Shown here piece after piece: positions 1 to 64,000 of a stretch of 64,000 bases of DNA. Numbering within the stretch: the stretch's first letter is position 1; each line of letters starts with the position of its first letter. The stretch is taken from the NCBI GenBank assembly GCA_025611195.1, contig GCA_025611195.1_4718.1; one strand, 5' to 3'. A program made the position numbers and the translations under genes. The notes under the pieces are model-generated. The model searched no databases and was not told the DNA's origin. It worked only from the letters and a program-made list of their open reading frames with translations. The DNA is from a phage.

Positions 1-3
1 GTA

Positions 4-1257
4 ATGCTTGAAGACACCGACAGAAACCCGGTCGATACCGTCGAACAGGCATTACATAGTTTCGCTCGCGTCTACCAGTCTGGTTTCCCGTTGGGTGAAA
101 CTAACCCAATGGATATCATCAACGCGTACGAACGAAGCTCGATTCGATTGAAGGTTGAGGGGAATAACCCACGCTTCCCGAAATTGAATACAGATGTCAG
201 CGTTGAGCAGCGTAACTATCAGTCTCCTGATAACGAATTGATGGATCGTTACCGCCGTGACCATTTCATGGGTTTGGGAGTTTCTCCAGAGATTATCGAT
301 ACTTCCTACCAATCTGAATTCGCGGCTTCTGTGATTACCGCCAACGCGATGCAAGAGAAGCAGTTCACGGTTTGTCGTGAGGTTATCACGAACGGCTTAA
401 CTGATCACATCAAGAAGTACACGGCTTACAGTCCTGTATTGTTGACGTCGCTACGAAACACGGTTCGTGCGAACATGTCTAAGCTCTCCCAAGCACAATT
501 GAAACAGCTTTTTGGTAGCGATTTCGAAAACGGCGTTATTCGTAACGTTAATGCTTATCAGGAGATCGACGACCAGTCAGCAACAATGGACCTGGATTAT
601 TCTAAACCGGAAGTTCAGGAAGTTATTGCCGATGCTTATGTATCCATGTTCTTAAACAGTCTGCAGGTGCGTTTACCGAACAGCAATGCTCGCCGCCTTG
701 AAGATCAGGTACGTGAATATAATCAGTACAAGGAAGCGATTACAGCGCAACTTGATGATTATTTAACCCCTGATTACGTCATGGGTCTGGGTGGGGTTGA
801 TGAAACAACACTGCAGATGATCCGCGCATGCATTATTGGTACCGCGATGCGTACGTGGGCAAAAGAGAACAACTTCAATCAGGAGCTGGCTGATCTCTTC
901 AGTCTTGACGATAAGAAGAATGCCGTGCAAGATTGGAAACGTGCATCCATGGAGCATATTGAAATCATGGGTAAATGCATGGGTGATTTTGCATTGTATA
1001 TTCAGAATCTGACGAAGAAGATTGAAGAGAAGATGGGGGATCAAGCACAGGACGGCAGCGTTTCATCTGATGGTTCTTGGTCGTCTGATTCAAGTAGTGA
1101 TACCGGTTCTTCTGATGACTTTGGTGGTGATGATTTCGGGGATACCGATTTCGATACCGAAACGATGGAGGAAACCTCAACAGAGGAGACAACCACGTCT
1201 GAGGATACGACTACCGACACAACGTCAGAAGACGAGACTTCAGGTGATATTGTCTAA
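4..1257 (+). CDS. hypothetical protein with acidic Ser/Asp/Thr-rich C-terminal tail; ORF is open to the window edge so the true start may lie upstream
   Basis: 417-codon ORF; last ~70 aa low complexity (SSDGSWSSDSSSDTGSSDDFGGDDFGDTDFDTE...); hairpin 1289-1323 follows stop. Confidence 0.6.
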   Translation: MLEDTDRNPVDTVEQALHSFARVYQSGFPLGETNPMDIINAYERSSIRLKVEGNNPRFPKLNTDVSVEQRNYQSPDNELMDRYRRDHFMGLGVSPEIIDTSYQSEFAASVITANAMQEKQFTVCREVITNGLTDHIKKYTAYSPVLLTSLRNTVRANMSKLSQAQLKQLFGSDFENGVIRNVNAYQEIDDQSATMDLDYSKPEVQEVIADAYVSMFLNSLQVRLPNSNARRLEDQVREYNQYKEAITAQLDDYLTPDYVMGLGGVDETTLQMIRACIIGTAMRTWAKENNFNQELADLFSLDDKKNAVQDWKRASMEHIEIMGKCMGDFALYIQNLTKKIEEKMGDQAQDGSVSSDGSWSSDSSSDTGSSDDFGGDDFGDTDFDTETMEETSTEETTTSEDTTTDTTSEDETSGDIV

Positions 1258-1288
1258 ACGGATGTAAAAAAAAATAACACATAGTTAA

Positions 1289-1323
1289 CCTTCTCCCCAA
1301 CCCGATGAGGGAAGGGGAGAAGG
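1289..1323. terminator. palindromic hairpin element (CCTTCTCCCC-AACCC-loop-GGGAA-GGGGAGAAGG) between convergent genes; A-run on plus side gives a U-run on the minus transcript
   Basis: perfect inverted repeat read directly; member of conserved hairpin family. Confidence 0.55.
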
Positions 1324-1339
1324 GCTATGCGCTATTTAA

Positions 1340-1618
1340 TTATTTTCGAGAGGTTAACCACGATTCAATTGCGGTGAGGTTGCATTTCAGTTCACGCCAA
1401 CTAGGGTGTGGTGGGATCACAGCACCTTTGTCGATTACGGTTAGCTGAACCTGGTACTTCTGTTGCATACGCGCTACCGTATCGCTTACCGAGAGGAAAA
1501 GCTGGTAACGTTCGTACGCTGTCAGTTCGCGGTCCTGATAAACCGCGTAGGTGGCTAACGTAACTTCGCGTAAGTCCTTTGCGTCTACAGAGACGGTGAT
1601 GAGTTTATATTGACTCAT
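1340..1618 (-). CDS. hypothetical protein (92 aa)
   Basis: ORF between two hairpins, co-oriented with downstream genes. Confidence 0.5.
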   Translation of the reverse strand: MSQYKLITVSVDAKDLREVTLATYAVYQDRELTAYERYQLFLSVSDTVARMQQKYQVQLTVIDKGAVIPPHPSWRELKCNLTAIESWLTSRK

Positions 1619-1637
1619 ACGGTTTCCTTATCGACTA

Positions 1638-1660
1638 GGGTATTGCAAACTACAATACCC
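1638..1660 (-). terminator. stem-loop GGGTATTG-loop-CAATACCC downstream of the 852-aa gene
   Basis: 8-bp perfect inverted repeat in the intergenic gap 1619-1680. Confidence 0.4.
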
Positions 1661-1680
1661 GTCATCGGATGATAACTTAA

Positions 1681-4239
1681 TTACTGCTCTTCACGTTCCA
1701 ACAGATACTCGGAAGCGGTAATACCGTTTACCGTACGTACTGCTTTCAGACGAGTATCATCACTCAGAATCACGGTAACAGACTGCAGACCTTTTACTTT
1801 GGTCTCGAAGGTCTTGAATACCTGATCCAGCATACGAGCAATGCTTGGGTTGGTTGCAGCCGATGCGTGAGTGTAACCATTCTGGTTCAGCTTCAGAATC
1901 TTGGCGTTGGTTGGTACACGAAGAACAACATGCGGACGCATTGCGAACACACTGTGGTTAAACCAGTAAGCATCGTTACTATCTTCGTCGGTGACGATGT
2001 CTGGATTAACACGCATGTCTTCGGTAGCCGCGTCTGCCAAACGACGTTCGATTTCGTCAGCATCCAGAGAGCCGTCCTTCTCCAGTTCTGCACGATACTC
2101 ACTCATGGCAACCAGATGACGTTCACGATTCGCTGCAGATTTTTCGTGAGCGGCTTTCAGGTAGTCATGCATGTTGTACAGTTCTGCTATGGAAAGACGA
2201 ATGTTCCACTGACCTTCGCCGTCACGATTGCAGTAGAGACACTTCAGCATGTTGACCCAGGTGTAGTAGCAATTGGAGAACTCATCTTCAATGAACTTTT
2301 GATCCATTTTAAGATCGTGAATCAGCCAACCGGACAGTTCTCCGATATCATCAACGAAGCTAGAGATGGTGGTTTCAGAGAAGTTCTTCGGTACGATACG
2401 TTTGATCAGCTTGTTAACGTCTTTGGTCATGCTATCGTTCAGGAAATGCCAAATACGCAGAGGGATGACGTCACGATACTGTTGCATGATCTGACGATAA
2501 GCTTTGATATCGTCGCTACGACCTTTATCAATAGACAACGCGTCCAGGAATTCATGGATAGCATCCAGCTCTTTGTCGGTATAGGTTCCCAGATAGGAAT
2601 TGACCGTGGCAAGGAATGCTAATGCGTCGTTTTGGTTGACGTCAGTGTTGGTCTGCTGAATGATCGCTACTGCAGCTTTGGTTTCAGCATCCTCAACGCT
2701 TGACGCTGCGATCGCGTCGGTAACAGTAAACAGTTTCATTTCGCGCTGTTCGCCGACAACGATCGGTTCACGTTGAATCGGTTTGTTAAGACTAACGCGA
2801 ACAACTTCTGCTTGCGCGATACGATCCAGTTTTACCATTTCCTGCTCTGCCATACGACGAGCGGTTGGATCTGATTCAAGTTCGATGTATTCCACTTCTT
2901 CCTCCGTGAGGGATGTAATGTCAACAATGGTTTCATGAAGAATTCCGTTTTCGTCGATACGTGCTCGACGAGCGAAGTGTCTGAAGTCATACAACGTTGG
3001 CCAGCGACAATTCGGCGCGTAGTCTTTGGCCTTCAAACGCATCTGCATAAATTCTTCATGTTGAACAACACGACCGTAACGCTTAGCATCTTCGGTCGCA
3101 TCAATTGGATTAACGGTCTTTGTTACCGTAGCGGAACGAGCCGTACGAATGGGTTCCGGTTTAGTCTGCACAGGTTCAGGTTGAACGGATTTCTGTTGTC
3201 CGGCCTTAACATGCCATTCGGGTTCTTCGTACCGTTCAGCAAATTGCTCGGCTGCTGCAAAGATATCATTGATGCCACCAATATCTCCTTCTGGGTTCGT
3301 CGAATATACCCGTGGTTGCGGTGCCTCATAACGCGGCGCTGCGGTAGCAGGTGCGTCATTAACGATAGGATCGTCATCACCAACATCGTACAAACGGTTG
3401 AACGCACAATCCTTCGAATCGATATACGATGGAGCTTGTGGTTGGATAACCGTCGGTCGAGGCTGTGCGCCGTATCCCGGCATTGTTGGAGCCATACCAC
3501 GCATAACTGCCGGGTTAGGTTGGTATTGTGGTTGTGGGTAGGTTCCACCATACGTGGGATATGCGGGCTGTTGCGGTTGACCGTACCCACCGCCAACCAT
3601 CGCATTTGCTTGCGGCCCACGGTAAGTCATCCCCAGTTGCATTACCTGCTGCTTCAGACCACGGGACTTCTGCGCTATTTGCGCTAGACTCCCACTTTTA
3701 TTTAGCTGCGTGTACTTATTCGCGGCTTCCGGGTTAATGCGCGATAATTCAATCGCACGATAATATTCCGGGTATTGATTGGCTTCAAAGAGCCAGGTTA
3801 CGAGGTGATACAGCGCAACTGTGCTCACAGCAGCAGAGACGATCTGGTCGTTGGACGCATTCTGCGGCATCGGGTTGATGTAAGAGAATACGTTCCAACA
3901 ACAGTCTTCAACAAGCGATTCCATCATCATATCGTTATTGGTGTAACGTGCGACGAACTCGGTTTGTATTTTATCCTGTTGGGCGAAGTCTTTCAGGACA
4001 TTGAAGACGGCTTGACGGATTTTGACGATCGTCGCTTCTTGGGTGATGAAGTTATAGTTCTGCTGATATGATGGTTGTTGGTACTGTGGTTGTTGATAGG
4101 TGTTATTCGGGTATGCGCCGTACGGTGGTTGCTGGTACTGTTGCTGGCGAACCTGCTCAGCCGCATAATTAATCGTGCTCGCATAAGGGTTTTCGCTGTA
4201 GCCCATTTGCTGATACATGTTGTTACTGCCATTATACAT
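1681..4239 (-). CDS. large hypothetical protein (852 aa) with Gln/Tyr/Pro-rich low-complexity regions
   Basis: long ORF; N-terminus MYNGSNNMYQQMGYSENPY...YQQPQYQQPSYQQNY and internal GGGYGQPQQPAYPTYGGTYPQPQYQPNP. Confidence 0.7.
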   Translation of the reverse strand: MYNGSNNMYQQMGYSENPYASTINYAAEQVRQQQYQQPPYGAYPNNTYQQPQYQQPSYQQNYNFITQEATIVKIRQAVFNVLKDFAQQDKIQTEFVARYTNNDMMMESLVEDCCWNVFSYINPMPQNASNDQIVSAAVSTVALYHLVTWLFEANQYPEYYRAIELSRINPEAANKYTQLNKSGSLAQIAQKSRGLKQQVMQLGMTYRGPQANAMVGGGYGQPQQPAYPTYGGTYPQPQYQPNPAVMRGMAPTMPGYGAQPRPTVIQPQAPSYIDSKDCAFNRLYDVGDDDPIVNDAPATAAPRYEAPQPRVYSTNPEGDIGGINDIFAAAEQFAERYEEPEWHVKAGQQKSVQPEPVQTKPEPIRTARSATVTKTVNPIDATEDAKRYGRVVQHEEFMQMRLKAKDYAPNCRWPTLYDFRHFARRARIDENGILHETIVDITSLTEEEVEYIELESDPTARRMAEQEMVKLDRIAQAEVVRVSLNKPIQREPIVVGEQREMKLFTVTDAIAASSVEDAETKAAVAIIQQTNTDVNQNDALAFLATVNSYLGTYTDKELDAIHEFLDALSIDKGRSDDIKAYRQIMQQYRDVIPLRIWHFLNDSMTKDVNKLIKRIVPKNFSETTISSFVDDIGELSGWLIHDLKMDQKFIEDEFSNCYYTWVNMLKCLYCNRDGEGQWNIRLSIAELYNMHDYLKAAHEKSAANRERHLVAMSEYRAELEKDGSLDADEIERRLADAATEDMRVNPDIVTDEDSNDAYWFNHSVFAMRPHVVLRVPTNAKILKLNQNGYTHASAATNPSIARMLDQVFKTFETKVKGLQSVTVILSDDTRLKAVRTVNGITASEYLLEREEQ

Positions 4240-4274
4240 TTCTTACGATCCTTTTTATTTTATTCGGTTATGTG

Positions 4275-6071
4275 TCAATCGATTATGTCACGATCGTTAA
4301 TTTCTACAATTTCTTCATCGAATCGACCGACGTCTTTCTTCAAGCCTGCATTTGTTGCTGCAACGTCATTTGCGATTTGTGGGGTAATGATTAACCGACC
4401 GCGTTCATCGATAGGTGCGTACATACTGAACTTCTGACGTCCGGTTGGTTCGGAGTGTGGAAGATTCAGATAGCTTGCGCAGAACGGGATGGAACCACTC
4501 ACCAAACGACTCTCGTCAGCCAACGCAGCACCGCCTGCATTTTGGCTCTGGAGAACAACATGCGTGCTCACTTTGAACAGCATGCAATCGCCCGGTGACT
4601 GAATCGATGTTGCCACTTTCTCACGCTTATCACGATTGCTCTGGATATTGAGAATCGCTTCCGTTGCAACTTGATTGCGCAACGCCTTCTGTACATCGCG
4701 ATTGGTCATCTCTTTACGGTTGTTCTGTCGTTTACCACGTTCCGTGGTTTTAAGATGGAACCCCAGTTTAAAGATGCTTTTACGCACATCCTCCATGACG
4801 TATTCCAACACCATCAATTCCTTACCGAACATCGTCGTGGTATCAACACGACTCATTTCGATAGTAACGTTGTCAATCAGATACGCCATAAATTCGTAGA
4901 AGTCGTCGCAAGGAATATTTTCCTGTTTGAACTTCTTCTGTTGAATTTCATCAACGTAAAGATCGAGACTGTCGATGTGGTGGTTTACATCACGCAACAA
5001 ACGCGCATCCGCATTGTTGTTATTAAAGATAATCAAACCGAGTAATGTACGCCAATGGTCTGGCGCATTAGCGAACTCTTCAACCGGATAGTCTTCCGGG
5101 AAACGATCGTAATAACGGTCGATGAGATATAAGAACGCGCCGACAAGGCCAAGAACAATACGTTCCGTACCTCCACGTCTTACAGCGATTTGAATATCGG
5201 GATGTTTATAACGTACAGCGTTAGCGCTACGGCTTTTACCGCTTTTGCTGATACTAAAGCCTTTAGGAATAACCCCCATGGTGCGATAGATTACCCATTG
5301 GTCGCGCGGAAAATCGCGTTCAGCAAGATTCCGTCCGGTGACGGCTTCGACGCCAGCAAAACGTCGGAAACATTCACCCACCCCATACTTCGCAAAGAGA
5401 TAGTGACCCAGTGTGGTTACGCTGGTGTGGTTGATGTTGTCACCGTTCACTTTACTTTGTTTGGTAAGATGATAGATTTGCGACCAGGGTAACGACAGGT
5501 AATGACGATAATCGATACCCGTTGGTGTATCATTGCTCAGGAACTGATACGGTGTACGTTTAACCGTGATTTTGTCACGCGGAAGCATGATGAACGCCAT
5601 GTCTTTCGTGTAACTGATTACAGGGTCAGCGAGCACTGCACTGAGAATGAAGTTCGCACCACGTAGACGCATTTTACCACCCTGACCTACCGCGGGCAAT
5701 AGGAGAGGATGTCGGATAATGCAGTAGTCCTTTCCTGGTTCGCGGCGGTCACCTGATTCCATCGCACCATACCAGCGGAATTCTAGCATCACCATAAACA
5801 CGTCGGAAGGTGCAAGGTCGAAGGTCAGCTTACCGCTATCCTTCCCTTTGGTTTTCTTTCCTCCGCTTAAGTAGTGGAACTGTTCGCGGGCCATACAACG
5901 ACGCAGGCCATGATACACCAGATCCTTAGGTAAACTATCTTTGCTGTTCCGCCAAAGACGATCAACATAGGACTCAACATCTTGCATCTTATCGACGACG
6001 ATGTTGCGTGCTATCTTCTCGTTCATCTTCGGTGCAAGCTCAGCGACAGCTTTGCAGAATCTAGGATCCAT
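4275..6071 (-). CDS. hypothetical protein (598 aa)
   Basis: long ORF tightly packed in minus-strand gene string; no motif recognised. Confidence 0.7.
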   Translation of the reverse strand: MDPRFCKAVAELAPKMNEKIARNIVVDKMQDVESYVDRLWRNSKDSLPKDLVYHGLRRCMAREQFHYLSGGKKTKGKDSGKLTFDLAPSDVFMVMLEFRWYGAMESGDRREPGKDYCIIRHPLLLPAVGQGGKMRLRGANFILSAVLADPVISYTKDMAFIMLPRDKITVKRTPYQFLSNDTPTGIDYRHYLSLPWSQIYHLTKQSKVNGDNINHTSVTTLGHYLFAKYGVGECFRRFAGVEAVTGRNLAERDFPRDQWVIYRTMGVIPKGFSISKSGKSRSANAVRYKHPDIQIAVRRGGTERIVLGLVGAFLYLIDRYYDRFPEDYPVEEFANAPDHWRTLLGLIIFNNNNADARLLRDVNHHIDSLDLYVDEIQQKKFKQENIPCDDFYEFMAYLIDNVTIEMSRVDTTTMFGKELMVLEYVMEDVRKSIFKLGFHLKTTERGKRQNNRKEMTNRDVQKALRNQVATEAILNIQSNRDKREKVATSIQSPGDCMLFKVSTHVVLQSQNAGGAALADESRLVSGSIPFCASYLNLPHSEPTGRQKFSMYAPIDERGRLIITPQIANDVAATNAGLKKDVGRFDEEIVEINDRDIID

Positions 6072-6110
6072 TACTCACTCCTTTCAGAAAGTTGCTTAAG
6101 CAGATTAAAG

Positions 6111-7553
6111 TTACTTTTTCGATGACGTCTTCTCAAGAATCTTGAAAAAGGTCATACCTATACCGACAACGGCCGCAGTTATACTCGCAGCGGCTTTCCA
6201 AACATCGACGTTACGTTGACGTCGCGCTTCTTCCGCTTCACGTTGTCTTTTTGCCTCTTCATCACGTCGACGTATCTCAGCAGCAAACTCGTCGTGCTTA
6301 CGTTTGGCTTCTTCGTCTCGACGACGAAGTTCAGCGACGAATTCTTCATGTTTGCGTTTGGCCTCGTCATCACGACGTTTTAAATCAGCTTGATAATCTT
6401 CGTGTATTTGTCTACGTAGATCATCTTGACGTTTCATTTCGGCTTGGTGTTGTTCCATCCTACGTTTTGATTCGTCTCTAAGCTGATCGAGTTCGGCTTT
6501 GTGTTGTTCATCGCGCAGCTTTGCGTCGGCGCGATGCGCTTCGTGCATCTGTGCGATAACCGCCTTGTGTTCATCCGCCATACGCCGCATTTCAGCCATC
6601 ACCCCTTTAAGGGTTTCTTCTGATGACTTACGTTCATAGCTACGCTGGTCGAAATCATTTTTGTAGGCTTCTTTTTGGATGGGGTCGCGCCAATGCAATG
6701 CCGATTCACGTGTCGGAAAAACATTATACTTCCACATCTCTTTTTCCAAATCTTCGACCGGTACGAAGACGGAGTCGTTATTCCCGAAGGTAACCAACAT
6801 ACCTGGCGCGCCTGCTCCATTCGTTGGTTTTATTTCGAACGCTTTCCCCAGCACGTTAACCCATAGGCTATACGGATTATGAAAGTCGGGCGGCGTCCAA
6901 TGGATAGTGAGTTGCGTTCCGAGAATCCGGAAACCCTCTGTCTTTCCTGTCAAGCTCCGCGCACATGTTGCGATGTAGGGGTGATCAATCCCTTTCGTAA
7001 CATGGTCTGCGCTTTTGTATTCTCCTTTAACTTTTACGATTGCCACGTTGATTTGCGCGACATAAATAGGTTGATTAAAGTTCAACGTGTTGAGGTCAAT
7101 TTGACATATCTCATCCAGCGTATCGTACCAGTCTTGCTGGTCTAATAGACGCGGTATTTTCTCTGTGTTAACGGTGCGATGGATATGCGGTTTCCTTATC
7201 GCATAACCGGTGCCGTTTTTAACGCGGAGTATATCCCGACGTCTACCCGCGTAGACGAAGTTTCTGAATGCACCATTCGCATTAGATATGTCATGGCTGT
7301 CAACTATTACAGGACTACGAAATTTTGAACGTCGTACGATCCTGAATGTATTGCCGTCCTCAACTCTACCAGGAATGTACTGGAACATATTGTCGGAGGT
7401 GATAACCAACACGGTATGGCCGGATTCATTAATACATGCCCACCCTAATTCCAGGTCATACAACGGTTCAGCATAACCGTCAATGCGATATGCGTGCGTA
7501 CCATCCCACGGTTCGAACGCGGTATCACATATTGGCATGGAGGGCATCGTCAA
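6111..7553 (-). CDS. hypothetical protein (480 aa) with C-terminal charged coiled-coil repeats and C-terminal transmembrane anchor
   Basis: repeats RRRDEEAKRKHEEFVAEL / RRRDEEAKRKHDEFAAEI then hydrophobic WKAAASITAAVVGIGMTFFKIL at C-terminus; preceded by promoter-like motif 7695-7716. Confidence 0.7.
   Translation of the reverse strand: MTMPSMPICDTAFEPWDGTHAYRIDGYAEPLYDLELGWACINESGHTVLVITSDNMFQYIPGRVEDGNTFRIVRRSKFRSPVIVDSHDISNANGAFRNFVYAGRRRDILRVKNGTGYAIRKPHIHRTVNTEKIPRLLDQQDWYDTLDEICQIDLNTLNFNQPIYVAQINVAIVKVKGEYKSADHVTKGIDHPYIATCARSLTGKTEGFRILGTQLTIHWTPPDFHNPYSLWVNVLGKAFEIKPTNGAGAPGMLVTFGNNDSVFVPVEDLEKEMWKYNVFPTRESALHWRDPIQKEAYKNDFDQRSYERKSSEETLKGVMAEMRRMADEHKAVIAQMHEAHRADAKLRDEQHKAELDQLRDESKRRMEQHQAEMKRQDDLRRQIHEDYQADLKRRDDEAKRKHEEFVAELRRRDEEAKRKHDEFAAEIRRRDEEAKRQREAEEARRQRNVDVWKAAASITAAVVGIGMTFFKILEKTSSKK
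6205..6400 (-). repeat. in-frame tandem direct repeats (~54 bp unit, about 3 copies) encoding the charged coiled-coil segment of the 480-aa protein
   Basis: repeated DNA blocks ...cgtcgacgtatctcagcagcaaactcgtcgtgcttacgtttggc / ...cgtctcgacgacgaagttcagcgacgaattcttcatgtttgcgtttggc. Confidence 0.6.
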
Positions 7554-7694
7554 CCTCCATCAGATTGAAAACTATCACGCATAATGCATTTCCCTTTTCT
7601 TGTTCTTATCAAGCCGACAGCCGACGGTTTCAGCATCGTCCCTAGCGCGAGAACGACCTTACGTGTTGTCTATGCCTTATTAATCGCAGGCGTC

Positions 7695-7716
7695 TGTCAC
7701 CTAGGTAATGTAAGCG
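7695..7716 (-). promoter_or_regulatory. early-promoter-like motif (minus-strand reading CGCTTACATTACCTAGGTGACA), degenerate copy of the motif at 15865-15888 and 53555-53578
   Basis: shared core TAC/TATTACCTAGGTGA upstream of a minus-strand gene start and just downstream of a hairpin. Confidence 0.4.
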
Positions 7717-7755
7717 TCAAATTTTTTCTATTTATAACGATAAACGGCATAGAAA

Positions 7756-7785
7756 CCTCCCCCAACCCTTACGGGCTGAGGGAGG
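7756..7785 (-). terminator. palindromic hairpin element (CCTCCCCC-AACCC-TTAC-GGGCTGA-GGGAGG) downstream of the 740-aa gene
   Basis: inverted repeat; same AACCC...GGGAAGG-type architecture as the other copies. Confidence 0.5.
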
Positions 7786-7884
7786 CTGACTTATGTATCA
7801 CGGTGCCGGATGAATGTCCGGTGCAATGAAACCATCCGCAACGTTGTCGTCAAGAATATCATCCAACGAAGCAGCTACGGTAGT

Positions 7885-10107
7885 TCAGTTAGTCTGAACC
7901 GGCAGCTTGATGTTTTCAGTGTAGACCTTACGCAGGTTCACAACGTTAATCAGACCCAGCAGCGGGCAGTTGTTAACGAAGCGGCAGCGAGGCTGAACCA
8001 TGGTTTCTTTAGAAACCTGACCGTTACGGGTAACCTGAGCAACAGATACCAGTTCCGGTACATACAGGAACATACCGAAGGTCAGCGGATCCGGAGAACC
8101 CTGGATACCACGAGACAGGGTCACGAAGATCTTATCACGCAGCAGGACGTTCGGGTTATCTACAACCACGAAGTTGAAGCTTACACCAACGGTACGGAAA
8201 TCACCATCGGTCTGCAGGAACTGCGGGATGTAGTTGTCGGTTGCTACTACGCAACGCGGTTTCTCATCAGCGTTGGAAGACAGCAGCTGCAGAGCTGGCT
8301 GATAACCAGACTCGGAGTACATGCGATATGCCATCTCACGAATCACGTTCATGATCGCAGCGGACACTTCGGCACGACGTTCTGCAGTGGTGGTACCCTG
8401 AACAGATTTCGCCAGGTCCAGATTGATTTCTTCGAACCACGGACGGATCAGGTAACGACCGAAACCTTCGATCTGGATATCACCGAACTGACGGAAGCGA
8501 GAGGTCGCAACCGCTTTCAGTGCATCTTTGTAGCTGAACAGTTTCTCAACCATCAGGTTGTCGAAACGTGCGTTAGCAGCTTGGATCAGAACGTCCAGGT
8601 CAGCAGCGTTTTCTTCCCAATCCAGCGGACGAGGAATAGAGAACGGAGCCAGCAGGCCGATTGCGTAACGTTCTTGCTTCATGTTGAAGTCAAGGTGTTT
8701 ACCACGTTCACGACGGTTGCTGTTGTTACGGCGAATACGCAGTTCGTAACCAACCAGTTTGAAGCTCAGGTCGTCAGCCAGGTCTTTAAATTCTTGGCTC
8801 TTACGCGGCTGTTCGATGTTGTCCTGATCAACCAGGCGATACAGTTCAGCGTTAGCACCGTTAACACGCAGACCTGCTTTCTCTACGTTGGAAGAACCGT
8901 AAACTTCGATAGCCAGCTGAGCAGCAGATTTCGCATCGATGATGTCCTGCAGCGCTTCAGCTTTCGCGCCTTTAACGTCAACGGTGTTCTCATCAACGAA
9001 GATGGAGTGGGTGTCGAACGCCAGGGTCATTTTGCGGAAGTCGCCTTCCAGGGATTTCTGGAAACCGTTGGTAATCAGACCGGATACGTCGAACGGAACG
9101 TAAGAGGTCTTGCTGTGCTTGGCTGATTTGATTTCCACCAGGATTTTGGTCAGCGTGATCTGAGCATCCAGCGCGTCGGTGTTGTCGCTGTAACCGTTAG
9201 CCAGAATGCTATCGTCTTCAGCGATACCGATCATGTCGATCAGTTTATCAACAGCCAGGTAAGACGTTTTGTAAGTTACGCCTTTGATCTCGATGTCGCG
9301 CGGAGCAACGATAGTTTTGTCAACGAAGTACTGCGCGTTAGCATCGTCAGCACGATAGATCGGATGCAGATCGGTCACGTCGTTGGACAGAACGTCGTTG
9401 TACATGAACGCATCCAGCAGCGGACGACGTACCCAATCAGCCGGAGTACCGTCAGCGTTACGACGCAGGTGGTTGAACACCAGCGGACGACGGAAAGATA
9501 CATCATAACCGATCTGGTTCGGAGCCAGAACGATGGTGTTGTACAGTTCGTTACCCATGCGGCTCAGACGAGAAGCCTTCACGTTGAACACAACGGAGTA
9601 CGGCATCATGTCACGCAGTTCTTTCTGGTCGTAGGACAGCTGAACCAGTTCTTCAGATTCGCAACCGCAGGAATCAGCAGCCATCATGACGAAGTTAGAG
9701 CTGTCAACTTCACGGCCAGACGGAGTGGTGCTGATGTTCATGGAACGTGCTTGTTTAGCATATTCCACCGGGTTGCCATGAGCCAGCATGATCAGTGCTG
9801 CTGCACGAGCCTGCTGTGCGTTCATGGTGAACAGCTGTTCTTCAATACGCTGCTTCTCTTCCGGAGTGGTGGTTTCGAAGCCCAGCATGGACAGAACCGG
9901 TTCTTCTGCTTTACGGATGTCGCTGCTGAAGCTCTTAACATCCATATCGTTAACCAGTTTGTCCATGGATTTGAAATCAACCTTAGAAGCAGATTCCATA
10001 GACAGGAAGGTGTTCTCCAGACCTTTGTCTGCTGGTTTGCTACCATTAGCGGTCAGGAACTGGCGAGTGGCCGCGACCTGTTGGCTAAGAAGGGTTTTAT
10101 CATTCAT
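7885..10107 (-). CDS. abundant protein, candidate major capsid protein of a jumbo phage (740 aa); identity not verifiable from sequence alone
   Basis: strongly biased codon usage (cgt/ctg/gaa/ggt-rich) typical of very highly expressed genes; size fits phiKZ-type MCP; N-terminal LSMESA motif shared with paralog family; hairpin after stop. Confidence 0.7.
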   Translation of the reverse strand: MNDKTLLSQQVAATRQFLTANGSKPADKGLENTFLSMESASKVDFKSMDKLVNDMDVKSFSSDIRKAEEPVLSMLGFETTTPEEKQRIEEQLFTMNAQQARAAALIMLAHGNPVEYAKQARSMNISTTPSGREVDSSNFVMMAADSCGCESEELVQLSYDQKELRDMMPYSVVFNVKASRLSRMGNELYNTIVLAPNQIGYDVSFRRPLVFNHLRRNADGTPADWVRRPLLDAFMYNDVLSNDVTDLHPIYRADDANAQYFVDKTIVAPRDIEIKGVTYKTSYLAVDKLIDMIGIAEDDSILANGYSDNTDALDAQITLTKILVEIKSAKHSKTSYVPFDVSGLITNGFQKSLEGDFRKMTLAFDTHSIFVDENTVDVKGAKAEALQDIIDAKSAAQLAIEVYGSSNVEKAGLRVNGANAELYRLVDQDNIEQPRKSQEFKDLADDLSFKLVGYELRIRRNNSNRRERGKHLDFNMKQERYAIGLLAPFSIPRPLDWEENAADLDVLIQAANARFDNLMVEKLFSYKDALKAVATSRFRQFGDIQIEGFGRYLIRPWFEEINLDLAKSVQGTTTAERRAEVSAAIMNVIREMAYRMYSESGYQPALQLLSSNADEKPRCVVATDNYIPQFLQTDGDFRTVGVSFNFVVVDNPNVLLRDKIFVTLSRGIQGSPDPLTFGMFLYVPELVSVAQVTRNGQVSKETMVQPRCRFVNNCPLLGLINVVNLRKVYTENIKLPVQTN

Positions 10108-10256
10108 TGAAAGTATCCTTTACAGAATTAACTTATATAAGTCGGTCGATAGACCATAGCGTACACGCGTGCATGCGCCACTATAGTATCAGTAAACACT
10201 TACCGTTATTGAGGTTGTGATACAACACTAAAAATGCCGCATAACTTTTCCCTACG

Positions 10257-10877
10257 TCACAAACGACGCAGGCGATAATGGATGGAACGATTGGTGCAAT
10301 ATGAACGGAACAGCGGCAATTGCGCAACTTCCGCAAGACTCATATTAATTCGCAGATGTTCAATAACGGCGCTGTAGTTATCAGCAATACGATCGCTCAA
10401 TAACTCTTCTGCCAATAAAGGAAGACAATCGACAACAATCGCGATCACATCCTCATTAACATAACGCACCCGAACACTCAACGGACGTTTGTCTGGGCTG
10501 TAAGTTGGATCCGCCAAACGACGTTCAATATCACGCGGATAGCTCGTCAGTAAATGGTAATAACCATTGTCATAACGATTGATGTACTCACACAGCACAT
10601 CAACATTCTTCTCCGACGGCAAACCTGTTTCGTCATAGTGATACGCAAACATACCACCAAGTAGGTTGTTAAGATGTACCGCAGGGTTCGCTTGTTCGTG
10701 TTCTTTCGTGATGAAGAAAGGCACGTTTTGGGCTGCGAAATAAAAACCTACATCATTGGGCGATAGTATGCCGAAAAGACTTTTAGGATCCAACAGCACC
10801 TGTAAGTCATCACGCGCATTTCGAATAATCGCGTGTTCTACCCAATTCGGAACGACGAGATATCGGAGTTCCTTCAT
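10257..10877 (-). CDS. hypothetical protein (206 aa)
   Basis: ORF with SD-like AGAGGT upstream of ATG. Confidence 0.6.
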   Translation of the reverse strand: MKELRYLVVPNWVEHAIIRNARDDLQVLLDPKSLFGILSPNDVGFYFAAQNVPFFITKEHEQANPAVHLNNLLGGMFAYHYDETGLPSEKNVDVLCEYINRYDNGYYHLLTSYPRDIERRLADPTYSPDKRPLSVRVRYVNEDVIAIVVDCLPLLAEELLSDRIADNYSAVIEHLRINMSLAEVAQLPLFRSYCTNRSIHYRLRRL

Positions 10878-10916
10878 TATGATTACCTCTTTGCAAGTAT
10901 CGAAAGGATTGAGTCG

Positions 10917-12527
10917 ATGGACCCAAAACAGATAGCCATTAAGATTATTACGTTACTGTTTCGTAACGCACAATTGAACCATCCCGATCCCAGTACGATC
11001 GACCATGTTAAATCCGTCTTAGATAAAGTCGAACCCCCGAAAAACCATCTCGCTACGGACATAGATAGAGAGGTTTTCAACAACCTGATGAATACCATTC
11101 ATTGGATGCTGGAACAACCGTTATCGGAACCTTTCGACAAACAACAGTTGTTACAAAGGATACGTTTAGATTGCCTTGAGCAAAGCAATCTTTACGAGAT
11201 TCTTGCCGACGGACTGTACGATATCGAAGACGATGCTCATATCAGTAAGGTCTGTTCGCTTTATTACAACGAATTGCGTAACCTGGTTACCCGCCGTCGT
11301 GTTTTCGAAACCTTTAGAAACACGTACATGGATATCAGTAACGGGCGACTTGGGGATAAAGAATTTTTCGATGCGATGGCGAATTTGAAATTATCGCTTG
11401 ATAGTATCGAAATGGATACCGAAAATCCCGAAGAGATGTCGTGTATGGTTGATGGCTTTATTGCCGACAGCGAAGACGATATCGAGAAAGTCGAACGCAT
11501 GTTCGTCAAAGCGATGGAACGTAACAGTCCTGAAGGTGGGTTTGTAACCGGCTGGCAAGGTTTTAATAAAATGTTGGGGTCGGTCGGCGTTTTACGTCGC
11601 GGTACCTTAGGACTGATTGGTGCAATGCAGCACCGAAATAAATCGGGTGTGTTGTTAAAACTGTTCACGCATCTGGCATTGTACAATAAACCTCATTTCT
11701 TTTTTCCGGAGCGAGCAAAGAAAGCATTACTGATTCATTTGTCAACAGAAAACGAAGTAGAAGAAAACACGCTTCAGATATACAAGAACATGCGAGAACA
11801 GGAAACAGGCGAATATGTCGATATTCGTAAGATTGACCCTCGCGAGGCATCACGTTATGTGTTGAAGGTGTTCAACGATGCGGGTTTCTCTGTTTGTATG
11901 CGCCGTGTTGACGGGATGAGTTACAAACAACTCGCTAATCTCATCGACCATTTCGAACGCATGGGTTATGAGGTCATGGCGTTGTTCATTGACTATCTGA
12001 AAATGTTCTCATCGGAAGGGCTGGATAGAAATGGACCGACCGGCGCATGGCTACAAGAACTCTTCAACAAAGTCCGTAACCTCTGCAGTGTTAAACGTAT
12101 TTTAGGTATGACCGTACACCAGCTGTCATCCGACGCGAAGATGCGCGCACGTGATGGTAACGACGAAGAGTTTGTTGACCAGGTCGCAGGCTTAAGTTAC
12201 TGGGATGGTTGTAAAGGGATTGACCGTGAGATCGATCTTGAAGTGATTGTTGATATCGTTAAGGAACCGGGTAAACGTCAAAGCTGGCAAGTCTTTGCAT
12301 TAGGGAAGGACCGTCAACCGGATAACGGTTCAACAAAACCTGAGGATAAACATTTCACAATGCCATTCCAAACCATCGGGATGCTTCCTGATGATTACGG
12401 TAAGAAAGCAGTATACTGCCGTAAGGTTGGTGGACAACCGGTCTCCGAGGGAGGTAAAGGTCCGTGGAACAAATTCGATGAAAATGCAGCACCGAGTAAT
12501 GAATTACAATTTGATTTAGAATTTTAA
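10917..12527 (+). CDS. hypothetical protein (~536 aa); start moved to internal ATG with AAAGGA Shine-Dalgarno
   Basis: track ORF 10833-12527 overlaps divergent gene start; ATG at 10917 has SD at 10903-10910. Confidence 0.65.
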   Translation: MDPKQIAIKIITLLFRNAQLNHPDPSTIDHVKSVLDKVEPPKNHLATDIDREVFNNLMNTIHWMLEQPLSEPFDKQQLLQRIRLDCLEQSNLYEILADGLYDIEDDAHISKVCSLYYNELRNLVTRRRVFETFRNTYMDISNGRLGDKEFFDAMANLKLSLDSIEMDTENPEEMSCMVDGFIADSEDDIEKVERMFVKAMERNSPEGGFVTGWQGFNKMLGSVGVLRRGTLGLIGAMQHRNKSGVLLKLFTHLALYNKPHFFFPERAKKALLIHLSTENEVEENTLQIYKNMREQETGEYVDIRKIDPREASRYVLKVFNDAGFSVCMRRVDGMSYKQLANLIDHFERMGYEVMALFIDYLKMFSSEGLDRNGPTGAWLQELFNKVRNLCSVKRILGMTVHQLSSDAKMRARDGNDEEFVDQVAGLSYWDGCKGIDREIDLEVIVDIVKEPGKRQSWQVFALGKDRQPDNGSTKPEDKHFTMPFQTIGMLPDDYGKKAVYCRKVGGQPVSEGGKGPWNKFDENAAPSNELQFDLEF

Positions 12528-12553
12528 ACGCAAAAAAAAAAGATTGTACGGTT

Positions 12554-12585
12554 CCCTCCTCCAACCCGTAAGGGAAGGAGGAGGG
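12554..12585. terminator. palindromic hairpin element CCCTCCTCC-AACCC-GTAA-GGGAA-GGAGGAGGG between convergent genes, A10 run on plus side
   Basis: perfect 9-bp stem plus inner CCC/GGG; conserved family. Confidence 0.6.
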
Positions 12586-12600
12586 TTATGACCGCGGTGG

Positions 12601-12927
12601 TTAACTTATCGTCATAAATTCGCTTGGTGAGAATTTCCAACCATTCTCATTGAGAAGTGTGTTGAGTTTCGCTGCGACGATAAGCCATGCATGCATAGCC
12701 GTTATGTCGTATTGGCGATTCACTCGACGTTGGTTTTCGATATTGATTTGCTCCTGTTCAGTGATGTTTGGATAGAGTGAGATAGCGCTGGGCTTACCCA
12801 ACGCGCTAGTCATCACCGCAGTACATTCACTGATAATGTTGTTTAAGTGGTAGTTGTATACCGTTCCACGCATGACGCGATGACGGCATTCGATAATAGC
12901 GTCGTAAATGATTTCTCGAGTAATCAT
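12601..12927 (-). CDS. hypothetical protein (108 aa)
   Basis: ORF in minus-strand gene string. Confidence 0.5.
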   Translation of the reverse strand: MITREIIYDAIIECRHRVMRGTVYNYHLNNIISECTAVMTSALGKPSAISLYPNITEQEQINIENQRRVNRQYDITAMHAWLIVAAKLNTLLNENGWKFSPSEFMTIS

Positions 12928-12933
12928 GATAAC

Positions 12934-13335
12934 TTAAAACATACGTTCGTTTTTAGCACGTGCGGCCATTACCAGATCGTAGATACCCGCGGTTCGTAAA
13001 CATTCGTCGTAGTAACGATGTGCGCCTTCCTCAGCCATCCATGATAACCCACGACTATCCGCAACAATAACCAATTTGTTATTGTTGAATGCACACACAA
13101 CACGGTAAGTCGCGTTGTTATTCGGATCGCGAGTGATCAGTTCATAGACACCGTTAACAGGTTTACTGAATTCGCCATTTAACGGGACGAGTTCGGTAGT
13201 ACCTTCAGCAAACGTTACGTTGATCGGAGAAGGATCTTTAGCGATAACAGTATATTCCACATTGTGTTCTTTACTGGTCATAATGCCGAAGTAAGAACTG
13301 ATAGGAGAACGCGGTACACTAAGAATATTAAACAT
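12934..13335 (-). CDS. hypothetical protein (~134 aa); start moved to ATG at 13335 with AAGAGGA SD
   Basis: longer track ORF would overlap upstream gene; internal start has strong SD. Confidence 0.5.
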   Translation of the reverse strand: MFNILSVPRSPISSYFGIMTSKEHNVEYTVIAKDPSPINVTFAEGTTELVPLNGEFSKPVNGVYELITRDPNNNATYRVVCAFNNNKLVIVADSRGLSWMAEEGAHRYYDECLRTAGIYDLVMAARAKNERMF

Positions 13336-13405
13336 GAAAGTTGTCCTCTTAATTGGATATAAATTGTTGAGTTTGTGATTGGGAAATGAAAACGTTGTTT
13401 CGGTT

Positions 13406-13978
13406 TTAGACGATGAGTGACCAGGTGGTAAGCACACCGCTTGCGAATTCGAGCTTAAGACGTTTACCGATAAGTTGTTGTTGAATCATCTTTTCAGTGA
13501 TACGTCGATCTTGCTGAACCGCTTTATCAAACGCTTCTTTCGCTTCGGCTTGGTAGAAGTTCGTTTCTTCGTTGTCGTCGATCTCTTCGAGAGCGTCATC
13601 GTCGATGTCAGCAAGTTTCACTCGACCGTTTTCATCAGGTTGTTCTGCAGGCTCATTGTCATAAGGCGTGTCTTTTGTTGGTGCGACACGATGATGCAAC
13701 TCGACCTGTGTTAACATGATCTCCATCTCACCATCGATAGGGATGATTTCATCGGCGCAGCCGTTTTCGGTCAGCTCTCGACTTTCCAGTAATGTCGTGG
13801 TGACAGAGAACACCTCTTCAACAGGAACCTCATCATCGTCGATAGTGTTAACCGTATTGCTGGTAACTTCGGCAACGACCATCAAATCGAATGCGTGAGG
13901 ATCACCTGGCATTTTGATTCCTGGAAGTTTGTTGAGGTACCAAGGATCGAGAATCATGATTTCTGGATTAAACATCAT
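13406..13978 (-). CDS. hypothetical acidic protein (190 aa)
   Basis: ORF; Asp/Glu-rich. Confidence 0.55.
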   Translation of the reverse strand: MMFNPEIMILDPWYLNKLPGIKMPGDPHAFDLMVVAEVTSNTVNTIDDDEVPVEEVFSVTTTLLESRELTENGCADEIIPIDGEMEIMLTQVELHHRVAPTKDTPYDNEPAEQPDENGRVKLADIDDDALEEIDDNEETNFYQAEAKEAFDKAVQQDRRITEKMIQQQLIGKRLKLEFASGVLTTWSLIV

Positions 13979-14049
13979 TTTACCTTTCTATGTTAGGTGG
14001 ATTGCGGATAGAAGAATCAATGCATAAACTAATTTAAGTTTGTTAAGGT

Positions 14050-14952
14050 TTACTTAGCCTTTGAGTTATGCGGACTAACATGCTGTTGTACTCGTTGGAT
14101 TGTATCGTAGTACGGGTTAGATTGGTTGAACATGTTGTTGTGTGGGGGATAGCCATATGGCGCATTTTGCCTTGTTGGTGAGAAACCTTGTTGAGAAGGA
14201 CGGTTTGAATTAACCGCGAGTACGTAGTAAACCAAATTTTGACGGTCGAATGTTCCTTCGTTTTTGAAAGTGTCGGCGTAGGCTTTTACCGCTGGAGTGA
14301 GCCTATCACCATCGGCTGTAATAATTGTACCGTCTGGGTAAACTTCCCGAACGACGCACCATGTTCCGATGAGAACATCTTTAGGTGCTGTATTACCATA
14401 TCCGGTTGTAACGGTAAGGTAAGTATCGAACCCTTCAGAACAACAAGGATGACGATAGATGGGTCCTGTCATTTCCGTTCTATCGGTATCGCTACATTGT
14501 TCTATTGAGAGCGATGATGTGTCGGTTTTGAAATTGTCAAATTCTTTCTTTAAGTCGATTACGGGTTCTTTCGTATAGTACTTCTTGATTGCTTTGACGT
14601 AAAGATCAGGAACGGTTGTCAGCAATCCGTTATACCTGATTCTCAGGTTTTCGAGTAATCCAAAGATGCTCGCGCATGCCTGTTCGCGAGGTTTTGTAAG
14701 ATAAGAGATCCCCTCAGGAACGCTGGGATCTTTGAGAAAGAAGATTGCGTTATTGTCGTTGTGCGATGCGTTGAAGAAAACGATTGATTCGATATATACG
14801 GAGCATAGGCTGTCATTGGCGTCGTCAGATAACACCCAGATGCACTCATCGGTCGTCTTGTTTAAAAGTTCTGTTTTGTCGACCAAACGTTGTTTCATTG
14901 CGAGGAAATGTGCCTGTTGTTCAGCAGTTAATTCACGATAAATAGTGGTCAT
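14050..14952 (-). CDS. hypothetical protein (~300 aa), paralog of 15038-15811
   Basis: start at ATG 14952 with AAGGAG SD; C-terminal block HPCCSEGFDTYLTVTTGYGNTAPKDVLIGTWCVVREVYPDGTIITADG matches HPECHTTYDRYLTITGGVAAPSPVDIGEWRMIREIYPDGRIVTFCG in the neighbour. Confidence 0.65.
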   Translation of the reverse strand: MTTIYRELTAEQQAHFLAMKQRLVDKTELLNKTTDECIWVLSDDANDSLCSVYIESIVFFNASHNDNNAIFFLKDPSVPEGISYLTKPREQACASIFGLLENLRIRYNGLLTTVPDLYVKAIKKYYTKEPVIDLKKEFDNFKTDTSSLSIEQCSDTDRTEMTGPIYRHPCCSEGFDTYLTVTTGYGNTAPKDVLIGTWCVVREVYPDGTIITADGDRLTPAVKAYADTFKNEGTFDRQNLVYYVLAVNSNRPSQQGFSPTRQNAPYGYPPHNNMFNQSNPYYDTIQRVQQHVSPHNSKAK

Positions 14953-15037
14953 GTTGGGCTCCTTGATTACGATAAGGATGATTGCGGTTTTGTGGGTTTG
15001 GTAGGGCCCTAAACAAAGGAACCCTACCAATATTAGG

Positions 15038-15811
15038 TTAATCAGGATCGGCGTAGAAATGGTGAGGATAGCCGGAGTACGATCCTGCGTTACCGGCTAT
15101 GGATTCTTTCTGGGAATCGACGACGAGCGCATAGAACTGTCGGGAATTTGTTAGCGTTGAGAAATAAGCGGAAAGGACTTTTTCATTCAATGCATCACAA
15201 GGTAGGCAGGTGCGACCGCAAAACGTCACGATACGGCCGTCAGGATAGATCTCACGAATCATTCTCCACTCACCGATATCCACTGGTGATGGCGCTGCTA
15301 CACCACCTGTTATCGTTAAGTAACGATCGTACGTGGTATGGCATTCAGGATGAATATAGATCGGCTTGTTCGTTTCGACAGGTTCCGAAGTATCTCGACG
15401 ACTAAGAAGCTCAACGACTTCAAGATAAATCGTTGGTAGATCGCGGAGAATACCGGTGCTACGACGTTTCTTTGTGATTCGCGGACGAATCTCGTTGAGA
15501 GCGTATTCGAGCTTACGTTCAGCTTCGTACGCATCGAGTTTTATCAAGCGACCCGGTTCATCGGAATGATCCTGAGTTACGTAAACGAAATACGTGTCGC
15601 CTTTTGCAGCGTGAAAGATTCGAGCGACCTTAAATGTTTCTACGGTACGATAACCAAGGCGCGATTGATTTTCCACAGGAGAAAATATCCAATGCCGTCC
15701 TTCGTCAGCCTCAACAATTTCGTTGAAACTATCTGTCTGTTCTGGGACCTGGTAGTCAGCCAGTAATGTGTCGAGAGCATCATCAGCCAGTTTGATGTAA
15801 ATATCTGTCAT
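15038..15811 (-). CDS. hypothetical protein (257 aa), paralog of 14050-14952
   Basis: shared C-terminal domain with adjacent gene; preceded by promoter-like motif. Confidence 0.65.
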   Translation of the reverse strand: MTDIYIKLADDALDTLLADYQVPEQTDSFNEIVEADEGRHWIFSPVENQSRLGYRTVETFKVARIFHAAKGDTYFVYVTQDHSDEPGRLIKLDAYEAERKLEYALNEIRPRITKKRRSTGILRDLPTIYLEVVELLSRRDTSEPVETNKPIYIHPECHTTYDRYLTITGGVAAPSPVDIGEWRMIREIYPDGRIVTFCGRTCLPCDALNEKVLSAYFSTLTNSRQFYALVVDSQKESIAGNAGSYSGYPHHFYADPD

Positions 15812-15864
15812 GTTTGTATCCTCGGTTATTAAGAGAAATTTACAGTGATAACAGTAAGCGTTGT

Positions 15865-15888
15865 TATCACCTAGGTAATATAGTCGCG
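15865..15888 (-). promoter_or_regulatory. conserved early-promoter-like motif (minus-strand reading CGCGACTATATTACCTAGGTGATA) followed by 5'-UTR inverted repeat AGTGATAACA...TGTTATCAC (15844-15870)
   Basis: near-identical to motif at 53555-53578; placed between a hairpin and the next gene start. Confidence 0.5.
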
Positions 15889-15924
15889 AAATAAACTGGA
15901 GTAATGCGCTTAAGACAGCATAAA

Positions 15925-15957
15925 CCCCTCTCCCAACCCGTCAGGGAAGGGAGAGGG
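15925..15957 (-). terminator. palindromic hairpin element CCCCTCTCCC-AACCC-GTCA-GGGAA-GGGAGAGGG
   Basis: inverted repeat immediately after stop of 15962-17329. Confidence 0.55.
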
Positions 15958-15961
15958 AATA

Positions 15962-17329
15962 TTAAACGGTTGGACGAACGGTATTGTCTTTTTCTGGTGC
16001 GATCCATAACGTGACCGTACCATGGCATGTCCACTGTGGTTCACGTACAGAAGAACCCGCCATCGTTACAGCGCAATCGGTACGCATGATGACCCCATAT
16101 GCTTCGCAGAGGTTGTTATCCTGCATCCACACAACTTTAGCGGGCATACCGGGATACAACAGATCCATGTTTGCGTATTCCCACACCAACTGCATTGTTC
16201 TACCGCGTAATCCAGCAGTATTGCTTATTTCACGCCATCGGTTATCGGTTACGCGTCCCATCCCTTTCGCCACCTTCACGTTATCGCTACGCTCTTCAGT
16301 TACGTACTCGCTAACGTTTACGGTACGACTGATTATGGTATCGCCCCCCTTTGATAATGTCATCCCCTGACTCATCTGACTTGCCGAAACAAAACGCCCA
16401 CCCGCATTACCTAACAACGAAGCCGCGTTATTGACGTCGCTTACCGACGCCCCTCTCGTACATGCAATTTCCACGTATTTGTCGCGATTGATCCAGGTCT
16501 TGTCCATACCCGGAAACATATCGGCAGGATAGTTGTAAAAGATAGCTGTACGTCGACCGTCAGAGAAACGGGTTTCGTCGTATAAGGGGTAGATATACAG
16601 ATACGGGGATTGATAATAACAACCGACATCTGCTGAATAAATACCAACCTGGTTCTGGATTTTATCTACGAGATCCATCGCATTGGTACCGTGTGGAAGA
16701 ATAAGCAACTTGAATGGGTTGTCGTTATTCGGTGCAACGATATCCACACCCTGCATTTTGAATCCGGTGTCAGCTTCAACCGCAGAAAGTATCTTGCTGA
16801 ATTCAAGGCGCAACACATCCAGCACTTTCGATCCAGTATAGTTCTCACCGGTTTCTGATTGCATGAAGCTTTCAAGAACAGGATCGAACAGTTGAAATTG
16901 AAGATCGACCATTTGTTCGTAGTCTTTCTTCGAAGAATCGGTTGCGGTACGTTCGTCGGTAGCAGACATACGACTGTCTACGGTTGTTAAACAGACCGCC
17001 CGGTAGACATAAGCCTGTGCGGCATCGTCTACGGTTTGGCGTTGTCCGCGCATCAGGCTGTACGCCTGCACGATGATGCGCATTTTAAGTTGTTGTTGGT
17101 ACGGTAGAATGTATTTTCCGTAACTGCCTGGTGGAAACTTTACAGAGATATAAAGTTCATCCCCTGCGTTACGTTCATAGTCTCGATACGTGTGGACTTG
17201 AGTCACTAAAGGAACAGACACCGTCATTGACGGCGTGATTAATTCCGCGGTGACTTTATACGCAACAGCAACAGCTTCCTGCGCAAACGTACCGATATAC
17301 CGTCCTAACGGCGTCTGTTTGTAATCCAT
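15962..17329 (-). CDS. hypothetical protein (455 aa), probable structural-module gene
   Basis: long ORF in tightly packed co-directional block 15962-21178. Confidence 0.7.
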   Translation of the reverse strand: MDYKQTPLGRYIGTFAQEAVAVAYKVTAELITPSMTVSVPLVTQVHTYRDYERNAGDELYISVKFPPGSYGKYILPYQQQLKMRIIVQAYSLMRGQRQTVDDAAQAYVYRAVCLTTVDSRMSATDERTATDSSKKDYEQMVDLQFQLFDPVLESFMQSETGENYTGSKVLDVLRLEFSKILSAVEADTGFKMQGVDIVAPNNDNPFKLLILPHGTNAMDLVDKIQNQVGIYSADVGCYYQSPYLYIYPLYDETRFSDGRRTAIFYNYPADMFPGMDKTWINRDKYVEIACTRGASVSDVNNAASLLGNAGGRFVSASQMSQGMTLSKGGDTIISRTVNVSEYVTEERSDNVKVAKGMGRVTDNRWREISNTAGLRGRTMQLVWEYANMDLLYPGMPAKVVWMQDNNLCEAYGVIMRTDCAVTMAGSSVREPQWTCHGTVTLWIAPEKDNTVRPTV

Positions 17330-17331
17330 GT

Positions 17332-17937
17332 TTAACGACCCCGTTGCTGTTGTTGAATGATGAATTCTTCGATCTTCGTGCCACGGAATTCGCTGTGACG
17401 AACTGCTTGCAGCTGCTCTTCAACGGTTGGACCAGCGTGGAGACCACCACGACGTGCACGGTTGATGCCGATGCGACGACGTTGACCGATTTCACGCAAA
17501 CGTGAAGATAATCCGCTCATTTCGGTTGGGTCTTTAATACGACCGCGTGCAACGTTCCACAGACCACCCATGAACTCTTCGAGAATACGACTGGCTTCGA
17601 GAGATGGTACGCGTGCGTTAGGATCGTTTTCGAGATTGTATTTAACGTATTCCGTGTGTTCCAGAAGAAGCATGAACATCTTCATGGCGTTCACGTCAGG
17701 ATTTGCAATACGCATAGGGACACCACGAGAATGCTTCTCAGCAGCCTGCGGTACGGTGAGCTGTGCGGGCACCTCTTCGTTCATGGTCATATCGTCGATT
17801 TCTGCAACCCCTGAAGAGTAGACACCGCTGACCTCATTGGTGTAATTGTCCACCATGAATTTACGGGGAATCCAGAATTCGAATTTACGTTCAAATAGAC
17901 GTTTGGTTGGAGTATCTTTAACGTGTTGTAGACTCAT
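17332..17937 (-). CDS. hypothetical protein (201 aa)
   Basis: ORF, overlaps neighbours by a few nt (coupling). Confidence 0.65.
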   Translation of the reverse strand: MSLQHVKDTPTKRLFERKFEFWIPRKFMVDNYTNEVSGVYSSGVAEIDDMTMNEEVPAQLTVPQAAEKHSRGVPMRIANPDVNAMKMFMLLLEHTEYVKYNLENDPNARVPSLEASRILEEFMGGLWNVARGRIKDPTEMSGLSSRLREIGQRRRIGINRARRGGLHAGPTVEEQLQAVRHSEFRGTKIEEFIIQQQQRGR

Positions 17938-19250
17938 GGCTCAATAGCTCCTGCTCGTAACAGCATAATAACGAACGGTGTGAAATAATAACGGTCCAGC
18001 GGAGAAAGCAACGGTAATGCGTCAACCATCTGTTTCAGTGCTGGGTGACTGATCGCTTTCTCATCGACCATATCACGCACCATACTCTCAATGATTGTCA
18101 TTGGGGCTTGGTTGCGATAGAAAGCCTCTGTGAAAACATAGTACGGATCGTCTGCTACCGATGGAAATAACGGAACGTCGTCATACTCCATCGATGTATG
18201 ATTGGTCACCAATGGGTTTGTCGGCGGTGTGTTTTCAGGCACAGCCAACTCTTTACCTACGTCTTCACCGAGCGACGTGGTCGCAGGCCACATACAGAAT
18301 CGCGCCCCGCTAAAACGAATCCCACCTGCAGCTGGGTACTGATAGAAACGCTTTGTTGACAACAGTGTGAATTTCACCGTCAACCGCGCCTCGTCTTCCC
18401 GACGTCCGTCCATGACCCATTCAAAGACAGAAATCGCGTTCGCTTCCTGGCTATCATCTACATTAAGACGTCCGAAGTTCCATGAGGGTTTTCCTTCAAG
18501 CGACGACCATAATTTCGTAAACGCGTTAACACACCAGGGGTCGTAGGTTGCAGCATCTTGACCAGGAACAAGCAGCGTGTTTAATTCACGGCTGTAAAAT
18601 TCGTGGTAATACGCGTGACAAAGTCCCAGCGCACGACGGAGATAATCATACTTACGATTGTATTTCTCCGTTGCCATTACGGGATGTTTTCCGTGCTTTA
18701 ACTGGTCTTGGTCGTACAGTGTATCCTCAACGATTTTCGCTTCCAGTTCGATAAGCTGTTTTTCGTCAAGAATACGCTGGAAGGAAATATCGCATTCGTA
18801 AGCCGGTGCTAAGCTGATGTTCTTCGGTGTGATTCTGGTGATAGTGTACACCGCGATACGATGATCGAGACCGGAGATTAACAGCATGTTACCTAAAAGA
18901 GGAACCGATACTGCCGGAAGTATACACGTACCCTCGGATTGAAAACGTGCGGTACCGTTGTCGTACGACGGCGTCAATGACGACATTAACTTGATAGGGT
19001 AATGTCTGATACGACGGTACTGTTGTTCGGCGATATCGCGGTTAGCTTGAAAACTGCTTTGTTCATCATCACGACCGAGAATCTGTTCGTAATAATCACA
19101 TTCTACGGAATAACCGGATGCGTAATTCACCAGTCCGATTTGACTATTGTATTGCTCATCCACCACCGCAGAACGATAAACATCGTCGCGAGCCTTCGCA
19201 GGCTGTTGGGGGTTGATGATGGGTTTCGCGGGCTTCTTAGCGAGCGCCAT
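17934..19250 (-). CDS. hypothetical protein (438 aa)
   Basis: long ORF, 4-nt overlap with downstream gene. Confidence 0.7.
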   Translation of the reverse strand: MALAKKPAKPIINPQQPAKARDDVYRSAVVDEQYNSQIGLVNYASGYSVECDYYEQILGRDDEQSSFQANRDIAEQQYRRIRHYPIKLMSSLTPSYDNGTARFQSEGTCILPAVSVPLLGNMLLISGLDHRIAVYTITRITPKNISLAPAYECDISFQRILDEKQLIELEAKIVEDTLYDQDQLKHGKHPVMATEKYNRKYDYLRRALGLCHAYYHEFYSRELNTLLVPGQDAATYDPWCVNAFTKLWSSLEGKPSWNFGRLNVDDSQEANAISVFEWVMDGRREDEARLTVKFTLLSTKRFYQYPAAGGIRFSGARFCMWPATTSLGEDVGKELAVPENTPPTNPLVTNHTSMEYDDVPLFPSVADDPYYVFTEAFYRNQAPMTIIESMVRDMVDEKAISHPALKQMVDALPLLSPLDRYYFTPFVIMLLRAGAIEP

Positions 19251-20829
19251 AGCGTTTCACTCCTACGATGGTACCGACAAGAATTCTCGGTACGAATAAA
19301 CTACGATGTTTGAACCATGAAGCGGTTGTTGGGATACGTTTGATGGCTTCGATAAGCCCGATTAGCGTATAACATCCCCGGCTGTTCTTCTTAGGCCAGT
19401 ACTTTTTATCTAAACCTAATACCGCAAACAGTTCATCCACCAGATTGGGATAACAACACAACGCTTCAAGCGTCTCAACCTGTAACTGACTTAAATCTAA
19501 CAGTATCGCCAGACGAACGTGGTAATCACTCCGTAAGTCTAACTGATCTTTCGCTTCAAGATCACCAACGTCGGTTAATGTCCACGCGTCTCTTGCGTAG
19601 CGGTATTTACCCTTCCAAACCTCAAGGAAAAAAGGAGATTGGTAATGGCATTTTGACCATTCTGGGTACTCGCGGAACCACCGAACAAGATCGGGATGGA
19701 ATTCACCTTCTTCGGCTAACGCGTCCAACGTCACCAACAGGTTAGGTTGTTCAGGATCGATAGCGAGTAGCGCGGTGAAAAGCGTGCTTGATGGAAGCTC
19801 GGTCTCCACGCTCGATGGTGGCAGCCATTCATCCAAATCGGGATACCGATACGCTTGAATCGATGCACCCTGTTCCGGCAAGAACGAATCACGAAGAATG
19901 TCCTGATACTGCACCACCATACCACCACGACGTGCACGGGATTTATCACGCACCGAGAGGCTCGGTTTGTAAAGGTACTCTTCGGGGAGTATCTGTTGGT
20001 GTACTTGAACCGGATACCGTGCTACGATGTGTGTTGGTGTGTCGTACGTGTAACGGTAAGAGAATGTAGCGTTGTACGAAGAACTGTTCTCATTCTTCTC
20101 TGGCTTCGGAGCGTCAGTGAAATCAAATTGACCAGAGATCTCTTCTTGCATTTCCCTGATAACCAATTTAACGCTCTTACCGTCACCTGCGACTGTCGTC
20201 ATGGTGGTTGCACGGTTGTCGAACCCGTCTCTAAGGTATTCGCTGAACTTATCCTTGTAACCCGCTATTGCTTCTCGGTGTGTGTGAATAACTTTTAACA
20301 GCATGAGAAACTGTGTAGGGATCGCATAGCTGTATTCAGCACTGAGAAACGCGGCAACATGCTGACTTGTGAGCAAACGTTTCATGTCGTACCACCAACG
20401 TTCGGCGGTGACCTGATCCTCGAACCGTTTGGTGATCTGCATGGTCGCAACCATCGTACTGTAAACAGGTACTAGCGATACGCCAAGGTTACGGTCTTCA
20501 AATACTGGAAGACTGTTTCGTTTGTAAACGGTATCGTACATGGACGCCTGTTCTTCAGGAACAACGTTAAGCTCGATTTGGATAAACCCGTCAGCAGGCC
20601 CTTTTACATCCTGATCAACAACTTGCGGCGGTTGCTCGTTCGCAGCGCTCATTTTAGCGTGAAGAGCTTCCCCTCGAAAAAGAATATTCTCGCGATTGTA
20701 ATCCCACCCGCAAAGCTCGCTGATCTGCCGTAATACCGCGATTGCAACTGGACGTGTTACCGTCGCGTATACGTCATTGATTTTTCGATCAAGTTTAGGC
20801 ATCGATGTCATCCTCGCTAATTTCACCAT
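19237..20829 (-). CDS. hypothetical protein (530 aa)
   Basis: long ORF. Confidence 0.7.
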   Translation of the reverse strand: MVKLARMTSMPKLDRKINDVYATVTRPVAIAVLRQISELCGWDYNRENILFRGEALHAKMSAANEQPPQVVDQDVKGPADGFIQIELNVVPEEQASMYDTVYKRNSLPVFEDRNLGVSLVPVYSTMVATMQITKRFEDQVTAERWWYDMKRLLTSQHVAAFLSAEYSYAIPTQFLMLLKVIHTHREAIAGYKDKFSEYLRDGFDNRATTMTTVAGDGKSVKLVIREMQEEISGQFDFTDAPKPEKNENSSSYNATFSYRYTYDTPTHIVARYPVQVHQQILPEEYLYKPSLSVRDKSRARRGGMVVQYQDILRDSFLPEQGASIQAYRYPDLDEWLPPSSVETELPSSTLFTALLAIDPEQPNLLVTLDALAEEGEFHPDLVRWFREYPEWSKCHYQSPFFLEVWKGKYRYARDAWTLTDVGDLEAKDQLDLRSDYHVRLAILLDLSQLQVETLEALCCYPNLVDELFAVLGLDKKYWPKKNSRGCYTLIGLIEAIKRIPTTASWFKHRSLFVPRILVGTIVGVKRYGAR

Positions 20830-21178
20830 ATCCTTGTTGTCGATATCCGGTATAATGAATCAGACTGCTCTGTAGAAGCTCTTTAACGAGCCCTAGACGC
20901 GTTTTATCTGCTTCATTGGACGTTTCCATTAATGTTTCTATTTCGTTGTTTAAAACAGCGTATAGCGCTTCTAACGGCAATCCTTGGATGATTGGTTTGC
21001 TGGTGCCTTCTGGCAATGCCGCAACAGGAATCTGCACGACGGTTTCATGCGCAGTATGCGGGTTAATACGACAAATATACATACCTGGTACTGAATGTCG
21101 CGGGCACGCCGCTACCAAGCATGTCTGTTGTTGCGCACCGTTAAGTGCGAGTGGTAGAAATTTTGCTTCACGTCTCAT
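20795..21178 (-). CDS. hypothetical protein (127 aa)
   Basis: ORF at head of block, after hairpin 21229-21251. Confidence 0.5.
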   Translation of the reverse strand: MRREAKFLPLALNGAQQQTCLVAACPRHSVPGMYICRINPHTAHETVVQIPVAALPEGTSKPIIQGLPLEALYAVLNNEIETLMETSNEADKTRLGLVKELLQSSLIHYTGYRQQGYGEISEDDIDA

Positions 21179-21228
21179 CGCAGATTCCTGTTTGAAAGAT
21201 AAGATATCACATGATGGTCGACAGCATA

Positions 21229-21251
21229 AAGCCCACCCCGAAGGGCGGGCT
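21229..21251 (-). terminator. hairpin AGCCCACCCC-GAA-GGGCGGGCT downstream of the 1127-aa gene
   Basis: GC-rich inverted repeat in intergenic gap. Confidence 0.45.
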
Positions 21252-21266
21252 GTTTATGCGCACGGA

Positions 21267-24200
21267 TTACTTGTAGGCACCGCAGTGTGCTTTGATGAGG
21301 AAAAGCACCGCTTGCATCGGTTTATTGAACTGTTGCCATAACGTCAATGCCGGATGGAACAACCAATCTTCCAGGCCAAGAACAATACCGTAGTTAACGA
21401 CATTATTAACATCGTTCTCAACGTTGAGTTCGCTATCCAGGAATTTATCGATTGAACGCAGGGCCTGCATGGCGTTGTCAGCAATAAGCCACGCTTCATG
21501 CGCTTCACGAGCCGCACGGAGCAATGCTTCCAGTTCGCTGGTGCTGGCTACCGGTAACTCCTCACTGGTGAGGTCGTCAGAAACCGTAAACTGGCGATTG
21601 ATACCGGTGTAGATCCACTGCATCAGTTTCGCCGCTTCCTCGTTCGGGTTGTTACGTGTTGTCGCATAGGTCGCGCTCATCTTCACGATATGCGTTTCAC
21701 CAAGATACGCTTTGGACCCAACGCCTTTACGATCGCTGTCTTTCCACGGCTGTACGGTAGCGACCATGAGCTTATCCCATTTCTGAATAGGAATACGCTT
21801 CAGACCAACAACCGATCCGGCGGATGTTTCGGACTGGTTGCTCTTCCGCACTTCGCCGAGTTCACGATCGATAGCAACGATTAATTCACGCGTCATGTTA
21901 CCAAGCATTTTGATTTCACCCAACGCAGCGATAAGCTTCTTCACATCGGTAATCGGTTCACCACCGATGGTAAGATGACGGATGAAACGTTTCAGAATAA
22001 TCCGTTCTGCTGCTGGGTTACCGCGACGCGCTTTAGCCAACGCTTGCTGTGTTTCGGCGAACAGCTTATCCCATGGAGCCGTAGCGGCGGTATAGTAACG
22101 GTGGTTGGTTTCAATCCAGTTACCGATACGGTTGACCGCACTCTTAACGGTATCCATGAATCCTTCCATCGCAATTTCGGTAGCTTCGACGTTACCCTGG
22201 AAGTTATCAGGACCGATCTCGCGTGCCGCTACCAGAATACCTTCCACCGCACTCACCGCATGCCGACCGATAGCCAGATTTCGCTGTGCTTCTTCAGCAC
22301 GCTCAACGAATTCCACCACTGCAGGATCGTCAACGATTTCCGCCTCGACAACAACACGTGTACCCGCATCACCTTCCAATGTCTCGATAGTGACAACCGG
22401 ATCGTTTTCACCAGCAACATCCTGGTACTCTTCCTGTTTGAGTTCGCCGTTATCGGCCGCTGCGACAGCGGTGAGTATACGGACGGTAACATCACCGAGT
22501 TCTTTCGCAGCGAATCCGTAGACGGTGCATGCTGTTGTCGCAAAGTTCATCAGTGCGCGTGTGCGTTTAACGATGTAGCCAACGCCGTAGTCACTACCGT
22601 TCTTATCGAGGTCGCGGATTAACCGTTCAGCTGTCTCCTGAAGTTGTGTAGCTGCTTTCAGAAGGTCTTCGTTAAACAGTTTCGTTGACGCATCGATCAG
22701 CATATCAACGCTAACGTTAGACGGTACGGCATCATCCTGCTGTTTCATGGCGCTAAGTTCGTCGCGGAACTTACGGATACCGTCTAAAGCGGCGTCGGCA
22801 CTATGTCCGAACGCGGCCACGCCAGACATTGTTGTTGCTGTCAGCATGTCCGTATCAGCGTTTGGACTTTCGCCTTCTTTAAGATCCTTCAGCTGGTCGA
22901 AGAACTTACGGGATGCTTCAGCGATACGTTTGCTGTCTTTTACCGCGTTTACGATTTTATCGACGGATTTAGCATCGTTCGCAAGCAGCGTATCGAGTTT
23001 GTTCCATTCGACGTTGACTTTCTTTTCATCCGAAGTATTACTCGGTGGAGGAAGCAGTTTCATCACCGGTGCTGTGCGTTGTTCTTTGGTCAGCTTGTTG
23101 GCCTTCCCTTCGATTTTTTTCTTATTAACACCAAAGAGATTTTTCAAACGCGCCACGAGGGCTTTTAAGAACTTCGCGACCGCTTCGTAAACCGATTTCA
23201 GAATCTGTTTAAAGCGACCCGGCTGCTTTTCCCCGTCTTCCAGATTAAGATCGCTGTTCAGCGCGACATCAAGCTGTTTGTACGATTCCATGATGTATTC
23301 GTCTTTGATTTCAGGACGAATCTCGAAGCTTTCCATCGGACCTTCAGCCGGACGGAATTCCATTTTCAGTTCGCCTTGCAGAGTAGGGTCGACAATGGCG
23401 ATCGCTTCACCCTGACCATCAGCGTTAAAGCGTTCAGCGTAACGAGTACGACGAACAATAACACTCTTATCCCCATCAAGACGACGTACCACCATGGTGC
23501 CAGGAATGTACGGTTGTTCTGTTTCAATGACGGTAACATCTGTCTCACCTTCACCGAGAATAACCGATGCGCGCTGTTCAACAACAGGAACATCTAATAC
23601 ACCACGGGCTTCCAGCTCTTGATGAATTTCGAACGACTCTTGTTTCAGATCTTTATCTTCTTCGTTTTCGTCGTCTTCATCGTCACCTTTGGTGTTTTCA
23701 TCACCCTCGGTGGTTTTGGTGTCGGCAGCATCAGCATCGGCGTCTGCGTTGGTGGGTTCTTCGGACGCAGGTTCGGCGGTGCCGTCCTCGGTAGGCGTTT
23801 CATCAGCGTTATCGACATCAACATCGCCTTGCAGTTCTGTTTCCTGAGCAACTGCTTCGGCTTTCTGCTCGCCGGTATTACCGTCATTAGCGTCGACAGC
23901 AGGTTGTTCGTCAGCGACGGTATCTTCAACCTTTTCTACTTTCTCTACGACACGTTTAATCACAGTGACTTTGATGGGTTCTTCCGTTGTTTTGGTTTCT
24001 GGTACCGCATCGGCTACCGCAGGTGCTGTTTCAACAACAGGTTCTGCTTCTTCCGGTTCGACGACACTACCTTTAACACCCTCGGTAGTTTCCGCAGGTT
24101 GTGCTGCCTGTTCGATTTGTGTTGGGTTGGTTGGATCGATGGCGTTAGCCGCATCCTGAATCTTGTTCTTCAGGTTATCGCGGTCAGCGTTAACGGTCGG

Positions 24201-24650
24201 GTCATTGGTCACTTTCGGTGCCGGTGTTTCGGTCGGTGCGTTTGCCGGATACGGGTTCTTCGGCTCTTCACCAGGTGCGGTTGGTACCGCGATCAGAACG
24301 AACGGTTGAACATCGTTACCGTCTTCCATGGTCACGCCACCGTTGCTCGGTGTGAAACGAATTCGTAAACTACCATCGATAGGACGGGTCACAATAACAG
24401 CACGCACGACATCCTCACCGTTTTCATCCGTGCTACGAATCACACGAACGGCGTCATCAACAGTAGCCCCTTCCTCGAGCGTATCTGATTCGATCGTCGC
24501 TTCGATGCTGTCTGGCCGTGCCGCTGTAGGTAATGCGATCACTTGCTCTTCTTTATCGGTAGAAAGCGTTGCTTTGACTTCGATGGGTGTATCGCCGCTT
24601 TCCAGGTTAAGATGCGACTTACGCATCAGATCAGCTAACGATTTTTTCAT
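21267..24650 (-). CDS. very large hypothetical protein (1127 aa) with long acidic low-complexity linker, virion-protein-like
   Basis: long ORF; ~250-aa Asp/Glu/Thr/Pro-rich region (…ADADADAADTKTTEGDENTKGDDEDDENEEDKD…). Confidence 0.75.
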   Translation of the reverse strand: MKKSLADLMRKSHLNLESGDTPIEVKATLSTDKEEQVIALPTAARPDSIEATIESDTLEEGATVDDAVRVIRSTDENGEDVVRAVIVTRPIDGSLRIRFTPSNGGVTMEDGNDVQPFVLIAVPTAPGEEPKNPYPANAPTETPAPKVTNDPTVNADRDNLKNKIQDAANAIDPTNPTQIEQAAQPAETTEGVKGSVVEPEEAEPVVETAPAVADAVPETKTTEEPIKVTVIKRVVEKVEKVEDTVADEQPAVDANDGNTGEQKAEAVAQETELQGDVDVDNADETPTEDGTAEPASEEPTNADADADAADTKTTEGDENTKGDDEDDENEEDKDLKQESFEIHQELEARGVLDVPVVEQRASVILGEGETDVTVIETEQPYIPGTMVVRRLDGDKSVIVRRTRYAERFNADGQGEAIAIVDPTLQGELKMEFRPAEGPMESFEIRPEIKDEYIMESYKQLDVALNSDLNLEDGEKQPGRFKQILKSVYEAVAKFLKALVARLKNLFGVNKKKIEGKANKLTKEQRTAPVMKLLPPPSNTSDEKKVNVEWNKLDTLLANDAKSVDKIVNAVKDSKRIAEASRKFFDQLKDLKEGESPNADTDMLTATTMSGVAAFGHSADAALDGIRKFRDELSAMKQQDDAVPSNVSVDMLIDASTKLFNEDLLKAATQLQETAERLIRDLDKNGSDYGVGYIVKRTRALMNFATTACTVYGFAAKELGDVTVRILTAVAAADNGELKQEEYQDVAGENDPVVTIETLEGDAGTRVVVEAEIVDDPAVVEFVERAEEAQRNLAIGRHAVSAVEGILVAAREIGPDNFQGNVEATEIAMEGFMDTVKSAVNRIGNWIETNHRYYTAATAPWDKLFAETQQALAKARRGNPAAERIILKRFIRHLTIGGEPITDVKKLIAALGEIKMLGNMTRELIVAIDRELGEVRKSNQSETSAGSVVGLKRIPIQKWDKLMVATVQPWKDSDRKGVGSKAYLGETHIVKMSATYATTRNNPNEEAAKLMQWIYTGINRQFTVSDDLTSEELPVASTSELEALLRAAREAHEAWLIADNAMQALRSIDKFLDSELNVENDVNNVVNYGIVLGLEDWLFHPALTLWQQFNKPMQAVLFLIKAHCGAYK

Positions 24651-24665
24651 AAAGCGTTATTCCTC

Positions 24666-25772
24666 TTAAAAGTAATATTTCAGCGCCTCGCGAGAGACCT
24701 CAAGCATAGCCGCCGTTGAATTCGTAAAGAACTCGGCATAGCCCACAAGCGGCACCTTGATCCACGCGGTATACGCTGTAAGGTATCGAGAAAGGGCTAC
24801 CATAGCATCATCAGAAGCAGTAGTAACTGACAACTGACCTTGTTGACGATAAACGTCGTTAAGTTTTGCTTGTAGATTCCCTGCAATTTCGAGTAACTCA
24901 CTGGCGTACTTTTTACGATGGTAACTAACCAGTAAATCAACACCCGTATTCACAGACTCGAGCAGAATACCAACTTGTTCTAATGTTGGCATTGTAACCA
25001 CCATATCCCGTTCAACGGACGGTACGTCCTGGACTTCAAACCGTGCGGATTGAATGGCGAGGGACTGTTGAATTGATCCGGAACCTGAGGCGGTAACCTG
25101 ATCGAGTCGCAGCATACGGTTGCCCAGTAACGTTACGTTGACGAGTCTCGATTCGTTCAGCGTACTGTAGACTTTATGCAATAACGTATACGCATCGCGA
25201 TTAATCACATCGATTAATGCGGTATCCGTCTGTTTTAAGATAATGTCGAGCGCTCTATCTAACGTATTAGCGAACTGCTTGAAATCATCACGGAACGACG
25301 AAGACAAGAGATATTCAGCGATTGCCAAATTCTGTTTGTATAATGTATTCCCGGTCGTGAAATCGAACCCAAAACTGTTCCCATACCGTAGATGTGGTGC
25401 CAGCATTGTCGAAGCTTCGAAGCTTTGCGCGATGGGTTTACGACCAACGGCTTTTGTGTAGTGGCGACGGATGTTACTGAGTTCGAGTTGTAGTGCGCGA
25501 CTACGATCGATAAACCGTGCGATAAACGCAGTAATGTTCCGCAACGTTGTCCAGATTGCATCGATGATGGCTTTGATGATTTTCATCGCAAGCTGATTGT
25601 ACGATTCCATCGTGAGGAGATCAGCACTTTCTGTGGTATAGCTGGTCGGCAGCATACCGCCCGCTTGTTGATAAATAAGCTGGTGAATTTGTCGTTGCGT
25701 TGCTGTCTCTGGCACAGGTAATGTCTTTAACAAGCTTAACGCTTGAATCTGTCCATCATAGGTCTGCAGCAT
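24666..25772 (-). CDS. hypothetical protein (~369 aa), member of E-[SG]-[FY] paralog family
   Basis: start moved to ATG 25772 with GAGGA SD; motif LTMESYNQLAMKIIKAIIDAIW. Confidence 0.65.
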   Translation of the reverse strand: MLQTYDGQIQALSLLKTLPVPETATQRQIHQLIYQQAGGMLPTSYTTESADLLTMESYNQLAMKIIKAIIDAIWTTLRNITAFIARFIDRSRALQLELSNIRRHYTKAVGRKPIAQSFEASTMLAPHLRYGNSFGFDFTTGNTLYKQNLAIAEYLLSSSFRDDFKQFANTLDRALDIILKQTDTALIDVINRDAYTLLHKVYSTLNESRLVNVTLLGNRMLRLDQVTASGSGSIQQSLAIQSARFEVQDVPSVERDMVVTMPTLEQVGILLESVNTGVDLLVSYHRKKYASELLEIAGNLQAKLNDVYRQQGQLSVTTASDDAMVALSRYLTAYTAWIKVPLVGYAEFFTNSTAAMLEVSREALKYYF

Positions 25773-27057
25773 TGCCGGTTTCCTCAAGTTCGAGATGTGC
25801 ATCAAGATAATCATTAAGACCGTCGATGACGTCACAGACAGTTAACAGGAATCGGGCAAAAGCGACCGCCTGGAAACCGACGACGTTACGCGCGATACCC
25901 ACACGCTGAACGATAGCGGATGAAGCGGTATCGTTGTTGTCCATCTGTTGTAGCAAACGTTCATAAGGCTGAATCCATTCGTCCTGGTCGGCAAGGCTTG
26001 CTTCAAGACACCGTTTAAATTCCAACTGTCGTAGCGTAGACCATAACGTACTTAATGCGTTGATAATCGCGTTGGTTCCGTCGATAACATCGTTCAACGG
26101 CAAGAAACGGAATCCGTCTTTTGCTGATTGGAAAGATACGGCTTCCCACACAACGCTGAATTGCGTTCCTGTTGCGTCTTCGATGTCGTGTACTTTAAGA
26201 TAGGAAGCACCAACAGGTACGTCAACGACGATATCGTCTGTTCCGGTAGGCTTTAACGGCTTCTCGCATAACGCATCGTTGATGGCCTCGAGAATATTCT
26301 CCCAACAGGCTTCGTTTTCTGCAGCGATACCTTCTTTGTTATCCGCTGATGGTGCTTTTAGTAGCTGCATTAATAACGGATCGAGTTGACGATGCCATGC
26401 TGCGAGGATCCCTGTGTTCGTTACGATGTTTTCTGCGGTTTGCCGTAAATCAGCAATACTGCTTACCGCACCGCCTTTCGGATGAAGATATCGCCAGTTG
26501 TAGGGAAAGTTCTCCCAGAATGCGTTATCTTCATTAACATCGTATTCGGAAATAGTTTTCAACGCAGCCGCTTTCTTTAATAACGGCTTCACCTGACGAA
26601 CGAATCGACGATAACAACGATTACAGATATCGATCGCGTAGCGGTATAACTCGTTCATGTAAAGCCATAATGCACGGGTTGCTTCTTTTGAGGTCTTGTC
26701 AAAACTTTCCATGTTCAAGCTCATCCCGCTGGAAGTTTCCTCTTCCAGACCCTCGATGATTTGGTTTGGGTCCATTCCCATTCCGGCTGCTGCGGTTGTT
26801 GCGATATGTTTGATCGTGCTGATATCGCGTTCTTCAACTTCAGTCATGTTTGGGACAATATCCAGCCGGAGTTTATTTAATGTTTGAAGGTGTTGTTCAC
26901 CTTCTTTCATCACCGTGTTTGTTTCGTCGATTGAGTGAAACTGATTCTCAATATTACTGGCATCGAGAATATTGCCAGCGATACCGAACGATTCTACAGG
27001 TTCATCATCAATCCCTTGAAACAACGATGTCATGGGTTGTTGTAACACGTTTTCCAT
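25756..27057 (-). CDS. hypothetical protein (433 aa), member of E-[SG]-[FY] paralog family
   Basis: motif LNMESFDKTSKEATRALWLY; same architecture as neighbours. Confidence 0.7.
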   Translation of the reverse strand: MENVLQQPMTSLFQGIDDEPVESFGIAGNILDASNIENQFHSIDETNTVMKEGEQHLQTLNKLRLDIVPNMTEVEERDISTIKHIATTAAAGMGMDPNQIIEGLEEETSSGMSLNMESFDKTSKEATRALWLYMNELYRYAIDICNRCYRRFVRQVKPLLKKAAALKTISEYDVNEDNAFWENFPYNWRYLHPKGGAVSSIADLRQTAENIVTNTGILAAWHRQLDPLLMQLLKAPSADNKEGIAAENEACWENILEAINDALCEKPLKPTGTDDIVVDVPVGASYLKVHDIEDATGTQFSVVWEAVSFQSAKDGFRFLPLNDVIDGTNAIINALSTLWSTLRQLEFKRCLEASLADQDEWIQPYERLLQQMDNNDTASSAIVQRVGIARNVVGFQAVAFARFLLTVCDVIDGLNDYLDAHLELEETGNAADL

Positions 27058-27163
27058 TTGGGACTCCTACGTAGGAAAATCTTGGCGGGTGATCATGTCC
27101 GCCATTTACCTTCTGAACCGTTGATTCAGAAGTCAAAAGATAACCGGATACCAACGCCATAAA

Positions 27164-27195
27164 CCTTCCTCCAACCCAACAGGGAAGGAGGAAGG
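27164..27195 (-). terminator. palindromic hairpin element CCTTCCTCC-AACCC-AACA-GGGAA-GGAGGAAGG
   Basis: inverted repeat directly after stop of 27206-28495. Confidence 0.55.
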
Positions 27196-27205
27196 GATAT
27201 AGTGG

Positions 27206-28495
27206 TTATGCTTTTTCGGTCACGGCGTTAAAGTATTTCGCTGCAGCAAATACGGCATCCGCATATTGACGTATCGAAGCGCGAAGAATCTTGGTTGACA
27301 GTACCGTACTTAAACGCGCCATTTCAGAAACCGCGCCTACATAAGGACGGATGGTTTCACGATCGGCTTCAGGCAACTTGTCGAGCATATCACCCCACTT
27401 CGTTTTGATTTTCATACCGTTGAGTTTAGCGGTACGCTCCACAGAACCAGCCAAAGCTTCAACCATGTGAAAATAAGAGGGGTCGATCGTACGGAACACG
27501 TTAAGATAGGAAGTTAACGCACCCTTCAGTTCGTTATCGTCTTTGAAAATGTTTGCGTTCTCTATCTCACCGGCCACCGTCATCTCGGCTTCAACCCGAA
27601 TATTTTTCACCAACGTATAGGCTTTAATCGCGTCACGTTCGTTTTCAACAGCATCGAGACCTTGAATAACGAATTCCTTCCCACCGCTCTCTGGAAAAAC
27701 AACTTTATTCAGCGCGGATTTGATCGCCAGCAGGTATTTGTCTAAGATAGACGGAAGTAGAGTTAGGTCGGTGAGGTCTGCGACCTTTTTATTGATATCA
27801 GCTACTTGCTTAAACAGTGAATCTACCCCGCTTGCGCTTGCAGCGAGTTGTTCGATATGCTTGCTTGCAAACATGGCATTCGCTGACTTCGCGTTAGGGA
27901 ACATATTGACCATATTTTCAGTGGGTTTATCCAGTTGTTTGATATGGCGTTCACCTTTATTCACGGCGGTTGCGATGCCGACAATTTTGTTGTATGCGAT
28001 GACCAGGTTCTTGAACAGCATCTGGAGCAGTTTGAACAGCTGCTCAGCGATATTTGCAATGATTACCCAGACAGCATATAACGCTTGTGCTGCGCGTTCT
28101 TTAAAGCCTTCCAATACAATAGCTTGCCCTTCCACTAACTTATCATTAGCCTGGAACATGTCTTCATCGGACATCCCCAGGTTAGCCGCTGATGTCGAAG
28201 CGATCTGACGGATAAGTGCGACGTCGCTCGCACGTGCTTCCAAGATCGTTGGTGCGATCATGTATGCTGTATCTTCCAGCGTTGCTGAGGTACGCACTGC
28301 AATTTCAGCCAGTTCGCTGGATTCATCGATTGTCTCGTCGGTACGTTGAATCACCAACTCAACTTCACCCTCTTCAATTTCTGCGTTAGGATCGTGCTGC
28401 TCCGCCGGAATCGTCGCGAGAAGATCTTCGGCGCTCAATAGAGAGAGTTCGAATGCGTTTTTATTGACGTTATCAAAAAGAGAAATACGTGCCAT
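27206..28495 (-). CDS. hypothetical protein (429 aa), member of paralog family
   Basis: shares ...DVALIRQI...LEGFKERAAQALYAVWVII with 28505-29821 (...DVALVRNV...VEGFKDTVVKAMKKIWDII). Confidence 0.7.
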   Translation of the reverse strand: MARISLFDNVNKNAFELSLLSAEDLLATIPAEQHDPNAEIEEGEVELVIQRTDETIDESSELAEIAVRTSATLEDTAYMIAPTILEARASDVALIRQIASTSAANLGMSDEDMFQANDKLVEGQAIVLEGFKERAAQALYAVWVIIANIAEQLFKLLQMLFKNLVIAYNKIVGIATAVNKGERHIKQLDKPTENMVNMFPNAKSANAMFASKHIEQLAASASGVDSLFKQVADINKKVADLTDLTLLPSILDKYLLAIKSALNKVVFPESGGKEFVIQGLDAVENERDAIKAYTLVKNIRVEAEMTVAGEIENANIFKDDNELKGALTSYLNVFRTIDPSYFHMVEALAGSVERTAKLNGMKIKTKWGDMLDKLPEADRETIRPYVGAVSEMARLSTVLSTKILRASIRQYADAVFAAAKYFNAVTEKA

Positions 28496-28504
28496 GTTAG
28501 TTCC

Positions 28505-29821
28505 TTAACCTTTGGTATAGGCTTTAACGAGAGTGTTGATAAATGAAGTCAGTGCGCGAAGATATTGGTAAGCGAATTGGTTTTCAATACGGTTCTCTTT
28601 ACCGCAAAGCAGAATCGCGCGCTTAACGAGTTTAGGGTAGATCTCGACGTACGGTTGGTAGCTCGCATCAAAATTCTGCTCGTTGAAGCGTTTCATGGTG
28701 ATTTCCTGGATGCGCTCCATGGTGCGAATTTTATTGCGAGAGAACATCTCAGAGAAAGCGTGTCCGCGTTTTGTTACCATCAACAGATCTTTCGCGAACG
28801 TCAGCTGTCGAACGCTACGCAAATCGTCAGGTGTTGGTAGGACGTACGTTTCCGGTTCACTATCCCATTCAACATCTTCAACGATAATATCCAAGTCGAG
28901 GTAACGTTTAACCGCATCGATGATGTTGTCTTTTGACGCATCGAATTCTTTCAAGAAGACTGCGCCGTTGATGTAGCGGATACGTTTTCCGGAAACCGTT
29001 GGGGTGATAACGTCAGCACCTTCCACAGAACCACGATTTTCCAGCGTTGATTTGACAGCGTGCAAGAAAGACAGATAATCAACGGGAAGTTTTTCGACCT
29101 TATCTAAATGGAAGTCGAAGATGTTTAATCCTAAACCATCAATAACTGAATAGCCGTCCGATTTAAGGAACATCTGATTGAAGGTATCGATGTTGCTTTT
29201 CAGTGTGTCTACACCACCAACTTTGTTACGGTTAGGGAAAAGTGCCCACCATTCAGGTTTAAACGCAACCTCTTTATTTTCCGTGTATTTGCCTTTGGGC
29301 ATTTGTTCGAGGTTCGCAACGGCTTTCTGAAAATTGCGTGTTTCGTCGTAAACAAGACGGGTGAGCTTCTCGAAGGCTGCTGCCAGAGTCAGGGCAATAT
29401 CAACGATGATATCCCAGATCTTTTTCATGGCTTTTACAACGGTGTCCTTAAACCCCTCAACAACCAAAGCTTCTCCAACCTCAACACGATCGGTTGGAGT
29501 CAGCAACGCTTCGGAGGGCAGACCCAGAGCAATCGATGCGGATTCTTGAACGTTACGAACTAATGCAACGTCACAGTAGTTAGCCGATTCGATAGTCGGA
29601 GCAACATCAAAACTGATTTCCCGCAGTGCAGCAACAGCAGGGAAAGCACGATCGAGTGCATCTTCATGTTCGTCGATTGTCGCCAAACGTAATTCAACAC
29701 CATCGGCATCGATGACTTCAGCGGTAGGCTCCACAGCAAGCGCTTCAGCAACAATAGGATCTTTTTCAAACGCCTCAAGGCTGATATCGCCTTGTGTCGT
29801 AAATAGTGGTATGTGTACCAT
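28505..29821 (-). CDS. hypothetical protein (~438 aa), member of paralog family
   Basis: start moved to ATG 29821 with GGAGA SD; paralogous to 27206-28495. Confidence 0.7.
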   Translation of the reverse strand: MVHIPLFTTQGDISLEAFEKDPIVAEALAVEPTAEVIDADGVELRLATIDEHEDALDRAFPAVAALREISFDVAPTIESANYCDVALVRNVQESASIALGLPSEALLTPTDRVEVGEALVVEGFKDTVVKAMKKIWDIIVDIALTLAAAFEKLTRLVYDETRNFQKAVANLEQMPKGKYTENKEVAFKPEWWALFPNRNKVGGVDTLKSNIDTFNQMFLKSDGYSVIDGLGLNIFDFHLDKVEKLPVDYLSFLHAVKSTLENRGSVEGADVITPTVSGKRIRYINGAVFLKEFDASKDNIIDAVKRYLDLDIIVEDVEWDSEPETYVLPTPDDLRSVRQLTFAKDLLMVTKRGHAFSEMFSRNKIRTMERIQEITMKRFNEQNFDASYQPYVEIYPKLVKRAILLCGKENRIENQFAYQYLRALTSFINTLVKAYTKG

Positions 29822-29869
29822 GTGTTGTCTCCAGTAATGATTCAAAAGATAAACCTGGACGGCATATAA

Positions 29870-29901
29870 CCCTCTCCCAACCCGTAAGGGAAGGGAGAGG
29901 G
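29870..29901 (-). terminator. palindromic hairpin element CCCTCTCCC-AACCC-GTAA-GGGAA-GGGAGAGGG
   Basis: inverted repeat after stop of highly expressed 441-aa gene. Confidence 0.55.
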
Positions 29902-29923
29902 AATATATCAGTCTATTAACTGA

Positions 29924-31249
29924 TTACTGCTGTGCTGCGTCAGCCGGTTTCTCAGCCGCCTGGCCGCCGTACTCTTTCAGCATTTTAGCAGCGCCGTCCA
30001 GGACAGCGTTACCTGCCTGAACACCGTATTTCATCAGACCAGTCTGCGGGTTCACGTAGCAGGAACGTGCGTCTTTCAGTGCAGACAGTACAGCTTGAAC
30101 ACGCTGTTTTTCCTGAGCGGAAACTTCGCCTTTCTTAGACAGATCAGCTTCCATATCGTCACCGAATTTAACAGCGTCTTTGAAGCCCTGGGATTTCTTA
30201 CCGATGTTGCCTTTCAGCGCCAGCAGTTTGTCAGCCAGTACTTCAACACCGCTAACCGCAGCGGCCAGCTGATTCAGGGACAGGACGGTAGCTTCAACTT
30301 CTTTTGCTTCACCGGAGCGTTCCCAGGTTACTTTACCGTCGTTGGTTTTGAAACCCCAACCTGCCGGGCCAGCAACATCTGCGATTGCCGGTGCGTTCAG
30401 TTTATCAGCGTACTCGGTGTGAGATTTAGCAACAACGGTGTTGACGAATTTATCAGCACGGTCGTCAGCAGCCTTCATTGCTTTCTCGAAGGTGTCAGCG
30501 ATTTTGGTCGCACCGGTAACCAGATCGTCGCCACCGATGTAACCTGAAATGCCGCTACCCAGGGTAACTTTGGCATTTTTAGCAGCGCCTTTACGTTTGG
30601 CAATCATTTCTTTCAGTTTAGCAGCGCGTGCTTTCAGTTTGGTTGCGCCGTCGAAGATACGATCCATGAACTTCACGAAGGTTTCCCAGGAAGTTTTCAG
30701 GAAGTTCTTGATGGTTGCCCACAGTTTCTGCCACCATTTTTGTTCTTCCAGGAAGATCATGTTGGTTGCGTCGTAACGGGAAGCGGAACCACCGAAGCTT
30801 TCGAAGGACGGCATGGTTTCCGGCAGTTTGAAACCGATAGTACCACACAGGCGTTTCAGGTTACGCATGTGTTCCTGAGCGGTTTGTGCAGACATACCAC
30901 CGTCTTTTAGGTAGCTTTCGGTTGCAACAACGGTTTCCGTCAGTTCGTCCATGGCTTCGTCCATGGCTTCTGCGGTTTCGTCGTCTTTTGCAATTTCGAT
31001 AACAACAGCATCAACCTGCTCGATATCGCCACGAACTTCGATAGCCAGTTCGGTTTCAGCTGCGGTATCTTCAGCGATTTCAGCGCGTTCGGTCAGTTCA
31101 GCTACAACGGTTTCATCTGCTGCTGCTGCGGCATCAGCTGCCGGTTCTGCTTCAACGGTTGCCGCTGCATCTGGATCGATCTCAGCAGCCAGTTGAACCA
31201 GCTGTGCGTTAGATGGATTTGCGACAAGACGATCAAAAATAGAAGGCAT
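29924..31249 (-). CDS. abundant hypothetical protein (441 aa), likely virion/head-associated; distant member of paralog family
   Basis: very strong codon bias like the 740-aa gene; Ala/Glu/Asp/Lys-rich; ATESYLK motif. Confidence 0.75.
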   Translation of the reverse strand: MPSIFDRLVANPSNAQLVQLAAEIDPDAAATVEAEPAADAAAAADETVVAELTERAEIAEDTAAETELAIEVRGDIEQVDAVVIEIAKDDETAEAMDEAMDELTETVVATESYLKDGGMSAQTAQEHMRNLKRLCGTIGFKLPETMPSFESFGGSASRYDATNMIFLEEQKWWQKLWATIKNFLKTSWETFVKFMDRIFDGATKLKARAAKLKEMIAKRKGAAKNAKVTLGSGISGYIGGDDLVTGATKIADTFEKAMKAADDRADKFVNTVVAKSHTEYADKLNAPAIADVAGPAGWGFKTNDGKVTWERSGEAKEVEATVLSLNQLAAAVSGVEVLADKLLALKGNIGKKSQGFKDAVKFGDDMEADLSKKGEVSAQEKQRVQAVLSALKDARSCYVNPQTGLMKYGVQAGNAVLDGAAKMLKEYGGQAAEKPADAAQQ

Positions 31250-31274
31250 AATTTGTTTCCTTTACAATAAATTG

Positions 31275-31290
31275 CACATTAGCTAATGTG
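31275..31290. promoter_or_regulatory. perfect 16-bp palindrome CACATTAGCTAATGTG upstream of the 441-aa gene
   Basis: exact palindrome read directly, ~25 nt upstream of start codon region. Confidence 0.35.
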
Positions 31291-31292
31291 GC

Positions 31293-31317
31293 TTAAGTGG
31301 ACCGTTAGCCCACTTAA
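31293..31317 (-). terminator. stem-loop TTAAGTGG-loop-CCACTTAA overlapping stop codon of 31314-31844
   Basis: 8-bp perfect inverted repeat. Confidence 0.4.
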
Positions 31318-31844
31318 AAGCCCTTAAAACCCGGTGCCATAGGTTGCCCAAACACCGCATTCAAAGTACATATGATGTCCTGGATGCCATTGTCCCAATG
31401 GAGCCAAGTACGCACCATCTCTTCGTCTGACAACGTGATATAACTCATAAGTTTACCGCTGCTTTCCAGACGTTGGTGTGAACTTAGCGACTGACGATCT
31501 GACCAGTTATCAATCAATTGACCGGCAATCTGAACGTTCGTGTCTCGTCTACCCGTGTGAATGAACCGCAGTGTATCACGGATAAACTCCAGACTGGTGA
31601 AATTCAGATTTGGGTTATGGCTGTTCATTTCCACCCAATCGGTGATGGGGTACATCAAACGATAAAGGGTAGAAAGAACCTGACGTTCATATTTCCAGTC
31701 GTCGAGAGGGGTACCGTCGACCAAACGCTGATACAAACTAACAACGTCACGATCGTAGTTCTCCTGGCGTTTTACACCGTTAACCGGAAATCCAAAGAAC
31801 CCGGTACCGTATAACGTTAAAGGGACGTCACGAAGTGCACTCAT
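31314..31844 (-). CDS. hypothetical protein (~176 aa)
   Basis: start ATG at 31844 overlaps stop of upstream gene in ATGA arrangement (translational coupling). Confidence 0.6.
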   Translation of the reverse strand: MSALRDVPLTLYGTGFFGFPVNGVKRQENYDRDVVSLYQRLVDGTPLDDWKYERQVLSTLYRLMYPITDWVEMNSHNPNLNFTSLEFIRDTLRFIHTGRRDTNVQIAGQLIDNWSDRQSLSSHQRLESSGKLMSYITLSDEEMVRTWLHWDNGIQDIICTLNAVFGQPMAPGFKGF

Positions 31845-32743
31845 ACAGCCGCCTCTTCTTTTCGTTTGATGTCGTAACGAAGTTTCTTCAGTCGCTCTTC
31901 GTGATATTCGATCTGCTGCTGGATTTTTGGATCGTTGCCCGCATTCTGTTGCTTTTGCTTCAGTGACAAAATCCAATACTCCAGTGCTTGGGCTTCTTCT
32001 TTGGCCGCTTGCAATGATGCTTCTTCACGTTCGCTGCGCCAGATACGGAAACGGTAAACGAGCGTGTCGGTTACATCACCGTTAGCCCACGAACCCATAC
32101 GCATCGGGTCAGTATTACCCGCGTTGTACAACCCATTACCAACACCGTCTTCATCAGAAACCACGACATCCGGGATTTTATCCAACCCAGCAAGGATCTG
32201 TTGTTTCTGTCCACACAGCACTTCGGTGGCAATGGCGAAACCGTACATATTGGCGGTCAGGTAAGCAATCTCGTTTTTGGTGAAGAACTCACCAAGTGCT
32301 TTATCACCACCTGGCATGCTTTCGCAGATGACCGTCGCACGAAGCAGTGTACGAGCGTAGCTAACGTAGAAGCCCAAGGACTCAACAAGACGTACCAGAG
32401 CGGCTTCTTTGAAACTTAGACCGTCGGCAGCAACATCGATTTCCAGGTTTTTGTTAACACGTTTAACAATTTCTGGAATCAGGTCAACAGCATTACGTAA
32501 CGCTAAGTGAACGTTTTCTACCCAGCTTCCAGATCGAACGCGGGTTAAACGCTGGTGCAGATCCTTGTCAGCGAGTTTCCATAATGCGCTTTCTCCCTTT
32601 TGGAGAAGCGAAGCGGATGTCTCGTAGTAAGGAATCGCGGTGTTGTTGATTTCGTCACGGATTGATTCAAGTGCGTCAGCAACACCGGTGCGTTTAAAAA
32701 GCGGCTTCAAACCGCGAATGAATTCTTTAAAATCGATTGCCAT
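31841..32743 (-). CDS. hypothetical protein (300 aa)
   Basis: ORF. Confidence 0.65.
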   Translation of the reverse strand: MAIDFKEFIRGLKPLFKRTGVADALESIRDEINNTAIPYYETSASLLQKGESALWKLADKDLHQRLTRVRSGSWVENVHLALRNAVDLIPEIVKRVNKNLEIDVAADGLSFKEAALVRLVESLGFYVSYARTLLRATVICESMPGGDKALGEFFTKNEIAYLTANMYGFAIATEVLCGQKQQILAGLDKIPDVVVSDEDGVGNGLYNAGNTDPMRMGSWANGDVTDTLVYRFRIWRSEREEASLQAAKEEAQALEYWILSLKQKQQNAGNDPKIQQQIEYHEERLKKLRYDIKRKEEAAV

Positions 32744-32782
32744 GAGTGAGCACCTATGCTATTTCGAAACAGGTTACGTGTA

Positions 32783-33889
32783 TTAACGAATCTGTGGGAC
32801 GTTTCCGGTACGGAGCGCCTGGAGGATCGTCAGAAGATCGGAACCCGAGGTTGACGAACTGTTGGATTTTTCCAGCTGCTTGAAGCTTACGGTGGTCCCT
32901 TGATCCAAGCTGTGGAAATAGAAGGTCACCATCTCTTCAGCTTCGTCGATGATGATCAACTGCATTGCAAGGGCTTCAGCCATGACTTTCTGACGTGTGT
33001 TATAGTCAGATAAACGACGTCCGATCTTACGCTCGATGGCTTCCTGGTTAGCCTTAGAGATGATATAGGTGGAGGCGATTGCTCCAGAAGAAGGGATCTT
33101 TGTGCTCGCTGCTGCTTTTGCGGCATTGATGCGCGCAGCATTAACAGCCTTGCGGATACCCTCTTTATCCATGCGTGAGATTCGTTTATGTTCACGAACC
33201 AGATCGCTAAGCAGGATCATATCGCTCCAGAAAGATAGCTCACCGGCCATCATGCGATGCCAACGTGCTCGCCAGGTGTTCTGTGGACCGCCAATCGCTA
33301 AAATCGCTGCAAGCACTTCCGCTGGCGAACTCGCGATACGCATGCTGATGTTCAACGGCATTTTCATCGTTGCCTGACCATCGGTCAGCGTTACGGTTAA
33401 GAACTTGCCGGTAACCGCGTTCGCATCTTTGTTCAGCAATTCGATCGCAGCGTCGCTGGCTCCAACATCGGCGATGTTTTTTTGTTTCCCCTGCAGGTTG
33501 AATCCTTTGTCATCAAGGAAAACAAGGCTTTTGCTATCCGCACTTTCCAGTGCTAATTTAACAGCCTTATCCATCAGGTTAGCGTTACGGTTTGGGTTCA
33601 CACGACCCAGCGTTTTATCGACACTGATATTACCCACCTGCATGATGGTGTTCAACGCCAGTAAATAGAACCCGGTATACATGTTTTCAGCGGTGCGCAT
33701 GCAGTTGCCTAACGCATTGCGTGCGTCGCTATAATACAACTCACGTTCAAAAATCAACGGCGCGATAACGCGTGAAGGTTGTGAGAGTTCAACCAGCGAA
33801 CCTGGCTGGATAAGTTTATTAACTTCGTAGACTTTAGCGATACCGGACGCAACAACGTTAACAGCGTCGGCAATTTCTGATGCTACCAT
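32783..33889 (-). CDS. hypothetical protein (368 aa)
   Basis: ORF. Confidence 0.65.
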   Translation of the reverse strand: MVASEIADAVNVVASGIAKVYEVNKLIQPGSLVELSQPSRVIAPLIFERELYYSDARNALGNCMRTAENMYTGFYLLALNTIMQVGNISVDKTLGRVNPNRNANLMDKAVKLALESADSKSLVFLDDKGFNLQGKQKNIADVGASDAAIELLNKDANAVTGKFLTVTLTDGQATMKMPLNISMRIASSPAEVLAAILAIGGPQNTWRARWHRMMAGELSFWSDMILLSDLVREHKRISRMDKEGIRKAVNAARINAAKAAASTKIPSSGAIASTYIISKANQEAIERKIGRRLSDYNTRQKVMAEALAMQLIIIDEAEEMVTFYFHSLDQGTTVSFKQLEKSNSSSTSGSDLLTILQALRTGNVPQIR

Positions 33890-33923
33890 ATTGAAATCCT
33901 TATTTACAAATAAAGGAAAGAAA

Positions 33924-35129
33924 ATGTCTAATTACTACGACCAAGCTATTCAAACCATTCAGGAGAATAATGCGTCGTTAACACCCGAAGCTGTGGAGGC
34001 AGCGGGCAATGCGGTGTTATTCACTGATTCGGATTGGGCAATAGCGCGGAAGAATATTCGTACCAGTGTCGGTCAAGGGACATACGAGGACAGTATCGCC
34101 AGACGGTATCGGAATGTGTCACCTATTCCAGGTAACAGCCCGATTCCGATTAACCGCGATCATGCCGGTATTACCTTCTTCACACGACCTAATTTACATC
34201 TTACCGACGCGAACTTAAAACGAGATCGACGTTTGTGGTCGTTACGCACGGATAACCCTAACAGTATTCAGGCTGTTGTCCGCGACTACTTGGACCCTGT
34301 GGGTGCCAGAAAGCGGAACCATCGAGGACGTGCCATCGTCGATGAGCGCAATCCATTCATAAGTATACTGACGGACAACCTAACGGATATCAGTGGCTTC
34401 AACGACATGGAAATGCAGGTTTACCAGGGTAAACCGGGATTACGTCAAGAAACCGTTGTGATGGCTGACGGTTCAGTGGATATGTTCCAGCCCTATAACC
34501 TGAACGCGACGTTCAAGAACATCATGGGTAACCCCATCATGTTCCTTCATTATATTTGGTTGATTTACATCGCAGGCGTGCATAATGGCGAACTGACGCC
34601 AAGCCCTCAGGCCATCATTGATAATGAAATGGATTACTGGACAAGATGCTATCGTATCATCTTGGATCCGACTGGGATGTATGTTCGTTATATCTTCGCA
34701 CCGACCGCGATGTTTCCTGTCGGGTTACCGATCGGTAATATGGCTAACTACAGCGTCGATAAACCCTTCACGCAAGATAACGAACGTATCACTATCCCAT
34801 ACCAAGCGGTTGGTAACAACGCATTCGATGAAATTCTGAAGGATGAATTCAATCGCCTTGTTCTGATGTTCTATTACGGTGAGAACGATACCCGTACGTT
34901 CCTTGAAGATGAGGAGTTGGTACCTATCTCACCCTACGAGCGTCGAATCATGTCGTATCGTGTCGATATGTATCCATTTATTCATCCGTTGACCTCAGAG
35001 CTTCTTTGGTTCGTACCCGCTGATGCTTACAACGAATTCTATCTGGATCTTGAGCCATCGGCGTTACCACCGGATACGTTCAGTCGCGATCTTGTCCGTA
35101 CCACCATTCCGCAAAATTACGAGGGATAA
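33924..35129 (+). CDS. hypothetical protein (~401 aa)
   Basis: ATG at 33924 preceded by AAAGGAAAG; immediately followed by 997-aa gene. Confidence 0.65.
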   Translation: MSNYYDQAIQTIQENNASLTPEAVEAAGNAVLFTDSDWAIARKNIRTSVGQGTYEDSIARRYRNVSPIPGNSPIPINRDHAGITFFTRPNLHLTDANLKRDRRLWSLRTDNPNSIQAVVRDYLDPVGARKRNHRGRAIVDERNPFISILTDNLTDISGFNDMEMQVYQGKPGLRQETVVMADGSVDMFQPYNLNATFKNIMGNPIMFLHYIWLIYIAGVHNGELTPSPQAIIDNEMDYWTRCYRIILDPTGMYVRYIFAPTAMFPVGLPIGNMANYSVDKPFTQDNERITIPYQAVGNNAFDEILKDEFNRLVLMFYYGENDTRTFLEDEELVPISPYERRIMSYRVDMYPFIHPLTSELLWFVPADAYNEFYLDLEPSALPPDTFSRDLVRTTIPQNYEG

Positions 35130-35132
35130 TAA

Positions 35133-38126
35133 ATGAGCGTAACCAACAAAGATCTTGCTGAACAGCTCAATCGCTATATGCTTTCACCTATTGAGATGCA
35201 GGCTGTTGCAAGCGATATGATCCGTTTGGCTTCTGATGGTGAATTAACCCTGGTTGACCCCAGCTGTCCGTTTGTTTATCTGCTGGAGGTTGCAACGGCG
35301 ACGGCTGCGAACCAGAACGCACGGGATGAGTCCCGTGTTCGCGAACTGTATCCAAAACTTGCAACGAACTGGAATCAGCTCTATCGTTGGATGTATGATG
35401 AGTCGTACGTCGGACGTTTCGCAATGCCGGGTAAAACGGAAATCATTTATTCGTTAGGGTATCAGGAAATCCTCGATCGCGCTGTAGAAATTCCAAACAC
35501 CGCTTCCTCCGATGATTTAAGCCGTTCTTACAGCCGTAAGTTAGTGATACCACGTACGACGGCGTTTACGGTAGCCGGAATGGATTTCGGGTTGCATTAT
35601 CCCATCGAAATCCAAGTGCAGGCGCACGACCAGATACGCGTTGTTTATAACACGGATAACATCAGCCCGTTGCAAACCTTGGAGAGTAACCAAGTTGAGT
35701 ATGGGGTTGTTCGTGTAAAAGCGGGCAAAGTGTTGGTGATGCGTATCCCGCTGTTCCAGTTTAAAACGCTGGTAAAAGATGTGCCGTTTAACAGCGTTCA
35801 CGGGATGAACAGCAGCATTACCTTCGAAGATCAGTTTTACCATTGTCGTGCGTACATGTCGTCGGATAACGATACCTGGACGGAGATAGCGACAACCCAC
35901 AGTCAACAGATCTACGATCCGTTAACACCGACCATCGCGTTACAAGTAGAAGGGAACAAACTTAACTGGCGTGTTCCTGAAATTTATTTGTCTCAAGGTA
36001 CGATGGATAAAAGCACCATTCGACTTGAGGTGTTGACGACGAAAGGGAAAATCAGCGTCGACCCGTCTGATTACGACGTGACCGATTGGAAAGATAACTA
36101 CATCGATTTGTCACCAAAAGCCGAACAGAAATACAGTGCGCCGCTAAGTGCGTTCAACATTAAAGGGATTTATAGTGAAGGGGCGTTGTCGGGCGGACGA
36201 TCCGCATTAACGTTCGAGGAGCAACGTGAACGCGTTATGGCAGGCGTGAACAAAACCAAGGTACCGATCACGGGAACACAGGTAGAGCTGGTGCTTCAAG
36301 ATGCGGGTTATGGGATGGTAACCACTATCGACAACGTAACAAATCGTTCGTTCCTGGCAACCCGAGATTTACCGCAATTGAGCGACAGCGTGCCGCAGGC
36401 CGGTTCGTTGATGGGGTCTTTCTATACGTCAGCCGCAGCATTGGTGAAAAGTAAGTTTGTCGCCGATAACGGCGATCGTATCACGATTAAACCTGACTGC
36501 CTGTATCGTGACAGTAACGGAAGTATCGCGCTGTTGTCAGACGATGAAATTGATCGTATTAATGCAGGCGACTCCGATGCGAAGTTGAACGCAGTAAACA
36601 ACGCCATGTTGTTTTACAGCCCGTTTCATTACGTGTTGGATGCGACAAGCGATTTCGACATTCATGCTTATTACCTGGATGCTCCTAAGATCGGCACACA
36701 AGCATTCCTCGACGCGAACGAGACAATCCCGTTAACCGCTATGGTGACCGGATACCGTCTGGACCGTATCGCTGAAGGATATCGTCTAAGCCTCATCGTC
36801 GAAGGTAACGACGCATGGAAAGCGCTCGACGATAAAAACGTGCATGTGCAACTGGGATTCAATCCGCGGGGTGAGGGTGATTACGCAACGATGTTAGCAT
36901 CGCCTACAACCGATGATGAAGGTCGTCGTTTGTTCACCTTCGATATCACCACGAATTATGATTTTACACGAATCCTGGCTGATGATTCCACAGCGTATGA
37001 ACCGTATATCGCACTGACGTCCTTCTCGATGTATGAATCCACACCACGCGATTACTGGGCGTCATTACAACAGTACCTGGAAATCTTCCATGTGGTGACG
37101 GATTACGCGCCGGAAGATGTCGACGGTATTTTACACAGCGCTTCCGATAATTACCTGGTTAAGAAACTTACGCTTCAAAATGGGTATTGTTTCTACCGTG
37201 AACGTCTCACCGCAACCTTTGGTTATGATCTGGATGGTCTTTGGATGCGCTCTCGTACGGTAGCCTCGGAGATTACGTATAAACGTTACACCGAGAACAT
37301 TCCGTGGGTGTATGAAGAAGATATTCCAGCGACGGATGAGACCGGTTCGGTTATCATTGAGCAAGGTGAAGACGGTACGTTGTCGGTTAAATACCTGCAT
37401 CGTAAAGGTGACCCGAAATTAAACAGTGATGGAAGCCAAGCCTATCGTTATCTGAAAGGCGACATCATGAAAGATAATTACGGTAATCCGATTCCTGTCG
37501 ATGAACGTGAAGTTCTGCGTAACCTGGACATGTTCTTTATCGATGCGTCGTATCTGCTAGCGAACGATACTGACGTGATTGACTATCGTAATGCGATTCC
37601 TACGCAGCTTATCGAGTGGATCAAGAACGATATCATCACGTTCAGGAATTTCTGTTATGAGGAAACGGAAATTTCACTGTATCCTAAACAATCGTTGGGG
37701 TATGTGGACGTTATTGTGGAGAACGGATTGGAAACGACGCTTCCTGCTGCCCTATCGTTTAACGTAACGCTGTACTTACCGGCTAAGCAATACGCGGATT
37801 TGGATCTACGTCAAGTCCTTCAAGCGATGGTATCGAAAGTCATCAATAAATGCTTAACATCCCGTACAGTGGCTAAAGCAGAAATGATCGCGATGATTCG
37901 TGAGGAAGGTGGCGACGACATCCTTAACGTTGAAATCGATGATTTTGGACCAGGTAAGAACCTCAGTGTTTATACCGCGAAGAACGACGGTGTTCGTTGT
38001 GCGGTGAAGAAAGAGCTTTATGTGAAAGCGGATGGTATCTTGTCCGTACGTGAAGCGATCGATGTAAGTTTTGTGAAACATGCACAAAGCAACAGTTCGG
38101 CATTAGCGCAAGGCCTTCGTGTCTAA
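35133..38126 (+). CDS. large hypothetical protein (997 aa), probable virion component
   Basis: long ORF, hairpin after stop. Confidence 0.75.
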   Translation: MSVTNKDLAEQLNRYMLSPIEMQAVASDMIRLASDGELTLVDPSCPFVYLLEVATATAANQNARDESRVRELYPKLATNWNQLYRWMYDESYVGRFAMPGKTEIIYSLGYQEILDRAVEIPNTASSDDLSRSYSRKLVIPRTTAFTVAGMDFGLHYPIEIQVQAHDQIRVVYNTDNISPLQTLESNQVEYGVVRVKAGKVLVMRIPLFQFKTLVKDVPFNSVHGMNSSITFEDQFYHCRAYMSSDNDTWTEIATTHSQQIYDPLTPTIALQVEGNKLNWRVPEIYLSQGTMDKSTIRLEVLTTKGKISVDPSDYDVTDWKDNYIDLSPKAEQKYSAPLSAFNIKGIYSEGALSGGRSALTFEEQRERVMAGVNKTKVPITGTQVELVLQDAGYGMVTTIDNVTNRSFLATRDLPQLSDSVPQAGSLMGSFYTSAAALVKSKFVADNGDRITIKPDCLYRDSNGSIALLSDDEIDRINAGDSDAKLNAVNNAMLFYSPFHYVLDATSDFDIHAYYLDAPKIGTQAFLDANETIPLTAMVTGYRLDRIAEGYRLSLIVEGNDAWKALDDKNVHVQLGFNPRGEGDYATMLASPTTDDEGRRLFTFDITTNYDFTRILADDSTAYEPYIALTSFSMYESTPRDYWASLQQYLEIFHVVTDYAPEDVDGILHSASDNYLVKKLTLQNGYCFYRERLTATFGYDLDGLWMRSRTVASEITYKRYTENIPWVYEEDIPATDETGSVIIEQGEDGTLSVKYLHRKGDPKLNSDGSQAYRYLKGDIMKDNYGNPIPVDEREVLRNLDMFFIDASYLLANDTDVIDYRNAIPTQLIEWIKNDIITFRNFCYEETEISLYPKQSLGYVDVIVENGLETTLPAALSFNVTLYLPAKQYADLDLRQVLQAMVSKVINKCLTSRTVAKAEMIAMIREEGGDDILNVEIDDFGPGKNLSVYTAKNDGVRCAVKKELYVKADGILSVREAIDVSFVKHAQSNSSALAQGLRV

Positions 38127-38147
38127 AACAAAATAGCATGAGCATAA

Positions 38148-38179
38148 CCCTCCTCCAACCCAACAGGGAAGGAGGAGGG
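38148..38179. terminator. palindromic hairpin element CCCTCCTCC-AACCC-AACA-GGGAA-GGAGGAGGG between convergent genes
   Basis: identical to copy at 60307-60338. Confidence 0.6.
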
Positions 38180-38188
38180 AATATGTTG

Positions 38189-40981
38189 TTATCTTACGTT
38201 GCTGCTATTCTGCTGTTCGCTGAACCAACAGTACACCTTGAGATCGGTACCGTATTTCAATGCGATATACGCATTCAGTGCGGCACAGAACAAAGACGCG
38301 AATGCCCATATCAGCGAAGGATCAACATCTTCCGTTACTACCGGGGGAGTATTATCCGGTTCCCATGATGGAGAACTGTCCATGAACGTCGTGTACCATT
38401 CCCGCCGTTGTTCTTCAGTGGTAAAGTCGCTATGAGGTTCCAACGCTTCTTTTGCCAGACGTCGATATTCGAACATATGCGTTGCTAAAGCCGATGAGTT
38501 ACCAGATTCGCCTTCATAGTTCGGATCCACCGCATAACAGAGTTCTGTGGAATTTAACAAAGCAATCGCTTGTATGATGCTGTCGGCAGTGCCTGCACTA
38601 TAGAGCTCGATAGACCGCGAAAGCTTTTCACAGAACGTATTTAACGCGGCAGGATTGGACACCTGAAGGTCGAGGCCTAATGTCCACGGATAGTTACTGA
38701 ACACGCCCGTAAACCGCGGCATAACACCCAACAGATGTTGTCCGATTACGGCACGGTTATAAACAGCCCGGTTATAGACTTGAAACGCAGCCTCCAAGGC
38801 TTGGTTATAATGACGACGAAGTTCATCACGCGAGTTGCGGAATCTGTTTGCCGCAAGACTTGTGGCTGCGACGCTACAAACATCGTAATCGGTGGACGAG
38901 AGCACAGTTTCGTTAAGATCGAACGCTTCCTGTTTCAACGTTCCGCTAACAGCCGCTGCTTCGCTGTTTGCTTTATCGACAACTGTACTCAAAGCGTTGA
39001 TGTAACGCTTAGCTCGGACCTCCAACCATTGTGCGATGCCGAGAATATCCACCGCAGCTTTAGCAAGGTCGCGTGCGTTCACGATTTCGTTCTTCAACGC
39101 ACCTAAACCTTTATTCTCAGGCGATGAGGCTTGTTGACGAATCATGCTGTTCAACATGGTAAGCAGATTATCCAACTCGTGTCCGCTGACCTTGTTACGC
39201 GCATCGGTAACTGGCCCTTGCAGGAATTTACGGCAACCATCGTTGTATCGAATCAGTTTATCCACATCGATCGATTCGTTCGTGGATTCCTTGAACTGAT
39301 CCTTCAATTCTTCACGGTAGTCATGGATTTCACTTGCGAGATTATCGATAGTGATACCATCGTGTCCAAGAAGAACTTTATTGAAGTTACCTTTCTCGAA
39401 TGCAAGAGCAAGACCTTCACGAATCTTAGCGAGTTTATCCTGATCGAGTTCACGACCGTTCGATAGCTCTTTCACTTCCGAGCTGATTAATGCCGAAACG
39501 TTACCCAGATTGTCGGTAACCCCTTTGAACGCTCCCGACCAAATCGTTCCTGCTTCAGCGTATTTCGCAATGGTCTGAATACCGACGGTGTGCAGCGATG
39601 CTAAACGTTTCTTCGTGCCTTCGGTAAGCAATGCGTCTTTAGCTCGCGTAAGTTGACTGTTATTAGCTTCCGCCTGCTGAATCGCTGCTTTCGCACTTCC
39701 ATTACGCCAGCTCTTAACCAGCCAATCAACCAAACGTTTTAGGATATTGACGGTGTATTCCATTGTCCGCCGTAACGTTTCCCACGCGCTTTCTGCGGTA
39801 TAGATGCCGTACCCTTCCATCTTCGTTGGGTCAAAGAAACCTTCCTGCACGAGATCGGTACGTGTGTAGCCATCAGCAGCTTCTACTTCCGCCTGGGTTT
39901 TATCCCAGAAGTCGTCACTCTTTGCAGCAATCGCTGTATCTTTAACGTCCAGGATGATCTGACCAACCGTTTGTGCAAACAGCAAGGCCGCACGTACCGA
40001 TTGTGCGAACATCCGCTGATATTTGATTCGAACGCATTGCATCTGGGTTAGCAGATTCAGTTGTGCGATCCCATCCAAGGTGCTATCCTGAGCAAGCCCT
40101 TCGGCTTTAGCGATAACCTGTTTTACACGTTCAGCGACATCACCGTACTGCTGGCAAACATCCCGCAGAATACGTACCGCGAAGACCCCGGTACCGATAT
40201 AGTTCAATAGGTCTTTTAACGACCATTCGGTCGGACAATCGGTCGGCGCAATAGGGAGTAAGCAACCATCACCGTCCATGAATCTCTCTAATGCGTTAAT
40301 ATCCTGATTTTCTACGCTCATGGGGATATCGACATCAGCCGCTTGCAGATCCAGCATCTGTTGTAGGATGTTGGTATCGGCTTGTACAAGCGTCGCAAGC
40401 GCTTGGCTGTGTGCGATTATTGGTAACGCAGGCGACCATACTGCAGCAAGCTTGTCGACGTGACGTTGAATGGCATACCCCATATCCTCGATCACATCGG
40501 GATGCTCGATAACCCCCTGAAGCGTTTGATGTAGCTCACCGAGTTGCTGAGACAGATCGACCATCATGGTGTTGAAGGTTTCGCCATCCTCTTTGTGGTT
40601 GTCCAGACGCTCGAGTTCATGTCGAAGCAATGTAACGAGCTGTCCGTTGCCTTCTTGCTTCAGCTTGCTTTCCATTAACGTAATGGCTTTATCGACGATC
40701 TGACACGCTTCACGAAAACCGGTTGTGGAAGGAAGCTCTGTCCATAACGCCAGCGGTTTACCGTCAAGGGCTTCCGGCATCGATAACGAAAGCATAGACA
40801 GTTGTTGACGTGATACTTGCTGTTCACGGTGTAATGTTTCTTTTAACGCCAGGAGATCGTCAAGAAACGCGCCGTTAAGGGTGGTCGTACGCGGTGTTGA
40901 ATTAATACCGTCAGTTAACGATTCAAGCACCAGGAGACCGTTATCAGCTGAAGAGAGTCCCGCGGCAAGATATTTGTTCAT
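38189..40981 (-). CDS. large hypothetical protein (930 aa), long member of paralog family
   Basis: long ORF; N-terminal ...TTGFREACQIVDKAITLMES... Confidence 0.75.
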   Translation of the reverse strand: MNKYLAAGLSSADNGLLVLESLTDGINSTPRTTTLNGAFLDDLLALKETLHREQQVSRQQLSMLSLSMPEALDGKPLALWTELPSTTGFREACQIVDKAITLMESKLKQEGNGQLVTLLRHELERLDNHKEDGETFNTMMVDLSQQLGELHQTLQGVIEHPDVIEDMGYAIQRHVDKLAAVWSPALPIIAHSQALATLVQADTNILQQMLDLQAADVDIPMSVENQDINALERFMDGDGCLLPIAPTDCPTEWSLKDLLNYIGTGVFAVRILRDVCQQYGDVAERVKQVIAKAEGLAQDSTLDGIAQLNLLTQMQCVRIKYQRMFAQSVRAALLFAQTVGQIILDVKDTAIAAKSDDFWDKTQAEVEAADGYTRTDLVQEGFFDPTKMEGYGIYTAESAWETLRRTMEYTVNILKRLVDWLVKSWRNGSAKAAIQQAEANNSQLTRAKDALLTEGTKKRLASLHTVGIQTIAKYAEAGTIWSGAFKGVTDNLGNVSALISSEVKELSNGRELDQDKLAKIREGLALAFEKGNFNKVLLGHDGITIDNLASEIHDYREELKDQFKESTNESIDVDKLIRYNDGCRKFLQGPVTDARNKVSGHELDNLLTMLNSMIRQQASSPENKGLGALKNEIVNARDLAKAAVDILGIAQWLEVRAKRYINALSTVVDKANSEAAAVSGTLKQEAFDLNETVLSSTDYDVCSVAATSLAANRFRNSRDELRRHYNQALEAAFQVYNRAVYNRAVIGQHLLGVMPRFTGVFSNYPWTLGLDLQVSNPAALNTFCEKLSRSIELYSAGTADSIIQAIALLNSTELCYAVDPNYEGESGNSSALATHMFEYRRLAKEALEPHSDFTTEEQRREWYTTFMDSSPSWEPDNTPPVVTEDVDPSLIWAFASLFCAALNAYIALKYGTDLKVYCWFSEQQNSSNVR

Positions 40982-40996
40982 AAAACACTCCGTTGG

Positions 40997-41027
40997 CCTA
41001 GGGGAAGGTTTTCAGCCTTCCCCTAGG
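40997..41027 (-). terminator. hairpin CCTAGGGGAAGG-loop-CCTTCCCCTAGG (12-bp perfect stem)
   Basis: perfect inverted repeat after stop of 41041-43845. Confidence 0.55.
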
Positions 41028-41040
41028 GTTATAAACACAA

Positions 41041-43845
41041 TTAAGCTAATTTACCGAAACCGGCTTTCTGTAGTTTCTCGTTGATGATTTTCGCTTCAGC
41101 GAAGACGTAATCGCGGTAGGCGGTCACTAACGCATCCACACGTGAACGCAAGGCTTCTTCGAAGCTATACCACGCTGCGATTTCACGAATCTGTGCGTTG
41201 ATATAATCAACGGTTGAGCGAAGCTCGGTTGCGTTTTCTTGCGGGATGGCTTTCACCTGGCGAGCAACGTCATTTAAACGACGGAACTGTGTTTCGATTT
41301 CTTTAAACTTACTGTCGGCAAGTTTGCTGAATTCGTCACCGGAACGGGTAAATAACAGATAGCTGTTGCCGTCAAGTGCGGTCGCTAACTGCTGAAGTAC
41401 GTTGGTGTCCGGATACACAGGAGTACCGCTTTGCAATACTTTCTCACCGAATTCCGCGAAGTCCTTCGGCGGTAAGTGTGCAGACGTTGTCAACTCGTTG
41501 AAACGGAAAGTCAGCGAATTATCATAAAGCATCCGGTACGCTTCCATACCCTGTTTCATGGTACCAGCCAGGTTAGCCAGACGCGGAGCAATCTCACCTT
41601 CTTTAGCGCGTTTCTGATCTTCTAACGCCCCTTCGAGTTCTTTACACTGGTCATTCAGATACACGATACGATCGGGACGCAGACGACGCATCTCACGAAG
41701 AATAGTATCCAGCTTACCTTCCTGGAAATAACCTAACGTTAAAGACGTACACGCTTGCTGAAGACGATCGAACACCGGTAAGGTCACCATCTCTTTACGG
41801 ATACCATCAACAATCGCAGAAACAGCCGAAAGTTTCTGTTCGGTGGTTAATGGAGCGTCAGAGACCGACTTGCTGGGCGCGCCAACAACGTTACGCATTG
41901 CGTCGGTATCCTCGGTTTTATCAACCTCTTTACGAACGTTCTCATCAGGAACATAAACGTTCGCGTTACGTTTCGCCTGCTTGATGGCGTCGTTGGCTGC
42001 TTTTTCGGTGGCCGCTACACTATCGGCACGTTTCTTCAAGAGTTCAATAATCCAGAGCAACAGACGACGAATCGCTGTATAGGCTGTCGTGATGATGACA
42101 CCGATAACAGCCATCTTCATGATACCGAACGATTCCATGGTCGGCTCTAACGCCCGGTCTGGCATATACCGTTCACGCAGTTCCAGATAGATCTGCTCAT
42201 CTGGTTTGCTGATCTCACCACGATGCGAAGTCCGATAGATGGCTTCGTCAATCTCAACAAGATCTTTACGTGCTTGACGGTCTGTTTCGGTCAAATAAGC
42301 GCAGCCGGATACGTCGTCTTCAAAACTTTCGAACTTAAAGAAATCGACAACCATCTTGGCAAGCGCCTCTTTCTTAGCAGGATCGAGCGTCTTCGCATCC
42401 TCTTTTTGCTTATCCATTTTTTCCTTGAATTTCTCTTTATAGTCATTCAAGGGTTTTACCGCTCTTGCCTTCAACGCGTTATAGATAGCTTTCCACTCAT
42501 CGTCACGTTCGAGGACAATGAAATGGTTCTTGAGTTCGAAAGCACGATAGCGTGCAACGAGCTGTTCTACCTGAATGTGAGCGAGTTGGATATCCATTAA
42601 CCAACGCGACATCGCCGAGATCAAACGGCTATAAGCGAACAACGTTTGGTAGGTTAACTTCATGTATGTTTCATACAGCTCAATATCGCCGCTCTGAATA
42701 TTGGCTGTTGGATTCATTTCCTTTGTTGCCCTGAAGACCTGTTCTGCTTCTCTCAGCGTCTTTTCGAACTTAACGTCATTAAACGCAGTGAATGGTTCAG
42801 CCAACTCATGCATTTTATCGTGGAGTTCGCGGATCCAAGATTCCTTGCTGTCGCGGATGGTGTTTTCATCATGGAGCGCAGTCTGATGTTTTCGTACCCA
42901 TTCTTCCACGATATCAGCAGCTGCAACCACCTGGACACGATCTGAAATCAATGGGACAATCGCGTGAAGTGCCCCAACACATTCTGGCGTGTCCCAGTGT
43001 TTCTGGAGGTCACCACGGAAACGGTCGATGTCTTTTAAGGTGGTACCTAAGTCAAGGAAAGTGCCGCCATTATGACTCATTTGTGCGACAAGATCGGCAA
43101 ATACCTTTTGTTTTTCGATGACAAAAGGAACCATCCGCATAAGCCATTCAGCAGTTGCTTTAGCCTTTTCTTTCAGATTTTTGTCGGCGATTTCTTTAAG
43201 GTTAATCGCGCTACTGTATCCTGCAAGTTCGTTGTAGACGTCGTTAACCGTCATCTCTTTATCCAACATTTCTTTGAAACGTGGATAATCTGCACCTAAC
43301 GCGTCGATGACTTCTTGGATGATGTCGTCTGTGGTGGCGATAAATTTATTTGTGCCACCGTAATGTTTCCAGATTTTCTGTAGCATCTTCTTAAAGAATT
43401 CGAAGACGAATGTCCAGATACGCTTGATGAGTTCCCAGACTTTCTTCGCGCCATCGACAAACAGTTTAGAGACCTTGGCAACGAATCCTTCCTGTACCAA
43501 CTCAACGCCGTTACGTGATGGGATTTCCGTGAAGAAAGCATCTGGCAGTTGTTTCGGGAACGCATCGCCAAGACGCATACGTAGTTCAGGTACATCGGCA
43601 CGAGAGATACCGCGTGTTACTAACTGTTCGTGAAGACGAACATTTTCTTCACCAGAGGCTACGAATTCGTTAACGTCAAATGAAACCAGTTCTTGATCTT
43701 CGGTGGTGACGACGCTTGAACCATCACTGGTTTGGATGTCTTCGTCAGGGAACGCCATCAGCATACCGTGACGCATTTCAACCACTCCGTAATCGGTTGC
43801 TAAACCGAATTCGTTGTGATCGGGAGTAATAACTGGGATACTCAT
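41041..43845 (-). CDS. large hypothetical protein (934 aa), long member of paralog family
   Basis: N-terminal ...GVELVQEGFVAKVSKLFVDGAKKVWELIKRIW matches EGF-helix motif of the ~430-aa paralogs. Confidence 0.75.
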   Translation of the reverse strand: MSIPVITPDHNEFGLATDYGVVEMRHGMLMAFPDEDIQTSDGSSVVTTEDQELVSFDVNEFVASGEENVRLHEQLVTRGISRADVPELRMRLGDAFPKQLPDAFFTEIPSRNGVELVQEGFVAKVSKLFVDGAKKVWELIKRIWTFVFEFFKKMLQKIWKHYGGTNKFIATTDDIIQEVIDALGADYPRFKEMLDKEMTVNDVYNELAGYSSAINLKEIADKNLKEKAKATAEWLMRMVPFVIEKQKVFADLVAQMSHNGGTFLDLGTTLKDIDRFRGDLQKHWDTPECVGALHAIVPLISDRVQVVAAADIVEEWVRKHQTALHDENTIRDSKESWIRELHDKMHELAEPFTAFNDVKFEKTLREAEQVFRATKEMNPTANIQSGDIELYETYMKLTYQTLFAYSRLISAMSRWLMDIQLAHIQVEQLVARYRAFELKNHFIVLERDDEWKAIYNALKARAVKPLNDYKEKFKEKMDKQKEDAKTLDPAKKEALAKMVVDFFKFESFEDDVSGCAYLTETDRQARKDLVEIDEAIYRTSHRGEISKPDEQIYLELRERYMPDRALEPTMESFGIMKMAVIGVIITTAYTAIRRLLLWIIELLKKRADSVAATEKAANDAIKQAKRNANVYVPDENVRKEVDKTEDTDAMRNVVGAPSKSVSDAPLTTEQKLSAVSAIVDGIRKEMVTLPVFDRLQQACTSLTLGYFQEGKLDTILREMRRLRPDRIVYLNDQCKELEGALEDQKRAKEGEIAPRLANLAGTMKQGMEAYRMLYDNSLTFRFNELTTSAHLPPKDFAEFGEKVLQSGTPVYPDTNVLQQLATALDGNSYLLFTRSGDEFSKLADSKFKEIETQFRRLNDVARQVKAIPQENATELRSTVDYINAQIREIAAWYSFEEALRSRVDALVTAYRDYVFAEAKIINEKLQKAGFGKLA

Positions 43846-44282
43846 GCATTCTCTCCTTGCAGTGCGTTAGCGAAAGCTGTTGCAAGTTGCGCAACCAGTT
43901 TCGGATCAACGCCTTCGATAACGTCGGGCAGCCCCGCGGTTTCTTGGTCACGAACAGCAGCTGCTAATAACAGCATGGTTTCAGGTGCTGTCGGCTCATG
44001 CACCATGCGGTAACGCAGGCACCAGAAGTAGCGGGCAACGTCTAACGCATCAGCCAACCCAATAACCAGCACCTTGTTCAGCTTATCCAGCCCTTCACGG
44101 ATTTTAGGGAGATGTTCACGAACGAAAATGCTATCTGCGGTCAGATCTTCTTTTTCAGCGAATACCGGCATGCTGTAACCAGCGATGTAACCTGCGGCAA
44201 TACTCAATGCACGGGTCTGTTGTTCGGCCGGGAAATCACGTACCAGGTCTTTCAGCTGAACGGCGAAATCAGAAATATTCAT
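43842..44282 (-). CDS. hypothetical protein (146 aa)
   Basis: ORF, 4-nt overlap with downstream gene. Confidence 0.55.
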   Translation of the reverse strand: MNISDFAVQLKDLVRDFPAEQQTRALSIAAGYIAGYSMPVFAEKEDLTADSIFVREHLPKIREGLDKLNKVLVIGLADALDVARYFWCLRYRMVHEPTAPETMLLLAAAVRDQETAGLPDVIEGVDPKLVAQLATAFANALQGENA

Positions 44283-44311
44283 GTTAAATTCCTTTATAGT
44301 GAGGTTAAAGA

Positions 44312-45631
44312 TTAGGCGACAATAGAGTCAAGTGTTGCTGCCGTTTTAAACAGATCGTTGTTGATAACCGTAGACAGTGTTTTCTGAACCTGCTCCTGCT
44401 TCACGGCTTGCTGAACATCAGAACGCAACGCGATGGTAATGAGCTCCATAACGGTACGATTATCGTTGACCGTTTTCAAGATCTTGTCGATTTCTTTTAT
44501 CGCGTCTAGTGTCGAAACGCGGATATCCTGAGGTAAATCACGATCTTTAAGACGTCCAACCAACTCTTGTTTTAATTTCGCAACACGATCCTTGTCGCTG
44601 GTGTACGTGGAATAGGTAAAGTCGTATAGTGTTATTGTTTTCAGGTTGACGAAAAGAGCTACCGTACTCATTGTACCCAGGATTGGGTTAATTAACGATA
44701 AACCAACGATTGCGCCAATAACGGACAATGAACATACAGCATATTGCGTCCAAATACTATTGCGATCCCTTACTGATATTTTTCCGAGACGTTTGTAAAT
44801 TTTTGCTAGCGCGTCTGCCATTGCAGCTCCGCCGCCATGACGGGTGACGAATTGATCGGCGACAAATTCCGCTGAAGTATCGGAATAGCGACCCATGTGC
44901 GTTGCGACACGTGTCTGCTCTTCTTTATTGCTTATATACACGGTGTACCAGGTGGCAACATCGCTTGATTCCGCAATGACGTTGACGTCAACCGTTGTAC
45001 CCATCGCATCGTTTAATGATTTCGCGAGCGTGATCTTTTTCTCTTTATCTGTTGTTTGTAGTAATTCGCGTGCGGCGGTTGCGAGAGAAAAATCCGTCTT
45101 AGCGGATTCGGCGATAAATTCCAGGAAAGTAAAAGCGTGCCCAACTTCGTGCAATACAAACGCTGCTTTGTTTTCCGGAGTGAATTCCGTATCACGAATA
45201 AATCCGTCGGTTACAAATACGCGGATAACGATTTTCTCGAACGCACCTTTCACCCTACCATTGACAAGATCGACCACACCGACGATTTCATCGATATTCT
45301 TACTTAACTGTTTAAAATCTCTGTTTCGATAGAACTGTTTACGCCATTCTTCAATAAGCACATTGTTTTTTGTAATGTCTGGAGTAATACAGGAACAGTT
45401 AATTTCACTCATGTTCGGTATTACTTCTGTCTGGATGGTCAACCCAGTGTGTTTGCGTATTAAATCGGATAGTGGCTTACCACTGATATATTTTACCTTT
45501 TCTTCATAGCTGGTAAGATTATCCATTGTTTTGAATAACTCGGTCATTTCCTTGAACAAGGAACCATCTTGAAACTTGATGGCCTCCATCGTTAATTCGT
45601 CATGACCATACACGCGTTGTAGTAATGACAT
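44312..45631 (-). CDS. hypothetical protein (439 aa) with HExxH zinc-metallopeptidase-like motif and C-terminal hydrophobic segments
   Basis: AFVLHEVGHAF motif; later hydrophobic stretch VIGAIVGLSLINPILGTMSTVALFV. Confidence 0.65.
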   Translation of the reverse strand: MSLLQRVYGHDELTMEAIKFQDGSLFKEMTELFKTMDNLTSYEEKVKYISGKPLSDLIRKHTGLTIQTEVIPNMSEINCSCITPDITKNNVLIEEWRKQFYRNRDFKQLSKNIDEIVGVVDLVNGRVKGAFEKIVIRVFVTDGFIRDTEFTPENKAAFVLHEVGHAFTFLEFIAESAKTDFSLATAARELLQTTDKEKKITLAKSLNDAMGTTVDVNVIAESSDVATWYTVYISNKEEQTRVATHMGRYSDTSAEFVADQFVTRHGGGAAMADALAKIYKRLGKISVRDRNSIWTQYAVCSLSVIGAIVGLSLINPILGTMSTVALFVNLKTITLYDFTYSTYTSDKDRVAKLKQELVGRLKDRDLPQDIRVSTLDAIKEIDKILKTVNDNRTVMELITIALRSDVQQAVKQEQVQKTLSTVINNDLFKTAATLDSIVA

Positions 45632-45852
45632 TGTACACTCTCTAAATTTACGTAAATTTAAGGGCTAATGGATCGGCTGGCCGCACCAATCACAATGTGT
45701 TCGTTGCTATGCAACGGCATTCATAGAAATACCTTTTGACGGTAACATCACCGTTCATACCCCAAGCGATAAGAGTGGTCGGTTAAAAACAACAGAACGT
45801 GGGGATGATATAGAAAATCACCTTTTAACACTTATTACGAGTTTAGCAAGCC

Positions 45853-47604
45853 ATGAGCGAACAAGAACGAAAACCTAAGAAGAAACTGCTCGGTATTCAA
45901 TGTCGACACATCAGCTATAACGAAGCGAACGATGGTAGTAAGAACGACCTCATGATCGCAAAAGAGATCATGTTCTTCGATGATAATACGCAAGCGACGA
46001 ACCTTCGCTTCTTCGAGAATTACAAACGTCCGTTTTGGGTGACGGTAGAGAGTAAACGCAAGAACAAATATAAAAAGGAAAGCGAGAAGCTCTCGCACGT
46101 GCGACGCTACGATGTCCGTCAAAGTGAGCTGGTTGAAAAGATCAGCTCGGTGCTTTATAAAAGACGTGCTGACGATAACACCCGTTTACAGCAGCTTGCA
46201 CGGAGTCCCTACCTCTATGGCACGGACGTTAGCGCCAGCTGTTATTTAAAAACCCAATACAATACAAAATGGCCGGAATACGTCGATAAATTACCCGCGT
46301 CTATCGCATGTTTCGATATCGAAACCGATGTTGTCCACGGACACGGTAAGATCGTCTGTATGTCTATTACAATGGGATACAATGCGATCCTTTGCTATAC
46401 CAAGGACTTCGTTGGTCATATTCCGAATGCGATTGAGAAAACCCATGAGAAGATTCGATATTACCTGGCCGAACGTCTGAACACCAAAGAAGATCCTCAT
46501 GCGTTCGAAAAATATCAGTACGATGTTCGAATCGTAGAAAGCCCAGCACAAGCGGTCATCCAATGCATGCAGAAGGTTCACGAATGGCAGCCGGATTATC
46601 TCCTTGGCTGGAATATCGCGTTCGATATTCCGCGTATGCTCCAGGCACTGAACGAGGAAGGGTATCGTCCCGAGGATGTTTTCTCCGATCCTCGTGTACC
46701 ACCTAAGTATCGTATTGCTCGCTGGGTACCACCGAAGACCGACAAGGTATCTGCTTCAGGTCGTAAAACCAACCTTACCCTTGAGCAAACCTGGCCGATG
46801 TTTTATACGATGGCCACGTATCAGGTTATGGATGCGATGTGTGGTTATAAGTTCGTTCGTTTAGGAAGACCGGATGAGGGGAGATACTCACTCGATGCGG
46901 TGTTAGAGCGAAATAAATGTCATACGAAATTAAAAGCAATTCCTGGTACAGAGGGGTTCACGGAGCTTGCGTGGCACGAAGAGATGCAAACGAACCATCA
47001 AATCGACTACGGCGTATATAACCTTTGGGATAACCAGGGTATCGAGGCGTTGGACCAGAAAACAAAAGACTATTCGATGACCATCCCTATTCGTTTGGCA
47101 GCATCGGATTTGAAAGATTTCAGTTCTAACCCTAAACGTATCTGCGATAAACTTTTCTTCGTTTATCTTAACCGTGGGGAAGTCATGGGATGCACCGCCG
47201 ACGACATGACCCAGGAAGAAGATAAGTGGGTTATCTCACGAACCGGACATATCGTCACATTGCCATGCGATCTCATGGCGGACAACGGCATCCATCTCTT
47301 CTGGGATATGCCGAACCTGAGAAGTTATATCCGTCTATTCGTTGCAGACCTCGACATTAGCAGTTCATACCCGAATGGGCAGATCCTGTTGAATCTATCC
47401 AGAGCATGTGTTTTTCGTGAGCTCTCACGCATTGAAGGCGTCTCTGACTATCAGTTCAGGAAGTTAGGTATCAACTTTATTACCGGAGGTAAAACGAACG
47501 CTGTAGACTTCTGTAGAATCGTTTATAAAGCACCATCGATGTTCGAACTCTTAGAACATTTCGATGCAACGCGTCCAAAAGGGGAAGCGCGGACCATCGA
47601 ATGA
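45853..47604 (+). CDS. family B DNA polymerase, N-terminal fragment (3'-5' exonuclease domain plus polymerase motif A); polymerase appears split
   Basis: Exo I CFDIETDV, Exo II LLGWNIAFDIPRM, Exo III YNLWD, motif A ADLDISSSYPNG; no motif B/C before the stop. Confidence 0.7.
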   Translation: MSEQERKPKKKLLGIQCRHISYNEANDGSKNDLMIAKEIMFFDDNTQATNLRFFENYKRPFWVTVESKRKNKYKKESEKLSHVRRYDVRQSELVEKISSVLYKRRADDNTRLQQLARSPYLYGTDVSASCYLKTQYNTKWPEYVDKLPASIACFDIETDVVHGHGKIVCMSITMGYNAILCYTKDFVGHIPNAIEKTHEKIRYYLAERLNTKEDPHAFEKYQYDVRIVESPAQAVIQCMQKVHEWQPDYLLGWNIAFDIPRMLQALNEEGYRPEDVFSDPRVPPKYRIARWVPPKTDKVSASGRKTNLTLEQTWPMFYTMATYQVMDAMCGYKFVRLGRPDEGRYSLDAVLERNKCHTKLKAIPGTEGFTELAWHEEMQTNHQIDYGVYNLWDNQGIEALDQKTKDYSMTIPIRLAASDLKDFSSNPKRICDKLFFVYLNRGEVMGCTADDMTQEEDKWVISRTGHIVTLPCDLMADNGIHLFWDMPNLRSYIRLFVADLDISSSYPNGQILLNLSRACVFRELSRIEGVSDYQFRKLGINFITGGKTNAVDFCRIVYKAPSMFELLEHFDATRPKGEARTIE

Positions 47605-47652
47605 ATCAAGTATGTTGATCCTCGTTTAACAAAAAGAAAACGCATGCGAAGC

Positions 47653-47684
47653 CCCTCCCCCTGGCGGAAGCCGGAGGGAGGGGT
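47653..47684. terminator. hairpin CCCCTCCCCC-TGGCGGAAGCCGGA-GGGAGGGG between convergent genes
   Basis: inverted repeat. Confidence 0.5.
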
Positions 47685-47701
47685 GGAAGTTTTATGTGTT
47701 T

Positions 47702-48151
47702 TTAATTATTGTTGATGGGGTTATCGTCCGGCTTATATTCGATGCCGTAGGCGACGTAACGGTCTGTCGTATGGACGACAAGCGAGATGGGGAAATCATA
47801 ATGCGTGGTTTTGTCTCGGACGAGCTGAGTAAAGAGATCCATATAACGTATTAAGTCTTCACTGGTGTAATCAGAAGGGAAGAAGACGTCGATGGTTATT
47901 GAATCTTCATAGAGGCGTATAACCAACTTATCCAGAAGGTCGGCATATTGGTTAGCCGGGGTGACGTCCAGCTCACAGATATCACGATCTCCTTCGTCTC
48001 GTGATACCCACATCATGGTATCCTGTAATGAGGTTTCAAGGATCTCGAAAATGCATTTTGCTGTAAGTTTTAGTTTATTTGTTACGTCATGGTTAGGTGA
48101 ATAATGGTCACGGATGTTTTTCACTGCGTCTTTGATAGAGAAAGTCATCAT
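47702..48151 (-). CDS. small paralog array member P1 (149 aa)
   Basis: AAGGAG SD; C-terminal YDFPISLVV...EYKPDDN motif shared with P6-P9. Confidence 0.65.
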   Translation of the reverse strand: MMTFSIKDAVKNIRDHYSPNHDVTNKLKLTAKCIFEILETSLQDTMMWVSRDEGDRDICELDVTPANQYADLLDKLVIRLYEDSITIDVFFPSDYTSEDLIRYMDLFTQLVRDKTTHYDFPISLVVHTTDRYVAYGIEYKPDDNPINNN

Positions 48152-48161
48152 TGATGCTCCT

Positions 48162-48671
48162 TCAAATGAAATTAATACGTGCGGCTGTCGAAACGAGTTC
48201 GCTTGTAAAGCAATGCTTACCGTCGGTGTTTACCGTGTATGTAAGTTTACAAACCTTAGCGGCAGGGTTAGCACCGATAACAAGGACGGTCGTCATATCG
48301 AACAGTTCCACACGTTGAAGAAATGCCGTATCGGCTACCTTCTGTAAACCGGTTGCTTCAAAATCGATGTGGTCGTTAAGAGGCACCAATTGGATTTCAA
48401 TGCGTTCTTTGAAAAGTTTAAACGTTACTGAAAACCGATGAGGTTCGGTATTAAGCCATAAAGGTCCACGTTGGAAGTGCTGATATGCTTCATTCGCGGT
48501 GTTCTCGAAAACCCAGCAGTCGTGGACAAGAGAAGCCTCTTGTAACGATGATTCCAGGTAGTCAAATACCTTGTTTATCGTTTTCTCAAGCATAGGCGCT
48601 AGTGAACCAGGGTATCCGGCAAATGCTGCTTCGGCAATCGATTTTATTGATACGATGTTGTTCTGACTCAT
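48162..48671 (-). CDS. small paralog array member P2 (~169 aa)
   Basis: start moved to ATG 48671 with AAGGAA SD; same size class and context. Confidence 0.55.
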   Translation of the reverse strand: MSQNNIVSIKSIAEAAFAGYPGSLAPMLEKTINKVFDYLESSLQEASLVHDCWVFENTANEAYQHFQRGPLWLNTEPHRFSVTFKLFKERIEIQLVPLNDHIDFEATGLQKVADTAFLQRVELFDMTTVLVIGANPAAKVCKLTYTVNTDGKHCFTSELVSTAARINFI

Positions 48672-48675
48672 TTCT

Positions 48676-49128
48676 TTATTCCTTGTTGGCTTCTTCAATG
48701 TGCTTGGTGTCGTAAGACAAATGCTGAATTAATTTTCTAGGTTCGATGAAAATACGACATGTGATAAACACATCAGGGTTGTATTGTTCCACGCAACGTC
48801 CGAAGGCTCGTTTTGCGGACTGACGCATCAATGTTAATTCCTGATCGTTCATCTCATCATCAAATTCGATGTGTATCGTGATTTTATCGGGAAATAAATA
48901 GATAGAGTAGTCGCTACCGATATCACCGTCGTCAAAACGATAATCGTTGTGGTAATGGTGGAGTTTACCTTCGTGTATCGTCTGGTACCACCCAACGATA
49001 CTATCAAGACCCATACCCAGGCGTCCGAATGCTTGAGTAATAACATCCTCAACGACGGATGCGGGCGTGGGACCATTGAATAGACGATCTAAGCGCTTTT
49101 TCATTGATTTGTCGGTTTTCATGTTCAT
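48676..49128 (-). CDS. small paralog array member P3 (~150 aa)
   Basis: start moved to ATG 49128 with AGGAAA SD; AFGRCVEQYNPDVFITCRIFIEP resembles family C-terminal motif. Confidence 0.55.
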   Translation of the reverse strand: MNMKTDKSMKKRLDRLFNGPTPASVVEDVITQAFGRLGMGLDSIVGWYQTIHEGKLHHYHNDYRFDDGDIGSDYSIYLFPDKITIHIEFDDEMNDQELTLMRQSAKRAFGRCVEQYNPDVFITCRIFIEPRKLIQHLSYDTKHIEEANKE

Positions 49129-49158
49129 TGTTTCTTTTCCTGTGTAGTCGGTATACAA

Positions 49159-49190
49159 CCCTTCCCCGGCCTGATGGCTAGGGAAGGGGC
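49159..49190 (-). terminator. hairpin CCCTTCCCC-loop-GGGAAGGGG inside the small-paralog array
   Basis: inverted repeat between P4 and P3. Confidence 0.45.
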
Positions 49191-49202
49191 TATGCTACGT
49201 TG

Positions 49203-49601
49203 TTATGCTTCGCAATCAGCTGAAGACGTCGCGCCTTTCTTACCAGCGATACGCCAAATCCGACACGCTGGATAATGGTTAACCTCTAGAGAGCAAGGAA
49301 TGTTATATTTCTCTTCCAGCGCATAAAGACATTTCGTTAGCTGCTCCAGCGCGTTCTCGTCGTGTCGTAACGCGTGGTGGCCTAATCGATGTTGGTCGTT
49401 CTTTATATACGCCTCGAAGAGAACATGTTGGCGATGTACGCTGACGTTTACAGCCTCGAGTATAGCTTGGTCGAGCATACGACTAAAGCACATCAACGAG
49501 TCAGATACGTTTTCTCGCTTAACCAGATCGATCATGGCGGGAATATACGAATGGTCGATGTTATCGATGACCGCTTTAGCGACGGAATCAGCAACGTTCA
49601 T
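49203..49601 (-). CDS. small paralog array member P4 (~132 aa)
   Basis: start at ATG 49601; N-terminus MNVADSVAKAVIDNIDH and C-terminus LEEKYNIPCSLEVNHYPA near-identical to P5. Confidence 0.65.
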   Translation of the reverse strand: MNVADSVAKAVIDNIDHSYIPAMIDLVKRENVSDSLMCFSRMLDQAILEAVNVSVHRQHVLFEAYIKNDQHRLGHHALRHDENALEQLTKCLYALEEKYNIPCSLEVNHYPACRIWRIAGKKGATSSADCEA

Positions 49602-49637
49602 CTTTTTAATCCCTAGTTTGTTATTGATCACGTATAT

Positions 49638-50033
49638 TTACTCTTTGACGTCAGTTGTCGTTTCGACATGCTTCTCACTACTGACGTACCAGAGCAGGTA
49701 CGCTGGGAAAAGATTGACCTCTAAGCTAAATGGGATATTGTATTTCTCTTCCATTTTACAGAGATGTTCTTTAATTAAATTTCTCGCGTCTCTGTCACCA
49801 CGAACAGAGTGCCAGTCTAGTTCTTTGTTCTCCTTTACCAGGACCTCTACGATGATACGTTGCTCGTGAACCTCGGTTTTCACAGTGAAAAGTAAATCGC
49901 TGCTATCAAAACGGGTAAAACGAATGTATGAACCAGGTGTTTTTTCTTGTTTAATAATATCGATCATGGTAGAAATGCGCGGATGATCGATGTTGTCGTT
50001 AACAGCTTTAACGATGGATTCTACAATGCTCAT
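49638..50033 (-). CDS. small paralog array member P5 (131 aa)
   Basis: MSIVESIVKAVNDNIDH...MEEKYNIPFSLEVNLFPA; tandem duplicate of P4. Confidence 0.65.
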   Translation of the reverse strand: MSIVESIVKAVNDNIDHPRISTMIDIIKQEKTPGSYIRFTRFDSSDLLFTVKTEVHEQRIIVEVLVKENKELDWHSVRGDRDARNLIKEHLCKMEEKYNIPFSLEVNLFPAYLLWYVSSEKHVETTTDVKE

Positions 50034-50065
50034 TTTTTATCCTTAATGTTATCGATTTGGAAATA

Positions 50066-50833
50066 TTACTTATTTTTGCTTTCTTTATAGACAGTTGTTA
50101 CCCACGATGGGAAAGCCGGATGGAAACAGAGCGTGAACGTAACTGTCGTATCGTATTTAAACGCGCAGTTCACTAACCGGGTATCGAACGTTTTCCTTAG
50201 ACCATCATCATCGTTATCGATGACAGCCATATCTCTTAATATCCCAAGCACGTTAACGCCGTCGAGTGTCTGGGTTACGACAAGTCGTCGTAATGGCCCG
50301 CATGTATAGTCACGTACAAATCCTTTCTTCGGGTCCGATACCCTGTTTAACGCATCGTGATTTTTGATGAATTCATCGGCGATACAATAGGTTTGTTCCC
50401 TTGCTTTATCGGGATCGTATTCTGCTAATAGTTCCTTCGTGTCGAACGTTATCATGTTATTATCATTCGATTCAGAAGGGAAACATAAAACTAAACGAAC
50501 AGGGTATTCGTATTGATCTGTTCTTGTTTCGAAAGCATTAGCTAGACACGGCTTGTATGCCTTTGCGTCGACATTGTCCAAACATGGATGCAATAATGCA
50601 TGAATAACGGCACCATCGTCAGTTAAACCGAATTCCAGAAATTGTACTTTATCAGTATCCGCTACGGTTTTCTGAAGATACGCTTTACCGTTTACGATAT
50701 CGGTATCCCACATATCGTCGTTTAACGATTCTTCAAACTTATCGAATATATGGTTTACGAGATTGACGAGTTCATCAATACGGCACTGTTGGTTGAATTC
50801 GATTAATCGCTGAACTTTATCTTTGATAGACAT
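50066..50833 (-). CDS. small paralog array member P6 (255 aa, possibly a two-domain fusion)
   Basis: contains AFETRTDQYEYPVRLVLCFPSE motif mid-protein and second related half. Confidence 0.6.
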   Translation of the reverse strand: MSIKDKVQRLIEFNQQCRIDELVNLVNHIFDKFEESLNDDMWDTDIVNGKAYLQKTVADTDKVQFLEFGLTDDGAVIHALLHPCLDNVDAKAYKPCLANAFETRTDQYEYPVRLVLCFPSESNDNNMITFDTKELLAEYDPDKAREQTYCIADEFIKNHDALNRVSDPKKGFVRDYTCGPLRRLVVTQTLDGVNVLGILRDMAVIDNDDDGLRKTFDTRLVNCAFKYDTTVTFTLCFHPAFPSWVTTVYKESKNK

Positions 50834-50835
50834 GA

Positions 50836-51294
50836 TTACCCCTTAGTTTCTTCTTCGTCTGGAGAGTACTCCATTGTGTAGAATTCATAACCATCGGAAA
50901 ACTTGAGTGTTAATGTAATAGGGAAATCGCACGGCATAGCTGATTTCGTAAACGCGTTATTAGCAACATCAGCCAACCGACGTATAGCATCAGTCCCGCT
51001 GACGCTGAACGGTAGTTGTATGTTGATAAGGATGCGGTGCTTGTAAACATGGAAAACAACGGTACTGTCAAGATAAACGCTATGGAACGGTATTGTTGGG
51101 ATGCGTTCCACGATGGTAAAATACGTCCCGTCATTATCGCTATGTCCCATCGACCAAATATCGGATTTGCGTAGATTTTGTTTGAGGGATTCGATACTTC
51201 GAGTGACGGTATCAACAACAGGCGTGACGTAAGTGTCTTTATGCGAGTCGAAAAGTTCGTTGACGTTAGATTCGAATGAATACATTGTTGCCAT
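50836..51294 (-). CDS. small paralog array member P7 (152 aa)
   Basis: C-terminus AFTKSAMPCDFPITLTLKFSDGYEFYTMEYSPDEE; start overlaps P8 stop (TAATG). Confidence 0.65.
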   Translation of the reverse strand: MATMYSFESNVNELFDSHKDTYVTPVVDTVTRSIESLKQNLRKSDIWSMGHSDNDGTYFTIVERIPTIPFHSVYLDSTVVFHVYKHRILINIQLPFSVSGTDAIRRLADVANNAFTKSAMPCDFPITLTLKFSDGYEFYTMEYSPDEEETKG

Positions 51295-51773
51295 TATTCT
51301 ACCTCTTTCTTCATCTTCATCGGAACAGAGAGTGCTGTTATCTCTGTTCCATTATCCGGTTCATACTCCAATGTAACGAGATTGCAGCCATCCGATAATT
51401 CATAATCGATCGCTAGGGGGAACGAGACACCGTGCGACTTTATGCATTTACCAAATGTCTCGTTGGCTGTATACATTAGAAGTTGCTTTGCGGCAAGCCC
51501 GTTTACGCTGAAAGGTAATCGTGCTGTCGCAGCGATACGATTATTGTAAACTCTGATATCGGTGATATCTACAATCGTAGCATTGCCGTGTTGTGTCGTT
51601 GGAACGGATAGGCTGTAGAAGTAAGGTTCGGAGTCGGAATCGGGCTCGTTAAATAATTCCCAGCACCCGTCCTCCTGCAATCTTACTTCGAGTATTTCAA
51701 AGCTTTTAATTATCGATTCTACCAGCTGCTCACCGTAAGAATCCCATGTCGTCATTTTTAACACCTTCGACAC
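51294..51773 (-). CDS. small paralog array member P8 (159 aa)
   Basis: C-terminus TFGKCIKSHGVSFPLAIDYELSDGCNLVTLEYEPDNG. Confidence 0.65.
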   Translation of the reverse strand: MSKVLKMTTWDSYGEQLVESIIKSFEILEVRLQEDGCWELFNEPDSDSEPYFYSLSVPTTQHGNATIVDITDIRVYNNRIAATARLPFSVNGLAAKQLLMYTANETFGKCIKSHGVSFPLAIDYELSDGCNLVTLEYEPDNGTEITALSVPMKMKKEVE

Positions 51774-51825
51774 CTTTTAACCGATGCGTGCCCCACCTAA
51801 CAAGGGACACGATATCGTTGATTAA

Positions 51826-52326
51826 TTACTCTTCTGTGTTTTCATTGTCAGGATCGTAATGGAATTCGAACAGCCCTGAACCGTCATGTCCGTTGATTGT
51901 TAGTATAACGGGCATATCGAATCCTCGGACGCGCGAATGAAAACACTGTGCTAATTTTAGTTTGGCGTATGCCGCTATTTCATTGACGGCAATACACGAC
52001 TCACCTGTTATACTCAGTATAACGTCGATACTAACAACGTTGTCGTGCAACGCAAAACGCCAGCGATCGATACGATTATTATCTTTAGCAGCTGTCTCGT
52101 TTACGAGATAGACTTTATCGTCAACTGACAAAGCAGGGCTCCAGCAACGTTCGTTTATTAAATTCGCCTGGAGTTTTAGTATCGTCTGATCAATAATATC
52201 CCAACACGCAACCAGTGTGGTGTCGGGCACTGAACAGAGAAGGGCGAGCACTTTATCCTTTATTTTAAGTGCTTCCACAGAGCGTCCGCAAATACCATGC
52301 ATTTCAACCTTCTTATTCATATTCAC
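51826..52326 (-). CDS. small paralog array member P9 (166 aa)
   Basis: C-terminus LAQCFHSRVRGFDMPVILTINGHDGSGLFEFHYDPDNE. Confidence 0.65.
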   Translation of the reverse strand: MNMNKKVEMHGICGRSVEALKIKDKVLALLCSVPDTTLVACWDIIDQTILKLQANLINERCWSPALSVDDKVYLVNETAAKDNNRIDRWRFALHDNVVSIDVILSITGESCIAVNEIAAYAKLKLAQCFHSRVRGFDMPVILTINGHDGSGLFEFHYDPDNENTEE

Positions 52327-52363
52327 CTCTTTCTTAATCTAAATGTTAGTTGGGGTGGGATGC

Positions 52364-52966
52364 TTACATGCTTTCTAGCATATTGACGATCATGGAACCC
52401 ATACCGAAACTCGGTCTCTCGCCAATGTACTCAGCAAGCTGACGATGAACGTCTTTTGGATTCCCTTCTTCACCGTCGGCGTCGATGTAAACCGAAAAAG
52501 AAAATGAATCGCAATCCACGCTGATAACCAGACGACGCTCATTGCGTTCCTTGAGTGTGTCGACAATAGCTGCTTTCAGTACTGCGATCGCGTTCATCGC
52601 GTGCAAGATATCTCCATCGGGTTTCGGCAGATCGATCTTTTCTTTCAGGTCGATATTGATGTTGGTTACAATTGGATTGAGGTCGACCTTGACATAATCG
52701 TTAGGGTACATGCGAATAATCGCACGATCGATATCTGAACCGTAAAAGTCAACACGCGGCTTTAACACTTCTTTGTTTGGATCCATGTTTTCATCCATAC
52801 CCGCCTGTAGAAAGCGTTCTACGTTATCCAGTTCACGATAGATTGACGCTTCGATTTCTTTCAGATAGTTGGCTGCGGTTTCATGTTCTTTACGCAGCTC
52901 GTCTTTAAGGAGCTGTACGGTGGTTTCACTGGAACGAATGCTGTTTGCGAACTGGGTAATTGACAT
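52364..52966 (-). CDS. small array gene P10 (~200 aa)
   Basis: start moved to ATG 52966 (AAGGAA SD) because the longer track ORF runs through the terminator at 53014-53043. Confidence 0.55.
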   Translation of the reverse strand: MSITQFANSIRSSETTVQLLKDELRKEHETAANYLKEIEASIYRELDNVERFLQAGMDENMDPNKEVLKPRVDFYGSDIDRAIIRMYPNDYVKVDLNPIVTNINIDLKEKIDLPKPDGDILHAMNAIAVLKAAIVDTLKERNERRLVISVDCDSFSFSVYIDADGEEGNPKDVHRQLAEYIGERPSFGMGSMIVNMLESM

Positions 52967-53013
52967 ATCGAATTCCTTAAATTCTCTTGAGTTCAATTGA
53001 TGATGAAAAGCTG

Positions 53014-53043
53014 TTAAAAAAATGGTGGGGTTCTCCCCCACCA
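53014..53043 (-). terminator. canonical intrinsic terminator: stem TGGTGGGG/CCCCACCA with U7 tract on minus-strand transcript
   Basis: inverted repeat 53023-53043 plus A7 on plus strand 53016-53022 immediately 3' (minus sense) of hairpin. Confidence 0.6.
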
Positions 53044-53066
53044 AAACGTCAGACACACGCAGAAAA

Positions 53067-53489
53067 TCAATTCAGTGATGCATACAACGCATAACGACTG
53101 TAGATTTCAACCGCTGGTCCATTATGCGTTAACAGACCATCTCGGTTGTAGTATTGGAAAAATGAATAACGTTTGTCGAAGTGATAAACGAAAGCAATGT
53201 CTTTGCCAAGACCTGTGATGTGCGGTCTGTTTTTATCTAGCAATGCTTTGACTTTTAACAGTGTTGCCGCACGCGCTTTAACATTAGGGATTAATCCATC
53301 ACAGTCGATATAAATCGTGTAACCTGTTTCTGATGCTGCGACAGTTGTATTGCGATTGACGCGAAAGATTTTTGTTTTGTATGTATCATCTTCAAGGATT
53401 GGGTTTTGTTTTTCGTATTTTCGTTTACGCAGAAATTCTACAACGGTAATATAGTTAGCGGTAATATGTCCGGTTATAGCTTGTAACAT
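53067..53489 (-). CDS. first gene of small array, P11 (140 aa)
   Basis: AAGAGGA SD; immediately downstream of promoter-like motif 53555-53578. Confidence 0.6.
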   Translation of the reverse strand: MLQAITGHITANYITVVEFLRKRKYEKQNPILEDDTYKTKIFRVNRNTTVAASETGYTIYIDCDGLIPNVKARAATLLKVKALLDKNRPHITGLGKDIAFVYHFDKRYSFFQYYNRDGLLTHNGPAVEIYSRYALYASLN

Positions 53490-53554
53490 CTTGACATCCT
53501 CTTATATTGGATTGATTACAGTTATCTTAAATAGGTGATAAGATATCTTGCTCT

Positions 53555-53578
53555 TATCACCTTAGTAATATAGTCGTG
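53555..53578 (-). promoter_or_regulatory. conserved early-promoter-like motif (minus-strand reading CACGACTATATTACTAAGGTGATA) followed by 5'-UTR inverted repeat AGGTGATAAG...CTTATCACCT (53533-53562)
   Basis: near-identical to 15865-15888; sits between hairpin 53618-53660 and start of P11. Confidence 0.5.
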
Positions 53579-53617
53579 AAATAGACTGCGTTAACAAGAA
53601 ATAAAAACAGCATAAAA

Positions 53618-53660
53618 CCTCCTCCCCCATCCTTCAAGAGGACGGTGGGAAGAGGGAGAG
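53618..53660 (-). terminator. degenerate copy of the pyrimidine/purine-arm hairpin element
   Basis: imperfect inverted repeat CCTCCTCCCCCATCC...GGACGGTGGGAAGAGGGAG after stop of 53664-54065. Confidence 0.35.
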
Positions 53661-53663
53661 AGA

Positions 53664-54065
53664 TTAAATGTCGTGGACGGCAATGCCGTTTAACCAGCAA
53701 TACAGCTTAACGCGACACGGATATCGCTTCGTTGCAGCAGCCATTTCATCGCGTAAACGCTGGTAGATTTCATCCTGGTGTTCACGTTCAATGGGGTAAT
53801 CAGCCCAACATTCGATCATGACGTCACCATTAGTCAAAATCGTCGTACGCATCCTGTCCTGGACACGACGATCTTTCCCAGCATTAGGGAAATACATTCC
53901 TTCAGTACGAATAAGGTCGCCACAGGGCATGACTAACCATTCGTTCGTTTTGCTGGTATTCTTATAATCCAATACAGCTTGCATTGCGGTGTCAACGCTA
54001 AAAGAAACATAATTCCAAACGGGGGTCCAACGATAGATTGCAGGTTGTTCAAGTGTTTCGTTCAT
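53664..54065 (-). CDS. hypothetical protein (133 aa)
   Basis: ORF. Confidence 0.55.
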   Translation of the reverse strand: MNETLEQPAIYRWTPVWNYVSFSVDTAMQAVLDYKNTSKTNEWLVMPCGDLIRTEGMYFPNAGKDRRVQDRMRTTILTNGDVMIECWADYPIEREHQDEIYQRLRDEMAAATKRYPCRVKLYCWLNGIAVHDI

Positions 54066-54117
54066 GAGGCGCTTTTCCTATTTTTTATTTTCTGCACAGG
54101 ATAAATTCAACGGCATA

Positions 54118-54152
54118 AAGCCCTTCCCTGCCCTTATATGGGGCGGGAAGAG
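54118..54152 (-). terminator. degenerate hairpin element (CCCTTCCCTGCCC-TTATAT-GGGGCGGGAAGAG)
   Basis: imperfect inverted repeat in 215-bp intergenic region. Confidence 0.35.
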
Positions 54153-54280
54153 TTTATGACCGCAATGAGAATCTCTCACGACAAGCTCACGACGATTATC
54201 GCATCACCCCGCGAGTGAGGGAGATCAGGATCACCTCCTACGTCGTAATGACAGCAATCCTGTTAACGTCGCCTTAGGCA

Positions 54281-54919
54281 TTATGCAAAGCGACGCATGT
54301 AACCTGCCAGATAGTTACGCGTATCGAAGTAGGCGATTTCAGGAATTGCGATATTAAGGTCGATAGCGCGGATTTCAACTTGGCGACGGCTTTCATCATA
54401 GATCGCATCCATCAGACGCAGTACTGTCAGGAAAGCCATGCGGGTATGGTAGTCCAGCGGCATGTTATCGATACCGCGATACAGATAACGGTTTGCGTTA
54501 AACGCCCCTTCACTGTTATCTTTCCAGATCTTCAGAATATCAGCAAAAGCGGCGCGGAAAACCTCAGGATTATCCACATCCAGTAACGCACGGAAGGCAG
54601 ACATCAAAGATCGCTGATGACGGATCAAGGACTGCGGCGTTTGCGGCATGGTCGGACCCATTTCTTCCGCATATTTCTGGAACGGGGCGACCAGGGTTGC
54701 GGCACGAGAAGCAACGATAGAAACAGCAGGCGATTCTTTCACCGCTGGTTTCGCAGGCTTTTCTTCAACGGTGGTTTCCTTCTTCTCAACAGCAACCGTT
54801 TCCGGTTGTGCTACAACGTTGTTGGTCGGAGCAGCAGTCGCACCATTTTCCACGGCGGTCTCTACTGCTGTAATCTTTTCTTCCATTTGTGCGGAACGTT
54901 GGTCTTTATTCTTGCTCAT
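54281..54919 (-). CDS. hypothetical protein (212 aa)
   Basis: ORF downstream of RNAP fragment gene. Confidence 0.6.
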   Translation of the reverse strand: MSKNKDQRSAQMEEKITAVETAVENGATAAPTNNVVAQPETVAVEKKETTVEEKPAKPAVKESPAVSIVASRAATLVAPFQKYAEEMGPTMPQTPQSLIRHQRSLMSAFRALLDVDNPEVFRAAFADILKIWKDNSEGAFNANRYLYRGIDNMPLDYHTRMAFLTVLRLMDAIYDESRRQVEIRAIDLNIAIPEIAYFDTRNYLAGYMRRFA

Positions 54920-54944
54920 GTCTATTTCCTTTCATTTAACAAGG

Positions 54945-56246
54945 TTAACTAATATAAAGTTCAGGATCGTAAGGCGCTAATGATACACTGGCGTTATGCA
55001 TTGCTTTCATCATAGTGTTCATGAAAACGTTGTTTACACCGGTGATCTCTGCCCCGATCGCGTCTGGGGTTGGAGCCATCGCGTTACCGCAACAGGTAGC
55101 ACAGTATTCCAATGGACCTGCTTTACAGCGCTGAGGATCGCGTAACTTGATGGTTTGTCCTTCCAAGGAAGCGAGTAATTCAGCATCAATAAGTTTAAGC
55201 GCTGCGCCGTCGATCATGTAACGGCCGACAAGTAGCTTATCTTTGATGTGGTCGCGGTTTACCGTGAACAGAATATGTTCTTGGGTGCCGCAGTCGTCCA
55301 TCGTGATTTTAAGGTTCTGTGTTGCGCGTTGTGATTCTTTAGCCGTTTGTCCAGCTAAAGCGGTCAACGCACCACGTGAGAACGAACCAGCACGTGCACT
55401 GTTGTTGTACTCCGCCCAATGGTCGACACGCATCCCTTCAGCCAGGCTGTGTGTGATAACGTTACGTTTACCAGGGTCAACGAAGTCAGCCTCAACCCCC
55501 ATCATGATGTGCGTTTTCTTTCGAGTATTACCGAAACTCTTGCCAGGGTTAATATAGAACCCTTCCGATTCATCGCCCTTAAAGGATTCCTTATCCATTT
55601 TGGTTAGCGTGGCTTCGAGTTTGATCAGTTCTTCAGGCGTGAACTTACCTTCCTCTTGCAAACGCGCTAACTCTTTATCACGATAGGCAATAATATCATC
55701 GTCGACCGTTAACGCTTTATCGCTCATCGATGGCACAATCAAACGGTTGATAGCGGTTAATGCGCTGATATTGTTGGTGAATTTCTTCACTTCGCTTGCG
55801 TATAGCGGGCCAATCGGACGTTCGTTAGGATCGGGTATTCCCTCTTCAGGGTCGTCTGCTACGCGTGGCGCAATCAGTGATTCTAGTGTACCGCTGGTCA
55901 ACCGTCCTGCCTGATATTCAATCTGAATACCGAAAGCATCATAAAGGACGTACATATTGAACAACGCTTCACCGAAGGTTGTGGCGGTTGTGTTCTTAAC
56001 CGACGGTAGATCACCAGGTGCAAGCTCCAACGGCTCCCAGAAATTCAACAAGGGTTTTGTTGGTTCTGTTTCCCATTGGTGTTCTTCACCGTCGATGGTA
56101 ACCGTAACGATGTTACCTTGACGACGTAATTTAGGCTGATACTTCTCAGCACCGCCTTCCGTAAAAGCAAATGCGTCGTTAATCCATTCAAGATAACGGT
56201 AGTGCCCTTCACGCAACGCGTAAAGGAAATAATCACGAGGTGTCAT
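54945..56246 (-). CDS. multisubunit RNA polymerase beta-prime-like fragment (bridge helix to start of trigger loop), 433 aa
   Basis: ARAGSFSRGALTALAGQTAKESQRATQNL resembles bridge helix ([22 protein letters not shown]); LRDPQRCKAGPLEYCATCCGNAMA...DAIGAEITGVNNVFMNTMMKAMH resembles LRSPxTC...CxxCYGxDLA...[24 protein letters not shown] of bacterial RpoC (recalled from memory). Confidence 0.65.
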   Translation of the reverse strand: MTPRDYFLYALREGHYRYLEWINDAFAFTEGGAEKYQPKLRRQGNIVTVTIDGEEHQWETEPTKPLLNFWEPLELAPGDLPSVKNTTATTFGEALFNMYVLYDAFGIQIEYQAGRLTSGTLESLIAPRVADDPEEGIPDPNERPIGPLYASEVKKFTNNISALTAINRLIVPSMSDKALTVDDDIIAYRDKELARLQEEGKFTPEELIKLEATLTKMDKESFKGDESEGFYINPGKSFGNTRKKTHIMMGVEADFVDPGKRNVITHSLAEGMRVDHWAEYNNSARAGSFSRGALTALAGQTAKESQRATQNLKITMDDCGTQEHILFTVNRDHIKDKLLVGRYMIDGAALKLIDAELLASLEGQTIKLRDPQRCKAGPLEYCATCCGNAMAPTPDAIGAEITGVNNVFMNTMMKAMHNASVSLAPYDPELYIS

Positions 56247-56259
56247 GTAACAACTCCTT

Positions 56260-57138
56260 TTAAACGTGGGTCAGGTCACCGTGACGTGAAACGAACTCTG
56301 ATAACGCTCGGGTTGCTTCTTTGGATTCTTCAACCATCGGGAAGTTTGTGGTAACAAGTTCTCGTAGGACAGGAATGATTTCATTATCTTCGAGATCGGA
56401 AGCTAACGCGAATGCGATCAGTTCTTGGGCGTACGCATACGGCTGCTGACGTAATGCGGCAAGCTGATTCCGACACTGCGACATTAGCAGGTCCAGTGGA
56501 ACCGCTATTGTACCCCCTTCATCAATATACTGACCGAATACCGGTGGGAACGCATCGCTGATTACACGAATTCGTCGACGGATGCGATCAGGAATCTGGA
56601 CGTTTTCTTCGTCGGCGATATTTTCGCTGTCTTTCTCCAGCTTCTTGGTTAACACCTGCTGGATACGTGGGAGCAAGCTTGAATGCACGAAACTGATTAA
56701 TGATGCTACGTCCACAGCATCGACACCGTAAATATAACGCGTGCATTCCGCTAGCGTTTCAGCTGCGGTGTAGTCTTCATCTTCAACGATGGCGAGTAGA
56801 AAAGCGGTATCGTCGTGTGTTTCCAGGTCTAATAACGTAGACGTCAACGCATGAAGATATTTCAGGCTATCCAAAGATAGTTGCCCTTCGTTAACTCGGA
56901 TCCCGAAGGCAAGCAGTTGTTGTTTATAAAGTTCGATACATCCGTTTGTTAAAATGATATCGAGTTCGTTTAAATCGTATTGTTCCCCAGCACCTGACAA
57001 CATCGTACTACAAAACGTTTCCAGTTGCTCGCATTTAAAATCTTGGTATAAACGATGCATGCAGTGCTGTAACAGCGTACGCCTTGTTTCAGGGATCTTA
57101 CCTTCTAACAAAGCCAAGACGGAATCAATCATATCCAC
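56260..57138 (-). CDS. hypothetical protein (292 aa)
   Basis: ORF directly upstream (in transcript sense) of RNAP fragment gene. Confidence 0.65.
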   Translation of the reverse strand: MDMIDSVLALLEGKIPETRRTLLQHCMHRLYQDFKCEQLETFCSTMLSGAGEQYDLNELDIILTNGCIELYKQQLLAFGIRVNEGQLSLDSLKYLHALTSTLLDLETHDDTAFLLAIVEDEDYTAAETLAECTRYIYGVDAVDVASLISFVHSSLLPRIQQVLTKKLEKDSENIADEENVQIPDRIRRRIRVISDAFPPVFGQYIDEGGTIAVPLDLLMSQCRNQLAALRQQPYAYAQELIAFALASDLEDNEIIPVLRELVTTNFPMVEESKEATRALSEFVSRHGDLTHV

Positions 57139-57228
57139 TCCGATGCGGTAAATGTCTACTAGCTCTCATAATCTATTGAAGAAACTACCAGCTTACGCCA
57201 ACTTAGATTAATCAGGAGTAACCATCCC

Positions 57229-57702
57229 ATGCCAGTTTCATCCAAACCAAGAAAAAAATCAGTAGGAAAACCTAAAGCTCAGGAAACAACAGCGATTCGT
57301 TGGGACGAGTTACGTGAACCTATCGAAAACTGCGAATTGTTATTAGGCACCCTGGGTGCGGCTATTTACCAGGCAACACAACCTTGCCGTTTACGATTAA
57401 CCCAAAACAAGCGTGATGAGTTCGTTGCGTTATCAACAAGCACGAATAAAGATCTGACCGAACTTCAAACCGAGTTGACGACGATCAAGAACTCCATTAC
57501 GCCGATGTATGGTAAAGAAGTCGACGAACAAAGTATTCTGTTACAGTACAACTACGGGATGTCGTTAATGAACATCCTGGAACGCGCATCCGATATTCTG
57601 CGTCCTGACGTTGCACGCCTGAGCCAACTGCGTGTTGAAGGGATGGAGAACCAGATTCGATTCGCCAACAGTGTTAAATCTCAAGGAGCCACCGAAGCAT
57701 GA
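57229..57702 (+). CDS. hypothetical protein (157 aa)
   Basis: ORF, 4-nt overlap with following gene. Confidence 0.6.
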   Translation: MPVSSKPRKKSVGKPKAQETTAIRWDELREPIENCELLLGTLGAAIYQATQPCRLRLTQNKRDEFVALSTSTNKDLTELQTELTTIKNSITPMYGKEVDEQSILLQYNYGMSLMNILERASDILRPDVARLSQLRVEGMENQIRFANSVKSQGATEA

Positions 57703-59357
57703 GCGAACAAGAAAAAGATGTCGTGACGAATCAGGAAGCCACCGAGCGTTCAGAGTCGTCCGTTGAAACTACGATCCCAGCAAGTGAGGGTAAAGACGAA
57801 GCCGTCGCTACCGAAGGAGAGGTAGCGGCTCCAGAAGCAACCCGTGAAGAAGAACCATCACATCCACCGCTGGTTGATTTCTCGAAGGCGACGATACGTT
57901 TCCAATGCGAAGACATTCGTCCTAAGAGTCCGAAGAAAACAAAACGTCAGCCGTTGGTGTTACCGCTGTATTCTCCGCGTGTACAGACAGCGTATTACAA
58001 GGAATACATCAACGAAGCAATGGATACCGTGCAAGCCATTGTCGCTCAACGCGGTAAGCCTTCGGACGAGCAATTTGATAAATTCAGTAAAGCGGTAGTG
58101 CAATCGGTTGCTGATGGGCAATACCAACCGCGCGGGCCAGCTCATGATCGTGCGTTGGAGCGTAAGGGCAGTCAGTGGACTAACGTACCCGTAGACTCAT
58201 CGGGCGTTGGTCGTGTTATTCCTGGCATCCCACAACCGAACCATATTCCTGATGATGTCGAAGCGCCGCTGACAGGAACCGACGCAATCTATTTTGCAAT
58301 CCGCAATACGAAATCGGGCGCACCTGCGGTAATGCCGTTATGGCATAGCGGTATTAAGCTGCAGTTCAATCCACCGTCAAATGAACGTGTCGCAATTATG
58401 CATGAACGTATTGCACGCGATAAAATCCTGGGTGGGCGTGATAGTACCGGTTTCCTGTTTTCGGCAACCTCGATTATCACCATGAAGCACGCAATCGAAT
58501 TAGCATTAGAATGCTGTTACATGGCCAACGTACCGAACCTGGATATCCAGCGTTTGAAAGACATTATCCCGGTTACCGATGTTCCGGCACTGTTGTTGAA
58601 CGTGCTGGTAACCATGTACCCGTACGGGTATCCTTACGTGCAGACCTGCTATCAGAATCCAGAAACCTGCGACTATCGTGTTGAAGATACCGTAAGCTTT
58701 GCGAAGCTCTATCAAGTTGACAACAGCGCAATTACCAAACGTATGCGACAGATCATGACCGAAGGTCCGGTCATGACCGATGAACTTTTGCGTGAGTATG
58801 CGAACGAGCTGGGCGAAACAAACTCCCGTACGCTGGATCTGTCTGACAACGGTTCGGTTATCATTGAGCTTGAAGTACCGAAGATTTCACGTCAGATCGC
58901 CATGGGCGAACGCTGGTTAAGCGATACACTGGAAGATCTGCGTGATATTCTATCGCGTCCGTCAATGACCGAAGAAGAGCGTGATCGTGTTATTCGTGAG
59001 CGTCAGTTCTATAGCTGGATGCGTCAGTATGATGCGTGGATCAAATCGATGCATGTGTCGGTAAACGGTACCATGCGTCGTGTAAGCGATGCAGATACGG
59101 CAACGGTATTAGCACAGCTGTCTCGTGACAGCGACCTTCGTGAACGCTATATCGATGGGCTGATGCAGTTCATCGGTGATTCGACGATTGCGCTCGCAGC
59201 GATGCCTGCCTGGAAATGTCCGAAATGTAATACCGATATTGCTGACAATCTGCGTGACCAGAAATACTACGATCTGATTGCTTTGGATGTACCCCAGCTT
59301 TTTTTTACCCTAAACTCCGTCCAATCTCTTCAGGAGGGGATGGACGCGGTATTCTAA
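57699..59357 (+). CDS. hypothetical protein (552 aa); 3' end contains U-UUU-UUU slippery heptamer and may be extended by -1 frameshift
   Basis: long ORF; T8 run at 59299-59306 in X-XXY-YYZ register; -1 frame open from the run into 59420-59779. Confidence 0.7.
   Translation: MSEQEKDVVTNQEATERSESSVETTIPASEGKDEAVATEGEVAAPEATREEEPSHPPLVDFSKATIRFQCEDIRPKSPKKTKRQPLVLPLYSPRVQTAYYKEYINEAMDTVQAIVAQRGKPSDEQFDKFSKAVVQSVADGQYQPRGPAHDRALERKGSQWTNVPVDSSGVGRVIPGIPQPNHIPDDVEAPLTGTDAIYFAIRNTKSGAPAVMPLWHSGIKLQFNPPSNERVAIMHERIARDKILGGRDSTGFLFSATSIITMKHAIELALECCYMANVPNLDIQRLKDIIPVTDVPALLLNVLVTMYPYGYPYVQTCYQNPETCDYRVEDTVSFAKLYQVDNSAITKRMRQIMTEGPVMTDELLREYANELGETNSRTLDLSDNGSVIIELEVPKISRQIAMGERWLSDTLEDLRDILSRPSMTEEERDRVIRERQFYSWMRQYDAWIKSMHVSVNGTMRRVSDADTATVLAQLSRDSDLRERYIDGLMQFIGDSTIALAAMPAWKCPKCNTDIADNLRDQKYYDLIALDVPQLFFTLNSVQSLQEGMDAVF
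59299..59306 (+). other. homopolymeric T8 tract / candidate -1 programmed ribosomal frameshift or slippage site
   Basis: 0-frame codons CTT TTT TTT ACC; -1 frame has no stop until 59779. Confidence 0.4.
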
Positions 59358-59419
59358 TCGATCCGCGATACGGGTTACACGACGGACAACTTGTTCGTAA
59401 TGATGAAAAAATCTGGGAA

Positions 59420-59779
59420 TTGCTGTTAGCGCGTAAAGGCGACGGTGGCATGAAGCTGAACATCGAAATGGGTATTGCGTACGACACCATGTTTGGCTTG
59501 TACGATCGTGTTAACGACTGGACGCCGCTGAAATGGGTTGCTCAGCATCCCGCTGAAGATCCCTGGGACAGATTAGGGATTAAGCCCTTAATCGAAGATT
59601 ATGTTCGATTCGGTATTAAAGAGTTCATGACGCTGGATGCGTTTTTACAAGCACCGTATCCTTACGCGCAAACGGTACTCAAAATCGCACAAGACGAACT
59701 GCGGAAACGTAGTGCGGTACTGGACGACGATGAGGACAAGTTACGACGAGAAGAAGAACGTTTACGAAACGGAAAATAA
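59420..59779 (+). CDS. ORF in -1 frame relative to 57699-59357: either frameshift extension of that gene or a separate small gene with weak initiation signals
   Basis: annotated start is TTG; first ATG (59450) lacks a good SD; frame is open upstream across the T8 run. Confidence 0.4.
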   Translation: MLLARKGDGGMKLNIEMGIAYDTMFGLYDRVNDWTPLKWVAQHPAEDPWDRLGIKPLIEDYVRFGIKEFMTLDAFLQAPYPYAQTVLKIAQDELRKRSAVLDDDEDKLRREEERLRNGK

Positions 59780-59780
59780 A

Positions 59781-60290
59781 ATGGCGAGATTTACCAGTTT
59801 GATTGGGTTGGATATTTGGGAAACACCGGCTGACGTTCGGGTTATTCCTGTCAACACCGTCGGTGTGATGGGGCGCGGTCTTGCCAAACAGGCAGCAGAT
59901 CGCGTGCCCGGTCTTCTTGAAGCGTACCGTAAGCAGTGTCAAGATGGGTTTAAGGTGGGTGAAGTCGTATCGTATCAGCATGGCGATAACGATCAACTCA
60001 CCTACGTGTTGTTTCCATCAAAATCGGATTGGCGTGAAAGAACACGACGCGAGTATATCGTTAACGGCTTACTGGCGTTAAAAGCATGGTTATTGGAGCT
60101 TCAGTTCGAAAGAGACGGCTTCTCATACCAGCGTCCGGCTGAACCGCTGATTGTCGCAATTCCTCCGGTCGGTTCTGGTTGCGGTAATATCGGTTACGGA
60201 CAATCTGAAACAATCCAGCCTCAATGGGTACGCGCACAAATCAAACAGTATCTTGCCACCGTACCGAACGTTCATTTCTACTTGTTCTAA
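59781..60290 (+). CDS. macro-domain-like protein (putative ADP-ribose binding/hydrolase, TARG1/DarG-like), ~169 aa
   Basis: VIPVNTVGVMGRGLAKQAADRVPG resembles N-x-x-G-x-M-G-x-G-[IL]-A macro signature; LIVAIPPVGSGCGNIGYG...W..V...I resembles the second glycine-rich loop; ATG at 59781 right after upstream stop. Confidence 0.55.
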   Translation: MARFTSLIGLDIWETPADVRVIPVNTVGVMGRGLAKQAADRVPGLLEAYRKQCQDGFKVGEVVSYQHGDNDQLTYVLFPSKSDWRERTRREYIVNGLLALKAWLLELQFERDGFSYQRPAEPLIVAIPPVGSGCGNIGYGQSETIQPQWVRAQIKQYLATVPNVHFYLF

Positions 60291-60306
60291 TGCACAGATA
60301 GCATAA

Positions 60307-60338
60307 CCCTCCTCCAACCCAACAGGGAAGGAGGAGGG
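60307..60338. terminator. palindromic hairpin element CCCTCCTCC-AACCC-AACA-GGGAA-GGAGGAGGG between convergent genes
   Basis: identical to copy at 38148-38179. Confidence 0.6.
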
Positions 60339-60355
60339 AATATGTTGCTTTGCTA

Positions 60356-60730
60356 TTAATGTTCGTTCCAGATGGCATCTTCCGGTGGAACAATAGGATC
60401 TTTCTTCGGCATTGACGGTACTTCATGACGATGCTTACGGAATTGCCTATCGATAACCTCACGAAGCCGGTACGCATCAACCCACGTTGATTTATTGAAC
60501 AGCTCCAACGTCACAGTTAACCGCGTTCTTGACATTGAATAGCTTTTCTTTGCAATCAAATCGGGATAATTCAGTTGAGCGAACCATGCCCGTATTTGTG
60601 CTTCGGTAAAAGCGATGCTGTAATAACTAAGTTTACCGTCATTAAAATCGTGCGCGTGGGTGTAACGTCCAGCGTAACGCCAAACAAGATGCACATTCAG
60701 ATCTATCCATGGTGGGGTGGTATCAGCCAT
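60356..60730 (-). CDS. hypothetical protein (124 aa)
   Basis: ORF. Confidence 0.55.
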   Translation of the reverse strand: MADTTPPWIDLNVHLVWRYAGRYTHAHDFNDGKLSYYSIAFTEAQIRAWFAQLNYPDLIAKKSYSMSRTRLTVTLELFNKSTWVDAYRLREVIDRQFRKHRHEVPSMPKKDPIVPPEDAIWNEH

Positions 60731-60739
60731 GTGTTACCC

Positions 60740-61309
60740 TCAACGATTTTTCATCACTTTACCCAGGCTTTCGATATTATCCCAAAAGCGATTTTTACTT
60801 GGCGCATCGCCGACGATAACCGACATCAAATCACGACGTTCGCGACTGATGATGCCCTGCGATTTCCAGATCACCATCGTCCAGCAAGCTGCCAGAACGA
60901 ACAGGTGGTTAATACTCGGTTTGGTTTGCGCGATGAATGCAAGCCATGCCCAGATACCGGTATATACTATCGTCACTAAAAAGAGAGAGATTGTTGCAAC
61001 GACAACAACGAAGTTTTGGATGGCTGGCTGATTGGCGTTATCCTGAAAAGCGGTAAGATCGGGAAGATTACCTTCAACGGAACTCGTATCATCGATTTCC
61101 AATTCTTCGATTTCTTTTCGTGTGTCGGGAGCTAATCCGGCATCATCAAGATGCTTCTTTAACCGCTGAATACTTAATCGTTGACCGACAGGGATATTAA
61201 TGTTGTCGTAACTATTAAGCGCATCAACCAGGGAGCGTCCGTCAACGAGAACCAAGCTCGCAGTACCCATCGTCTGCGGTTTTATTTTGTAAAGGTCTTT
61301 TACTTTCAT
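60740..61309 (-). CDS. hypothetical membrane protein (189 aa)
   Basis: two hydrophobic segments (FVVVVATISLFLVTIVYTGIWAWLAFI and LFVLAACWTMVIW). Confidence 0.6.
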   Translation of the reverse strand: MKVKDLYKIKPQTMGTASLVLVDGRSLVDALNSYDNINIPVGQRLSIQRLKKHLDDAGLAPDTRKEIEELEIDDTSSVEGNLPDLTAFQDNANQPAIQNFVVVVATISLFLVTIVYTGIWAWLAFIAQTKPSINHLFVLAACWTMVIWKSQGIISRERRDLMSVIVGDAPSKNRFWDNIESLGKVMKNR

Positions 61310-61330
61310 GTAGGCACCACCTCCAACGTG

Positions 61331-63943
61331 TTATACGTCCGGCGTAAAATCAAAAGGAACGTCCGTACGAATGATATCATAACGTTTTCCTAAGAAATAG
61401 AACTCTTCGGGAACCAGACCGGGAATAATGCTATCGCCGATGAACTGTGGGTATGCCCAGATGTACTGAGTGAGTCCTTCGAACATATCCAGGTTATTTG
61501 CGTGGTTACCCATGATACGTTTCCAGAGTTCGCGTTTATACGGTGTTTTGACATCGAACCCATAAAGCGGTGCGAGGTCTTCGCCAGGAACAAACCCCAG
61601 GTAATAGTGGATCTGACTAACCGGGAACCCAAGCGTATCTCGCGGAATGGTGATCGCTTGCTCAGCCTTGGTGACATGCGTCTCAATAATCCAGTCGTAG
61701 CACTCCGAATAGAACCGATCGAATTTCTCTGGATTATACCACGCTTTGGGAAGATTCAGTTTCTCCGTGAACGCGTTCGACATGATCGTCGGCAAGAACG
61801 GAAGAACGCCGGTTTTGATCTGCGTGTATTTCGATTTTACCCGATTGACCAGATTCCAGCAACTGTATCCTAATTGATCGTTGCAGAACTCAACGTAGAG
61901 ATCGTAATCCCCACCCGATAATGGATTATTAATATCGCCGATGTCTGCCGCATATTTGTTGGGGTATCGGTTATTGAAAGCCAGTTTGGTTTGGTAATCG
62001 TAAATGCACGGTTTATTGTTCTTCGTGTTAATCCACCACCAGGGTTCACCCACCTGCACACAAATGTCTTGGACATGCGGGTAGATGATATCAGCAAACG
62101 CGGTTAACACATCCCCTAACCACGCCATCGCGTGCTGGTTGCATGGCGACAACAACCAAGACGGCGGCGTATATCCGGTTGCTGCTATGTTTCCTTCCCA
62201 ATCCTGCTGCGCCCACTCGAACGGGCATGCCGTACTCATCAATTCGTAACTTAAACTGATGGTGATAGAGAAATGGTGTTTTGCAGCGTATGCGGCGAAA
62301 GCTTCATGCCATGCGATACAGGGTGGGTTGAGTACATCTGTGGTGTTCACCAGTAACTTACTCGCACTTGGTGTCCAGACAGTATCGTAGAAATGCGACA
62401 TTCCAACATAGTGCACTAATTCATCTTGATATCCCGCATAAACCAGGTTCTCAAATACGCGTTCCGGCGTGATATTGTAATGGTCGTCATAAGCGGTTAT
62501 CGCACGAAGCTCGTGTGGTGTACATTGGTGACGATTAACCGTCATTTCCTGATACACCCCATCAATAGGAAGAATCTCGACGGTTAAACCAAGGTCGATC
62601 GGTGTTTCCAGGTAGGTTGTTTCGGTCGCGGCTTCCTTATAATGTCGAGAACTCATGCTGAACATCAACGACGTGACCGATTCAAGGTCGATAGGTTCGT
62701 CAGCATAGAACCCCGCCATCGCGTCGTTGAAATCGATCGTCACGATTGCGCTTGTACCGTCTTCAGAGACATCTGTCGCATATCGGGTTAATGAGATATA
62801 CTGACGACTATCGTCTTTGTGTACAATGGTTAAAACCGGCGGGTTTTCGGTATCGGCAAAGTTACGCTGGTCACCGGTAAACGTGATCTTGGCTTTAAAG
62901 ATCAAACCGAACAACGACGTCATGGGATCATACGCAACACAACCATGATCTAGCGTATCCGTTGTCCGCCATTCTATCCCTACCAACCCGTTAGCGGTAT
63001 GGCATCGCATATACGCATTAAGTGTCATGTCTTTACTAACAACCGCGAAGTTCTCTGTAGATTGACCATTGATAATCCAATACATCGGTTGCCAGAGGTT
63101 ACGCGTGCCTTTTGCGTAGCGGTAGGTTGGTGCGCCTTTAGGGTTGCCGTTATTGAGATGGAATACGGCAGTACCTTGGTAATGATCGTTCGTGTTAATC
63201 GGAACACTGTACGCGTCGCCGAGGTCCGTACGTTCGACCTTCGTGACAGTTGCGTTTTCAAACAGCCCGCGTAGTGTAGGAAGACCAATATCATCAGGCG
63301 CGTTTTCTCGACGAATTGCGTCCGCGATGCGGTGGGCTAGGGCGGGGTAAATGGTCTCACCCTGCTGTAGGTTTGCCAGACCTACAAAGCGATCGGGGTT
63401 GATACCAGCAATCAATAACTCGACATCGCCCTTCGTTCTATCGTCATGGAGGTATTTCAGTCCAGTAAGATCAAGATGTTGAATTAACGACAACAGATTG
63501 TACTTACGGTTTTCAACAGTCAGTGCAAGATCACCTGCCCAAACCAAACTTCCCTCATCCGCCGTTACTCTAACGGATTGGCGGCCTGTGATGGACGTTG
63601 TTGTCGTTTTATTTAATTGTCCTTGTAGGAAGTCGGTTGCGAGGTCAAAGGCAACGCCGTAACGGTCAGCGACCGCCTGCATGATTTCACGTAACTGGGT
63701 ATCTTCTTCAATGATGATCTTGACAGGTATTCCCAAGAACGCCTTGGCGAGGTCTCGCTTAACCATCGAGACGAATACGGATTTGTAATATCGGCCTCCA
63801 TCTTTCCCTTTAAAAAGAATGGAGGTTGTTTCGGGTGACGATAGAACACGTGCAAATTCAACATCGTCGAAAGTAAGAGAAAGTCCGTTTTTCTCGTTGG
63901 TTAATCTTAGTATTTCATTTTGCGCGGTTTCATGTAACTTCAT
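61331..63943 (-). CDS. large hypothetical protein (870 aa), Trp/Tyr-rich, possibly virion-associated
   Basis: long ORF; no motif recognised. Confidence 0.75.
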   Translation of the reverse strand: MKLHETAQNEILRLTNEKNGLSLTFDDVEFARVLSSPETTSILFKGKDGGRYYKSVFVSMVKRDLAKAFLGIPVKIIIEEDTQLREIMQAVADRYGVAFDLATDFLQGQLNKTTTTSITGRQSVRVTADEGSLVWAGDLALTVENRKYNLLSLIQHLDLTGLKYLHDDRTKGDVELLIAGINPDRFVGLANLQQGETIYPALAHRIADAIRRENAPDDIGLPTLRGLFENATVTKVERTDLGDAYSVPINTNDHYQGTAVFHLNNGNPKGAPTYRYAKGTRNLWQPMYWIINGQSTENFAVVSKDMTLNAYMRCHTANGLVGIEWRTTDTLDHGCVAYDPMTSLFGLIFKAKITFTGDQRNFADTENPPVLTIVHKDDSRQYISLTRYATDVSEDGTSAIVTIDFNDAMAGFYADEPIDLESVTSLMFSMSSRHYKEAATETTYLETPIDLGLTVEILPIDGVYQEMTVNRHQCTPHELRAITAYDDHYNITPERVFENLVYAGYQDELVHYVGMSHFYDTVWTPSASKLLVNTTDVLNPPCIAWHEAFAAYAAKHHFSITISLSYELMSTACPFEWAQQDWEGNIAATGYTPPSWLLSPCNQHAMAWLGDVLTAFADIIYPHVQDICVQVGEPWWWINTKNNKPCIYDYQTKLAFNNRYPNKYAADIGDINNPLSGGDYDLYVEFCNDQLGYSCWNLVNRVKSKYTQIKTGVLPFLPTIMSNAFTEKLNLPKAWYNPEKFDRFYSECYDWIIETHVTKAEQAITIPRDTLGFPVSQIHYYLGFVPGEDLAPLYGFDVKTPYKRELWKRIMGNHANNLDMFEGLTQYIWAYPQFIGDSIIPGLVPEEFYFLGKRYDIIRTDVPFDFTPDV

Positions 63944-64000
63944 TGAAAACCTCAGCCCTTTAGAATTAGATGTACTGCTTACCGCCCACGAAGGAAGTTA

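What the first reader, a model, noticed from the sequence alone, without database searches (positions are those of the whole stretch)
44312..45631. HExxH motif protein with hydrophobic C-terminal segments (possible membrane-associated metallopeptidase)
AFVLHEVGHAF is a canonical zincin HExxH context (hydrophobic-x-x-HExxH), and the C-terminal part has a long hydrophobic stretch. A phage-encoded membrane metalloprotease could act in host takeover or lysis regulation. The motif is short and could occur by chance.
Basis: partly seen in the sequence, partly recalled or inferred. Interest (0 to 1): 0.45.

Follow-up and report, generated by a model that had tools for sequence, protein, structure and literature searches.

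The report
Capsid-packaged M48-like zinc protease of jumbo phage
The gene encodes a real but functionally uncharacterised zinc-protease-like protein that giant "nucleus-forming" phages carry inside their heads; this copy is a very divergent allele sitting in an otherwise near-identical relative of E. coli phage Goslar.

Summary
The ORF (44312-45631, minus strand, 439 aa), the HEVGH motif and the hydrophobic C-terminal stretch are all real. The window is a Goslar-like chimallivirus, about 95% identical in DNA to E. coli jumbo phage Goslar. The gene is the ortholog of Goslar gp67, phiKZ gp84 and SPN3US gp45.

Published proteomics puts the orthologs in the phage head. The prohead protease removes a short N-terminal propeptide after a conserved Glu, which is Glu16 here. 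Goslar carries about 50 copies per virion.

The family was already flagged in 2021 as an "uncharacterized zincin-like metallopeptidase", so this is a new member of a known but unstudied kind.

New here:
- the M48 assignment with its third zinc ligand;
- the conserved 20-40-residue hydrophobic segment;
- conserved gene order with two capsid-vertex proteins;
- a gene-sized allelic replacement (48% identity against a median of about 97.5% for 49 shared genes).

My favoured, unproven role is an ejected, membrane-inserting protease. Lysis regulation is unlikely.

The parts
44312..45631 (-). Complete gene, 439 codons plus stop. Ortholog of Goslar gp67, phiKZ gp84 and SPN3US gp45 (phrog_2767).
   Evidence: The exact protein is HCP6915089.1, 'hypothetical protein [Escherichia coli]'.
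45584..45631 (-). N-terminal propeptide, aa 1-16 (MSLLQRVYGHDELTME). Probably a capsid-targeting peptide, cut after Glu16 by the prohead protease.
   Evidence: P1 is Glu in 151/154 relatives and P3 is S/A/G/T. SPN3US gp45 is cut at ASE-20, which aligns with TME-16 here. A semi-tryptic peptide AIKFQDGSLFK... from Goslar gp067 is in the virion MS data. AF2 pLDDT is below 50 for residues 1-14.
44777..45445 (-). M48-like catalytic domain, aa ~63-285: a five-stranded sheet, the long active-site helix and the 'glutamate helix'.
45137..45151 (-). HEVGH, aa 161-165: two zinc-binding His and the catalytic Glu.
   Evidence: Invariant in 154/154. Aligns with H335/E336/H339 of ZMPSTE24.
44855..44869 (-). 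E255-F-V-A-D259: the ExxAD motif. E255 is the predicted third zinc ligand.
   Evidence: E255 and D259 are invariant. The motif aligns with E415 'EFQAD' of ZMPSTE24.
44627..44764 (-). Hydrophobic helical hairpin, aa 290-335 (helices 290-314 and 316-335, with an N-P turn). Candidate membrane-inserting segment.
   Evidence: It is the most variable part of the protein within allele classes.
44315..44596 (-). C-terminal helical domain, aa 346-439, carrying invariant R349 and near-invariant Y343/D344, K362, E420 and N425.
44315..45540 (-). Allelic replacement. From about codon 33 to the stop, DNA identity to Goslar falls from ~97% to 40-70%, while both flanks stay at 93-100%.
43842..44282 (-). Downstream gene, 146 aa. 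Ortholog of Goslar gp66 and phiKZ gp85, a component of the capsid inner vertex-binding complex.
   Evidence: 98.6% identical to Goslar gp66. Structural assignment is from bioRxiv 10.64898/2026.04.21.720040.
41041..43845 (-). Next gene, 934 aa. Ortholog of Goslar gp65, phiKZ gp86 and SPN3US gp47, a vertex-binding complex protein with its own hydrophobic helix.
   Evidence: 97.5% identical to Goslar gp65.

Best explanation
What it is (about 0.9 confidence): a peptidase-M48-like zinc metalloprotease of a Goslar-like chimallivirus, orthologous to Goslar gp67, phiKZ gp84 and SPN3US gp45.

Packaging and trimming (shown for orthologs, inferred here): the protein is made late and taken into the prohead. 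The prohead serine protease removes a 16-residue N-terminal targeting peptide after Glu16. About 50 copies of the ~47 kDa mature protein stay in the DNA-filled head. The gene is encoded with, and probably functionally tied to, the two vertex-binding-complex proteins.

How it most likely works (inferred, about 0.4 for this whole step): the enzyme is cargo, not a maturation tool. It leaves the head with the DNA and the other ejection proteins. Its conserved 20-40-residue hydrophobic segment then inserts into the host inner membrane, or into the early-infection vesicle derived from it. There the HExxH...ExxAD site cleaves a membrane-proximal substrate, either a host envelope or defence protein or a co-ejected phage protein. 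Contact with host factors would explain why this gene evolves so much faster than its neighbours, and is swapped as a cassette, while the catalytic residues never change.
For: Identity:
- The phrog_2767 match is E 1.8e-73.
- 199 jumbo-phage records hit by tblastn, and 2688 representative clusters in the profile search.
- The pairwise match to phiKZ gp84 is E 1e-12, with a reciprocal hit back to Goslar gp67. The match to SPN3US gp45 / SEGD1 gp047 is E 2e-22.

Active site and fold:
- HExGH, E255 and D259 are invariant.
- The AF2 model has pLDDT 90.7 and pTM 0.89.
- The family profile against PDB finds ZMPSTE24 at E 3.3e-4, with both motifs aligned on its catalytic residues.
- Family member P0179 scores 25.0 bits against Pfam Peptidase_M48, above the 20.3 cut-off.

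Head location and processing:
- phiKZ gp84 is annotated as a structural head protein.
- SPN3US gp45 is listed as 'Head, unknown function', cleaved at ASE-20.
- Goslar gp067 was detected with 19 peptides and 47% coverage, estimated at 32-76 copies per virion. A semi-tryptic peptide starts at Ala17.
- The cleavage motif is conserved family-wide.

Link to the vertex complex:
- The gene order pol / M48-like / ~140 aa / 360-930 aa is kept in phiKZ, SPN3US, Goslar, LucasX, Halocynthia phage JM-2012 and Bacillus phage AgentSmith.

For the ejection/membrane step:
- The hydrophobic segment is conserved in 148/154 relatives.
- The protein was not modelled in the Goslar capsid reconstruction (its Table S4 row has no substructure or model copy number). 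It is not mentioned in the phiKZ capsid paper either. Yet its abundance is comparable with 55-copy vertex proteins.
- It is retained intact in mature virions.
- It is the extreme outlier in divergence, at 48% against a median of ~97.5% for 49 shared genes. The next most divergent shared gene is gp056, a member of the PF12699 internal-head family, several of whose members are known to be injected.
- Within allele classes, dN/dS is 0.14, against 0.01-0.02 for the neighbours.
- From established knowledge, M48 proteases typically act at membranes.
Against: - No experiment shows zinc binding, proteolysis, membrane insertion or ejection for any member of the family.
- gp84 was not among the virion proteins that co-purified with injected gp93 in phiKZ.
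- The hydrophobic segment is short in some members (19 charge-free residues in phiKZ gp84). It could instead be a buried protein-protein contact in the vertex complex.
- The neighbouring gp65/gp86 protein also has a TM-like helix and was once called an ejection protein. It has since been resolved as a fixed vertex component.
- The conserved operon with vertex proteins fits a structural or maturation role equally well.
- Overall dN/dS is below 1, so there is no proof of positive selection.
- The window protein itself does not reach any Pfam or NCBIfam threshold.
Confidence: 0.4

Rival explanations
1. In-head maturation peptidase. The enzyme works inside the prohead, after the serine prohead protease has activated it or released its substrates. 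It chops the long cleaved propeptides and scaffold-like fragments into pieces small enough to leave the capsid before DNA packaging. This is the role suggested by Iyer et al. 2021.
For: - PMC7824862 proposes just this for AMR59696.1, which I confirmed to be a homolog.
- Propeptides of 111-254 residues are removed and mostly cleared from these heads.
- The protein has a short targeting propeptide like T4 internal proteins and is itself a prohead-protease substrate.
- The catalytic residues are invariant.
- The gene is kept in an operon with head-vertex genes.
Against: - Every mapped maturation cleavage in SPN3US fits the A/S/G-x-E motif of the serine protease, and protease-minus particles show no cleavage. 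No second specificity has been seen.
- A housekeeping head enzyme would not be expected to be the fastest-evolving, cassette-swapped gene of the region.
- This role does not explain the conserved TM-like segment.
- The intact enzyme is retained in mature virions.
Confidence: 0.3
2. Mainly an architectural or assembly factor. It would be an accessory, flexibly attached subunit of the vertex-binding complex, or a tether that holds the nascent procapsid at the cytoplasmic membrane through the hairpin. The protease site would then be used only for self-processing, or for nothing essential.
For: - Abundance is in the range of 55-copy vertex proteins: LFQ area/mass 5.2, against 8.2-8.4 for gp65 and gp42 and 1.8 for gp192.
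- Unassigned helical density lies next to gp65.
- Gene order with gp85/gp86 homologs is strictly conserved.
- phiKZ orf84 has 0 transposon insertions in 1242 bp in the trimmed essentiality table.
Against: - Invariance of all three zinc ligands, the catalytic Glu and the ExxAD Asp across ~25%-identical sequences argues for a used active site.
- The authors likened the unassigned density to PF12699 folds, not to this protein.
- phiKZ orf85-86 can be deleted, so the complex it would attach to is not essential there.
- High variability is unusual for a pure scaffold.
Confidence: 0.15
3. Chance motif: the HExxH is fortuitous and the protein is not related to peptidases.
For: - The window protein has no Pfam or NCBIfam peptidase hit.
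- HExxH occurs by chance elsewhere in the window.
Against: - The motif and a matching third ligand are invariant in 154/154 relatives.
- The profile hit to ZMPSTE24 is E 3.3e-4, on the catalytic residues.
- A family member passes the Pfam M48 threshold.
Confidence: 0.02

Closest known systems
Goslar gp67 (YP_009820752.1), phiKZ gp84 (PHIKZ084), SPN3US gp45 / SEGD1 gp047 (AMR59696.1); PHROG 2767
   Same: - Full-length homologs of the same length (413-450 aa).
- Same motifs and the same gene order next to the gp85/gp86-type vertex proteins.
- The same N-terminal cleavage motif, except in phiKZ gp84, whose annotated N-terminus starts at the family's E-x-I-x-F-Q block with His in the Glu16 column and so shows no propeptide.
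- They are head proteins by mass spectrometry, and were predicted to be a 'zincin-like metallopeptidase' in 2021.
   Different: - Only 48% identical to Goslar gp67, although the rest of the window is ~95-98% identical to Goslar.
- It belongs to a second, deeply diverged allele class (dS above 2).
- None of these orthologs has a demonstrated function.
Peptidase family M48 (Ste24/ZMPSTE24, HtpX, BepA, Oma1; Pfam PF01435)
   Same: - HExxH on the active-site helix, and a third Glu ligand in an ExxAD motif 90 residues downstream (80 in ZMPSTE24).
- It carries hydrophobic helices, as the membrane-bound members do.
   Different: - Sequence identity is only 15-18%, and the window protein is below the Pfam threshold.
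- The topology differs: the single hydrophobic hairpin follows the ExxAD helix. In Ste24 the catalytic residues sit within a seven-helix chamber, and in HtpX there are TM helices on both sides of HExxH (both from my own knowledge).
- It has extra N- and C-terminal helical domains, is packaged in a virus capsid, and has a prohead-protease-cleaved propeptide.
T4 internal proteins and Alt (capsid-targeting-sequence cargo)
   Same: A short N-terminal peptide (10-20 residues) ending in Glu is removed by the prohead protease after incorporation, and the cargo is retained in the head (as discussed in PMC5694885).
   Different: No sequence relation. T4 cargo proteins are not metalloproteases and have no TM-like segment. 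Ejection is shown for T4 cargo but not for this family.
Membrane-inserting ejection proteins of other phages (T7 gp14-16, P22 gp7/gp20/gp16, T5 Pb2)
   Same: They are virion-carried proteins with hydrophobic segments that enter host membranes on infection. T5 Pb2 also combines a membrane segment with a metallopeptidase. This comparison rests on my own knowledge and is a lead only.
   Different: No homology was detected. Those peptidases attack peptidoglycan (M23-type), whereas M48 enzymes cleave polypeptides. Ejection and membrane insertion are untested for this family.

Membership tests
Peptidase M48 (clan MA gluzincins) | HExxH zinc-binding and catalytic motif on a helix | tested here: met
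   HEVGH at aa 161-165 inside predicted helix 152-191. Invariant in 154/154 relatives.
Peptidase M48 (clan MA gluzincins) | Third zinc ligand is a Glu in a downstream helix, within the M48-typical ExxAD motif | tested here: met
   E255-FVA-D259 in helix 247-264, with E and D invariant. It aligns with E415 'EFQAD' of ZMPSTE24.
Peptidase M48 (clan MA gluzincins) | Catalytic-domain fold like solved M48 structures | tested here: met
Peptidase M48 (clan MA gluzincins) | Sequence reaches the curated Pfam PF01435 threshold | tested here: inconclusive
   The window protein gives no hit at E<=1. SPN3US gp45 scores 17.7 bits, below the 20.3 cut-off. Family member P0179 scores 25.0 bits, above it. The family profile against ZMPSTE24 gives E 3.3e-4.
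Peptidase M48 (clan MA gluzincins) | Zinc-dependent peptide-bond hydrolysis | not testable with these tools
   Needs purified protein. No published assay for any family member was found.
phiKZ-like head protein family gp84/gp45/gp67 (phrog_2767) | Full-length homology to family members | tested here: met
   phrog_2767 at E 1.8e-73 over aa 12-435. Goslar gp67 at 48% over 100% of the length. phiKZ gp84 at E 1e-12. SPN3US gp45 at E 2e-22.
phiKZ-like head protein family gp84/gp45/gp67 (phrog_2767) | Conserved position: DNA polymerase gene / this gene / gp85-like / gp86-like | tested here: met
   Window, Goslar, phiKZ, SPN3US, JM-2012, AgentSmith and LucasX.
phiKZ-like head protein family gp84/gp45/gp67 (phrog_2767) | N-terminal propeptide ending in an S/A/G-x-E prohead-protease site | tested here: met
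   T-M-E16|A here. P1 is Glu in 151/154 relatives and P3 is S/A/G/T. Cleavage at the aligned site is shown by MS for SPN3US. For Goslar, whose first 31 residues are identical to the window protein (32 of the first 33), a semi-tryptic peptide indicates the same cleavage.
phiKZ-like head protein family gp84/gp45/gp67 (phrog_2767) | Physically present in purified virions or heads | not testable with these tools
   Shown only for orthologs: Goslar, SPN3US and the phiKZ annotation. This phage exists only as sequence.
Phage ejection (E) proteins | Transferred from capsid into the host cell at infection | not tested
   No data for any ortholog. It was not among the gp93 co-purifying virion proteins in phiKZ.
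Phage ejection (E) proteins | Membrane insertion of the hydrophobic segment | not testable with these tools
   Only hydropathy and charge-free length are available: 40 residues here, family median 27, and a 95th percentile of 26 in shuffled sequences.

The most novel reading that the evidence does not exclude
The head-packaged M48 protease is a delivered effector. It is ejected with the genome and anchors by its hairpin in the inner membrane. It then either helps to make or pinch off the early-infection (EPI) lipid vesicle that shelters chimallivirus DNA, or it cuts membrane-bound host sensors or defence proteins at the entry site. The deeply diverged allele cassettes circulating among near-identical Goslar-like phages would then be the footprint of an arms race with host factors.
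Probability: 0.2. Interest if true: 0.8.

Novelty: new member of a known kind. Interest (0 to 1): 0.4.

Why it matters
Chimalliviruses inject their DNA into a membrane vesicle before they build the protein 'nucleus'. Which virion proteins act on the host membrane at that moment is an open question. This family is conserved across phiKZ-like phages and is present at tens of copies per head in Goslar. It combines a protease site with a TM-like segment, and no function has been assigned to it. That makes it a concrete and easily testable candidate.

The gene-sized allelic replacement in otherwise near-identical genomes is also useful. It provides a natural allele-swap experiment, and it hints at host-specific pressure on a protein that was thought to be purely internal. 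If the protein instead proves to be a second maturation protease, that would revise the one-protease picture of giant-phage head maturation.

Tried and rejected
- **Direct family scans of the window protein.** Pfam, NCBIfam and PHROGs gave no peptidase name. Pfam's only hit was a sub-threshold proteasome-chaperone match, taken as noise.
- **Fold search against AFDB50.** The library was not available.
- **Literature on phiKZ gp84.** No paper in the library discusses it. Thomas et al. 2012 is not held. The supplements for the PCH45 Tn-seq paper, the phiKZ EPI-vesicle paper and the Iyer 2021 paper are not held.
- **A numbering trap.** SEGD1 gp047 (AMR59696.1) is SPN3US gp45, not SPN3US gp47. SPN3US gp47, the essential 'ejection protein' with an amber mutant, is the ortholog of the neighbouring 934-aa gene (phiKZ gp86, Goslar gp65). 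Its genetics must not be transferred to this protein.
- **Lysis-regulation role.** Rejected, because orthologs are head proteins processed by the prohead protease.
- **SprT-like and M56 assignments.** Not supported: no such structures appear among the top hits, and the third ligand is the M48-type ExxAD.
- **phiKZ Tn-seq.** There were 0 insertions in orf84. I do not count this as proof of essentiality, because the adjacent orf85-86 also lacked insertions and yet could be deleted.
- **Fusion protein P0143 (1237 aa).** Its extra N-terminal part has no informative family hit.
- **Second HExxH in the window (nt 22155).** It is an antisense ORF inside the gp053 ortholog, so it is chance.
Full report
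**Observation.** The window has one ORF at exactly the stated coordinates (44312-45631, minus strand, 439 aa, ATG start), with a purine-rich ribosome-binding site just upstream. The sequence AFVLHEVGHAF is present, with HEVGH at residues 161-165. A strongly hydrophobic stretch covers residues ~291-335, including 40 consecutive residues without a charged side chain. An isolated HExxH is weak evidence. About 0.005-0.014 are expected by chance in such a protein, and a second one in the window sits in an antisense ORF.

**Where the window comes from.** The DNA around the gene is about 95% identical to E. coli jumbo phage vB_EcoM_Goslar, a nucleus-forming chimallivirus. The alignment is collinear over almost all 64 kb. 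The exact protein is in GenBank as HCP6915089.1, 'hypothetical protein [Escherichia coli]', on a 135-kb contig. So this is a Goslar-like phage genome recovered from a bacterial assembly.

**Family.**
- The protein matches PHROG 2767 (function unknown) end to end, at E 1.8e-73.
- tblastn finds it in 199 phage records, all apparently large-genome phages (the listed ones are 167-308 kb) of Erwinia, Salmonella, Serratia, Klebsiella, Vibrio, Ralstonia, Pseudomonas and others. Most are annotated 'virion structural protein', and a few were auto-named BepA-like or M48 protease.
- A profile search of 1.84 billion representative proteins finds 2688 clusters (1401 at E<=1e-30), nearly all 410-450 aa.
- It is the ortholog of Goslar gp67 (48% identity, full length). 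It is also the ortholog of phiKZ gp84 (E 1e-12; reciprocal hit) and of SPN3US gp45 (E 2e-22).
- The gene order is conserved from Pseudomonas phiKZ to Bacillus phage AgentSmith and Halocynthia phage JM-2012. The order is DNA polymerase gene, this gene, a ~140-aa gene, a 360-930-aa gene.
- The two downstream genes are Goslar gp66 and gp65 (phiKZ gp85 and gp86). Cryo-EM places both in the 'vertex binding complex' on the inner face of each non-portal capsid vertex (bioRxiv 10.64898/2026.04.21.720040). The window copies are 98.6% and 97.5% identical to the Goslar proteins.

**Is it a metallopeptidase?**
- In an alignment of 154 members that average ~25% identity to the query, the invariant positions are G129, H161, E162, G164, H165, E255, D259 and R349.
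- That gives HExGH plus ExxAD 90 residues downstream, which is the signature of peptidase family M48. There the Glu of ExxAD is the third zinc ligand.
- The family profile hits human ZMPSTE24 in the PDB at E 3.3e-4. Both blocks align on H335/E336/H339 and E415 (a weaker version with a small profile is).
- An AlphaFold2 model built on 145 sequences is confident (pLDDT 90.7, pTM 0.89).
- The window protein itself is below every curated threshold. A family member, P0179, passes the Pfam Peptidase_M48 gathering score (25.0 against 20.3 bits), and SPN3US gp45 comes close at 17.7.
- In the viral structure library, the more distant matches are annotated 'Zincin protease' (Bacillus phage AR9) or 'Peptidase M48 domain-containing protein'.
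- I conclude that the domain at residues ~63-285 is an M48-like gluzincin with an intact catalytic site. Activity itself is inferred, not shown.

**Architecture.**
- Residues 1-14 are disordered.
- Residues 24-62 form three helices.
- Residues 65-141 form a five-stranded sheet with two helices. This is the usual zincin upper subdomain, and it carries the invariant G-R/K-V-x-G strand.
- A 40-residue active-site helix (152-191) follows, then a helical insert.
- The 'glutamate helix' is at 247-264.
- A hydrophobic helical hairpin is at 290-314 and 316-335.
- A C-terminal helical domain at 346-438 starts with near-invariant Y343/D344 and invariant R349.
- The hydrophobic segment is a family feature. 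It passes a TM-type hydropathy threshold in 148/154 members, always at the same place. Its charge-free length has a median of 27 residues, ranging from 19 in phiKZ gp84 to 40 here. It is rich in L, A, I, V, G and F, and often has Gly or Pro in the middle.

**Virion location and processing (from published data on orthologs).**
- phiKZ gp84 is annotated as a structural head protein.
- SPN3US gp45 is listed as 'Head, unknown function'. It is a substrate of the prohead serine protease gp245, cleaved at ASE-20, leaving a 48.2-kDa mature protein (PMC10052503; PMC5694885).
- That Glu aligns with Glu16 of the window protein (T-M-E|A-I-K-F-Q). In the family this column is Glu in 151/154 sequences, and the P3 column is S/A/G/T, which is the known giant-phage prohead-protease motif.
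- The first 31 residues are identical between the window protein and Goslar gp67, and 32 of the first 33.
- The supplementary peptide table of the Goslar virion study lists a semi-tryptic peptide, AIKFQDGSLFKEMTEFFR, for gp067. It starts right after that Glu. No peptide spanning the site was found in the stored part of the table, which was cut when stored. This reading of their table is mine, not a claim of the authors.
- The same table gives gp067 19 peptides and 47% coverage, including the peptide that contains HEIGH. The estimate is 32-76 copies per virion.
- That range is comparable with vertex-complex proteins modelled at 55 copies, such as gp65 (estimated at 51-120). No substructure or model copy number is listed for gp067, and the main text never mentions it.

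**Prior art.** Iyer et al. [quoted passage not shown] I located AMR59696.1 as SEGD1 gp047. It is identical to SPN3US gp45 and homologous to the window protein. The peptidase prediction is therefore not new. No paper in the library reports an experiment on the protein's function. In a phiKZ transposon screen, orf84 had no insertions in 1242 bp in the trimmed essentiality table. The adjacent orf85-86 also lacked insertions and yet could be deleted, so this is only suggestive.

**An unexpected feature: allelic replacement.**
- Of 49 Goslar genes that have a counterpart in this window, the median protein identity is about 97.5%. This gene is the extreme outlier at 48%. The next is the gp056 ortholog at 76%; gp056 belongs to the PF12699 internal-head family, several of whose members are known to be injected.
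- DNA identity drops from 97-100% to 40-70% at about codon 33 and recovers at the stop codon.
- Across five Goslar-like genomes, the polymerase is 97-100% identical and gp66 is 98-100%. The M48-like protein ranges from 46 to 92% and falls into two classes. Class membership is not linked to the two classes of gp65.
- Between classes, dS exceeds 2, against about 0.2 in the flanks. The alleles are therefore anciently diverged and have been exchanged by recombination.
- Within classes, dN/dS is 0.14, against 0.01-0.02 for the polymerase and gp66. The hairpin region changes most.
- The catalytic residues, the propeptide and the first 33 residues stay constant.

**Mechanism.** Shown or strongly supported: an M48-type active site; head packaging and N-terminal trimming in orthologs; tens of copies per virion; genetic linkage to vertex proteins.

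The role is inferred, and I favour delivered cargo. In this model the protein leaves the head with the DNA, inserts through its hydrophobic segment into the inner membrane or the early-infection vesicle, and cleaves a membrane-proximal target. The reasons are:
- The TM-like segment is conserved.
- The intact enzyme is retained in mature virions, although it is not part of the ordered shell.
- M48 enzymes generally work at membranes (my own knowledge of the family).
- The evolutionary pattern resembles host-facing proteins rather than housekeeping head proteins.

The main rival is an in-head peptidase that degrades released propeptides (Iyer et al.). Against it, all mapped maturation cuts fit the serine protease's motif, and none occur without that protease. 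Nor does that role explain the hydrophobic segment or the variability.

A structural or assembly role at the vertex complex is also possible. The neighbouring gp65/gp86 protein is a warning here. It too has a TM-like helix and was once called an ejection protein, but it is now seen fixed at the vertices. gp84 was also not among the virion proteins that co-purified with injected gp93. I therefore put only about 0.4 on the ejection model, 0.3 on in-head proteolysis and 0.15 on a mainly structural role.

**Verdict.** The finding is real and the peptidase interpretation holds, refined to M48-like. The lysis idea does not hold, and the membrane idea is plausible but open. It is a new, strongly divergent member of a known, conserved but experimentally untouched family. 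Interest is moderate. The protein is a good candidate for the unknown membrane-active machinery of chimallivirus entry, and the allele cassette is a ready-made experiment.

Noticed in passing
window 45853-47604 (+): The family-B-type DNA polymerase gene (phrog_3011) is uninterrupted here (583 aa). In Goslar the annotated gene ends at codon 499, and a ~1.8-kb insertion carrying the NUMOD1/HNH homing endonuclease gp069 follows. The sequence for the last ~85 codons resumes after that insertion. Two other Goslar-like contigs (L009, L010) also carry an HNH gene there.
   Followed up: partly
window 14027-15806: A 1.78-kb insertion relative to Goslar, holding two minus-strand ORFs (14050-15030, 326 aa; 15038-15811, 257 aa). 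Neither has a Pfam match.
   Followed up: partly
window 47700-51850: A patchy region of small genes that aligns with Goslar only in pieces (82-94% identity). Goslar gp069 and gp070 have no counterpart here. It looks like a variable accessory-gene island next to the conserved head module.
   Followed up: no
window 27209-28495 (-): The ortholog of Goslar gp056, which belongs to the PF12699 internal-head family (several members of that family are known to be injected), is the second most divergent shared gene: 76% identity against a median of ~97.5%.
   Followed up: no
window 41041-43845 (-); loci L008-L010: The vertex-complex protein (gp65/gp86 ortholog) also occurs in two classes, about 85% identical, among Goslar-like genomes. 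These classes assort independently of the two M48-like allele classes. The protein has a TM-like helix (MKMAVIGVIITTAYTAIRRLLLWIIELL).
   Followed up: partly
window 22155 (+ strand): A second HExxH (IHESFH) lies in a 245-aa ORF that is antisense to the gp053 ortholog. It is a chance ORF and a chance motif.
   Followed up: yes
P0143 (metagenomic protein, 1237 aa): One family member is fused to an ~810-residue N-terminal extension with no informative family match. It may be a gene fusion or a gene-calling artefact.
   Followed up: partly

Follow-up and report, generated by a model that had tools for sequence, protein, structure and literature searches.

Where is the rest of a family B DNA polymerase encoded when its ORF stops shortly after the first palm motif? 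Such an ORF, at 45853-47604, lies in a 64-kb stretch of phage DNA (hereafter, the window) that is closely related to Escherichia phage Goslar (95.6% identity). The first-pass annotation had offered two explanations, namely a split polymerase with its remainder encoded elsewhere, or a degenerate or exonuclease-only derivative. The former is borne out: the ORF very probably encodes the N-terminal subunit of the split polymerase known from phiKZ-like phages, as judged from its homology, motif content, conserved length, and the location and co-occurrence of its partner, which in Goslar is gp244, a protein with motifs B and C encoded about 95 kb away. The degenerate reading is unsupported, since the residues of the exonuclease and of motif A are all invariant throughout the family.

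Domain content, conservation and boundaries of the ORF

According to the ORF listing, the gene starts with an ATG at 45853 and its stop codon ends at 47604, giving a product of 583 aa that comprises an N-terminal domain, a 3′-5′ exonuclease, a first palm segment, which carries motif A, and a C-terminal tail specific to the family (Table 1). The protein matches PHROG 3011 ('DNA polymerase'), which includes phiKZ gp82 and Goslar gp068 and has a conserved length of ~560-600 aa, with E 4.7e-178, and the match is full-length (protein 8-574, profile 5-568 of 576 positions). The lengths of its 209 homologs cluster at 555-640 aa. A tblastn search matched 291 phage records, 287 of which have the same length and match 80% or more of the query; coverage is 95-98% in phiKZ, OBP, RSL2, phiEaH2 and others.

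The relationship to the RB69 gp43 family was evident from hhalign (probability 97.9%, E 4.3e-13, RB69 107-435) and from structure prediction. The single-chain AlphaFold model has a pLDDT of 88.3, with values of ~95 for aa 1-460, 44-87 for aa 460-583 and below 50 at 495-511, the region of motif A. It has the fold of a family B N-terminal and exonuclease domain, and Foldseek returned RB69/T4 gp43 as its best PDB matches (E ~5e-13), with Pol epsilon and E. coli Pol II also among the top matches (E 5e-13 to 3e-10 overall, ~450 aligned columns). Profile-profile and fold comparison alone detect this kinship, as hmmsearch with a gp43 profile did not recover the ORF. Pfam PF03104 (DNA_pol_B_exo1) remained below its gathering threshold (16 bits vs 23, E 0.008, residues 147-264) because its model does not accommodate so divergent a family. 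A precomputed PF03104 match exists for one homolog, P0083.

Table 1. Features at and around the polymerase ORF (window coordinates)
Feature	Position	Strand	Basis
CDS, very probably the N-terminal subunit of a split family B DNA polymerase; complete	45853..47604	+	phiKZ gp82 / Goslar gp068 type; PHROG 3011, hhalign, fold
Exo I FDIETD, aa 154-159 (D155, E157)	46312..46329	+	pairs with RB69 D114/E116 (hhalign)
Exo II WNIAFDIPR, aa 253-261 (N254, D258)	46609..46635	+	pairs with RB69 WNVESFDIPY, D222 (hhalign)
Exo III YNLWD, aa 389-393 (Y389, D393)	47017..47031	+	pairs with RB69 Y323/D327 (hhalign)
Polymerase motif A DLDISSSYPNG, aa 499-509	47347..47379	+	hhalign to RB69; invariant residues
Post-motif-A palm segment NLSRAC (family consensus NISKET)	47392..47409	+	counterpart RB69 N424-I-S-P-E-T429 (hhalign)
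C-terminal tail, aa 520-583	47410..47601	+	without gp43 counterpart; short predicted helices, low to moderate confidence
GC-rich hairpin followed by U-rich tract, between converging genes	47651..47684	+	direct folding
Convergent ORF downstream of the hairpin region	47702-48151	-	ORF listing

The three exonuclease motifs and the motif A segment occur in the order claimed for them in the first-pass annotation, and they well exceed what chance would give. The exonuclease motifs follow the patterns of a DnaQ-like 3′-5′ exonuclease (DxE in Exo I, Nx2-3[FY]D in Exo II and Yx3D in Exo III): D155 and E157 are invariant among 95 family members, N254 is also invariant, D258 is D in 120 of 121 members, and Y389 and D393 are each found in 121/121. 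The motif A call likewise holds in profile alignments to RB69 gp43. When the full-length ORF was compared by hhalign, VADLDISSSYPNGQILLNLSRAC was paired with RB69 404-429, and the tail of the ORF alone again aligned to just this segment (E 5.6e-4). The motif corresponds to DxxSLYPS, with which the first palm strand ends, D501-I-S-S-S-Y506-P507 facing RB69 D411-L-T-S-L-Y416-P417 (hhalign), so that D501 is paired with the catalytic D411. Although overall family identity is ~35%, the motif A residues are invariant (D499 in 117/117, D501 in 108/109, Y506 and P507 in 98/98), and in the segment that follows N514 and T519 each show 90% conservation or more. From these alignments DLDISSSYPNG is a genuine family B motif A.

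The gene is interrupted within motif A by group I introns in Goslar and other relatives. Mapped on the window, the insertion sites fall between 47349 and 47350 (Goslar) and between 47355 and 47356 (L022). In Goslar the insert spans 81,187-82,948, and the predicted splice junction is GAU|CUC. The window copy lacks Goslar's intron, and its protein is identical to spliced Goslar gp068 at 581 of 583 positions. Goslar gp068 is annotated with 499 aa because of the intron, the entry representing an exon-1 fragment. Introns at codons 499-501 are as expected for an indispensable, invariant site.

The ORF stops 74 residues past the motif A segment, where the first-pass annotation had counted about 75, and the hairpin and convergent gene that it had noted downstream were found as well. 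The gp43 alignment ends at RB69 ~435, leaving the tail unpaired. Region 47640-47705 folds with an MFE of -35.9 kcal/mol (z = -4.9; 0/200 shuffles equally stable), and the hairpin, whose sequence is identical in Goslar 3′ of exon 2, is a probable intrinsic terminator. It was revealed by direct folding, as a scan with sigma-70 and terminator consensus sequences left the hairpin 3′ of the stop unflagged.

The chain carrying motifs B and C

As the first-pass annotation had stated, motifs B and C are missing from the ORF, which thus does not carry motifs B, C and a thumb on the same polypeptide. A regular-expression search of all six frames found neither KxxxNSxYG nor DTDS in the whole 64-kb window, and no polymerase C-half was detected there by tblastn with the true catalytic chain or by profile HMMs. 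The gene for the partner chain was found in Goslar and in near-identical contigs. Goslar gp244, a 717-aa protein of the phiKZ gp50 type, matches Pfam PF20286 ("divergent family B DNA polymerase") with E 2.4e-204 and also PHROG 2927. It contains fingers residues R122/K126, motif B (K152..N156..G160), motif C (S404-D-T-D407), KxY and the thumb. In a Pfam scan the window ORF had no match to PF20286 and is therefore the other subunit.

A search for relatives with Goslar gp244 yielded near-identical contigs only, and 14 diverse homologs were drawn from GenBank phages. Residues invariant across these 14 match RB69 R482/K486, Q556/K560/N564/G568, D621-T-D623, K705/Y708 and K726/G729. [quoted passage not shown] The match of this chain to gp43 draws mainly on the coherent motif order and the Pfam family name. 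The protein begins with a Met-led N-terminal extension of ~85 residues, which is conserved in the 14 phages.

In Goslar the gp244 gene is located ~95 kb from gp068, on the opposite strand and outside the counterpart of the window. The exonuclease/motif A chain and the PF20286 chain were each found in 291 phage records, the genus counts being the same for the two, and both occur in Goslar. The window covers 64 kb of its own genome, and since the partner gene lies beyond these, we infer its presence there from the relatives.

Two other ORFs of the window were considered as the missing half and rejected. ORF 4275-6071 (-) corresponds to Goslar gp039, annotated 'polymerase', and to PHROG 2943 'polymerase'. 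By its structural model (pLDDT 89.5; Foldseek match to phiKZ nvRNAP chain E, E 1e-33) it is an N-terminal piece of the beta subunit of the phage's multisubunit RNA polymerase, and hhalign found no match between it and gp43. ORF 57699-59357 (+), with its small overlapping upstream gene, recalls the 'SH3 gene + polymerase' setting described by Iyer et al., and it matches PHROGs of unknown function only and contains no polymerase motifs.

Assembly of the active site and competing readings

The two chains appear from their alignments to divide gp43 between them, and the break falls at RB69 ~430-445, inside the palm. Such a break would place D501 on the "exonuclease" chain and therefore make the active site composite. 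In such an enzyme the product of ORF 45853-47604 would supply the N-terminal domain, the proofreading exonuclease and the first palm segment with the metal-binding D501, and the partner would supply the fingers (R122/K126, motif B), a long helical insert, motif C (D405-T-D407), KxY and the thumb. The two chains would associate physically; the tail of the ORF product (aa 520-583), otherwise disordered, may serve as a docking element for the partner, contacting its N-terminal extension, and motif A of one chain and motif C of the other would form a single polymerase active site. That these two motifs reside on different chains of a composite site is, in our assessment, likely. Kazlauskas and Venclovas (2011), in contrast, assigned both catalytic aspartates to the polymerase chain in their model and used EL D229 for motif A (PMC3201878), while our alignments put motif A on the exonuclease chain. 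We think it probable that the phiKZ-type replicase is split inside the palm and acts as an obligate heterodimer with a composite site, D501 being provided by the 'exonuclease' chain and motif C by the other, and that the EL D229 assignment is a misalignment.

Alternatively, the ORF product could be a stand-alone proofreading exonuclease, loosely bound to a self-sufficient polymerase chain that contributes the first-strand aspartate itself, with DLDxxxxYP persisting as a structural or DNA-binding relic. This is our own reading of the 2011 and 2021 descriptions. Iyer et al. do call the exonuclease standalone, possibly associating (PMC7824862), and the column of EL D229 (Goslar D221) is acidic, D being present in 12 of the 14 phages. 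However, an SPN3US-like phage and Aeromonas phage D3 have N in this column, which is located 69 residues downstream of motif B and therefore in the wrong order for motif A. Across the 14 sequences no invariant acidic residue was found upstream of motif C on the partner chain, and this chain aligns to gp43 from RB69 ~445 onward only. The motif of the ORF, on the other hand, matches RB69 404-429 residue by residue, NISPET included, it is invariant in a family of such low identity, and the homing introns are located exactly in it. We thus regard a stand-alone exonuclease as unlikely and favor the composite site.

Could a split intein or trans-splicing unite the two halves in a single-chain polymerase? 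Archaea offer examples of split polymerase genes that inteins join (PMC5434244), and relatives of the window do carry group I introns in the same gene. Yet Pfam scans of both chains detected no Hint/intein domain, at the break point or elsewhere, and the sole intein match in a PDB search (E 0.51) covered residues 386-465, in the middle of the exonuclease region and away from the terminus. The ORF ends in its family-specific tail and the partner starts with an ordinary Met-led extension; the Goslar genes lie far apart on opposite strands; and the introns observed are ordinary cis-introns within the N-terminal subunit gene. Joining is accordingly very improbable, and of the intein and intron possibilities raised in the first-pass annotation, introns are found in relatives and neither is found in the window copy. 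Truncation, whether by pseudogene formation, an error in assembly or sequencing, or a frameshift hiding a nearby continuation, is less credible still: a family B polymerase ending so soon after motif A looks truncated by itself and the Goslar GenBank entry gives an even shorter product, but the intron explains the latter, the ORF matches the PHROG profile from one end to the other and is followed by a strong terminator and a convergent gene, none of the window's frames encodes a polymerase C-half, and the length conserved throughout the family excludes a sequencing error.

Relation to known split polymerases

The arrangement is already known: the split polymerase of phiKZ-like phages has been in the literature since 2008-2012. 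Exonuclease and polymerase were described on separate chains in these phages (PMC3201878; PMC7824862), and the term 'split subunit DNA polymerase' was applied to them (PMC5105663). [quoted passage not shown] A two-piece replicase is the known norm for phiKZ-like nucleus-forming (chimallin-encoding) jumbo phages, and our finding is ordinary for the group. Comparison with the split polymerases of jumbo phages, proposed in the first-pass annotation, accordingly revealed the same arrangement as phiKZ gp82 + gp50. The relationship is one of direct orthology, extending to 201phi2-1 (exonuclease ORF + gp83), EL (exonuclease ORF + gp21) and OBP ('T4-like DNA polymerase' + gp055), with the same layout of two widely separated genes and no substantive difference; the window represents a new member, from a Goslar-like coliphage.

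Single-chain RB69/T4 gp43 (903 aa) has the same N-terminal and exonuclease fold and the same Exo I-III and motif A residues as the window ORF, and shares the R/K, motif B, motif C, KxY and KxG residues with the partner chain, whereas the phiKZ-type enzyme consists of two chains of 583 and ~717 aa. According to Iyer et al., it also has a long helical insert ahead of the second palm strand, and no sliding clamp was found in these phages (PMC7824862; PMC3201878). Split gp43 proteins (gp43A/gp43B, 'split DNA polymerase') of the Acinetobacter phages Acj9, ZZ1 and PhT2 resemble the present case in how the parts are distributed: the first chain has the N-terminal domain, the exonuclease and motif A, and the second has motifs B and C as well as the thumb. 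Their N-terminal fragments of ~502 aa align to RB69 gp43 residues 1-503, which places their break at ~503, in the fingers past R482/K486, and not in the palm at ~430-445 as here. They are also ~60% identical to RB69 gp43, compared with about 15% for ORF 45853-47604. The halves of the phiKZ type lie ~95 kb apart in Goslar, and each has an extra terminal extension. In Methanothermobacter thermautotrophicus and group B magroviruses, the family B polymerase is split within the catalytic domain and encoded by two genes (PMC5434244); by that description these are independent events in archaeal lineages, at other split positions. The PaBG paper was set aside as a comparison, as this phage has a Pol I-type polymerase.

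The family B polymerase that ends past motif A is no artefact but a genuine, conserved gene product, and its presence identifies the window as belonging to a phiKZ-like, nucleus-forming jumbo phage. Because catalytic motif A appears on the chain usually labelled exonuclease, biochemical and structural studies of the phiKZ-type replicase should co-express both chains. Two Goslar annotations can be improved, gp068, deposited as the 499-aa exon-1 fragment, and gp039, an unspecified 'polymerase'. Lastly, the recurrent group I introns at codons 499 and 501 are an example of homing elements tracking the most invariant codons of essential genes.

ORF A and its motif A

ORF A, a gene of the phiKZ gp82/Goslar gp068 type, was described in the first-pass annotation as an N-terminal fragment of a family B DNA polymerase, and the ORF and its four motifs (Exo I to III, then a motif A-like segment) are all present in the claimed order. 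The protein ends 74 residues past the last motif and, as claimed, carries no motif B or C, as a regular-expression search for KxxxNSxYG and DTDS over six frames of the window found neither. The hairpin and convergent gene reported past its end are both real, the hairpin being GC-rich (-35.9 kcal/mol, z = -4.9), 3′ of the stop and followed by a U-rich tract. Directly downstream lie about nine small minus-strand ORFs, corresponding to the Goslar gp070-075 region. By eye, several have in common a Y-[DN]-x-P-x-x-L-like motif at the C-terminus (KYNIPCSLEV, KYNIPFSLEV, YEYPVRLVL, HYDFPISLVV, CDFPITLTL), and the group resembles a set of tandem paralogs of unassigned function.

Coordinates of the features discussed, in window numbering unless another record is named
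Feature	Position	Strand	Length
ORF A	45853-47604	+	583 aa
FDIETD	aa 154-159 of ORF A		
WNIAFDIPR	aa 253-261 of ORF A		
YNLWD	aa 389-393 of ORF A		
DLDISSSYPNG	aa 499-509 of ORF A		
Convergent ORF after the hairpin	47702-48151	-	
Small downstream ORFs	47702-52326	-	142-255 aa
Goslar gp039 counterpart	4275-6071	-	598 aa
Goslar gp078 counterpart	54945-56246	-	433 aa
Gene pair, Goslar gp080/gp081 counterparts	57229-59357	+	157 aa, 552 aa
Longer gene of that pair, function unknown, rejected as polymerase half	57699-59357	+	
Goslar gp244, partner chain	Goslar 174,314-176,467	-	717 aa
Insert in Goslar ORF A gene	NC_048170 81,187-82,948 (L001 7498-9259)		1,762 nt
Counterpart of Goslar insert site	between 47349 and 47350		
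Insert in metagenomic relative L022	L022 5480-~5920		~440 nt
Counterpart of L022 insert site	between 47355 and 47356		
Second Goslar group I intron	NC_048170 168,235-170,910 (L005 31235-33910)		
phiKZ ORF A homolog	NC_004629 77,966-79,858		~1,893 nt

ORF A shares 95.6% DNA identity with Escherichia phage Goslar (Goslarvirus), a nucleus-forming jumbo phage. Its sole Pfam match, DNA_pol_B_exo1, scores 16 bits, below the 23-bit cut-off; PHROG 3011 ('DNA polymerase') gives an end-to-end match (E 4.7e-178) that takes in positions 5-568 of the 576 in the profile, and many GenBank records already name its homologs 'DNA polymerase' or 'T4-like DNA polymerase'. The 209 homologs found among 5.8 billion proteins are nearly all 555-640 aa long, so the length of ORF A is a family trait and not a truncation. 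An AlphaFold model, built with an alignment of 95 homologs, reached pLDDT ~95 over residues 1-460, and among PDB structures it resembled RB69 and T4 gp43 most closely, followed by Pol epsilon and E. coli Pol II, with E values of 5e-13 and weaker over ~450 aligned columns.

Profile-profile comparison of the ORF A family with a 51-member gp43 family, headed by the single-chain RB69 gp43, spanned RB69 residues 107 to 435 (probability 97.9%, E 4.3e-13) and paired D155/E157, D258 and Y389/D393 of ORF A with RB69 D114/E116, D222 and Y323/D327, respectively. The same comparison aligned VADLDISSSYPNGQILLNLSRAC of ORF A with RB69 MSFDLTSLYPSIIRQVNISPET, by which D501 corresponds to the catalytic D411 and Y506/P507 to Y416/P417, and the family consensus NISKET with RB69 NISPET. 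The tail alone (aa 455-583) gave a single match to gp43, at RB69 404-429 (E 5.6e-4), and the family alignment has D499 in 117/117, D501 in 108/109, and Y506 and P507 in 98/98 sequences. On these grounds the motif A call is correct at the profile level. It rests on profiles and not on superposition, as residues 495-511 have pLDDT <50 in the monomer model; such values are to be expected where folding depends on contact with a partner.

The partner chain and the break point

A tblastn search with Goslar gp244 and a profile HMM built from 14 homologs both came up empty in the 64-kb window, and the partner therefore lies outside it. Through the Goslar annotation we identified it as gp244 ('DNA polymerase'), whose gene is two genes away from gp246, which encodes the nuclear-shell protein chimallin, and ~95 kb away from gp068. 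The protein matches the whole of the Pfam model PF20286 ('Divergent Family B DNA polymerase', E 2.4e-204), as well as PHROG 2927, and according to GenBank notes its counterpart in 201phi2-1, gp83, is equivalent to phiKZ gp50 and EL gp21. Each of the two chains occurs in 291 phage records with the same genus counts, which fits an obligate partnership.

We aligned 14 diverse catalytic chains, from Goslar, 201phi2-1, SL2 (phiKZ genus), OBP, one EL-like and one SPN3US-like phage and from Erwinia, Ralstonia, Vibrio, Aeromonas, Xanthomonas and Serratia phages. Invariant among them were R122 and K126; Q148, K152, N155, N156, S159 and G160; S404-D405-T406-D407; K484 and Y486; and K506 and G507. In sub-region profile comparisons, partner residues 85-185 matched RB69 445-593 (E 1e-3), pairing R122/K126 with R482/K486 and Q148/K152/N156/G160 with Q556/K560/N564/G568, that is, motif B. 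The C-terminal part matched RB69 579-788, with DTD at D621-T-D623, KxY at K706-R-Y708 and KG at K726...G729. Taken singly these matches are weak (probabilities 7-27%), but they are collinear and agree with the Pfam assignment. As ORF A accounts for RB69 ~1-435 and its partner for ~445 to the end, the break falls inside the palm, just past motif A and before the fingers. A 64-residue tail of ORF A and a ~85-residue N-terminal extension of the partner have no gp43 counterpart and may act as docking elements.

Two window ORFs were rejected as the missing half. [quoted passage not shown] The gp078 counterpart matches PHROG 2962 ('RNA polymerase beta subunit') with E 7e-106 and is likewise a piece of one of the split RNA polymerases of this phage. 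The other rejected candidate is the longer gene of the gp080/gp081 pair, whose start the shorter gene overlaps by 4 nt; its product (PHROG 4585/8054, unknown function) has an acidic low-complexity N-terminus.

A known split and a predicted composite active site

The divergent polymerase chain was discovered by Kazlauskas and Venclovas (2011; PMC3201878), who credit the earlier finding of the exonuclease as a separate ORF to Thomas et al. (2008). The SPN3US paper refers to the 'split subunit DNA polymerase' of phiKZ (PMC5105663), and group-1 jumbo-phage PolBs were described as having no fused exonuclease, which is encoded elsewhere (Iyer et al., 2021; PMC7824862). With the split already in the literature and in GenBank labels, ORF A is an added member of a known two-chain arrangement. 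Of the interpretations offered in the first-pass annotation, a split polymerase is thus the one supported, with motif A on ORF A and motifs B and C on the gp244-type chain.

The 2011 paper assigned both catalytic aspartates, EL D229 and D398, to the polymerase chain (PMC3201878), and in the published reading ORF A is an exonuclease that stands alone, its motif A a relic, next to a polymerase chain sufficient by itself. In the 14-chain alignment D398 is the second aspartate of DTD. However, the D229 column is not invariant (D in 12 of 14 phages, N in the SPN3US-like phage and Aeromonas phage D3) and lies 69 residues past the motif B lysine, the wrong order for motif A, while the profiles place an invariant, gp43-aligned motif A on ORF A, unlike the 2011 assignment. 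We therefore consider the published reading improbable. Joining of the halves by an intein or trans-splicing finds no support, as neither chain has a Hint domain, the ends of both are conserved ordinary termini, and the genes lie ~95 kb apart on opposite strands. Truncation or a sequencing error hiding a continuation, as previously allowed for, is excluded by the family-wide length.

Judged from sequence, the active site would thus be composite, formed across ORF A and its partner. This reading is what remains of interest; the observation is confirmed, and the biology is otherwise known for this phage group. What looks like an independent split of a family B replicase, at another position, is found in T4-like Acinetobacter phages, where many records (P0367-P0400) carry an N-fragment of ~502 aa, labelled 'split DNA polymerase', with its end at RB69 503 (P0400 against RB69 gp43). 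Both splits leave motif A on chain one and motifs B and C on chain two, but the break is inside the fingers in the Acinetobacter phages and in the palm in ORF A.

Introns in relatives of ORF A

The window copy of ORF A is intron-less, and introns were found in its relatives. In Goslar an insert separates the D499 codon (GAU) of this gene from the L500 codon (CUC). It encodes the HNH/NUMOD1 endonuclease gp069 and contains a group I intron core that scores 44.7 bits against RF00028 (E 1.3e-9), short of the gathering score of 50. GenBank annotates exon 1 alone (499 aa); the conceptually spliced product has 583 aa, of which 581 are identical to the window ORF. The metagenomic relative L022 (ENA ERZ28616137 scaffold_6) has an insert after the D501 codon, with no endonuclease gene and a weaker group I signal (27 bits against RF00028, E 1e-4); its exon 2 picks up at IVSTYPNVQTILNISRETT. 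The family includes 22 short gene calls, seven of which end at residue 499 and five at residue 501. The two inserts and these short calls suggest two recurrent insertion sites within motif A. Motif A is thus a repeated target of homing elements, as would fit a motif under tighter constraint than the rest of the gene.

A second annotated Goslar group I intron (ncRNA Intron_gpI) is adjacent to the HNH endonuclease gene gp186 and adjoins the RNA polymerase beta-prime-like gene gp247, so that at least two Goslar polymerase genes contain homing introns. In phiKZ and other Phikzvirus genomes, the ORF A homolog appears as two tblastn pieces and occupies ~177 nt more than its 572 residues need, which may reflect an insertion specific to this lineage or a short intervening sequence.

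Follow-up and report, generated by a model that had tools for sequence, protein, structure and literature searches.

The window analysed here, 64,000 nucleotides of phage DNA (GCA_025611195.1, contig GCA_025611195.1_4718.1), comes from a Goslar-like, nucleus-forming jumbo phage of E. coli (Chimalliviridae). Its positions 47702-53489 are occupied by 11 minus-strand open reading frames, all in the same direction and each preceded by a Shine-Dalgarno-like sequence (11/11), and the flanks of this array are 94% identical to Goslar at the nucleotide level (Table 1). The co-oriented arrangement reported in an earlier note on this DNA therefore stands, but three of the open reading frames, o52364, o49203 and o48676, had been over-extended; the start of o52364 was moved because the terminator between E and D falls inside its GTG-extended reading frame. 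The A2 stop and the A3 start share 1 nt. The early block is bordered upstream by a hairpin after the gp76-like gene together with the TATG late-promoter-like UUUUAUGC that comes after it, and downstream by the terminal hairpin.

Table 1. Features of the array and of its borders, listed from the upstream to the downstream border (window coordinates; fold energies in kcal/mol)
Feature	Position	Strand	Description
Upstream hairpin	53618..53655	-	Terminator after gp76-like gene; -28.4, z -3.6
Early promoter motif TTTCACGACTATATTACTAAGGTGA	53557..53581	-	Core TATATTAC at 53565-53572
5' stem-loop	53533..53562	-	-16.1, z -5.95
E (gp75-like, o53067)	53067..53489	-	140 aa, basic, pI 9.5; operon gene 1
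E/D hairpin	53023..53043	-	Intrinsic-terminator-like, with U7; -16.7, z -4.4
D (gp74-like, o52364)	52364..52966	-	200 aa from ATG 52966; acidic
A1 (gp73-like, o51826)	51826..52326	-	Family member, 164-166 aa
A1/A2 intergenic hairpin	51782..51817	-	Additional; -17.5, z -3.5
A2 (o51294)	51294..51773	-	Family member; no Goslar counterpart
A3 (gp72-like, o50836)	50836..51294	-	Family member, 152 aa
A4-K (o50066)	50066..50833	-	Two-domain member, 255 aa; no Goslar counterpart
C2 (o49638)	49638..50033	-	Member, 131 aa; no Goslar counterpart
C1 (o49203)	49203..49601	-	Member, 132 aa from ATG 49601; no Goslar counterpart
C1/B1 intergenic hairpin	49159..49190	-	Without U-tract; -25.8, z -3.7
B1 (gp71-like, o48676)	48676..49128	-	Member, 150 aa from ATG 49128
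B2 (o48162)	48162..48671	-	Member, 169 aa from ATG 48671; no Goslar counterpart
A5 (o47702)	47702..48151	-	Member, 149 aa; no Goslar counterpart
Terminal hairpin	47652..47683	-	Convergent junction with DNA polymerase gene; -27.7, z -2.9

Judged by sequence and predicted fold, at least nine of the 11 genes descend from a single small acidic protein, as copies that are old and have diverged. Those in which a shared block, [FY][DE]xP[IV]xL ... [YF]x[YF]xPD, had been noticed (o47702, the N-terminal half of o50066, o50836, o51294 and o51826) form one family over their full length by blastp and hhalign, and these A-type genes are joined to o48162 and o48676 (B) by hhalign (97%, E=1.2e-10 over 146 columns), so that seven genes are linked by sequence. 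The genes o49203 and o49638, previously described as tandem duplicates, proved to be so (38% identity, blastp E=1.9e-29, hhalign 99.8%). This pair gives a weak profile signal against the family (P=0.002), and is counted in it because the best viral-model match of its predicted fold is Goslar gp73. Neither o52364 (P=0.013) nor o53067 (P=0.2), the latter 95% identical to Goslar gp75, is significantly similar to the family profile. Significant sequence or profile similarity thus does not extend to all 11 genes, and the claim of 11 paralogues is supported for nine, seven by profile and the C pair by predicted fold. The two genes at the head of the array are at most candidate members, and may instead be fixed partners or regulators. 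The two-domain A4-K combines an A-type N-domain with a C-domain resembling the C type, with which it has a KY[DN]...PA...W block in common. Family proteins have a pI of 4.5-6.0, and no hydrophobic segment was found in them. The copies are ancient on sequence comparison: no DNA-level repeats occur within the array, and orthologues specific to each copy are present in other phages.

AlphaFold2 models were built for o50066 (pLDDT 82.7, pTM 0.72) and o49203 (pLDDT 83.9) from input alignments that were shallow and limited to a single clade. Both models show the same order of secondary-structure elements, namely one or more N-terminal helices, a 3-4-stranded meander, a helix and then a β-hairpin. 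Goslar gp73 is the top viral structure match of the o50066 model (E=1.2e-8, TM 0.67) and the top BFVD match of the o49203 model (E=1.6e-5, TM 0.57, 10% identity), and o50066 is a tandem fusion of two domains that share this topology in the model. The common fold proposed earlier for the array is accordingly predicted for part of it, that is, for the A type, the o50066 C-domain and the C type. The family is one of small (130-170 aa), acidic, soluble proteins of predicted α/β structure. The helix and strand patterns of the gp74-like and gp75-like proteins, judged by eye, would also fit.

As the earlier note had it, the proteins carry no recognised domain: Pfam, PHROGs, PADLOC and the PDB gave no relative, the first three returning no match below E=0.01, and no catalytic signature was found in the family. 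The sub-threshold Foldseek matches of both models are mostly to UL24/ORF20, RecE, Cas4 and PD-(D/E)XK proteins (E 2e-3 to 0.1), o51826 marginally matches a Cas4-like nuclease in PADLOC (E=0.025), and the order helix, three strands, helix, strand agrees with the PD-(D/E)XK core. These matches would suit a catalytically dead PD-(D/E)XK (Cas4/RecB/UL24-like) derivative that binds nucleic acid, such as host DNA or phage mRNA, a derivation that we consider very unlikely. Strands 2 and 3 of the family carry no catalytic D...(D/E)xK motif, and the match to the fold is not significant.

A search for early promoters with a 25-nt degenerate pattern gave three matches in the window, where shuffles gave 0.32, and the conserved motif at the array head is real and non-random. 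The phiKZ early consensus is TATATTAC and the 201phi2-1 consensus reads WTTTRARR_BTATATTACDWHDGTG (PMC7058600, Table 2); TTTCACGACTATATTACTAAGGTGA contains the former as its core and fits the latter, extended consensus. Every related locus that covers the array head carries one copy of the motif there, and the five pattern matches in Goslar 1-100 kb are the heads of all five blocks (5/5) still transcribed in the ChmA knock-down. The likeness to an early promoter remarked on previously is thereby upheld, and by its sequence the motif is classed as a virion-RNA-polymerase early promoter of the chimallivirus type. Promoters of this class serve the virion RNA polymerase without new protein synthesis, and a start ~10 nt past the core would be expected of them. 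A stem-loop beginning 2-3 nt past the promoter core probably forms the 5' end of the transcript; a hairpin occupies the equivalent position in four related loci (L002, L003, L005 and L008) and in Goslar, with differing stem sequences. The three hairpins noted earlier (E/D, C1/B1 and terminal) are all stable. The E/D hairpin has the 8-bp stem followed by U7 of an intrinsic terminator and coincides with a terminator in the Goslar annotation, and no adjacent U-run was found at the other two, strong though they are. Despite this canonical terminator, the Goslar genes past it have a read density equal to that upstream, which may reflect read-through or a second promoter.

This organisation resembles the early operons of the phiKZ type, in which the same virion-RNA-polymerase promoter drives blocks of small genes whose function is unknown (Ceyssens 2014, summarised in PMC7598289). 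Common to both are the promoter, in its core as in its wider context, the sharp bounding by terminators, the small hypothetical proteins and the nucleus-independent transcription. The array differs in consisting mostly of one paralogous family, in the conserved stem-loop directly after the promoter and in a gene content that changes with each relative sampled.

Evidence for early expression comes from Goslar orthologues, and hence from another phage, as read from a table of the ChmA knock-down at 30 min. Goslar gp070-075 change by log2FC +1.0 to +1.3 in the knock-down (bioRxiv 10.1101/2023.09.20.558163, Supplementary Table 2), whereas gp066-069 and gp076-093 fall, with log2FC of -3 to -7; according to the same study, the knock-down transcriptome matches that of infection at 5-20 min. 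The Goslar block gp075-gp070 is thus of the early, nucleus-independent class, and its borders are the motif and the terminal hairpin, since nucleus-dependent genes lie on either side: gp076 and those further upstream, and gp069-066 beyond the hairpin. For the six of 11 genes that have no Goslar orthologue, early expression would follow from their position in the operon.

Peptides of gp070-075 have also been detected in CsCl-purified Goslar virions, where gp070, which lies outside this window, is estimated at ~166 copies per virion. Array proteins could therefore be thought to be packaged and injected, as are the PF12699 inner-body paralogues of phiKZ (gp92-97, 153, 162 and 163; PMC12676376), which are likewise clustered chimallivirus paralogues and individually dispensable. 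The phiKZ proteins, however, are late, proteolytically processed, present at high copy in the virion and recognised as a Pfam domain, whereas the array proteins have no Pfam match, PF12699 included, and their Goslar orthologues belong to the early and not the late class. By mass spectrometry, gp071-075 occur in virion preparations in trace amounts (~0.4-8 copies per virion), within the range of non-structural contaminants, PhuZ being detected too, and none of them features in the 28-protein virion model. Packaging of this kind is extremely improbable and, for gp071-075, an injected PF12699-like virion family is largely refuted; nor do these low counts suggest the homology to a virion structural domain against which the earlier note had set its reading.

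The array varies even among close relatives, as the copy-number comparison suggested earlier brings out: the 10 arrays sampled have 10 distinct gene compositions, the number of genes varying from 6 to 13 while their order is constant, D (gp74-like) and the gp75-like gene being kept in every relative. The fastest-diverging subfamily is A5, with 32-86% identity between phages. Values of dN/dS are 0.13-0.47 for the family, 0.08-0.17 for D and E and 0.01-0.17 for the flanking genes. On these sequence-based estimates, the array genes are functional and evolve faster than their neighbours, with retained copies under purifying selection; values below 1 give no evidence, at gene level, of positive selection. 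The description of the array as rapidly diversifying is therefore apt as regards its raised dN/dS, but the ratio does not reach 1, the age of the subfamilies is great, and most of the variation consists of loss, exchange and occasional hybrids. Within a single pair of genomes, dS varies from gene to gene between 0.02 and 0.67, a sign of mosaic exchange, and hybrid or fusion genes include P0078, P0130 and a 305-aa A2-A3 fusion (2 samples). The family is restricted to Goslar-like phages, a search of 1.84 billion representatives having yielded only ~15 real clusters and one of 50,697 phage records Goslar alone. The rest of the window and Goslar 1-50 kb contain no further copy, and by sequence the family was not found in other chimalliviruses. 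A homing-endonuclease polymorphism adjoins the array.

Expression at the vesicle stage, together with the presence of strongly constrained gp74-like and gp75-like genes (dN/dS ~0.1) in every relative, would also suit proteins of the core early programme, acting in the structure or regulation of the early-infection vesicle, in mRNA handling or in establishment of the nucleus, and members may associate with one another, to go by the A2-A3 fusion and the two-domain protein. Yet even at 94% identity between phages, individual A, B and C members are readily lost, Goslar lacking six, and the family's absence by sequence from other chimalliviruses is at odds with the conservation of core nucleus functions across Chimalliviridae. 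A core role for the array is accordingly unlikely. Competition between phages, in which the array would exclude superinfection or interfere with Goslar-like phages in the same cell, seems decidedly unlikely, even if it would account for repertoires that are specific to the strain in phages persisting within bacterial isolates. Goslar-like phages are mostly seen as such persistent infections, repertoires differ between very close relatives, the mosaic dS implies frequent co-infection and recombination, and an element like the homing endonuclease beside the array reportedly mediates interference in PhiPA3 (PMC11620839). The nuclease and membrane features searched for in the array proteins were not found, however.

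The reading we favour, and which we hold to be about evenly balanced between right and wrong, is that the array is an early operon of a lineage-specific family whose proteins are diversified cytoplasmic binding modules directed against host or defence factors. By its sequence and by the Goslar orthologues, the array is a single unit whose transcription starts at the virion-RNA-polymerase promoter, passes through the 5' stem-loop and crosses all 11 genes, ending at the hairpin that faces the DNA polymerase gene, and it is transcribed from the injected genome before the phage nucleus forms and independently of it. The subfamilies are old and fixed in order, their members being lost, swapped between phages, hybridised or fused. 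The proteins would work in the host cytoplasm during the first minutes of infection as non-enzymatic binding modules, every paralogue tuned to a separate host factor or defence protein, in counter-defence or host takeover, and the repertoire of a strain would mirror the hosts that the phage has met. That they serve in anti-defence or host takeover would be plausible, the case for it being built solely on timing, dispensability, diversification and analogy.

Large eukaryotic DNA viruses offer a parallel. The MGF360/505 genes of ASFV and the ankyrin and Bcl-2-like arrays of poxviruses are early, tandem sets of old paralogues in variable regions, with strain-dependent copy number, and host range or immune evasion is determined by their products, which bind other molecules and are not enzymes. 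The array shares this early, tandem and strain-variable organisation and would share the binding role, but its fold and its virus lineage are unrelated to theirs. Like anti-CRISPR/aca islands, T7 Ocr and phiKZ Tad1, the array proteins are small, acidic, early, accessory and patchy, although known anti-defence loci hold unrelated genes in place of one expanded family, and Tad1 is injected whereas the array is expressed early. No sequence or fold similarity of the array proteins to any known inhibitor was found.

Nucleus-forming phages dodge DNA-targeting immunity, but for the minutes that precede the nucleus they are open to attack by protein-sensing systems, and a 2026 review (PMC13282480) names Tad1 as the sole jumbo-phage protein described so far as anti-defence. 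A bolder and doubtful extension of the favoured reading sees in the array a new fold multiplied into a combinatorial repertoire for counter-defence, which would be the first such multigene family described in nucleus-forming phages. Each paralogue would then neutralise or decoy a different cytoplasmic protein-sensing system, of the Avs, CBASS or Thoeris type, during the vulnerable vesicle stage, and recombination in phage populations would reshuffle the set to match their hosts. Sharply bounded, early, strain-variable and encoding an expanded orphan family, the array is a tractable place in which to search for the missing counter-defence or host-takeover factors. Were it merely accessory and without phenotype, the locus would still be a clean case of jumbo-phage early operons as hotspots of gene gain and loss, and Goslar-like phages, which naturally differ in which of these genes they carry, make up a ready comparative panel.

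Both the array and the sequence on either side of it match Escherichia phage vB_EcoM_Goslar (Goslarvirus, Chimalliviridae), a jumbo phage that forms a nucleus, with 94% identity and 82% coverage over 24 kb, but within the array itself merely 49% of bases align. Thus, the window phage is a close Goslar relative, and the array is a locally variable spot within it. The ORF listing bears out the eleven minus-strand ORFs (named here by left coordinate) that the earlier note had seen filling 47702-53489, and a Shine-Dalgarno-like sequence precedes all eleven. Three of them (o52364, o49203 and o48676) were over-extended by the mechanical ORF rule; the GTG-extended frame of o52364 crosses a canonical terminator at 53023-53043. 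Compared to Goslar, the window lacks gp70 and carries six additional genes.

By orthology to Goslar, the array is an early transcription unit. Upon knock-down of the phage nuclear shell protein ChmA, Goslar gp070-075 show log2 fold changes of +1.0 to +1.3 over control at 30 min, versus -3 to -7 for gp066-069 on one flank and gp076-093 on the other (Supplementary Table 2, bioRxiv 10.1101/2023.09.20.558163). The knock-down transcriptome was equated by its authors with infection at 5-20 min and with early-infection vesicle transcription (bioRxiv 10.1101/2023.09.20.558163). The boundaries of this early block coincide with a promoter motif and a terminal hairpin. The core of the motif, TATATTAC, is identical to the early-promoter consensus published for phiKZ, and the extended motif fits the 201phi2-1 consensus (PMC7058600 Table 2). 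Exact TATATTAC is not enriched in the window (three observed against 1.6 expected), whereas a degenerate 25-nt pattern derived from three copies has three window sites (7721, 15891 and 53581) where shuffled sequences average 0.32, and it is solely in this extended pattern that specificity resides. The same pattern occurs five times in Goslar 1-100 kb, and all five sites head the five gene blocks still transcribed in the knock-down (gp004-001, gp021-014, gp040-037, gp047-044 and gp075-070). One copy also stands at the array head in every related locus covering that head; in Goslar, the TATATTAC core of this copy lies at 86.7 kb. A sigma-70 promoter scan and a generic terminator scan gave no enrichment. 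The early block with the highest transcription in the Goslar table is that of the gp040-037 type, one of whose genes is annotated "polymerase".

In the window, Goslar and four related loci (L002, L003, L005 and L008), the array-head early promoter is followed 2-3 nt on by an 8-11-bp stem-loop. The stem sequences are wholly different between phages (e.g. GGUGAUAAG, CCUAAGUGAC, UUCAUGAUGC and GGUGAAGC); a structure is nonetheless conserved where the early transcript starts. Rfam gave no match, including to this stem-loop. The three hairpins named in the earlier note are all stable, with the intrinsic-terminator U-tract present in that at 53023-53043 alone. Read density is even over Goslar gp075-gp070 (~0.9-1.35 reads per nt), indicating that the terminator after gp75 does not visibly lower downstream transcripts, owing to either read-through or a second promoter. 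A strong hairpin with UUUAUGC directly after it closes the gp76-like gene, and in six intergenic regions a C-rich/G-rich hairpin directly abuts TTTATGCYGT or a close variant, joining a terminator straight to a TATG motif. This motif is the one used by phiKZ late promoters. This junction may link termination to renewed initiation by the non-virion polymerase.

Coordinates of features in the window and in related loci (L001, Goslar; other L numbers, related loci)
Feature	Coordinates	Strand	Remark
Early-promoter motif TTTCACGACTATATTACTAAGGTGA	53581-53557	-	head of array
Third early-promoter copy	7697-7721	-	4 mismatches to pattern; heads block orthologous to Goslar gp040-037
Stem-loops after early promoters	53533-53562; 15842-15870	-	
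o52364, true start	ATG 52966	-	200 aa; same length in Goslar gp74 and all relatives
o49203, true start	49601	-	132 aa, matching all its homologues
o48676, true start	49128	-	
Additional hairpin	51782-51817		between A1 and A2
Hairpin-TTTATGCYGT regions	15812-15961; 21179-21266; 27058-27205; 29846-29923; 53490-53663; 54066-54280	-	
Second variable early block	14027-15806	-	downstream of early promoter at 15891
DNA polymerase gene	45853-47604	+	583 aa, unbroken
Goslar polymerase parts	L001 492-4002		residues 1-499 and 499-583
Goslar gp070	L001 4091-4576		
Extra 146-163-aa gene	L002 8250-8690; L003 6877-7317; L008 6067-6522; L013 7771-8259; L015 7816-8304		between gp76-like and gp75-like genes

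Family membership was assessed with orthologues gathered from seven further Goslar-like contigs and from protein searches, compared as profiles. The peptide similarity between o49203 and o49638 proved genuine (38% identity, E=1.9e-29), and the five genes sharing the DFP...EYxPD block are alignable end to end over their full length. Taking as reference group A, composed of o51826 (A1), o51294 (A2), o50836 (A3), the N-terminal half of o50066 (A4K) and o47702 (A5), group B (B1, o48676; B2, o48162) is linked to it by hhalign at 97% (E=1.2e-10, 146 aligned columns). These profile links within A and between A and B make seven window genes one family by sequence. Group C (C1, o49203; C2, o49638) gives a weak profile signal against A and B together (P=0.002), in which a hairpin, a helix and a second hairpin are collinear, and the C-terminal half of o50066 (residues 141-255) compares with the A family at P=0.002. 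The corresponding values are P=0.013 for D (o52364, gp74-like) and a non-significant P=0.2 for E (o53067, gp75-like); hhalign against the family gave no significance for the gp74-, gp75- and gp76-like proteins, Goslar gp70 or three other singleton genes.

The model of o50066 (pLDDT 82.7, pTM 0.72) comprises two domains with a shared order of elements, H-E-E-E-E-H-E-E in residues 1-137 and H-E-E-E-H-E-E in residues 141-250, and that of o49203 (pLDDT 83.9, pTM 0.80) reads H-H-E-E-E-H-E-E. When searched with Foldseek against BFVD, a library of predicted viral structures, both gave as their best match Goslar gp73, which belongs to the A family of the same array (o49203: E=1.6e-5, probability 1.0, TM 0.57, 10% identity; o50066: E=1.2e-8, TM 0.67). 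Significant matches were limited to gp73 and one 166-aa relative. On this shared match, nine of the eleven genes are counted as one predicted fold family, and o50066 as a putative fusion joining one A-type to one C-type domain; we infer a common block, KY[DN]...[HY]PA...W, in its C-domain and the following two C genes. The BFVD match list was discarded as a test of gp74, gp75 and gp70, since the certain homologues gp71 and gp72 are missing from it too. Of the eleven paralogues originally proposed, seven therefore stand by sequence and nine with predicted fold included, while D and E have no significant profile link.

The family, of at least nine members, is lineage-restricted, and no solved structure matches it significantly. 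When 1.84 billion representative proteins were searched with its profile, 19 matches emerged, about 15 of which are small proteins of the array family; the remainder, long repetitive proteins (P0128 and similar), were rejected as spurious repeat matches. All contigs traced from the family searches are Goslar-like. Among the other matches, the longest listed contigs measure ~237-260 kb and derive from E. coli, Salmonella, Shigella and metagenome assemblies. Goslar is the sole match among 50,697 phage records, the array alone holds the family in the window and in Goslar 1-50 kb, and the region is absent from complete E. coli genomes and from PLSDB plasmids. The presence of the family in bacterial assemblies fits a report that Goslar-like phages have mainly been met as persistent infections of isolates (bioRxiv 10.1101/2024.12.31.630880).

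The absence of a known domain, as first proposed, is upheld by sequence searches of Pfam, PHROGs and PADLOC with all members, and of PDB with the A- and C-family profiles, none of which gave a significant match. A PD-(D/E)XK theme does recur below threshold (UL24, RecE and Cas4 matches at E 2e-3 to 0.1 and, from PADLOC, a Cas4-like match at E=0.025), and it is from this theme that a main rival reading, a dead-nuclease nucleic-acid binder, would draw. No conserved catalytic column lies behind the theme, and the array proteins are acidic (pI 4.5-6.0), with the basic gp75-like protein (pI 9.5) as the exception. No hydrophobic segment was found in them, and no mention of Goslar gp70-75 by name was found in the papers searched.

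A stoichiometric virion role does not apply. In CsCl-purified Goslar virions, quantitative mass spectrometry gave ~8 copies per virion of gp074, 3.7 of gp071 and 0.4-0.5 of gp072, gp073 and gp075, with the non-structural PhuZ likewise detected (Table S4, bioRxiv 10.64898/2026.04.21.720040). The amounts of gp071-075 are background level and these proteins are not structural components; their peptides show that the array-orthologue genes are translated. Goslar gp070, estimated at ~166 copies per virion (bioRxiv 10.64898/2026.04.21.720040) and absent from the window, has no sequence relationship to the family. In most relatives it is the last gene of the early block, and its copy estimate is high despite its early transcription class.

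Across ten arrays (window, Goslar, L002, L003, L005, L007, L008, L009, L013 and L015), gene order is always E-D-A1-A2-A3-A4K-C2-C1-B1-B2-A5-(gp70). Gene content, at 6 to 13 genes, differs in every one and is thus accessory and strain-variable, and orthologues share 32% to 99% amino-acid identity in genomes with ~95%-identical flanks. Retained copies are under purifying selection, with dN/dS of 0.13-0.47 for A, B and C genes; D and E lie at 0.08-0.17 and the flanking genes at 0.01-0.17. The strong constraint on D and E would suit a core early function, a further main rival, which the variable content does not favour. Within one genome pair dS spans 0.02 to 0.67 among genes, which points to gene-by-gene exchange. 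Rearranged alleles include P0078 (A1 N-part and A2 C-part, joined at a common NNR tripeptide), P0130 (B2 N-terminus and A5 C-terminus) and a 305-aa A2-A3 fusion in two samples. Natural fusions hint that neighbouring paralogues (A2 with A3, A4 with C2) may form heterodimers. No DNA-level direct repeats were found between paralogues, which marks the duplications as old rather than recent; present variation is therefore loss, exchange and occasional illegitimate recombination. Phage-phage competition, the remaining main rival, would accommodate such variability as well. The reading that we favour, at chances judged even or slightly less, is that the array proteins would act in the cytoplasm during the first minutes after infection begins, as diversified binding modules that target host factors or proteins of defence. 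The general phenomenon is already known in phiKZ and in the multigene families of large eukaryotic viruses, and the array offers a well-delimited experimental lead.

The DNA polymerase gene is split in Goslar, where 1.76 kb of inserted sequence encodes the NUMOD1/HNH homing endonuclease gp69, and as its 3' part is unannotated, the Goslar allele is probably intron-containing; the endonuclease is present in most related loci and missing from the window and L005. In the second variable early block the window has a 1.78-kb insertion, versus ~90 nt in Goslar, and the products of its two genes, of 326 and 257 aa, lack any Pfam match. The Goslar promoter motif of this block falls within gp047, annotated at 62 aa and perhaps a spurious ORF. 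Finally, the extra gene of some relatives lies downstream of the early promoter in L002 and L003 and upstream in L008, and thus its placement relative to the promoter varies between phages.

Follow-up and report, generated by a model that had tools for sequence, protein, structure and literature searches.

An open reading frame (ORF) on the minus strand of the window, by which we mean the whole 64,000-nucleotide stretch of phage DNA analyzed here, encodes a protein that resembles a part of the largest subunit (β′) of multisubunit RNA polymerases (RNAPs) and terminates within the trigger loop. The locus raises the question of whether such a chain is a fragment or a complete subunit, and of which polymerase it would belong to. 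We consider it highly probable that the product is Mid-β′, the middle one of the β′-like subunits in the virion RNAP (vRNAP) of a Goslar-like phage. Like that of Goslar, the genome belongs to the Chimalliviridae, and both are of the nucleus-forming jumbo type.

The gene occupies positions 54945..56246 (minus strand) and, according to the ORF listing, runs from an ATG start over 433 codons to a stop codon. A preliminary description of this DNA had reported an ORF of exactly this extent, and both protein segments quoted there are found in its translation. Reading of the sequence shows a Shine-Dalgarno motif, AAGGAG (56254..56259, minus strand), 7 nt 5′ of the ATG and abutting the TAA stop codon of the upstream gene. 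Scans for sigma-70 promoters and intrinsic terminators around the gene yielded no more sites than shuffled sequence, the underlying models not being applicable to promoters of phage RNAPs. By local blastn, the whole window is collinear with positions 35.5-97.1 kb of Goslar with a few indels, and the 4-kb stretch around the ORF shares 94.7% nucleotide identity with Escherichia phage vB_EcoM_Goslar. The genome carrying the gene is a distinct relative of Goslar, at ~94-95% nucleotide identity and with several indels.

The family to which the protein belongs could be assigned over its entire length. PHROG 2962, 'RNA polymerase beta subunit', matched the ORF with E = 7.2e-106, covering positions 1-432 of the 433-position profile. 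Goslar gp078 (YP_009820763.1; also written gp78), annotated as 'RNA polymerase beta subunit', is identical at 428 of the 433 residues (98.8%), and the five amino-acid differences are confined to the first 88 residues. At the nucleotide level, the two genes differ at 53 positions; of the resulting codon changes, 48 are synonymous and 5 non-synonymous, a ratio indicative of strong purifying selection on the Mid-β′ gene. The phiKZ protein gp80, annotated as 'structural head protein', shares 32% identity over 97% of the length, and AR9 g264, an annotated virion RNAP subunit, is also among the relatives; orthology is reciprocal for both. The end-to-end match to PHROG 2962, together with the orthology to Goslar gp078, phiKZ gp80 and AR9 g264, thus identifies the protein as Mid-β′. 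This orthology bears out the earlier reading of the ORF as one piece of a split, phiKZ-type β′ of a phage multisubunit RNAP. As judged from sequence comparison, the product is an orthologue of Goslar gp078, of phiKZ gp80 and also of SPN3US gp42, a 431-aa protein that Thomas et al. 2016 labelled β′M (PMC5105663). Goslar gp078, phiKZ gp80, SPN3US gp42 and AR9 g264 share with it the family, the length, the end point and the conserved residues. Relatives were found by tblastn in 311 phage records, and an exhaustive HMMER search returned 1,286 clusters at 50% identity, nearly all of 415-455 aa, whose alignments end no more than a few residues from the C-terminus of the ORF protein.

Several independent comparisons related the protein to cellular β′. 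A phmmer search against PDB sequences aligned residues 261-392 with residues ~743-901 of bacterial β′, and also with chain 7s00_D of AR9's non-virion RNAP (nvRNAP). A profile of 107 family sequences retrieved β′ chains from the PDB with E-values down to 4.4e-11, the β′C subunit of AR9 nvRNAP with 3.6e-9 and phiKZ gp74 with 1.2e-7. The preliminary description had proposed a profile comparison with RpoC; by hhalign against MG1655 RpoC, residues 245-417 correspond to β′ 740-936 (probability 93%, E = 3.4e-7), with the residues in question lying in the bridge helix and the trigger loop. All E. coli residue numbers were taken from the fetched MG1655 rpoC sequence, in which the motifs were checked. 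The segment that had been called bridge-helix-like, ARAGSFSRGALTALAGQTAKESQRATQNL (aa 284-312), falls on E. coli β′ 779-807 by phmmer, by the profile and by hhalign, the last of which places ARAGSFSRGALTALAGQ… on the E. coli β′ bridge helix. The region-G-like segment, reaching from LRDPQRC to MKAMH, likewise found its counterpart in E. coli β′ 883-936. Scanned against Pfam, the ORF and four neighbouring ORFs gave nothing relevant, and the ORF itself matched no family at E <= 1, RNA_pol_Rpb1 included. The kinship with β′ thus rests on profile and fold comparison and not on curated domain thresholds.

Conservation within the family follows the functional elements of β′. In the family alignment (105-107 sequences), G250, R291, T295, G299, C319, C374, C382, C385 and H417 are invariant among 105 relatives. 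The bridge-helix positions R285, G287, R291, T295, G299, K303 and R307 are invariant or nearly so. The bridge helix itself (aa 274-309; 55320..55427, minus strand) was delimited by a predicted helix and by alignment to E. coli β′ ~769-805. The four invariant cysteines C319, C374, C382 and C385 (55092..55292, minus strand) align, by hhalign and hmmsearch to RpoC, with E. coli β′ C814, C888, C895 and C898, the ligands of the Zn-II site. Further downstream, the first trigger helix (aa 397-417; 54996..55058, minus strand; AF2 model and hhalign) ends in M413-K414-A-M-H417, which aligns with M932-R933-T-F-H936 of the E. coli trigger loop; M413 is kept in 92 of the 105 relatives, H417 in all of them.

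An AF2 model computed from the family alignment (pLDDT 92.5, pTM 0.80) contains a 36-residue helix at 274-309 and a second helix at 397-417, while the pLDDT of the tail after residue 417 falls to 46-74. Foldseek against the PDB matched this model to bacterial β′ chains and to the AR9 nvRNAP β′C (7s01_D) with a probability of 1.00 over ~400 aligned columns. The protein as a whole is thus β′-like, well beyond the two quoted segments, and covers the stretch of β′ that begins shortly past the catalytic double-psi β-barrel and reaches the trigger-loop tip. Alignment and model show that it provides the bridge helix, the Cys4 ligands of the Zn-II site and, including Met and His, the first trigger helix. 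Compared to bacterial RpoC (E. coli ~500-942), the bridge helix, the Zn-II cysteines and the Met/His pair of region G are shared in equal order and spacing, at an identity of ~16-18%. Unlike RpoC, however, the protein is a separate polypeptide that lacks the NADFDGD barrel on its N-terminal side and the second trigger helix, the jaw and region H on its C-terminal side.

A β′-like fold might also have been exapted, the protein then being a structural component of the capsid interior with no catalytic role. We regard this as very improbable. The annotation of phiKZ gp80 solely as a 'structural head protein' would be in line with it, as would our literature search, which found no activity report for a purified jumbo-phage vRNAP. 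The residues that are invariant in the family, however, are the functional ones of β′, namely Arg, Thr and Gly in the bridge helix, the cysteines of the Zn-II site and the His of the trigger loop. Moreover, phiKZ gp80 co-immunoprecipitates with other vRNAP subunits (gp180, gp178 and gp149; PMC10612078), and the vRNAP subunits depend on each other for packaging (PMC5105663). In SPN3US, the proteins lost jointly with the vRNAP are gp37, gp42, gp158, gp218, gp240 and gp244 (PMC5105663).

Having placed Mid-β′ on the β′ framework, we turned to its C-terminal end. The chain terminates 16 residues past H417, and this tail (aa 418-433; 54948..54995, minus strand), delimited by the family alignment and the drop in pLDDT, is exactly 16 aa long in 99 of 105 relatives. 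Together with the hhalign register, this establishes that the protein ends within the trigger loop, as the preliminary description had proposed; its estimate that the stop follows about 20 residues later is corrected to 16, counted from the trigger-loop His. The non-virion polymerases allow this end point to be located more closely. By hhalign, residues 313-433 correspond to residues 282-397 of phiKZ gp74 (probability 90%), so that the C-terminal residue 433 aligns with residue ~397 of the 677 in gp74. The insertion domain in the trigger loop of phiKZ gp74 comprises residues 396-533 (PMC7618050), and the polypeptide thus stops at the trigger-loop insertion point. The equivalent insertion domain of AR9 gp154 comprises residues 400-508, and in E. 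coli the insertion SI3 (942-1129) begins six residues past H936 (PMC7618050). We infer that the break coincides with the insertion site of the non-virion paralogues phiKZ gp74 and AR9 gp154 and lies a few residues from that of SI3; the β′ split would then sit at a hot spot for insertions into the trigger loop.

The relationship to these paralogues also bears on the polymerase type. In phiKZ gp74 (PDB 7ogp_D) and AR9 gp154 (PDB 7s00_D), the bridge helix, the Zn-II region and the first trigger helix are homologous to those of the ORF protein, and they and Mid-β′ alike start past a first β′ split that they have in common and that lies downstream of the double-psi β-barrel (PMC7598289). From this homology between bridge helix and trigger helix, and from a partial match to phrog_3015, a 653-position RNAP profile (E = 7e-11), one could argue that the ORF encodes a C-terminal β′ subunit of the gp74/gp154 type, that is, of the nvRNAP responsible for middle and late transcription in the phage nucleus. 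The evidence makes this highly unlikely. The end-to-end match is to phrog_2962 instead, and the reciprocal orthologues phiKZ gp80 and AR9 g264 are virion proteins. Furthermore, the nvRNAP β′C subunits are chains of 630-680 aa that continue through the insertion domain and the C-terminal region of β′, whereas the 433-aa ORF protein stops where the insertion starts, the remainder of β′ being encoded by a separate gene. Finally, the orthologue Goslar gp78 was detected in virions and is listed as vRNAP. The polymerase is of the virion and not of the non-virion type, which answers a question that the preliminary description had left to proteomics.

The conserved end point also settles whether the chain is complete. 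The label 'fragment' used in the preliminary description did not hold, since an end point common to the family indicates a complete native subunit, and the 1,286 clusters, mostly of 415-455 aa, represent the full-length family form. A decaying pseudogene, left over from a longer β′ gene by truncation, would fit a chain that breaks off within a mobile catalytic element, as such a break would disable a cellular rpoC, but this reading has next to no probability given the same end point, 16 aa past the invariant His, in 99 of 105 relatives at ~30% identity, the 1,286 clusters, the ratio of 48 synonymous to 5 non-synonymous changes, the strong Shine-Dalgarno motif and the presence of the orthologous protein in virions.

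The preliminary description had further suggested that the two neighbouring ORFs might be divergent RNAP subunits. For the downstream, co-directional gene at 54281..54919 (minus strand) this was refuted. Its product matches PDB 11fg_A, 'Capsid Decorator gp77', over its full length (residues 1-212, E = 2.5e-134) and corresponds to Goslar gp77, a decorator of the outer capsid surface with a solved structure (bioRxiv 10.64898/2026.04.21.720040). It was also considered as an orthologue of phiKZ gp81 and rejected, there being no similarity to gp81. For the upstream, co-directional gene at 56260..57138 (minus strand), a role as RNAP subunit is unsupported: Pfam, PHROG and PDB searches returned no RNAP similarity, and its product is not among the five Goslar subunits. 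The protein resembles phiKZ gp79 ('structural head protein'; BLASTP, 23% identity, E = 2e-8) and matches phrog_5038, whose function is unassigned in PHROGs; we therefore refer to it as a phiKZ gp79-like virion protein. Its true start is likely the ATG at 57132, the one used in the Goslar annotation. Goslar gp079 is present in virions at a copy number near that of the vRNAP subunits, yet is not listed as one of them (10.64898/2026.04.21.720040).

The position of this upstream gene recurs in other phages. A gene of 274-294 aa lies directly upstream of Mid-β′ in phiKZ, Salmonella phage JN03, Vibrio phage sm033 and Erwinia phage pEa_SNUABM_54, and overlaps the Mid-β′ gene in three of the four. Homology to the gp79-like protein was found by PHROG in phiKZ, JN03 and the Erwinia phage, while the gene of Vibrio phage sm033 matched no PHROG family. 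The upstream neighbour of Mid-β′ is not mentioned in the SPN3US paper (PMC5105663). We take the conserved pair of gp79-like and Mid-β′ genes as a lead and not as functional evidence. Further upstream, the divergent gene pair at 57229-59357 comprises the counterparts of phiKZ gp78 and gp77, so that synteny with known Mid-β′ loci extends to the gp79-like gene upstream and to this divergent pair.

A three-way split of β′ implies partner proteins, and the search for them within the window was negative. In agreement with the preliminary description, none of the six frames of the 64-kb window contains NADFDGD, DFDGD or a close variant. The only NADFDGD-like match in the window is NADADAD, a low-complexity sequence within a 1,127-aa ORF. 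PHROG scans of 20 large ORFs of the window detected no further RNAP family. The ORF at 4275-6071, a 'polymerase' by phrog_2943, was considered as N-β′ and rejected, as it contains no Asp-triad motif. The Goslar genes for the partners are 115-140 kb distant and encode gp205 (phrog_2986), gp207 (phrog_3148), gp196 (phrog_3233) and gp210 (phrog_2926, 'virion structural protein'). The remaining RNAP pieces that the preliminary description had expected elsewhere in the genome could thus be located in Goslar, with none in the window. By analogy with Goslar, we infer that the N-β′, C-β′, N-β and C-β partners are present in this phage as well.

These partners are known from published work. The vRNAP core consists of at least five polypeptides, N-β′, Mid-β′, C-β′, N-β and C-β (PMC7598289), and in Goslar the vRNAP comprises gp78, gp196, gp205, gp207 and gp210, all of which were detected in virions by LC-MS/MS (bioRxiv 10.64898/2026.04.21.720040). 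For gp78, the estimate is ~14-33 copies per virion (supplement, 10.64898/2026.04.21.720040). In the SPN3US subunits, T. thermophilus β′ ~1260-1524 was unaccounted for (PMC5105663), and with its 433 aa the ORF protein, which ends before region H of β′, is consistent with this gap. The missing C-terminal piece of β′ was assigned to SPN3US gp244, a 240-aa virion protein (PMC5105663), which corresponds to phiKZ gp176 and Goslar gp210. The assignment was based on a gp241 amber mutant, whose virions lack all vRNAP subunits together, and on weak HMM matches (PMC5105663).

Our own comparisons of gp210, the presumed C-β′ of Goslar, were made with a family found in 275 phage records and addressed whether it is β′-like and starts, with the second trigger helix, at the point where Mid-β′ ends. 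Searches of gp210 against the PDB by phmmer and hmmsearch gave no significant match. Profiles of the family (13 and 102 sequences) compared to E. coli RpoC by hhalign reached a best E of 0.3-0.7, at β′ 1242-1265 and 1103-1127, and hhalign of the family against phiKZ gp74 also gave no significant match. In the AF2 model of gp210 (pLDDT 81.6), a short helix at the N-terminus is followed by a β-rich domain (~14-101), and the C-terminal half is helical. The best Foldseek match of this model, a β′ chain of M. tuberculosis over 232 columns, was not significant (E = 0.09). The predicted fold is compatible with an origin from the C-terminal part of β′ or from a trigger-loop insert. As none of these comparisons with β′ is significant, it is from the published genetics and proteomics that gp210 is assigned as C-β′.

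From the literature on its orthologues, a role for the protein in infection can be proposed. Mid-β′ would assemble with four further phage proteins, which in the Goslar set would be gp205 as N-β′ carrying the catalytic Asp triad, gp210 as C-β′, gp207 as N-β and gp196 as C-β. The assembled vRNAP would be devoid of the α and ω subunits, which are absent from the jumbo-phage RNAP enzyme (PMC7598289). It would be produced late, packaged into the capsid at roughly 10-30 copies and injected together with the DNA, so that early genes could be transcribed in the early-infection vesicle independently of host RNAP. As the Mid-β′ chain ends 16 residues past the trigger-loop His, the rest of the trigger loop would have to come in trans from C-β′; in the arrangement that we propose for the assembled vRNAP, this small protein would supply the trigger loop's second half and all that follows. 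PDB and literature searches found no vRNAP structure.

Division of the largest subunit is in itself not peculiar to phages. In cyanobacteria and plastids (γ/β′ or β′/β″) and in archaea (A′/A″), it is likewise made of separate polypeptides that form one active site. In the archaeal case, A′ and A″ are divided after the bridge helix and before the trigger loop, which thus stays whole in A″. The first split of the jumbo-phage β′ coincides with the cyanobacterial one, whereas a second split, in the trigger loop, is listed for neither cellular lineage (PMC7598289). Our literature search returned no text stating in words that the second β′ split of the vRNAP falls in the trigger loop.

The subunit, its orthologues, the three-way split of β′ (2016-2020) and the presence of the subunit in Goslar virions are already published, and the gene described here adds one more near-identical allele from a Goslar relative, the biology otherwise not being new. 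The sole increment of our analysis is the exact second split point, 16 residues past the trigger-loop His and near-invariant in the family. This point, which coincides with the start of the trigger-loop insertion in the non-virion paralogue, could guide the design of constructs and the interpretation of vRNAP structures. The vRNAP subunits are central to nucleus-forming jumbo phages, in which transcription starts in the early-infection vesicle without the host polymerase.

Directly upstream of the Mid-β′ gene, which encodes the middle β′ subunit of the virion RNA polymerase (vRNAP), lies the gene of a gp79-like virion protein (window 56260-57138, minus strand; phrog_5038/phrog_7807). The order of a gp79-like gene followed by Mid-β′ is common to the window, phiKZ, Salmonella JN03, Vibrio sm033 and Erwinia pEa_SNUABM_54. 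In the respective loci of these four comparison phages, the upstream neighbour occupies L003:3157-4014, L018:1630-2514, L019:1684-2508 and L020:1640-2497, and it overlaps the Mid-β′ gene in three of them. Its PHROG homology was confirmed in phiKZ, JN03 and pEa_SNUABM_54, with Vibrio sm033 being the exception. In Goslar virions, the copy number of gp079 is close to that of vRNAP, and a vRNAP-linked role of the gp79-like protein is possible.

Beyond this gene, a divergently transcribed pair on the plus strand (57229-57702 and 57699-59357) corresponds by synteny to phiKZ gp78 and gp77. The homology test covered the 552-aa protein only, which shares 24% identity (E = 5e-35) and a C-terminal W-x-CP-x-C motif with phiKZ gp77; the other gene was placed by synteny. 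The Goslar orthologue of the 552-aa protein, gp081, is found at ~15-35 copies in virions. The minus-strand gene at 54281-54919 encodes a capsid decorator (PDB 11fg, ‘Capsid Decorator gp77’), residues 66-212 of which also match (E = 6e-94) a 147-residue chain of 36za that bears the label ‘Inner-peripheral baseplate spoke gp220’. Either the decorator protein was built into the baseplate model too, or the chain label is inconsistent.

A split B-family DNA polymerase has been described for phages of this kind. The exonuclease part is encoded in the window by a single plus-strand ORF of 583 aa (45853-47604; phrog_3011), whereas the Goslar annotation gives 499 aa. Behind the Goslar gene lies a 1.78-kb segment (Goslar 81185-82967, within the Goslar stretch L002) that contains gp069, a NUMOD1/HNH endonuclease gene. 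This segment, lacking in the window, where the junction falls at 47348-47368, has the look of an inserted mobile intron or homing-endonuclease element. A 598-aa protein (4275-6071, minus strand; Goslar gp039) matches the phrog_2943 ‘polymerase’ family with E = 7e-120 and lacks the RNAP Asp-triad motif. It may represent the second half of the split polymerase.

A 1.78-kb segment at 14026-15807 replaces ~90 bp of Goslar (49567-49657) and is an insertion specific to the window phage relative to Goslar; it harbors two minus-strand ORFs of 326 aa (14050-15030) and 257 aa (15038-15811). Between flanks that are ~94-96% identical to Goslar, positions 44578-45529 lack any blastn match to Goslar of 200 bp or more. 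This locally diverged or exchanged segment encodes the first two thirds, from the N-terminal side, of a putative virion protein homologous to gp067 (44312-45631; phrog_2767). The small minus-strand ORFs at 47696-51848 form a variable block that has only a partial counterpart in Goslar, with about 12 ORFs versus 7. Several adjoining ORFs (50836-51294, 51294-51773 and 51826-52326) resemble paralogues whose acidic ‘...EY.PD...’ C-termini are alike, and the block may constitute a diversifying multigene family.

Two of the Goslar vRNAP genes, gp207 (N-β) and gp205 (N-β′), are separated by a region with an annotated group I intron RNA and the ORF179-like endonuclease gene gp206 (Goslar 211817-213710; L006:41818-43711 in a second Goslar stretch). 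This arrangement recalls PhiPA3, which reportedly carries a mobile intron.
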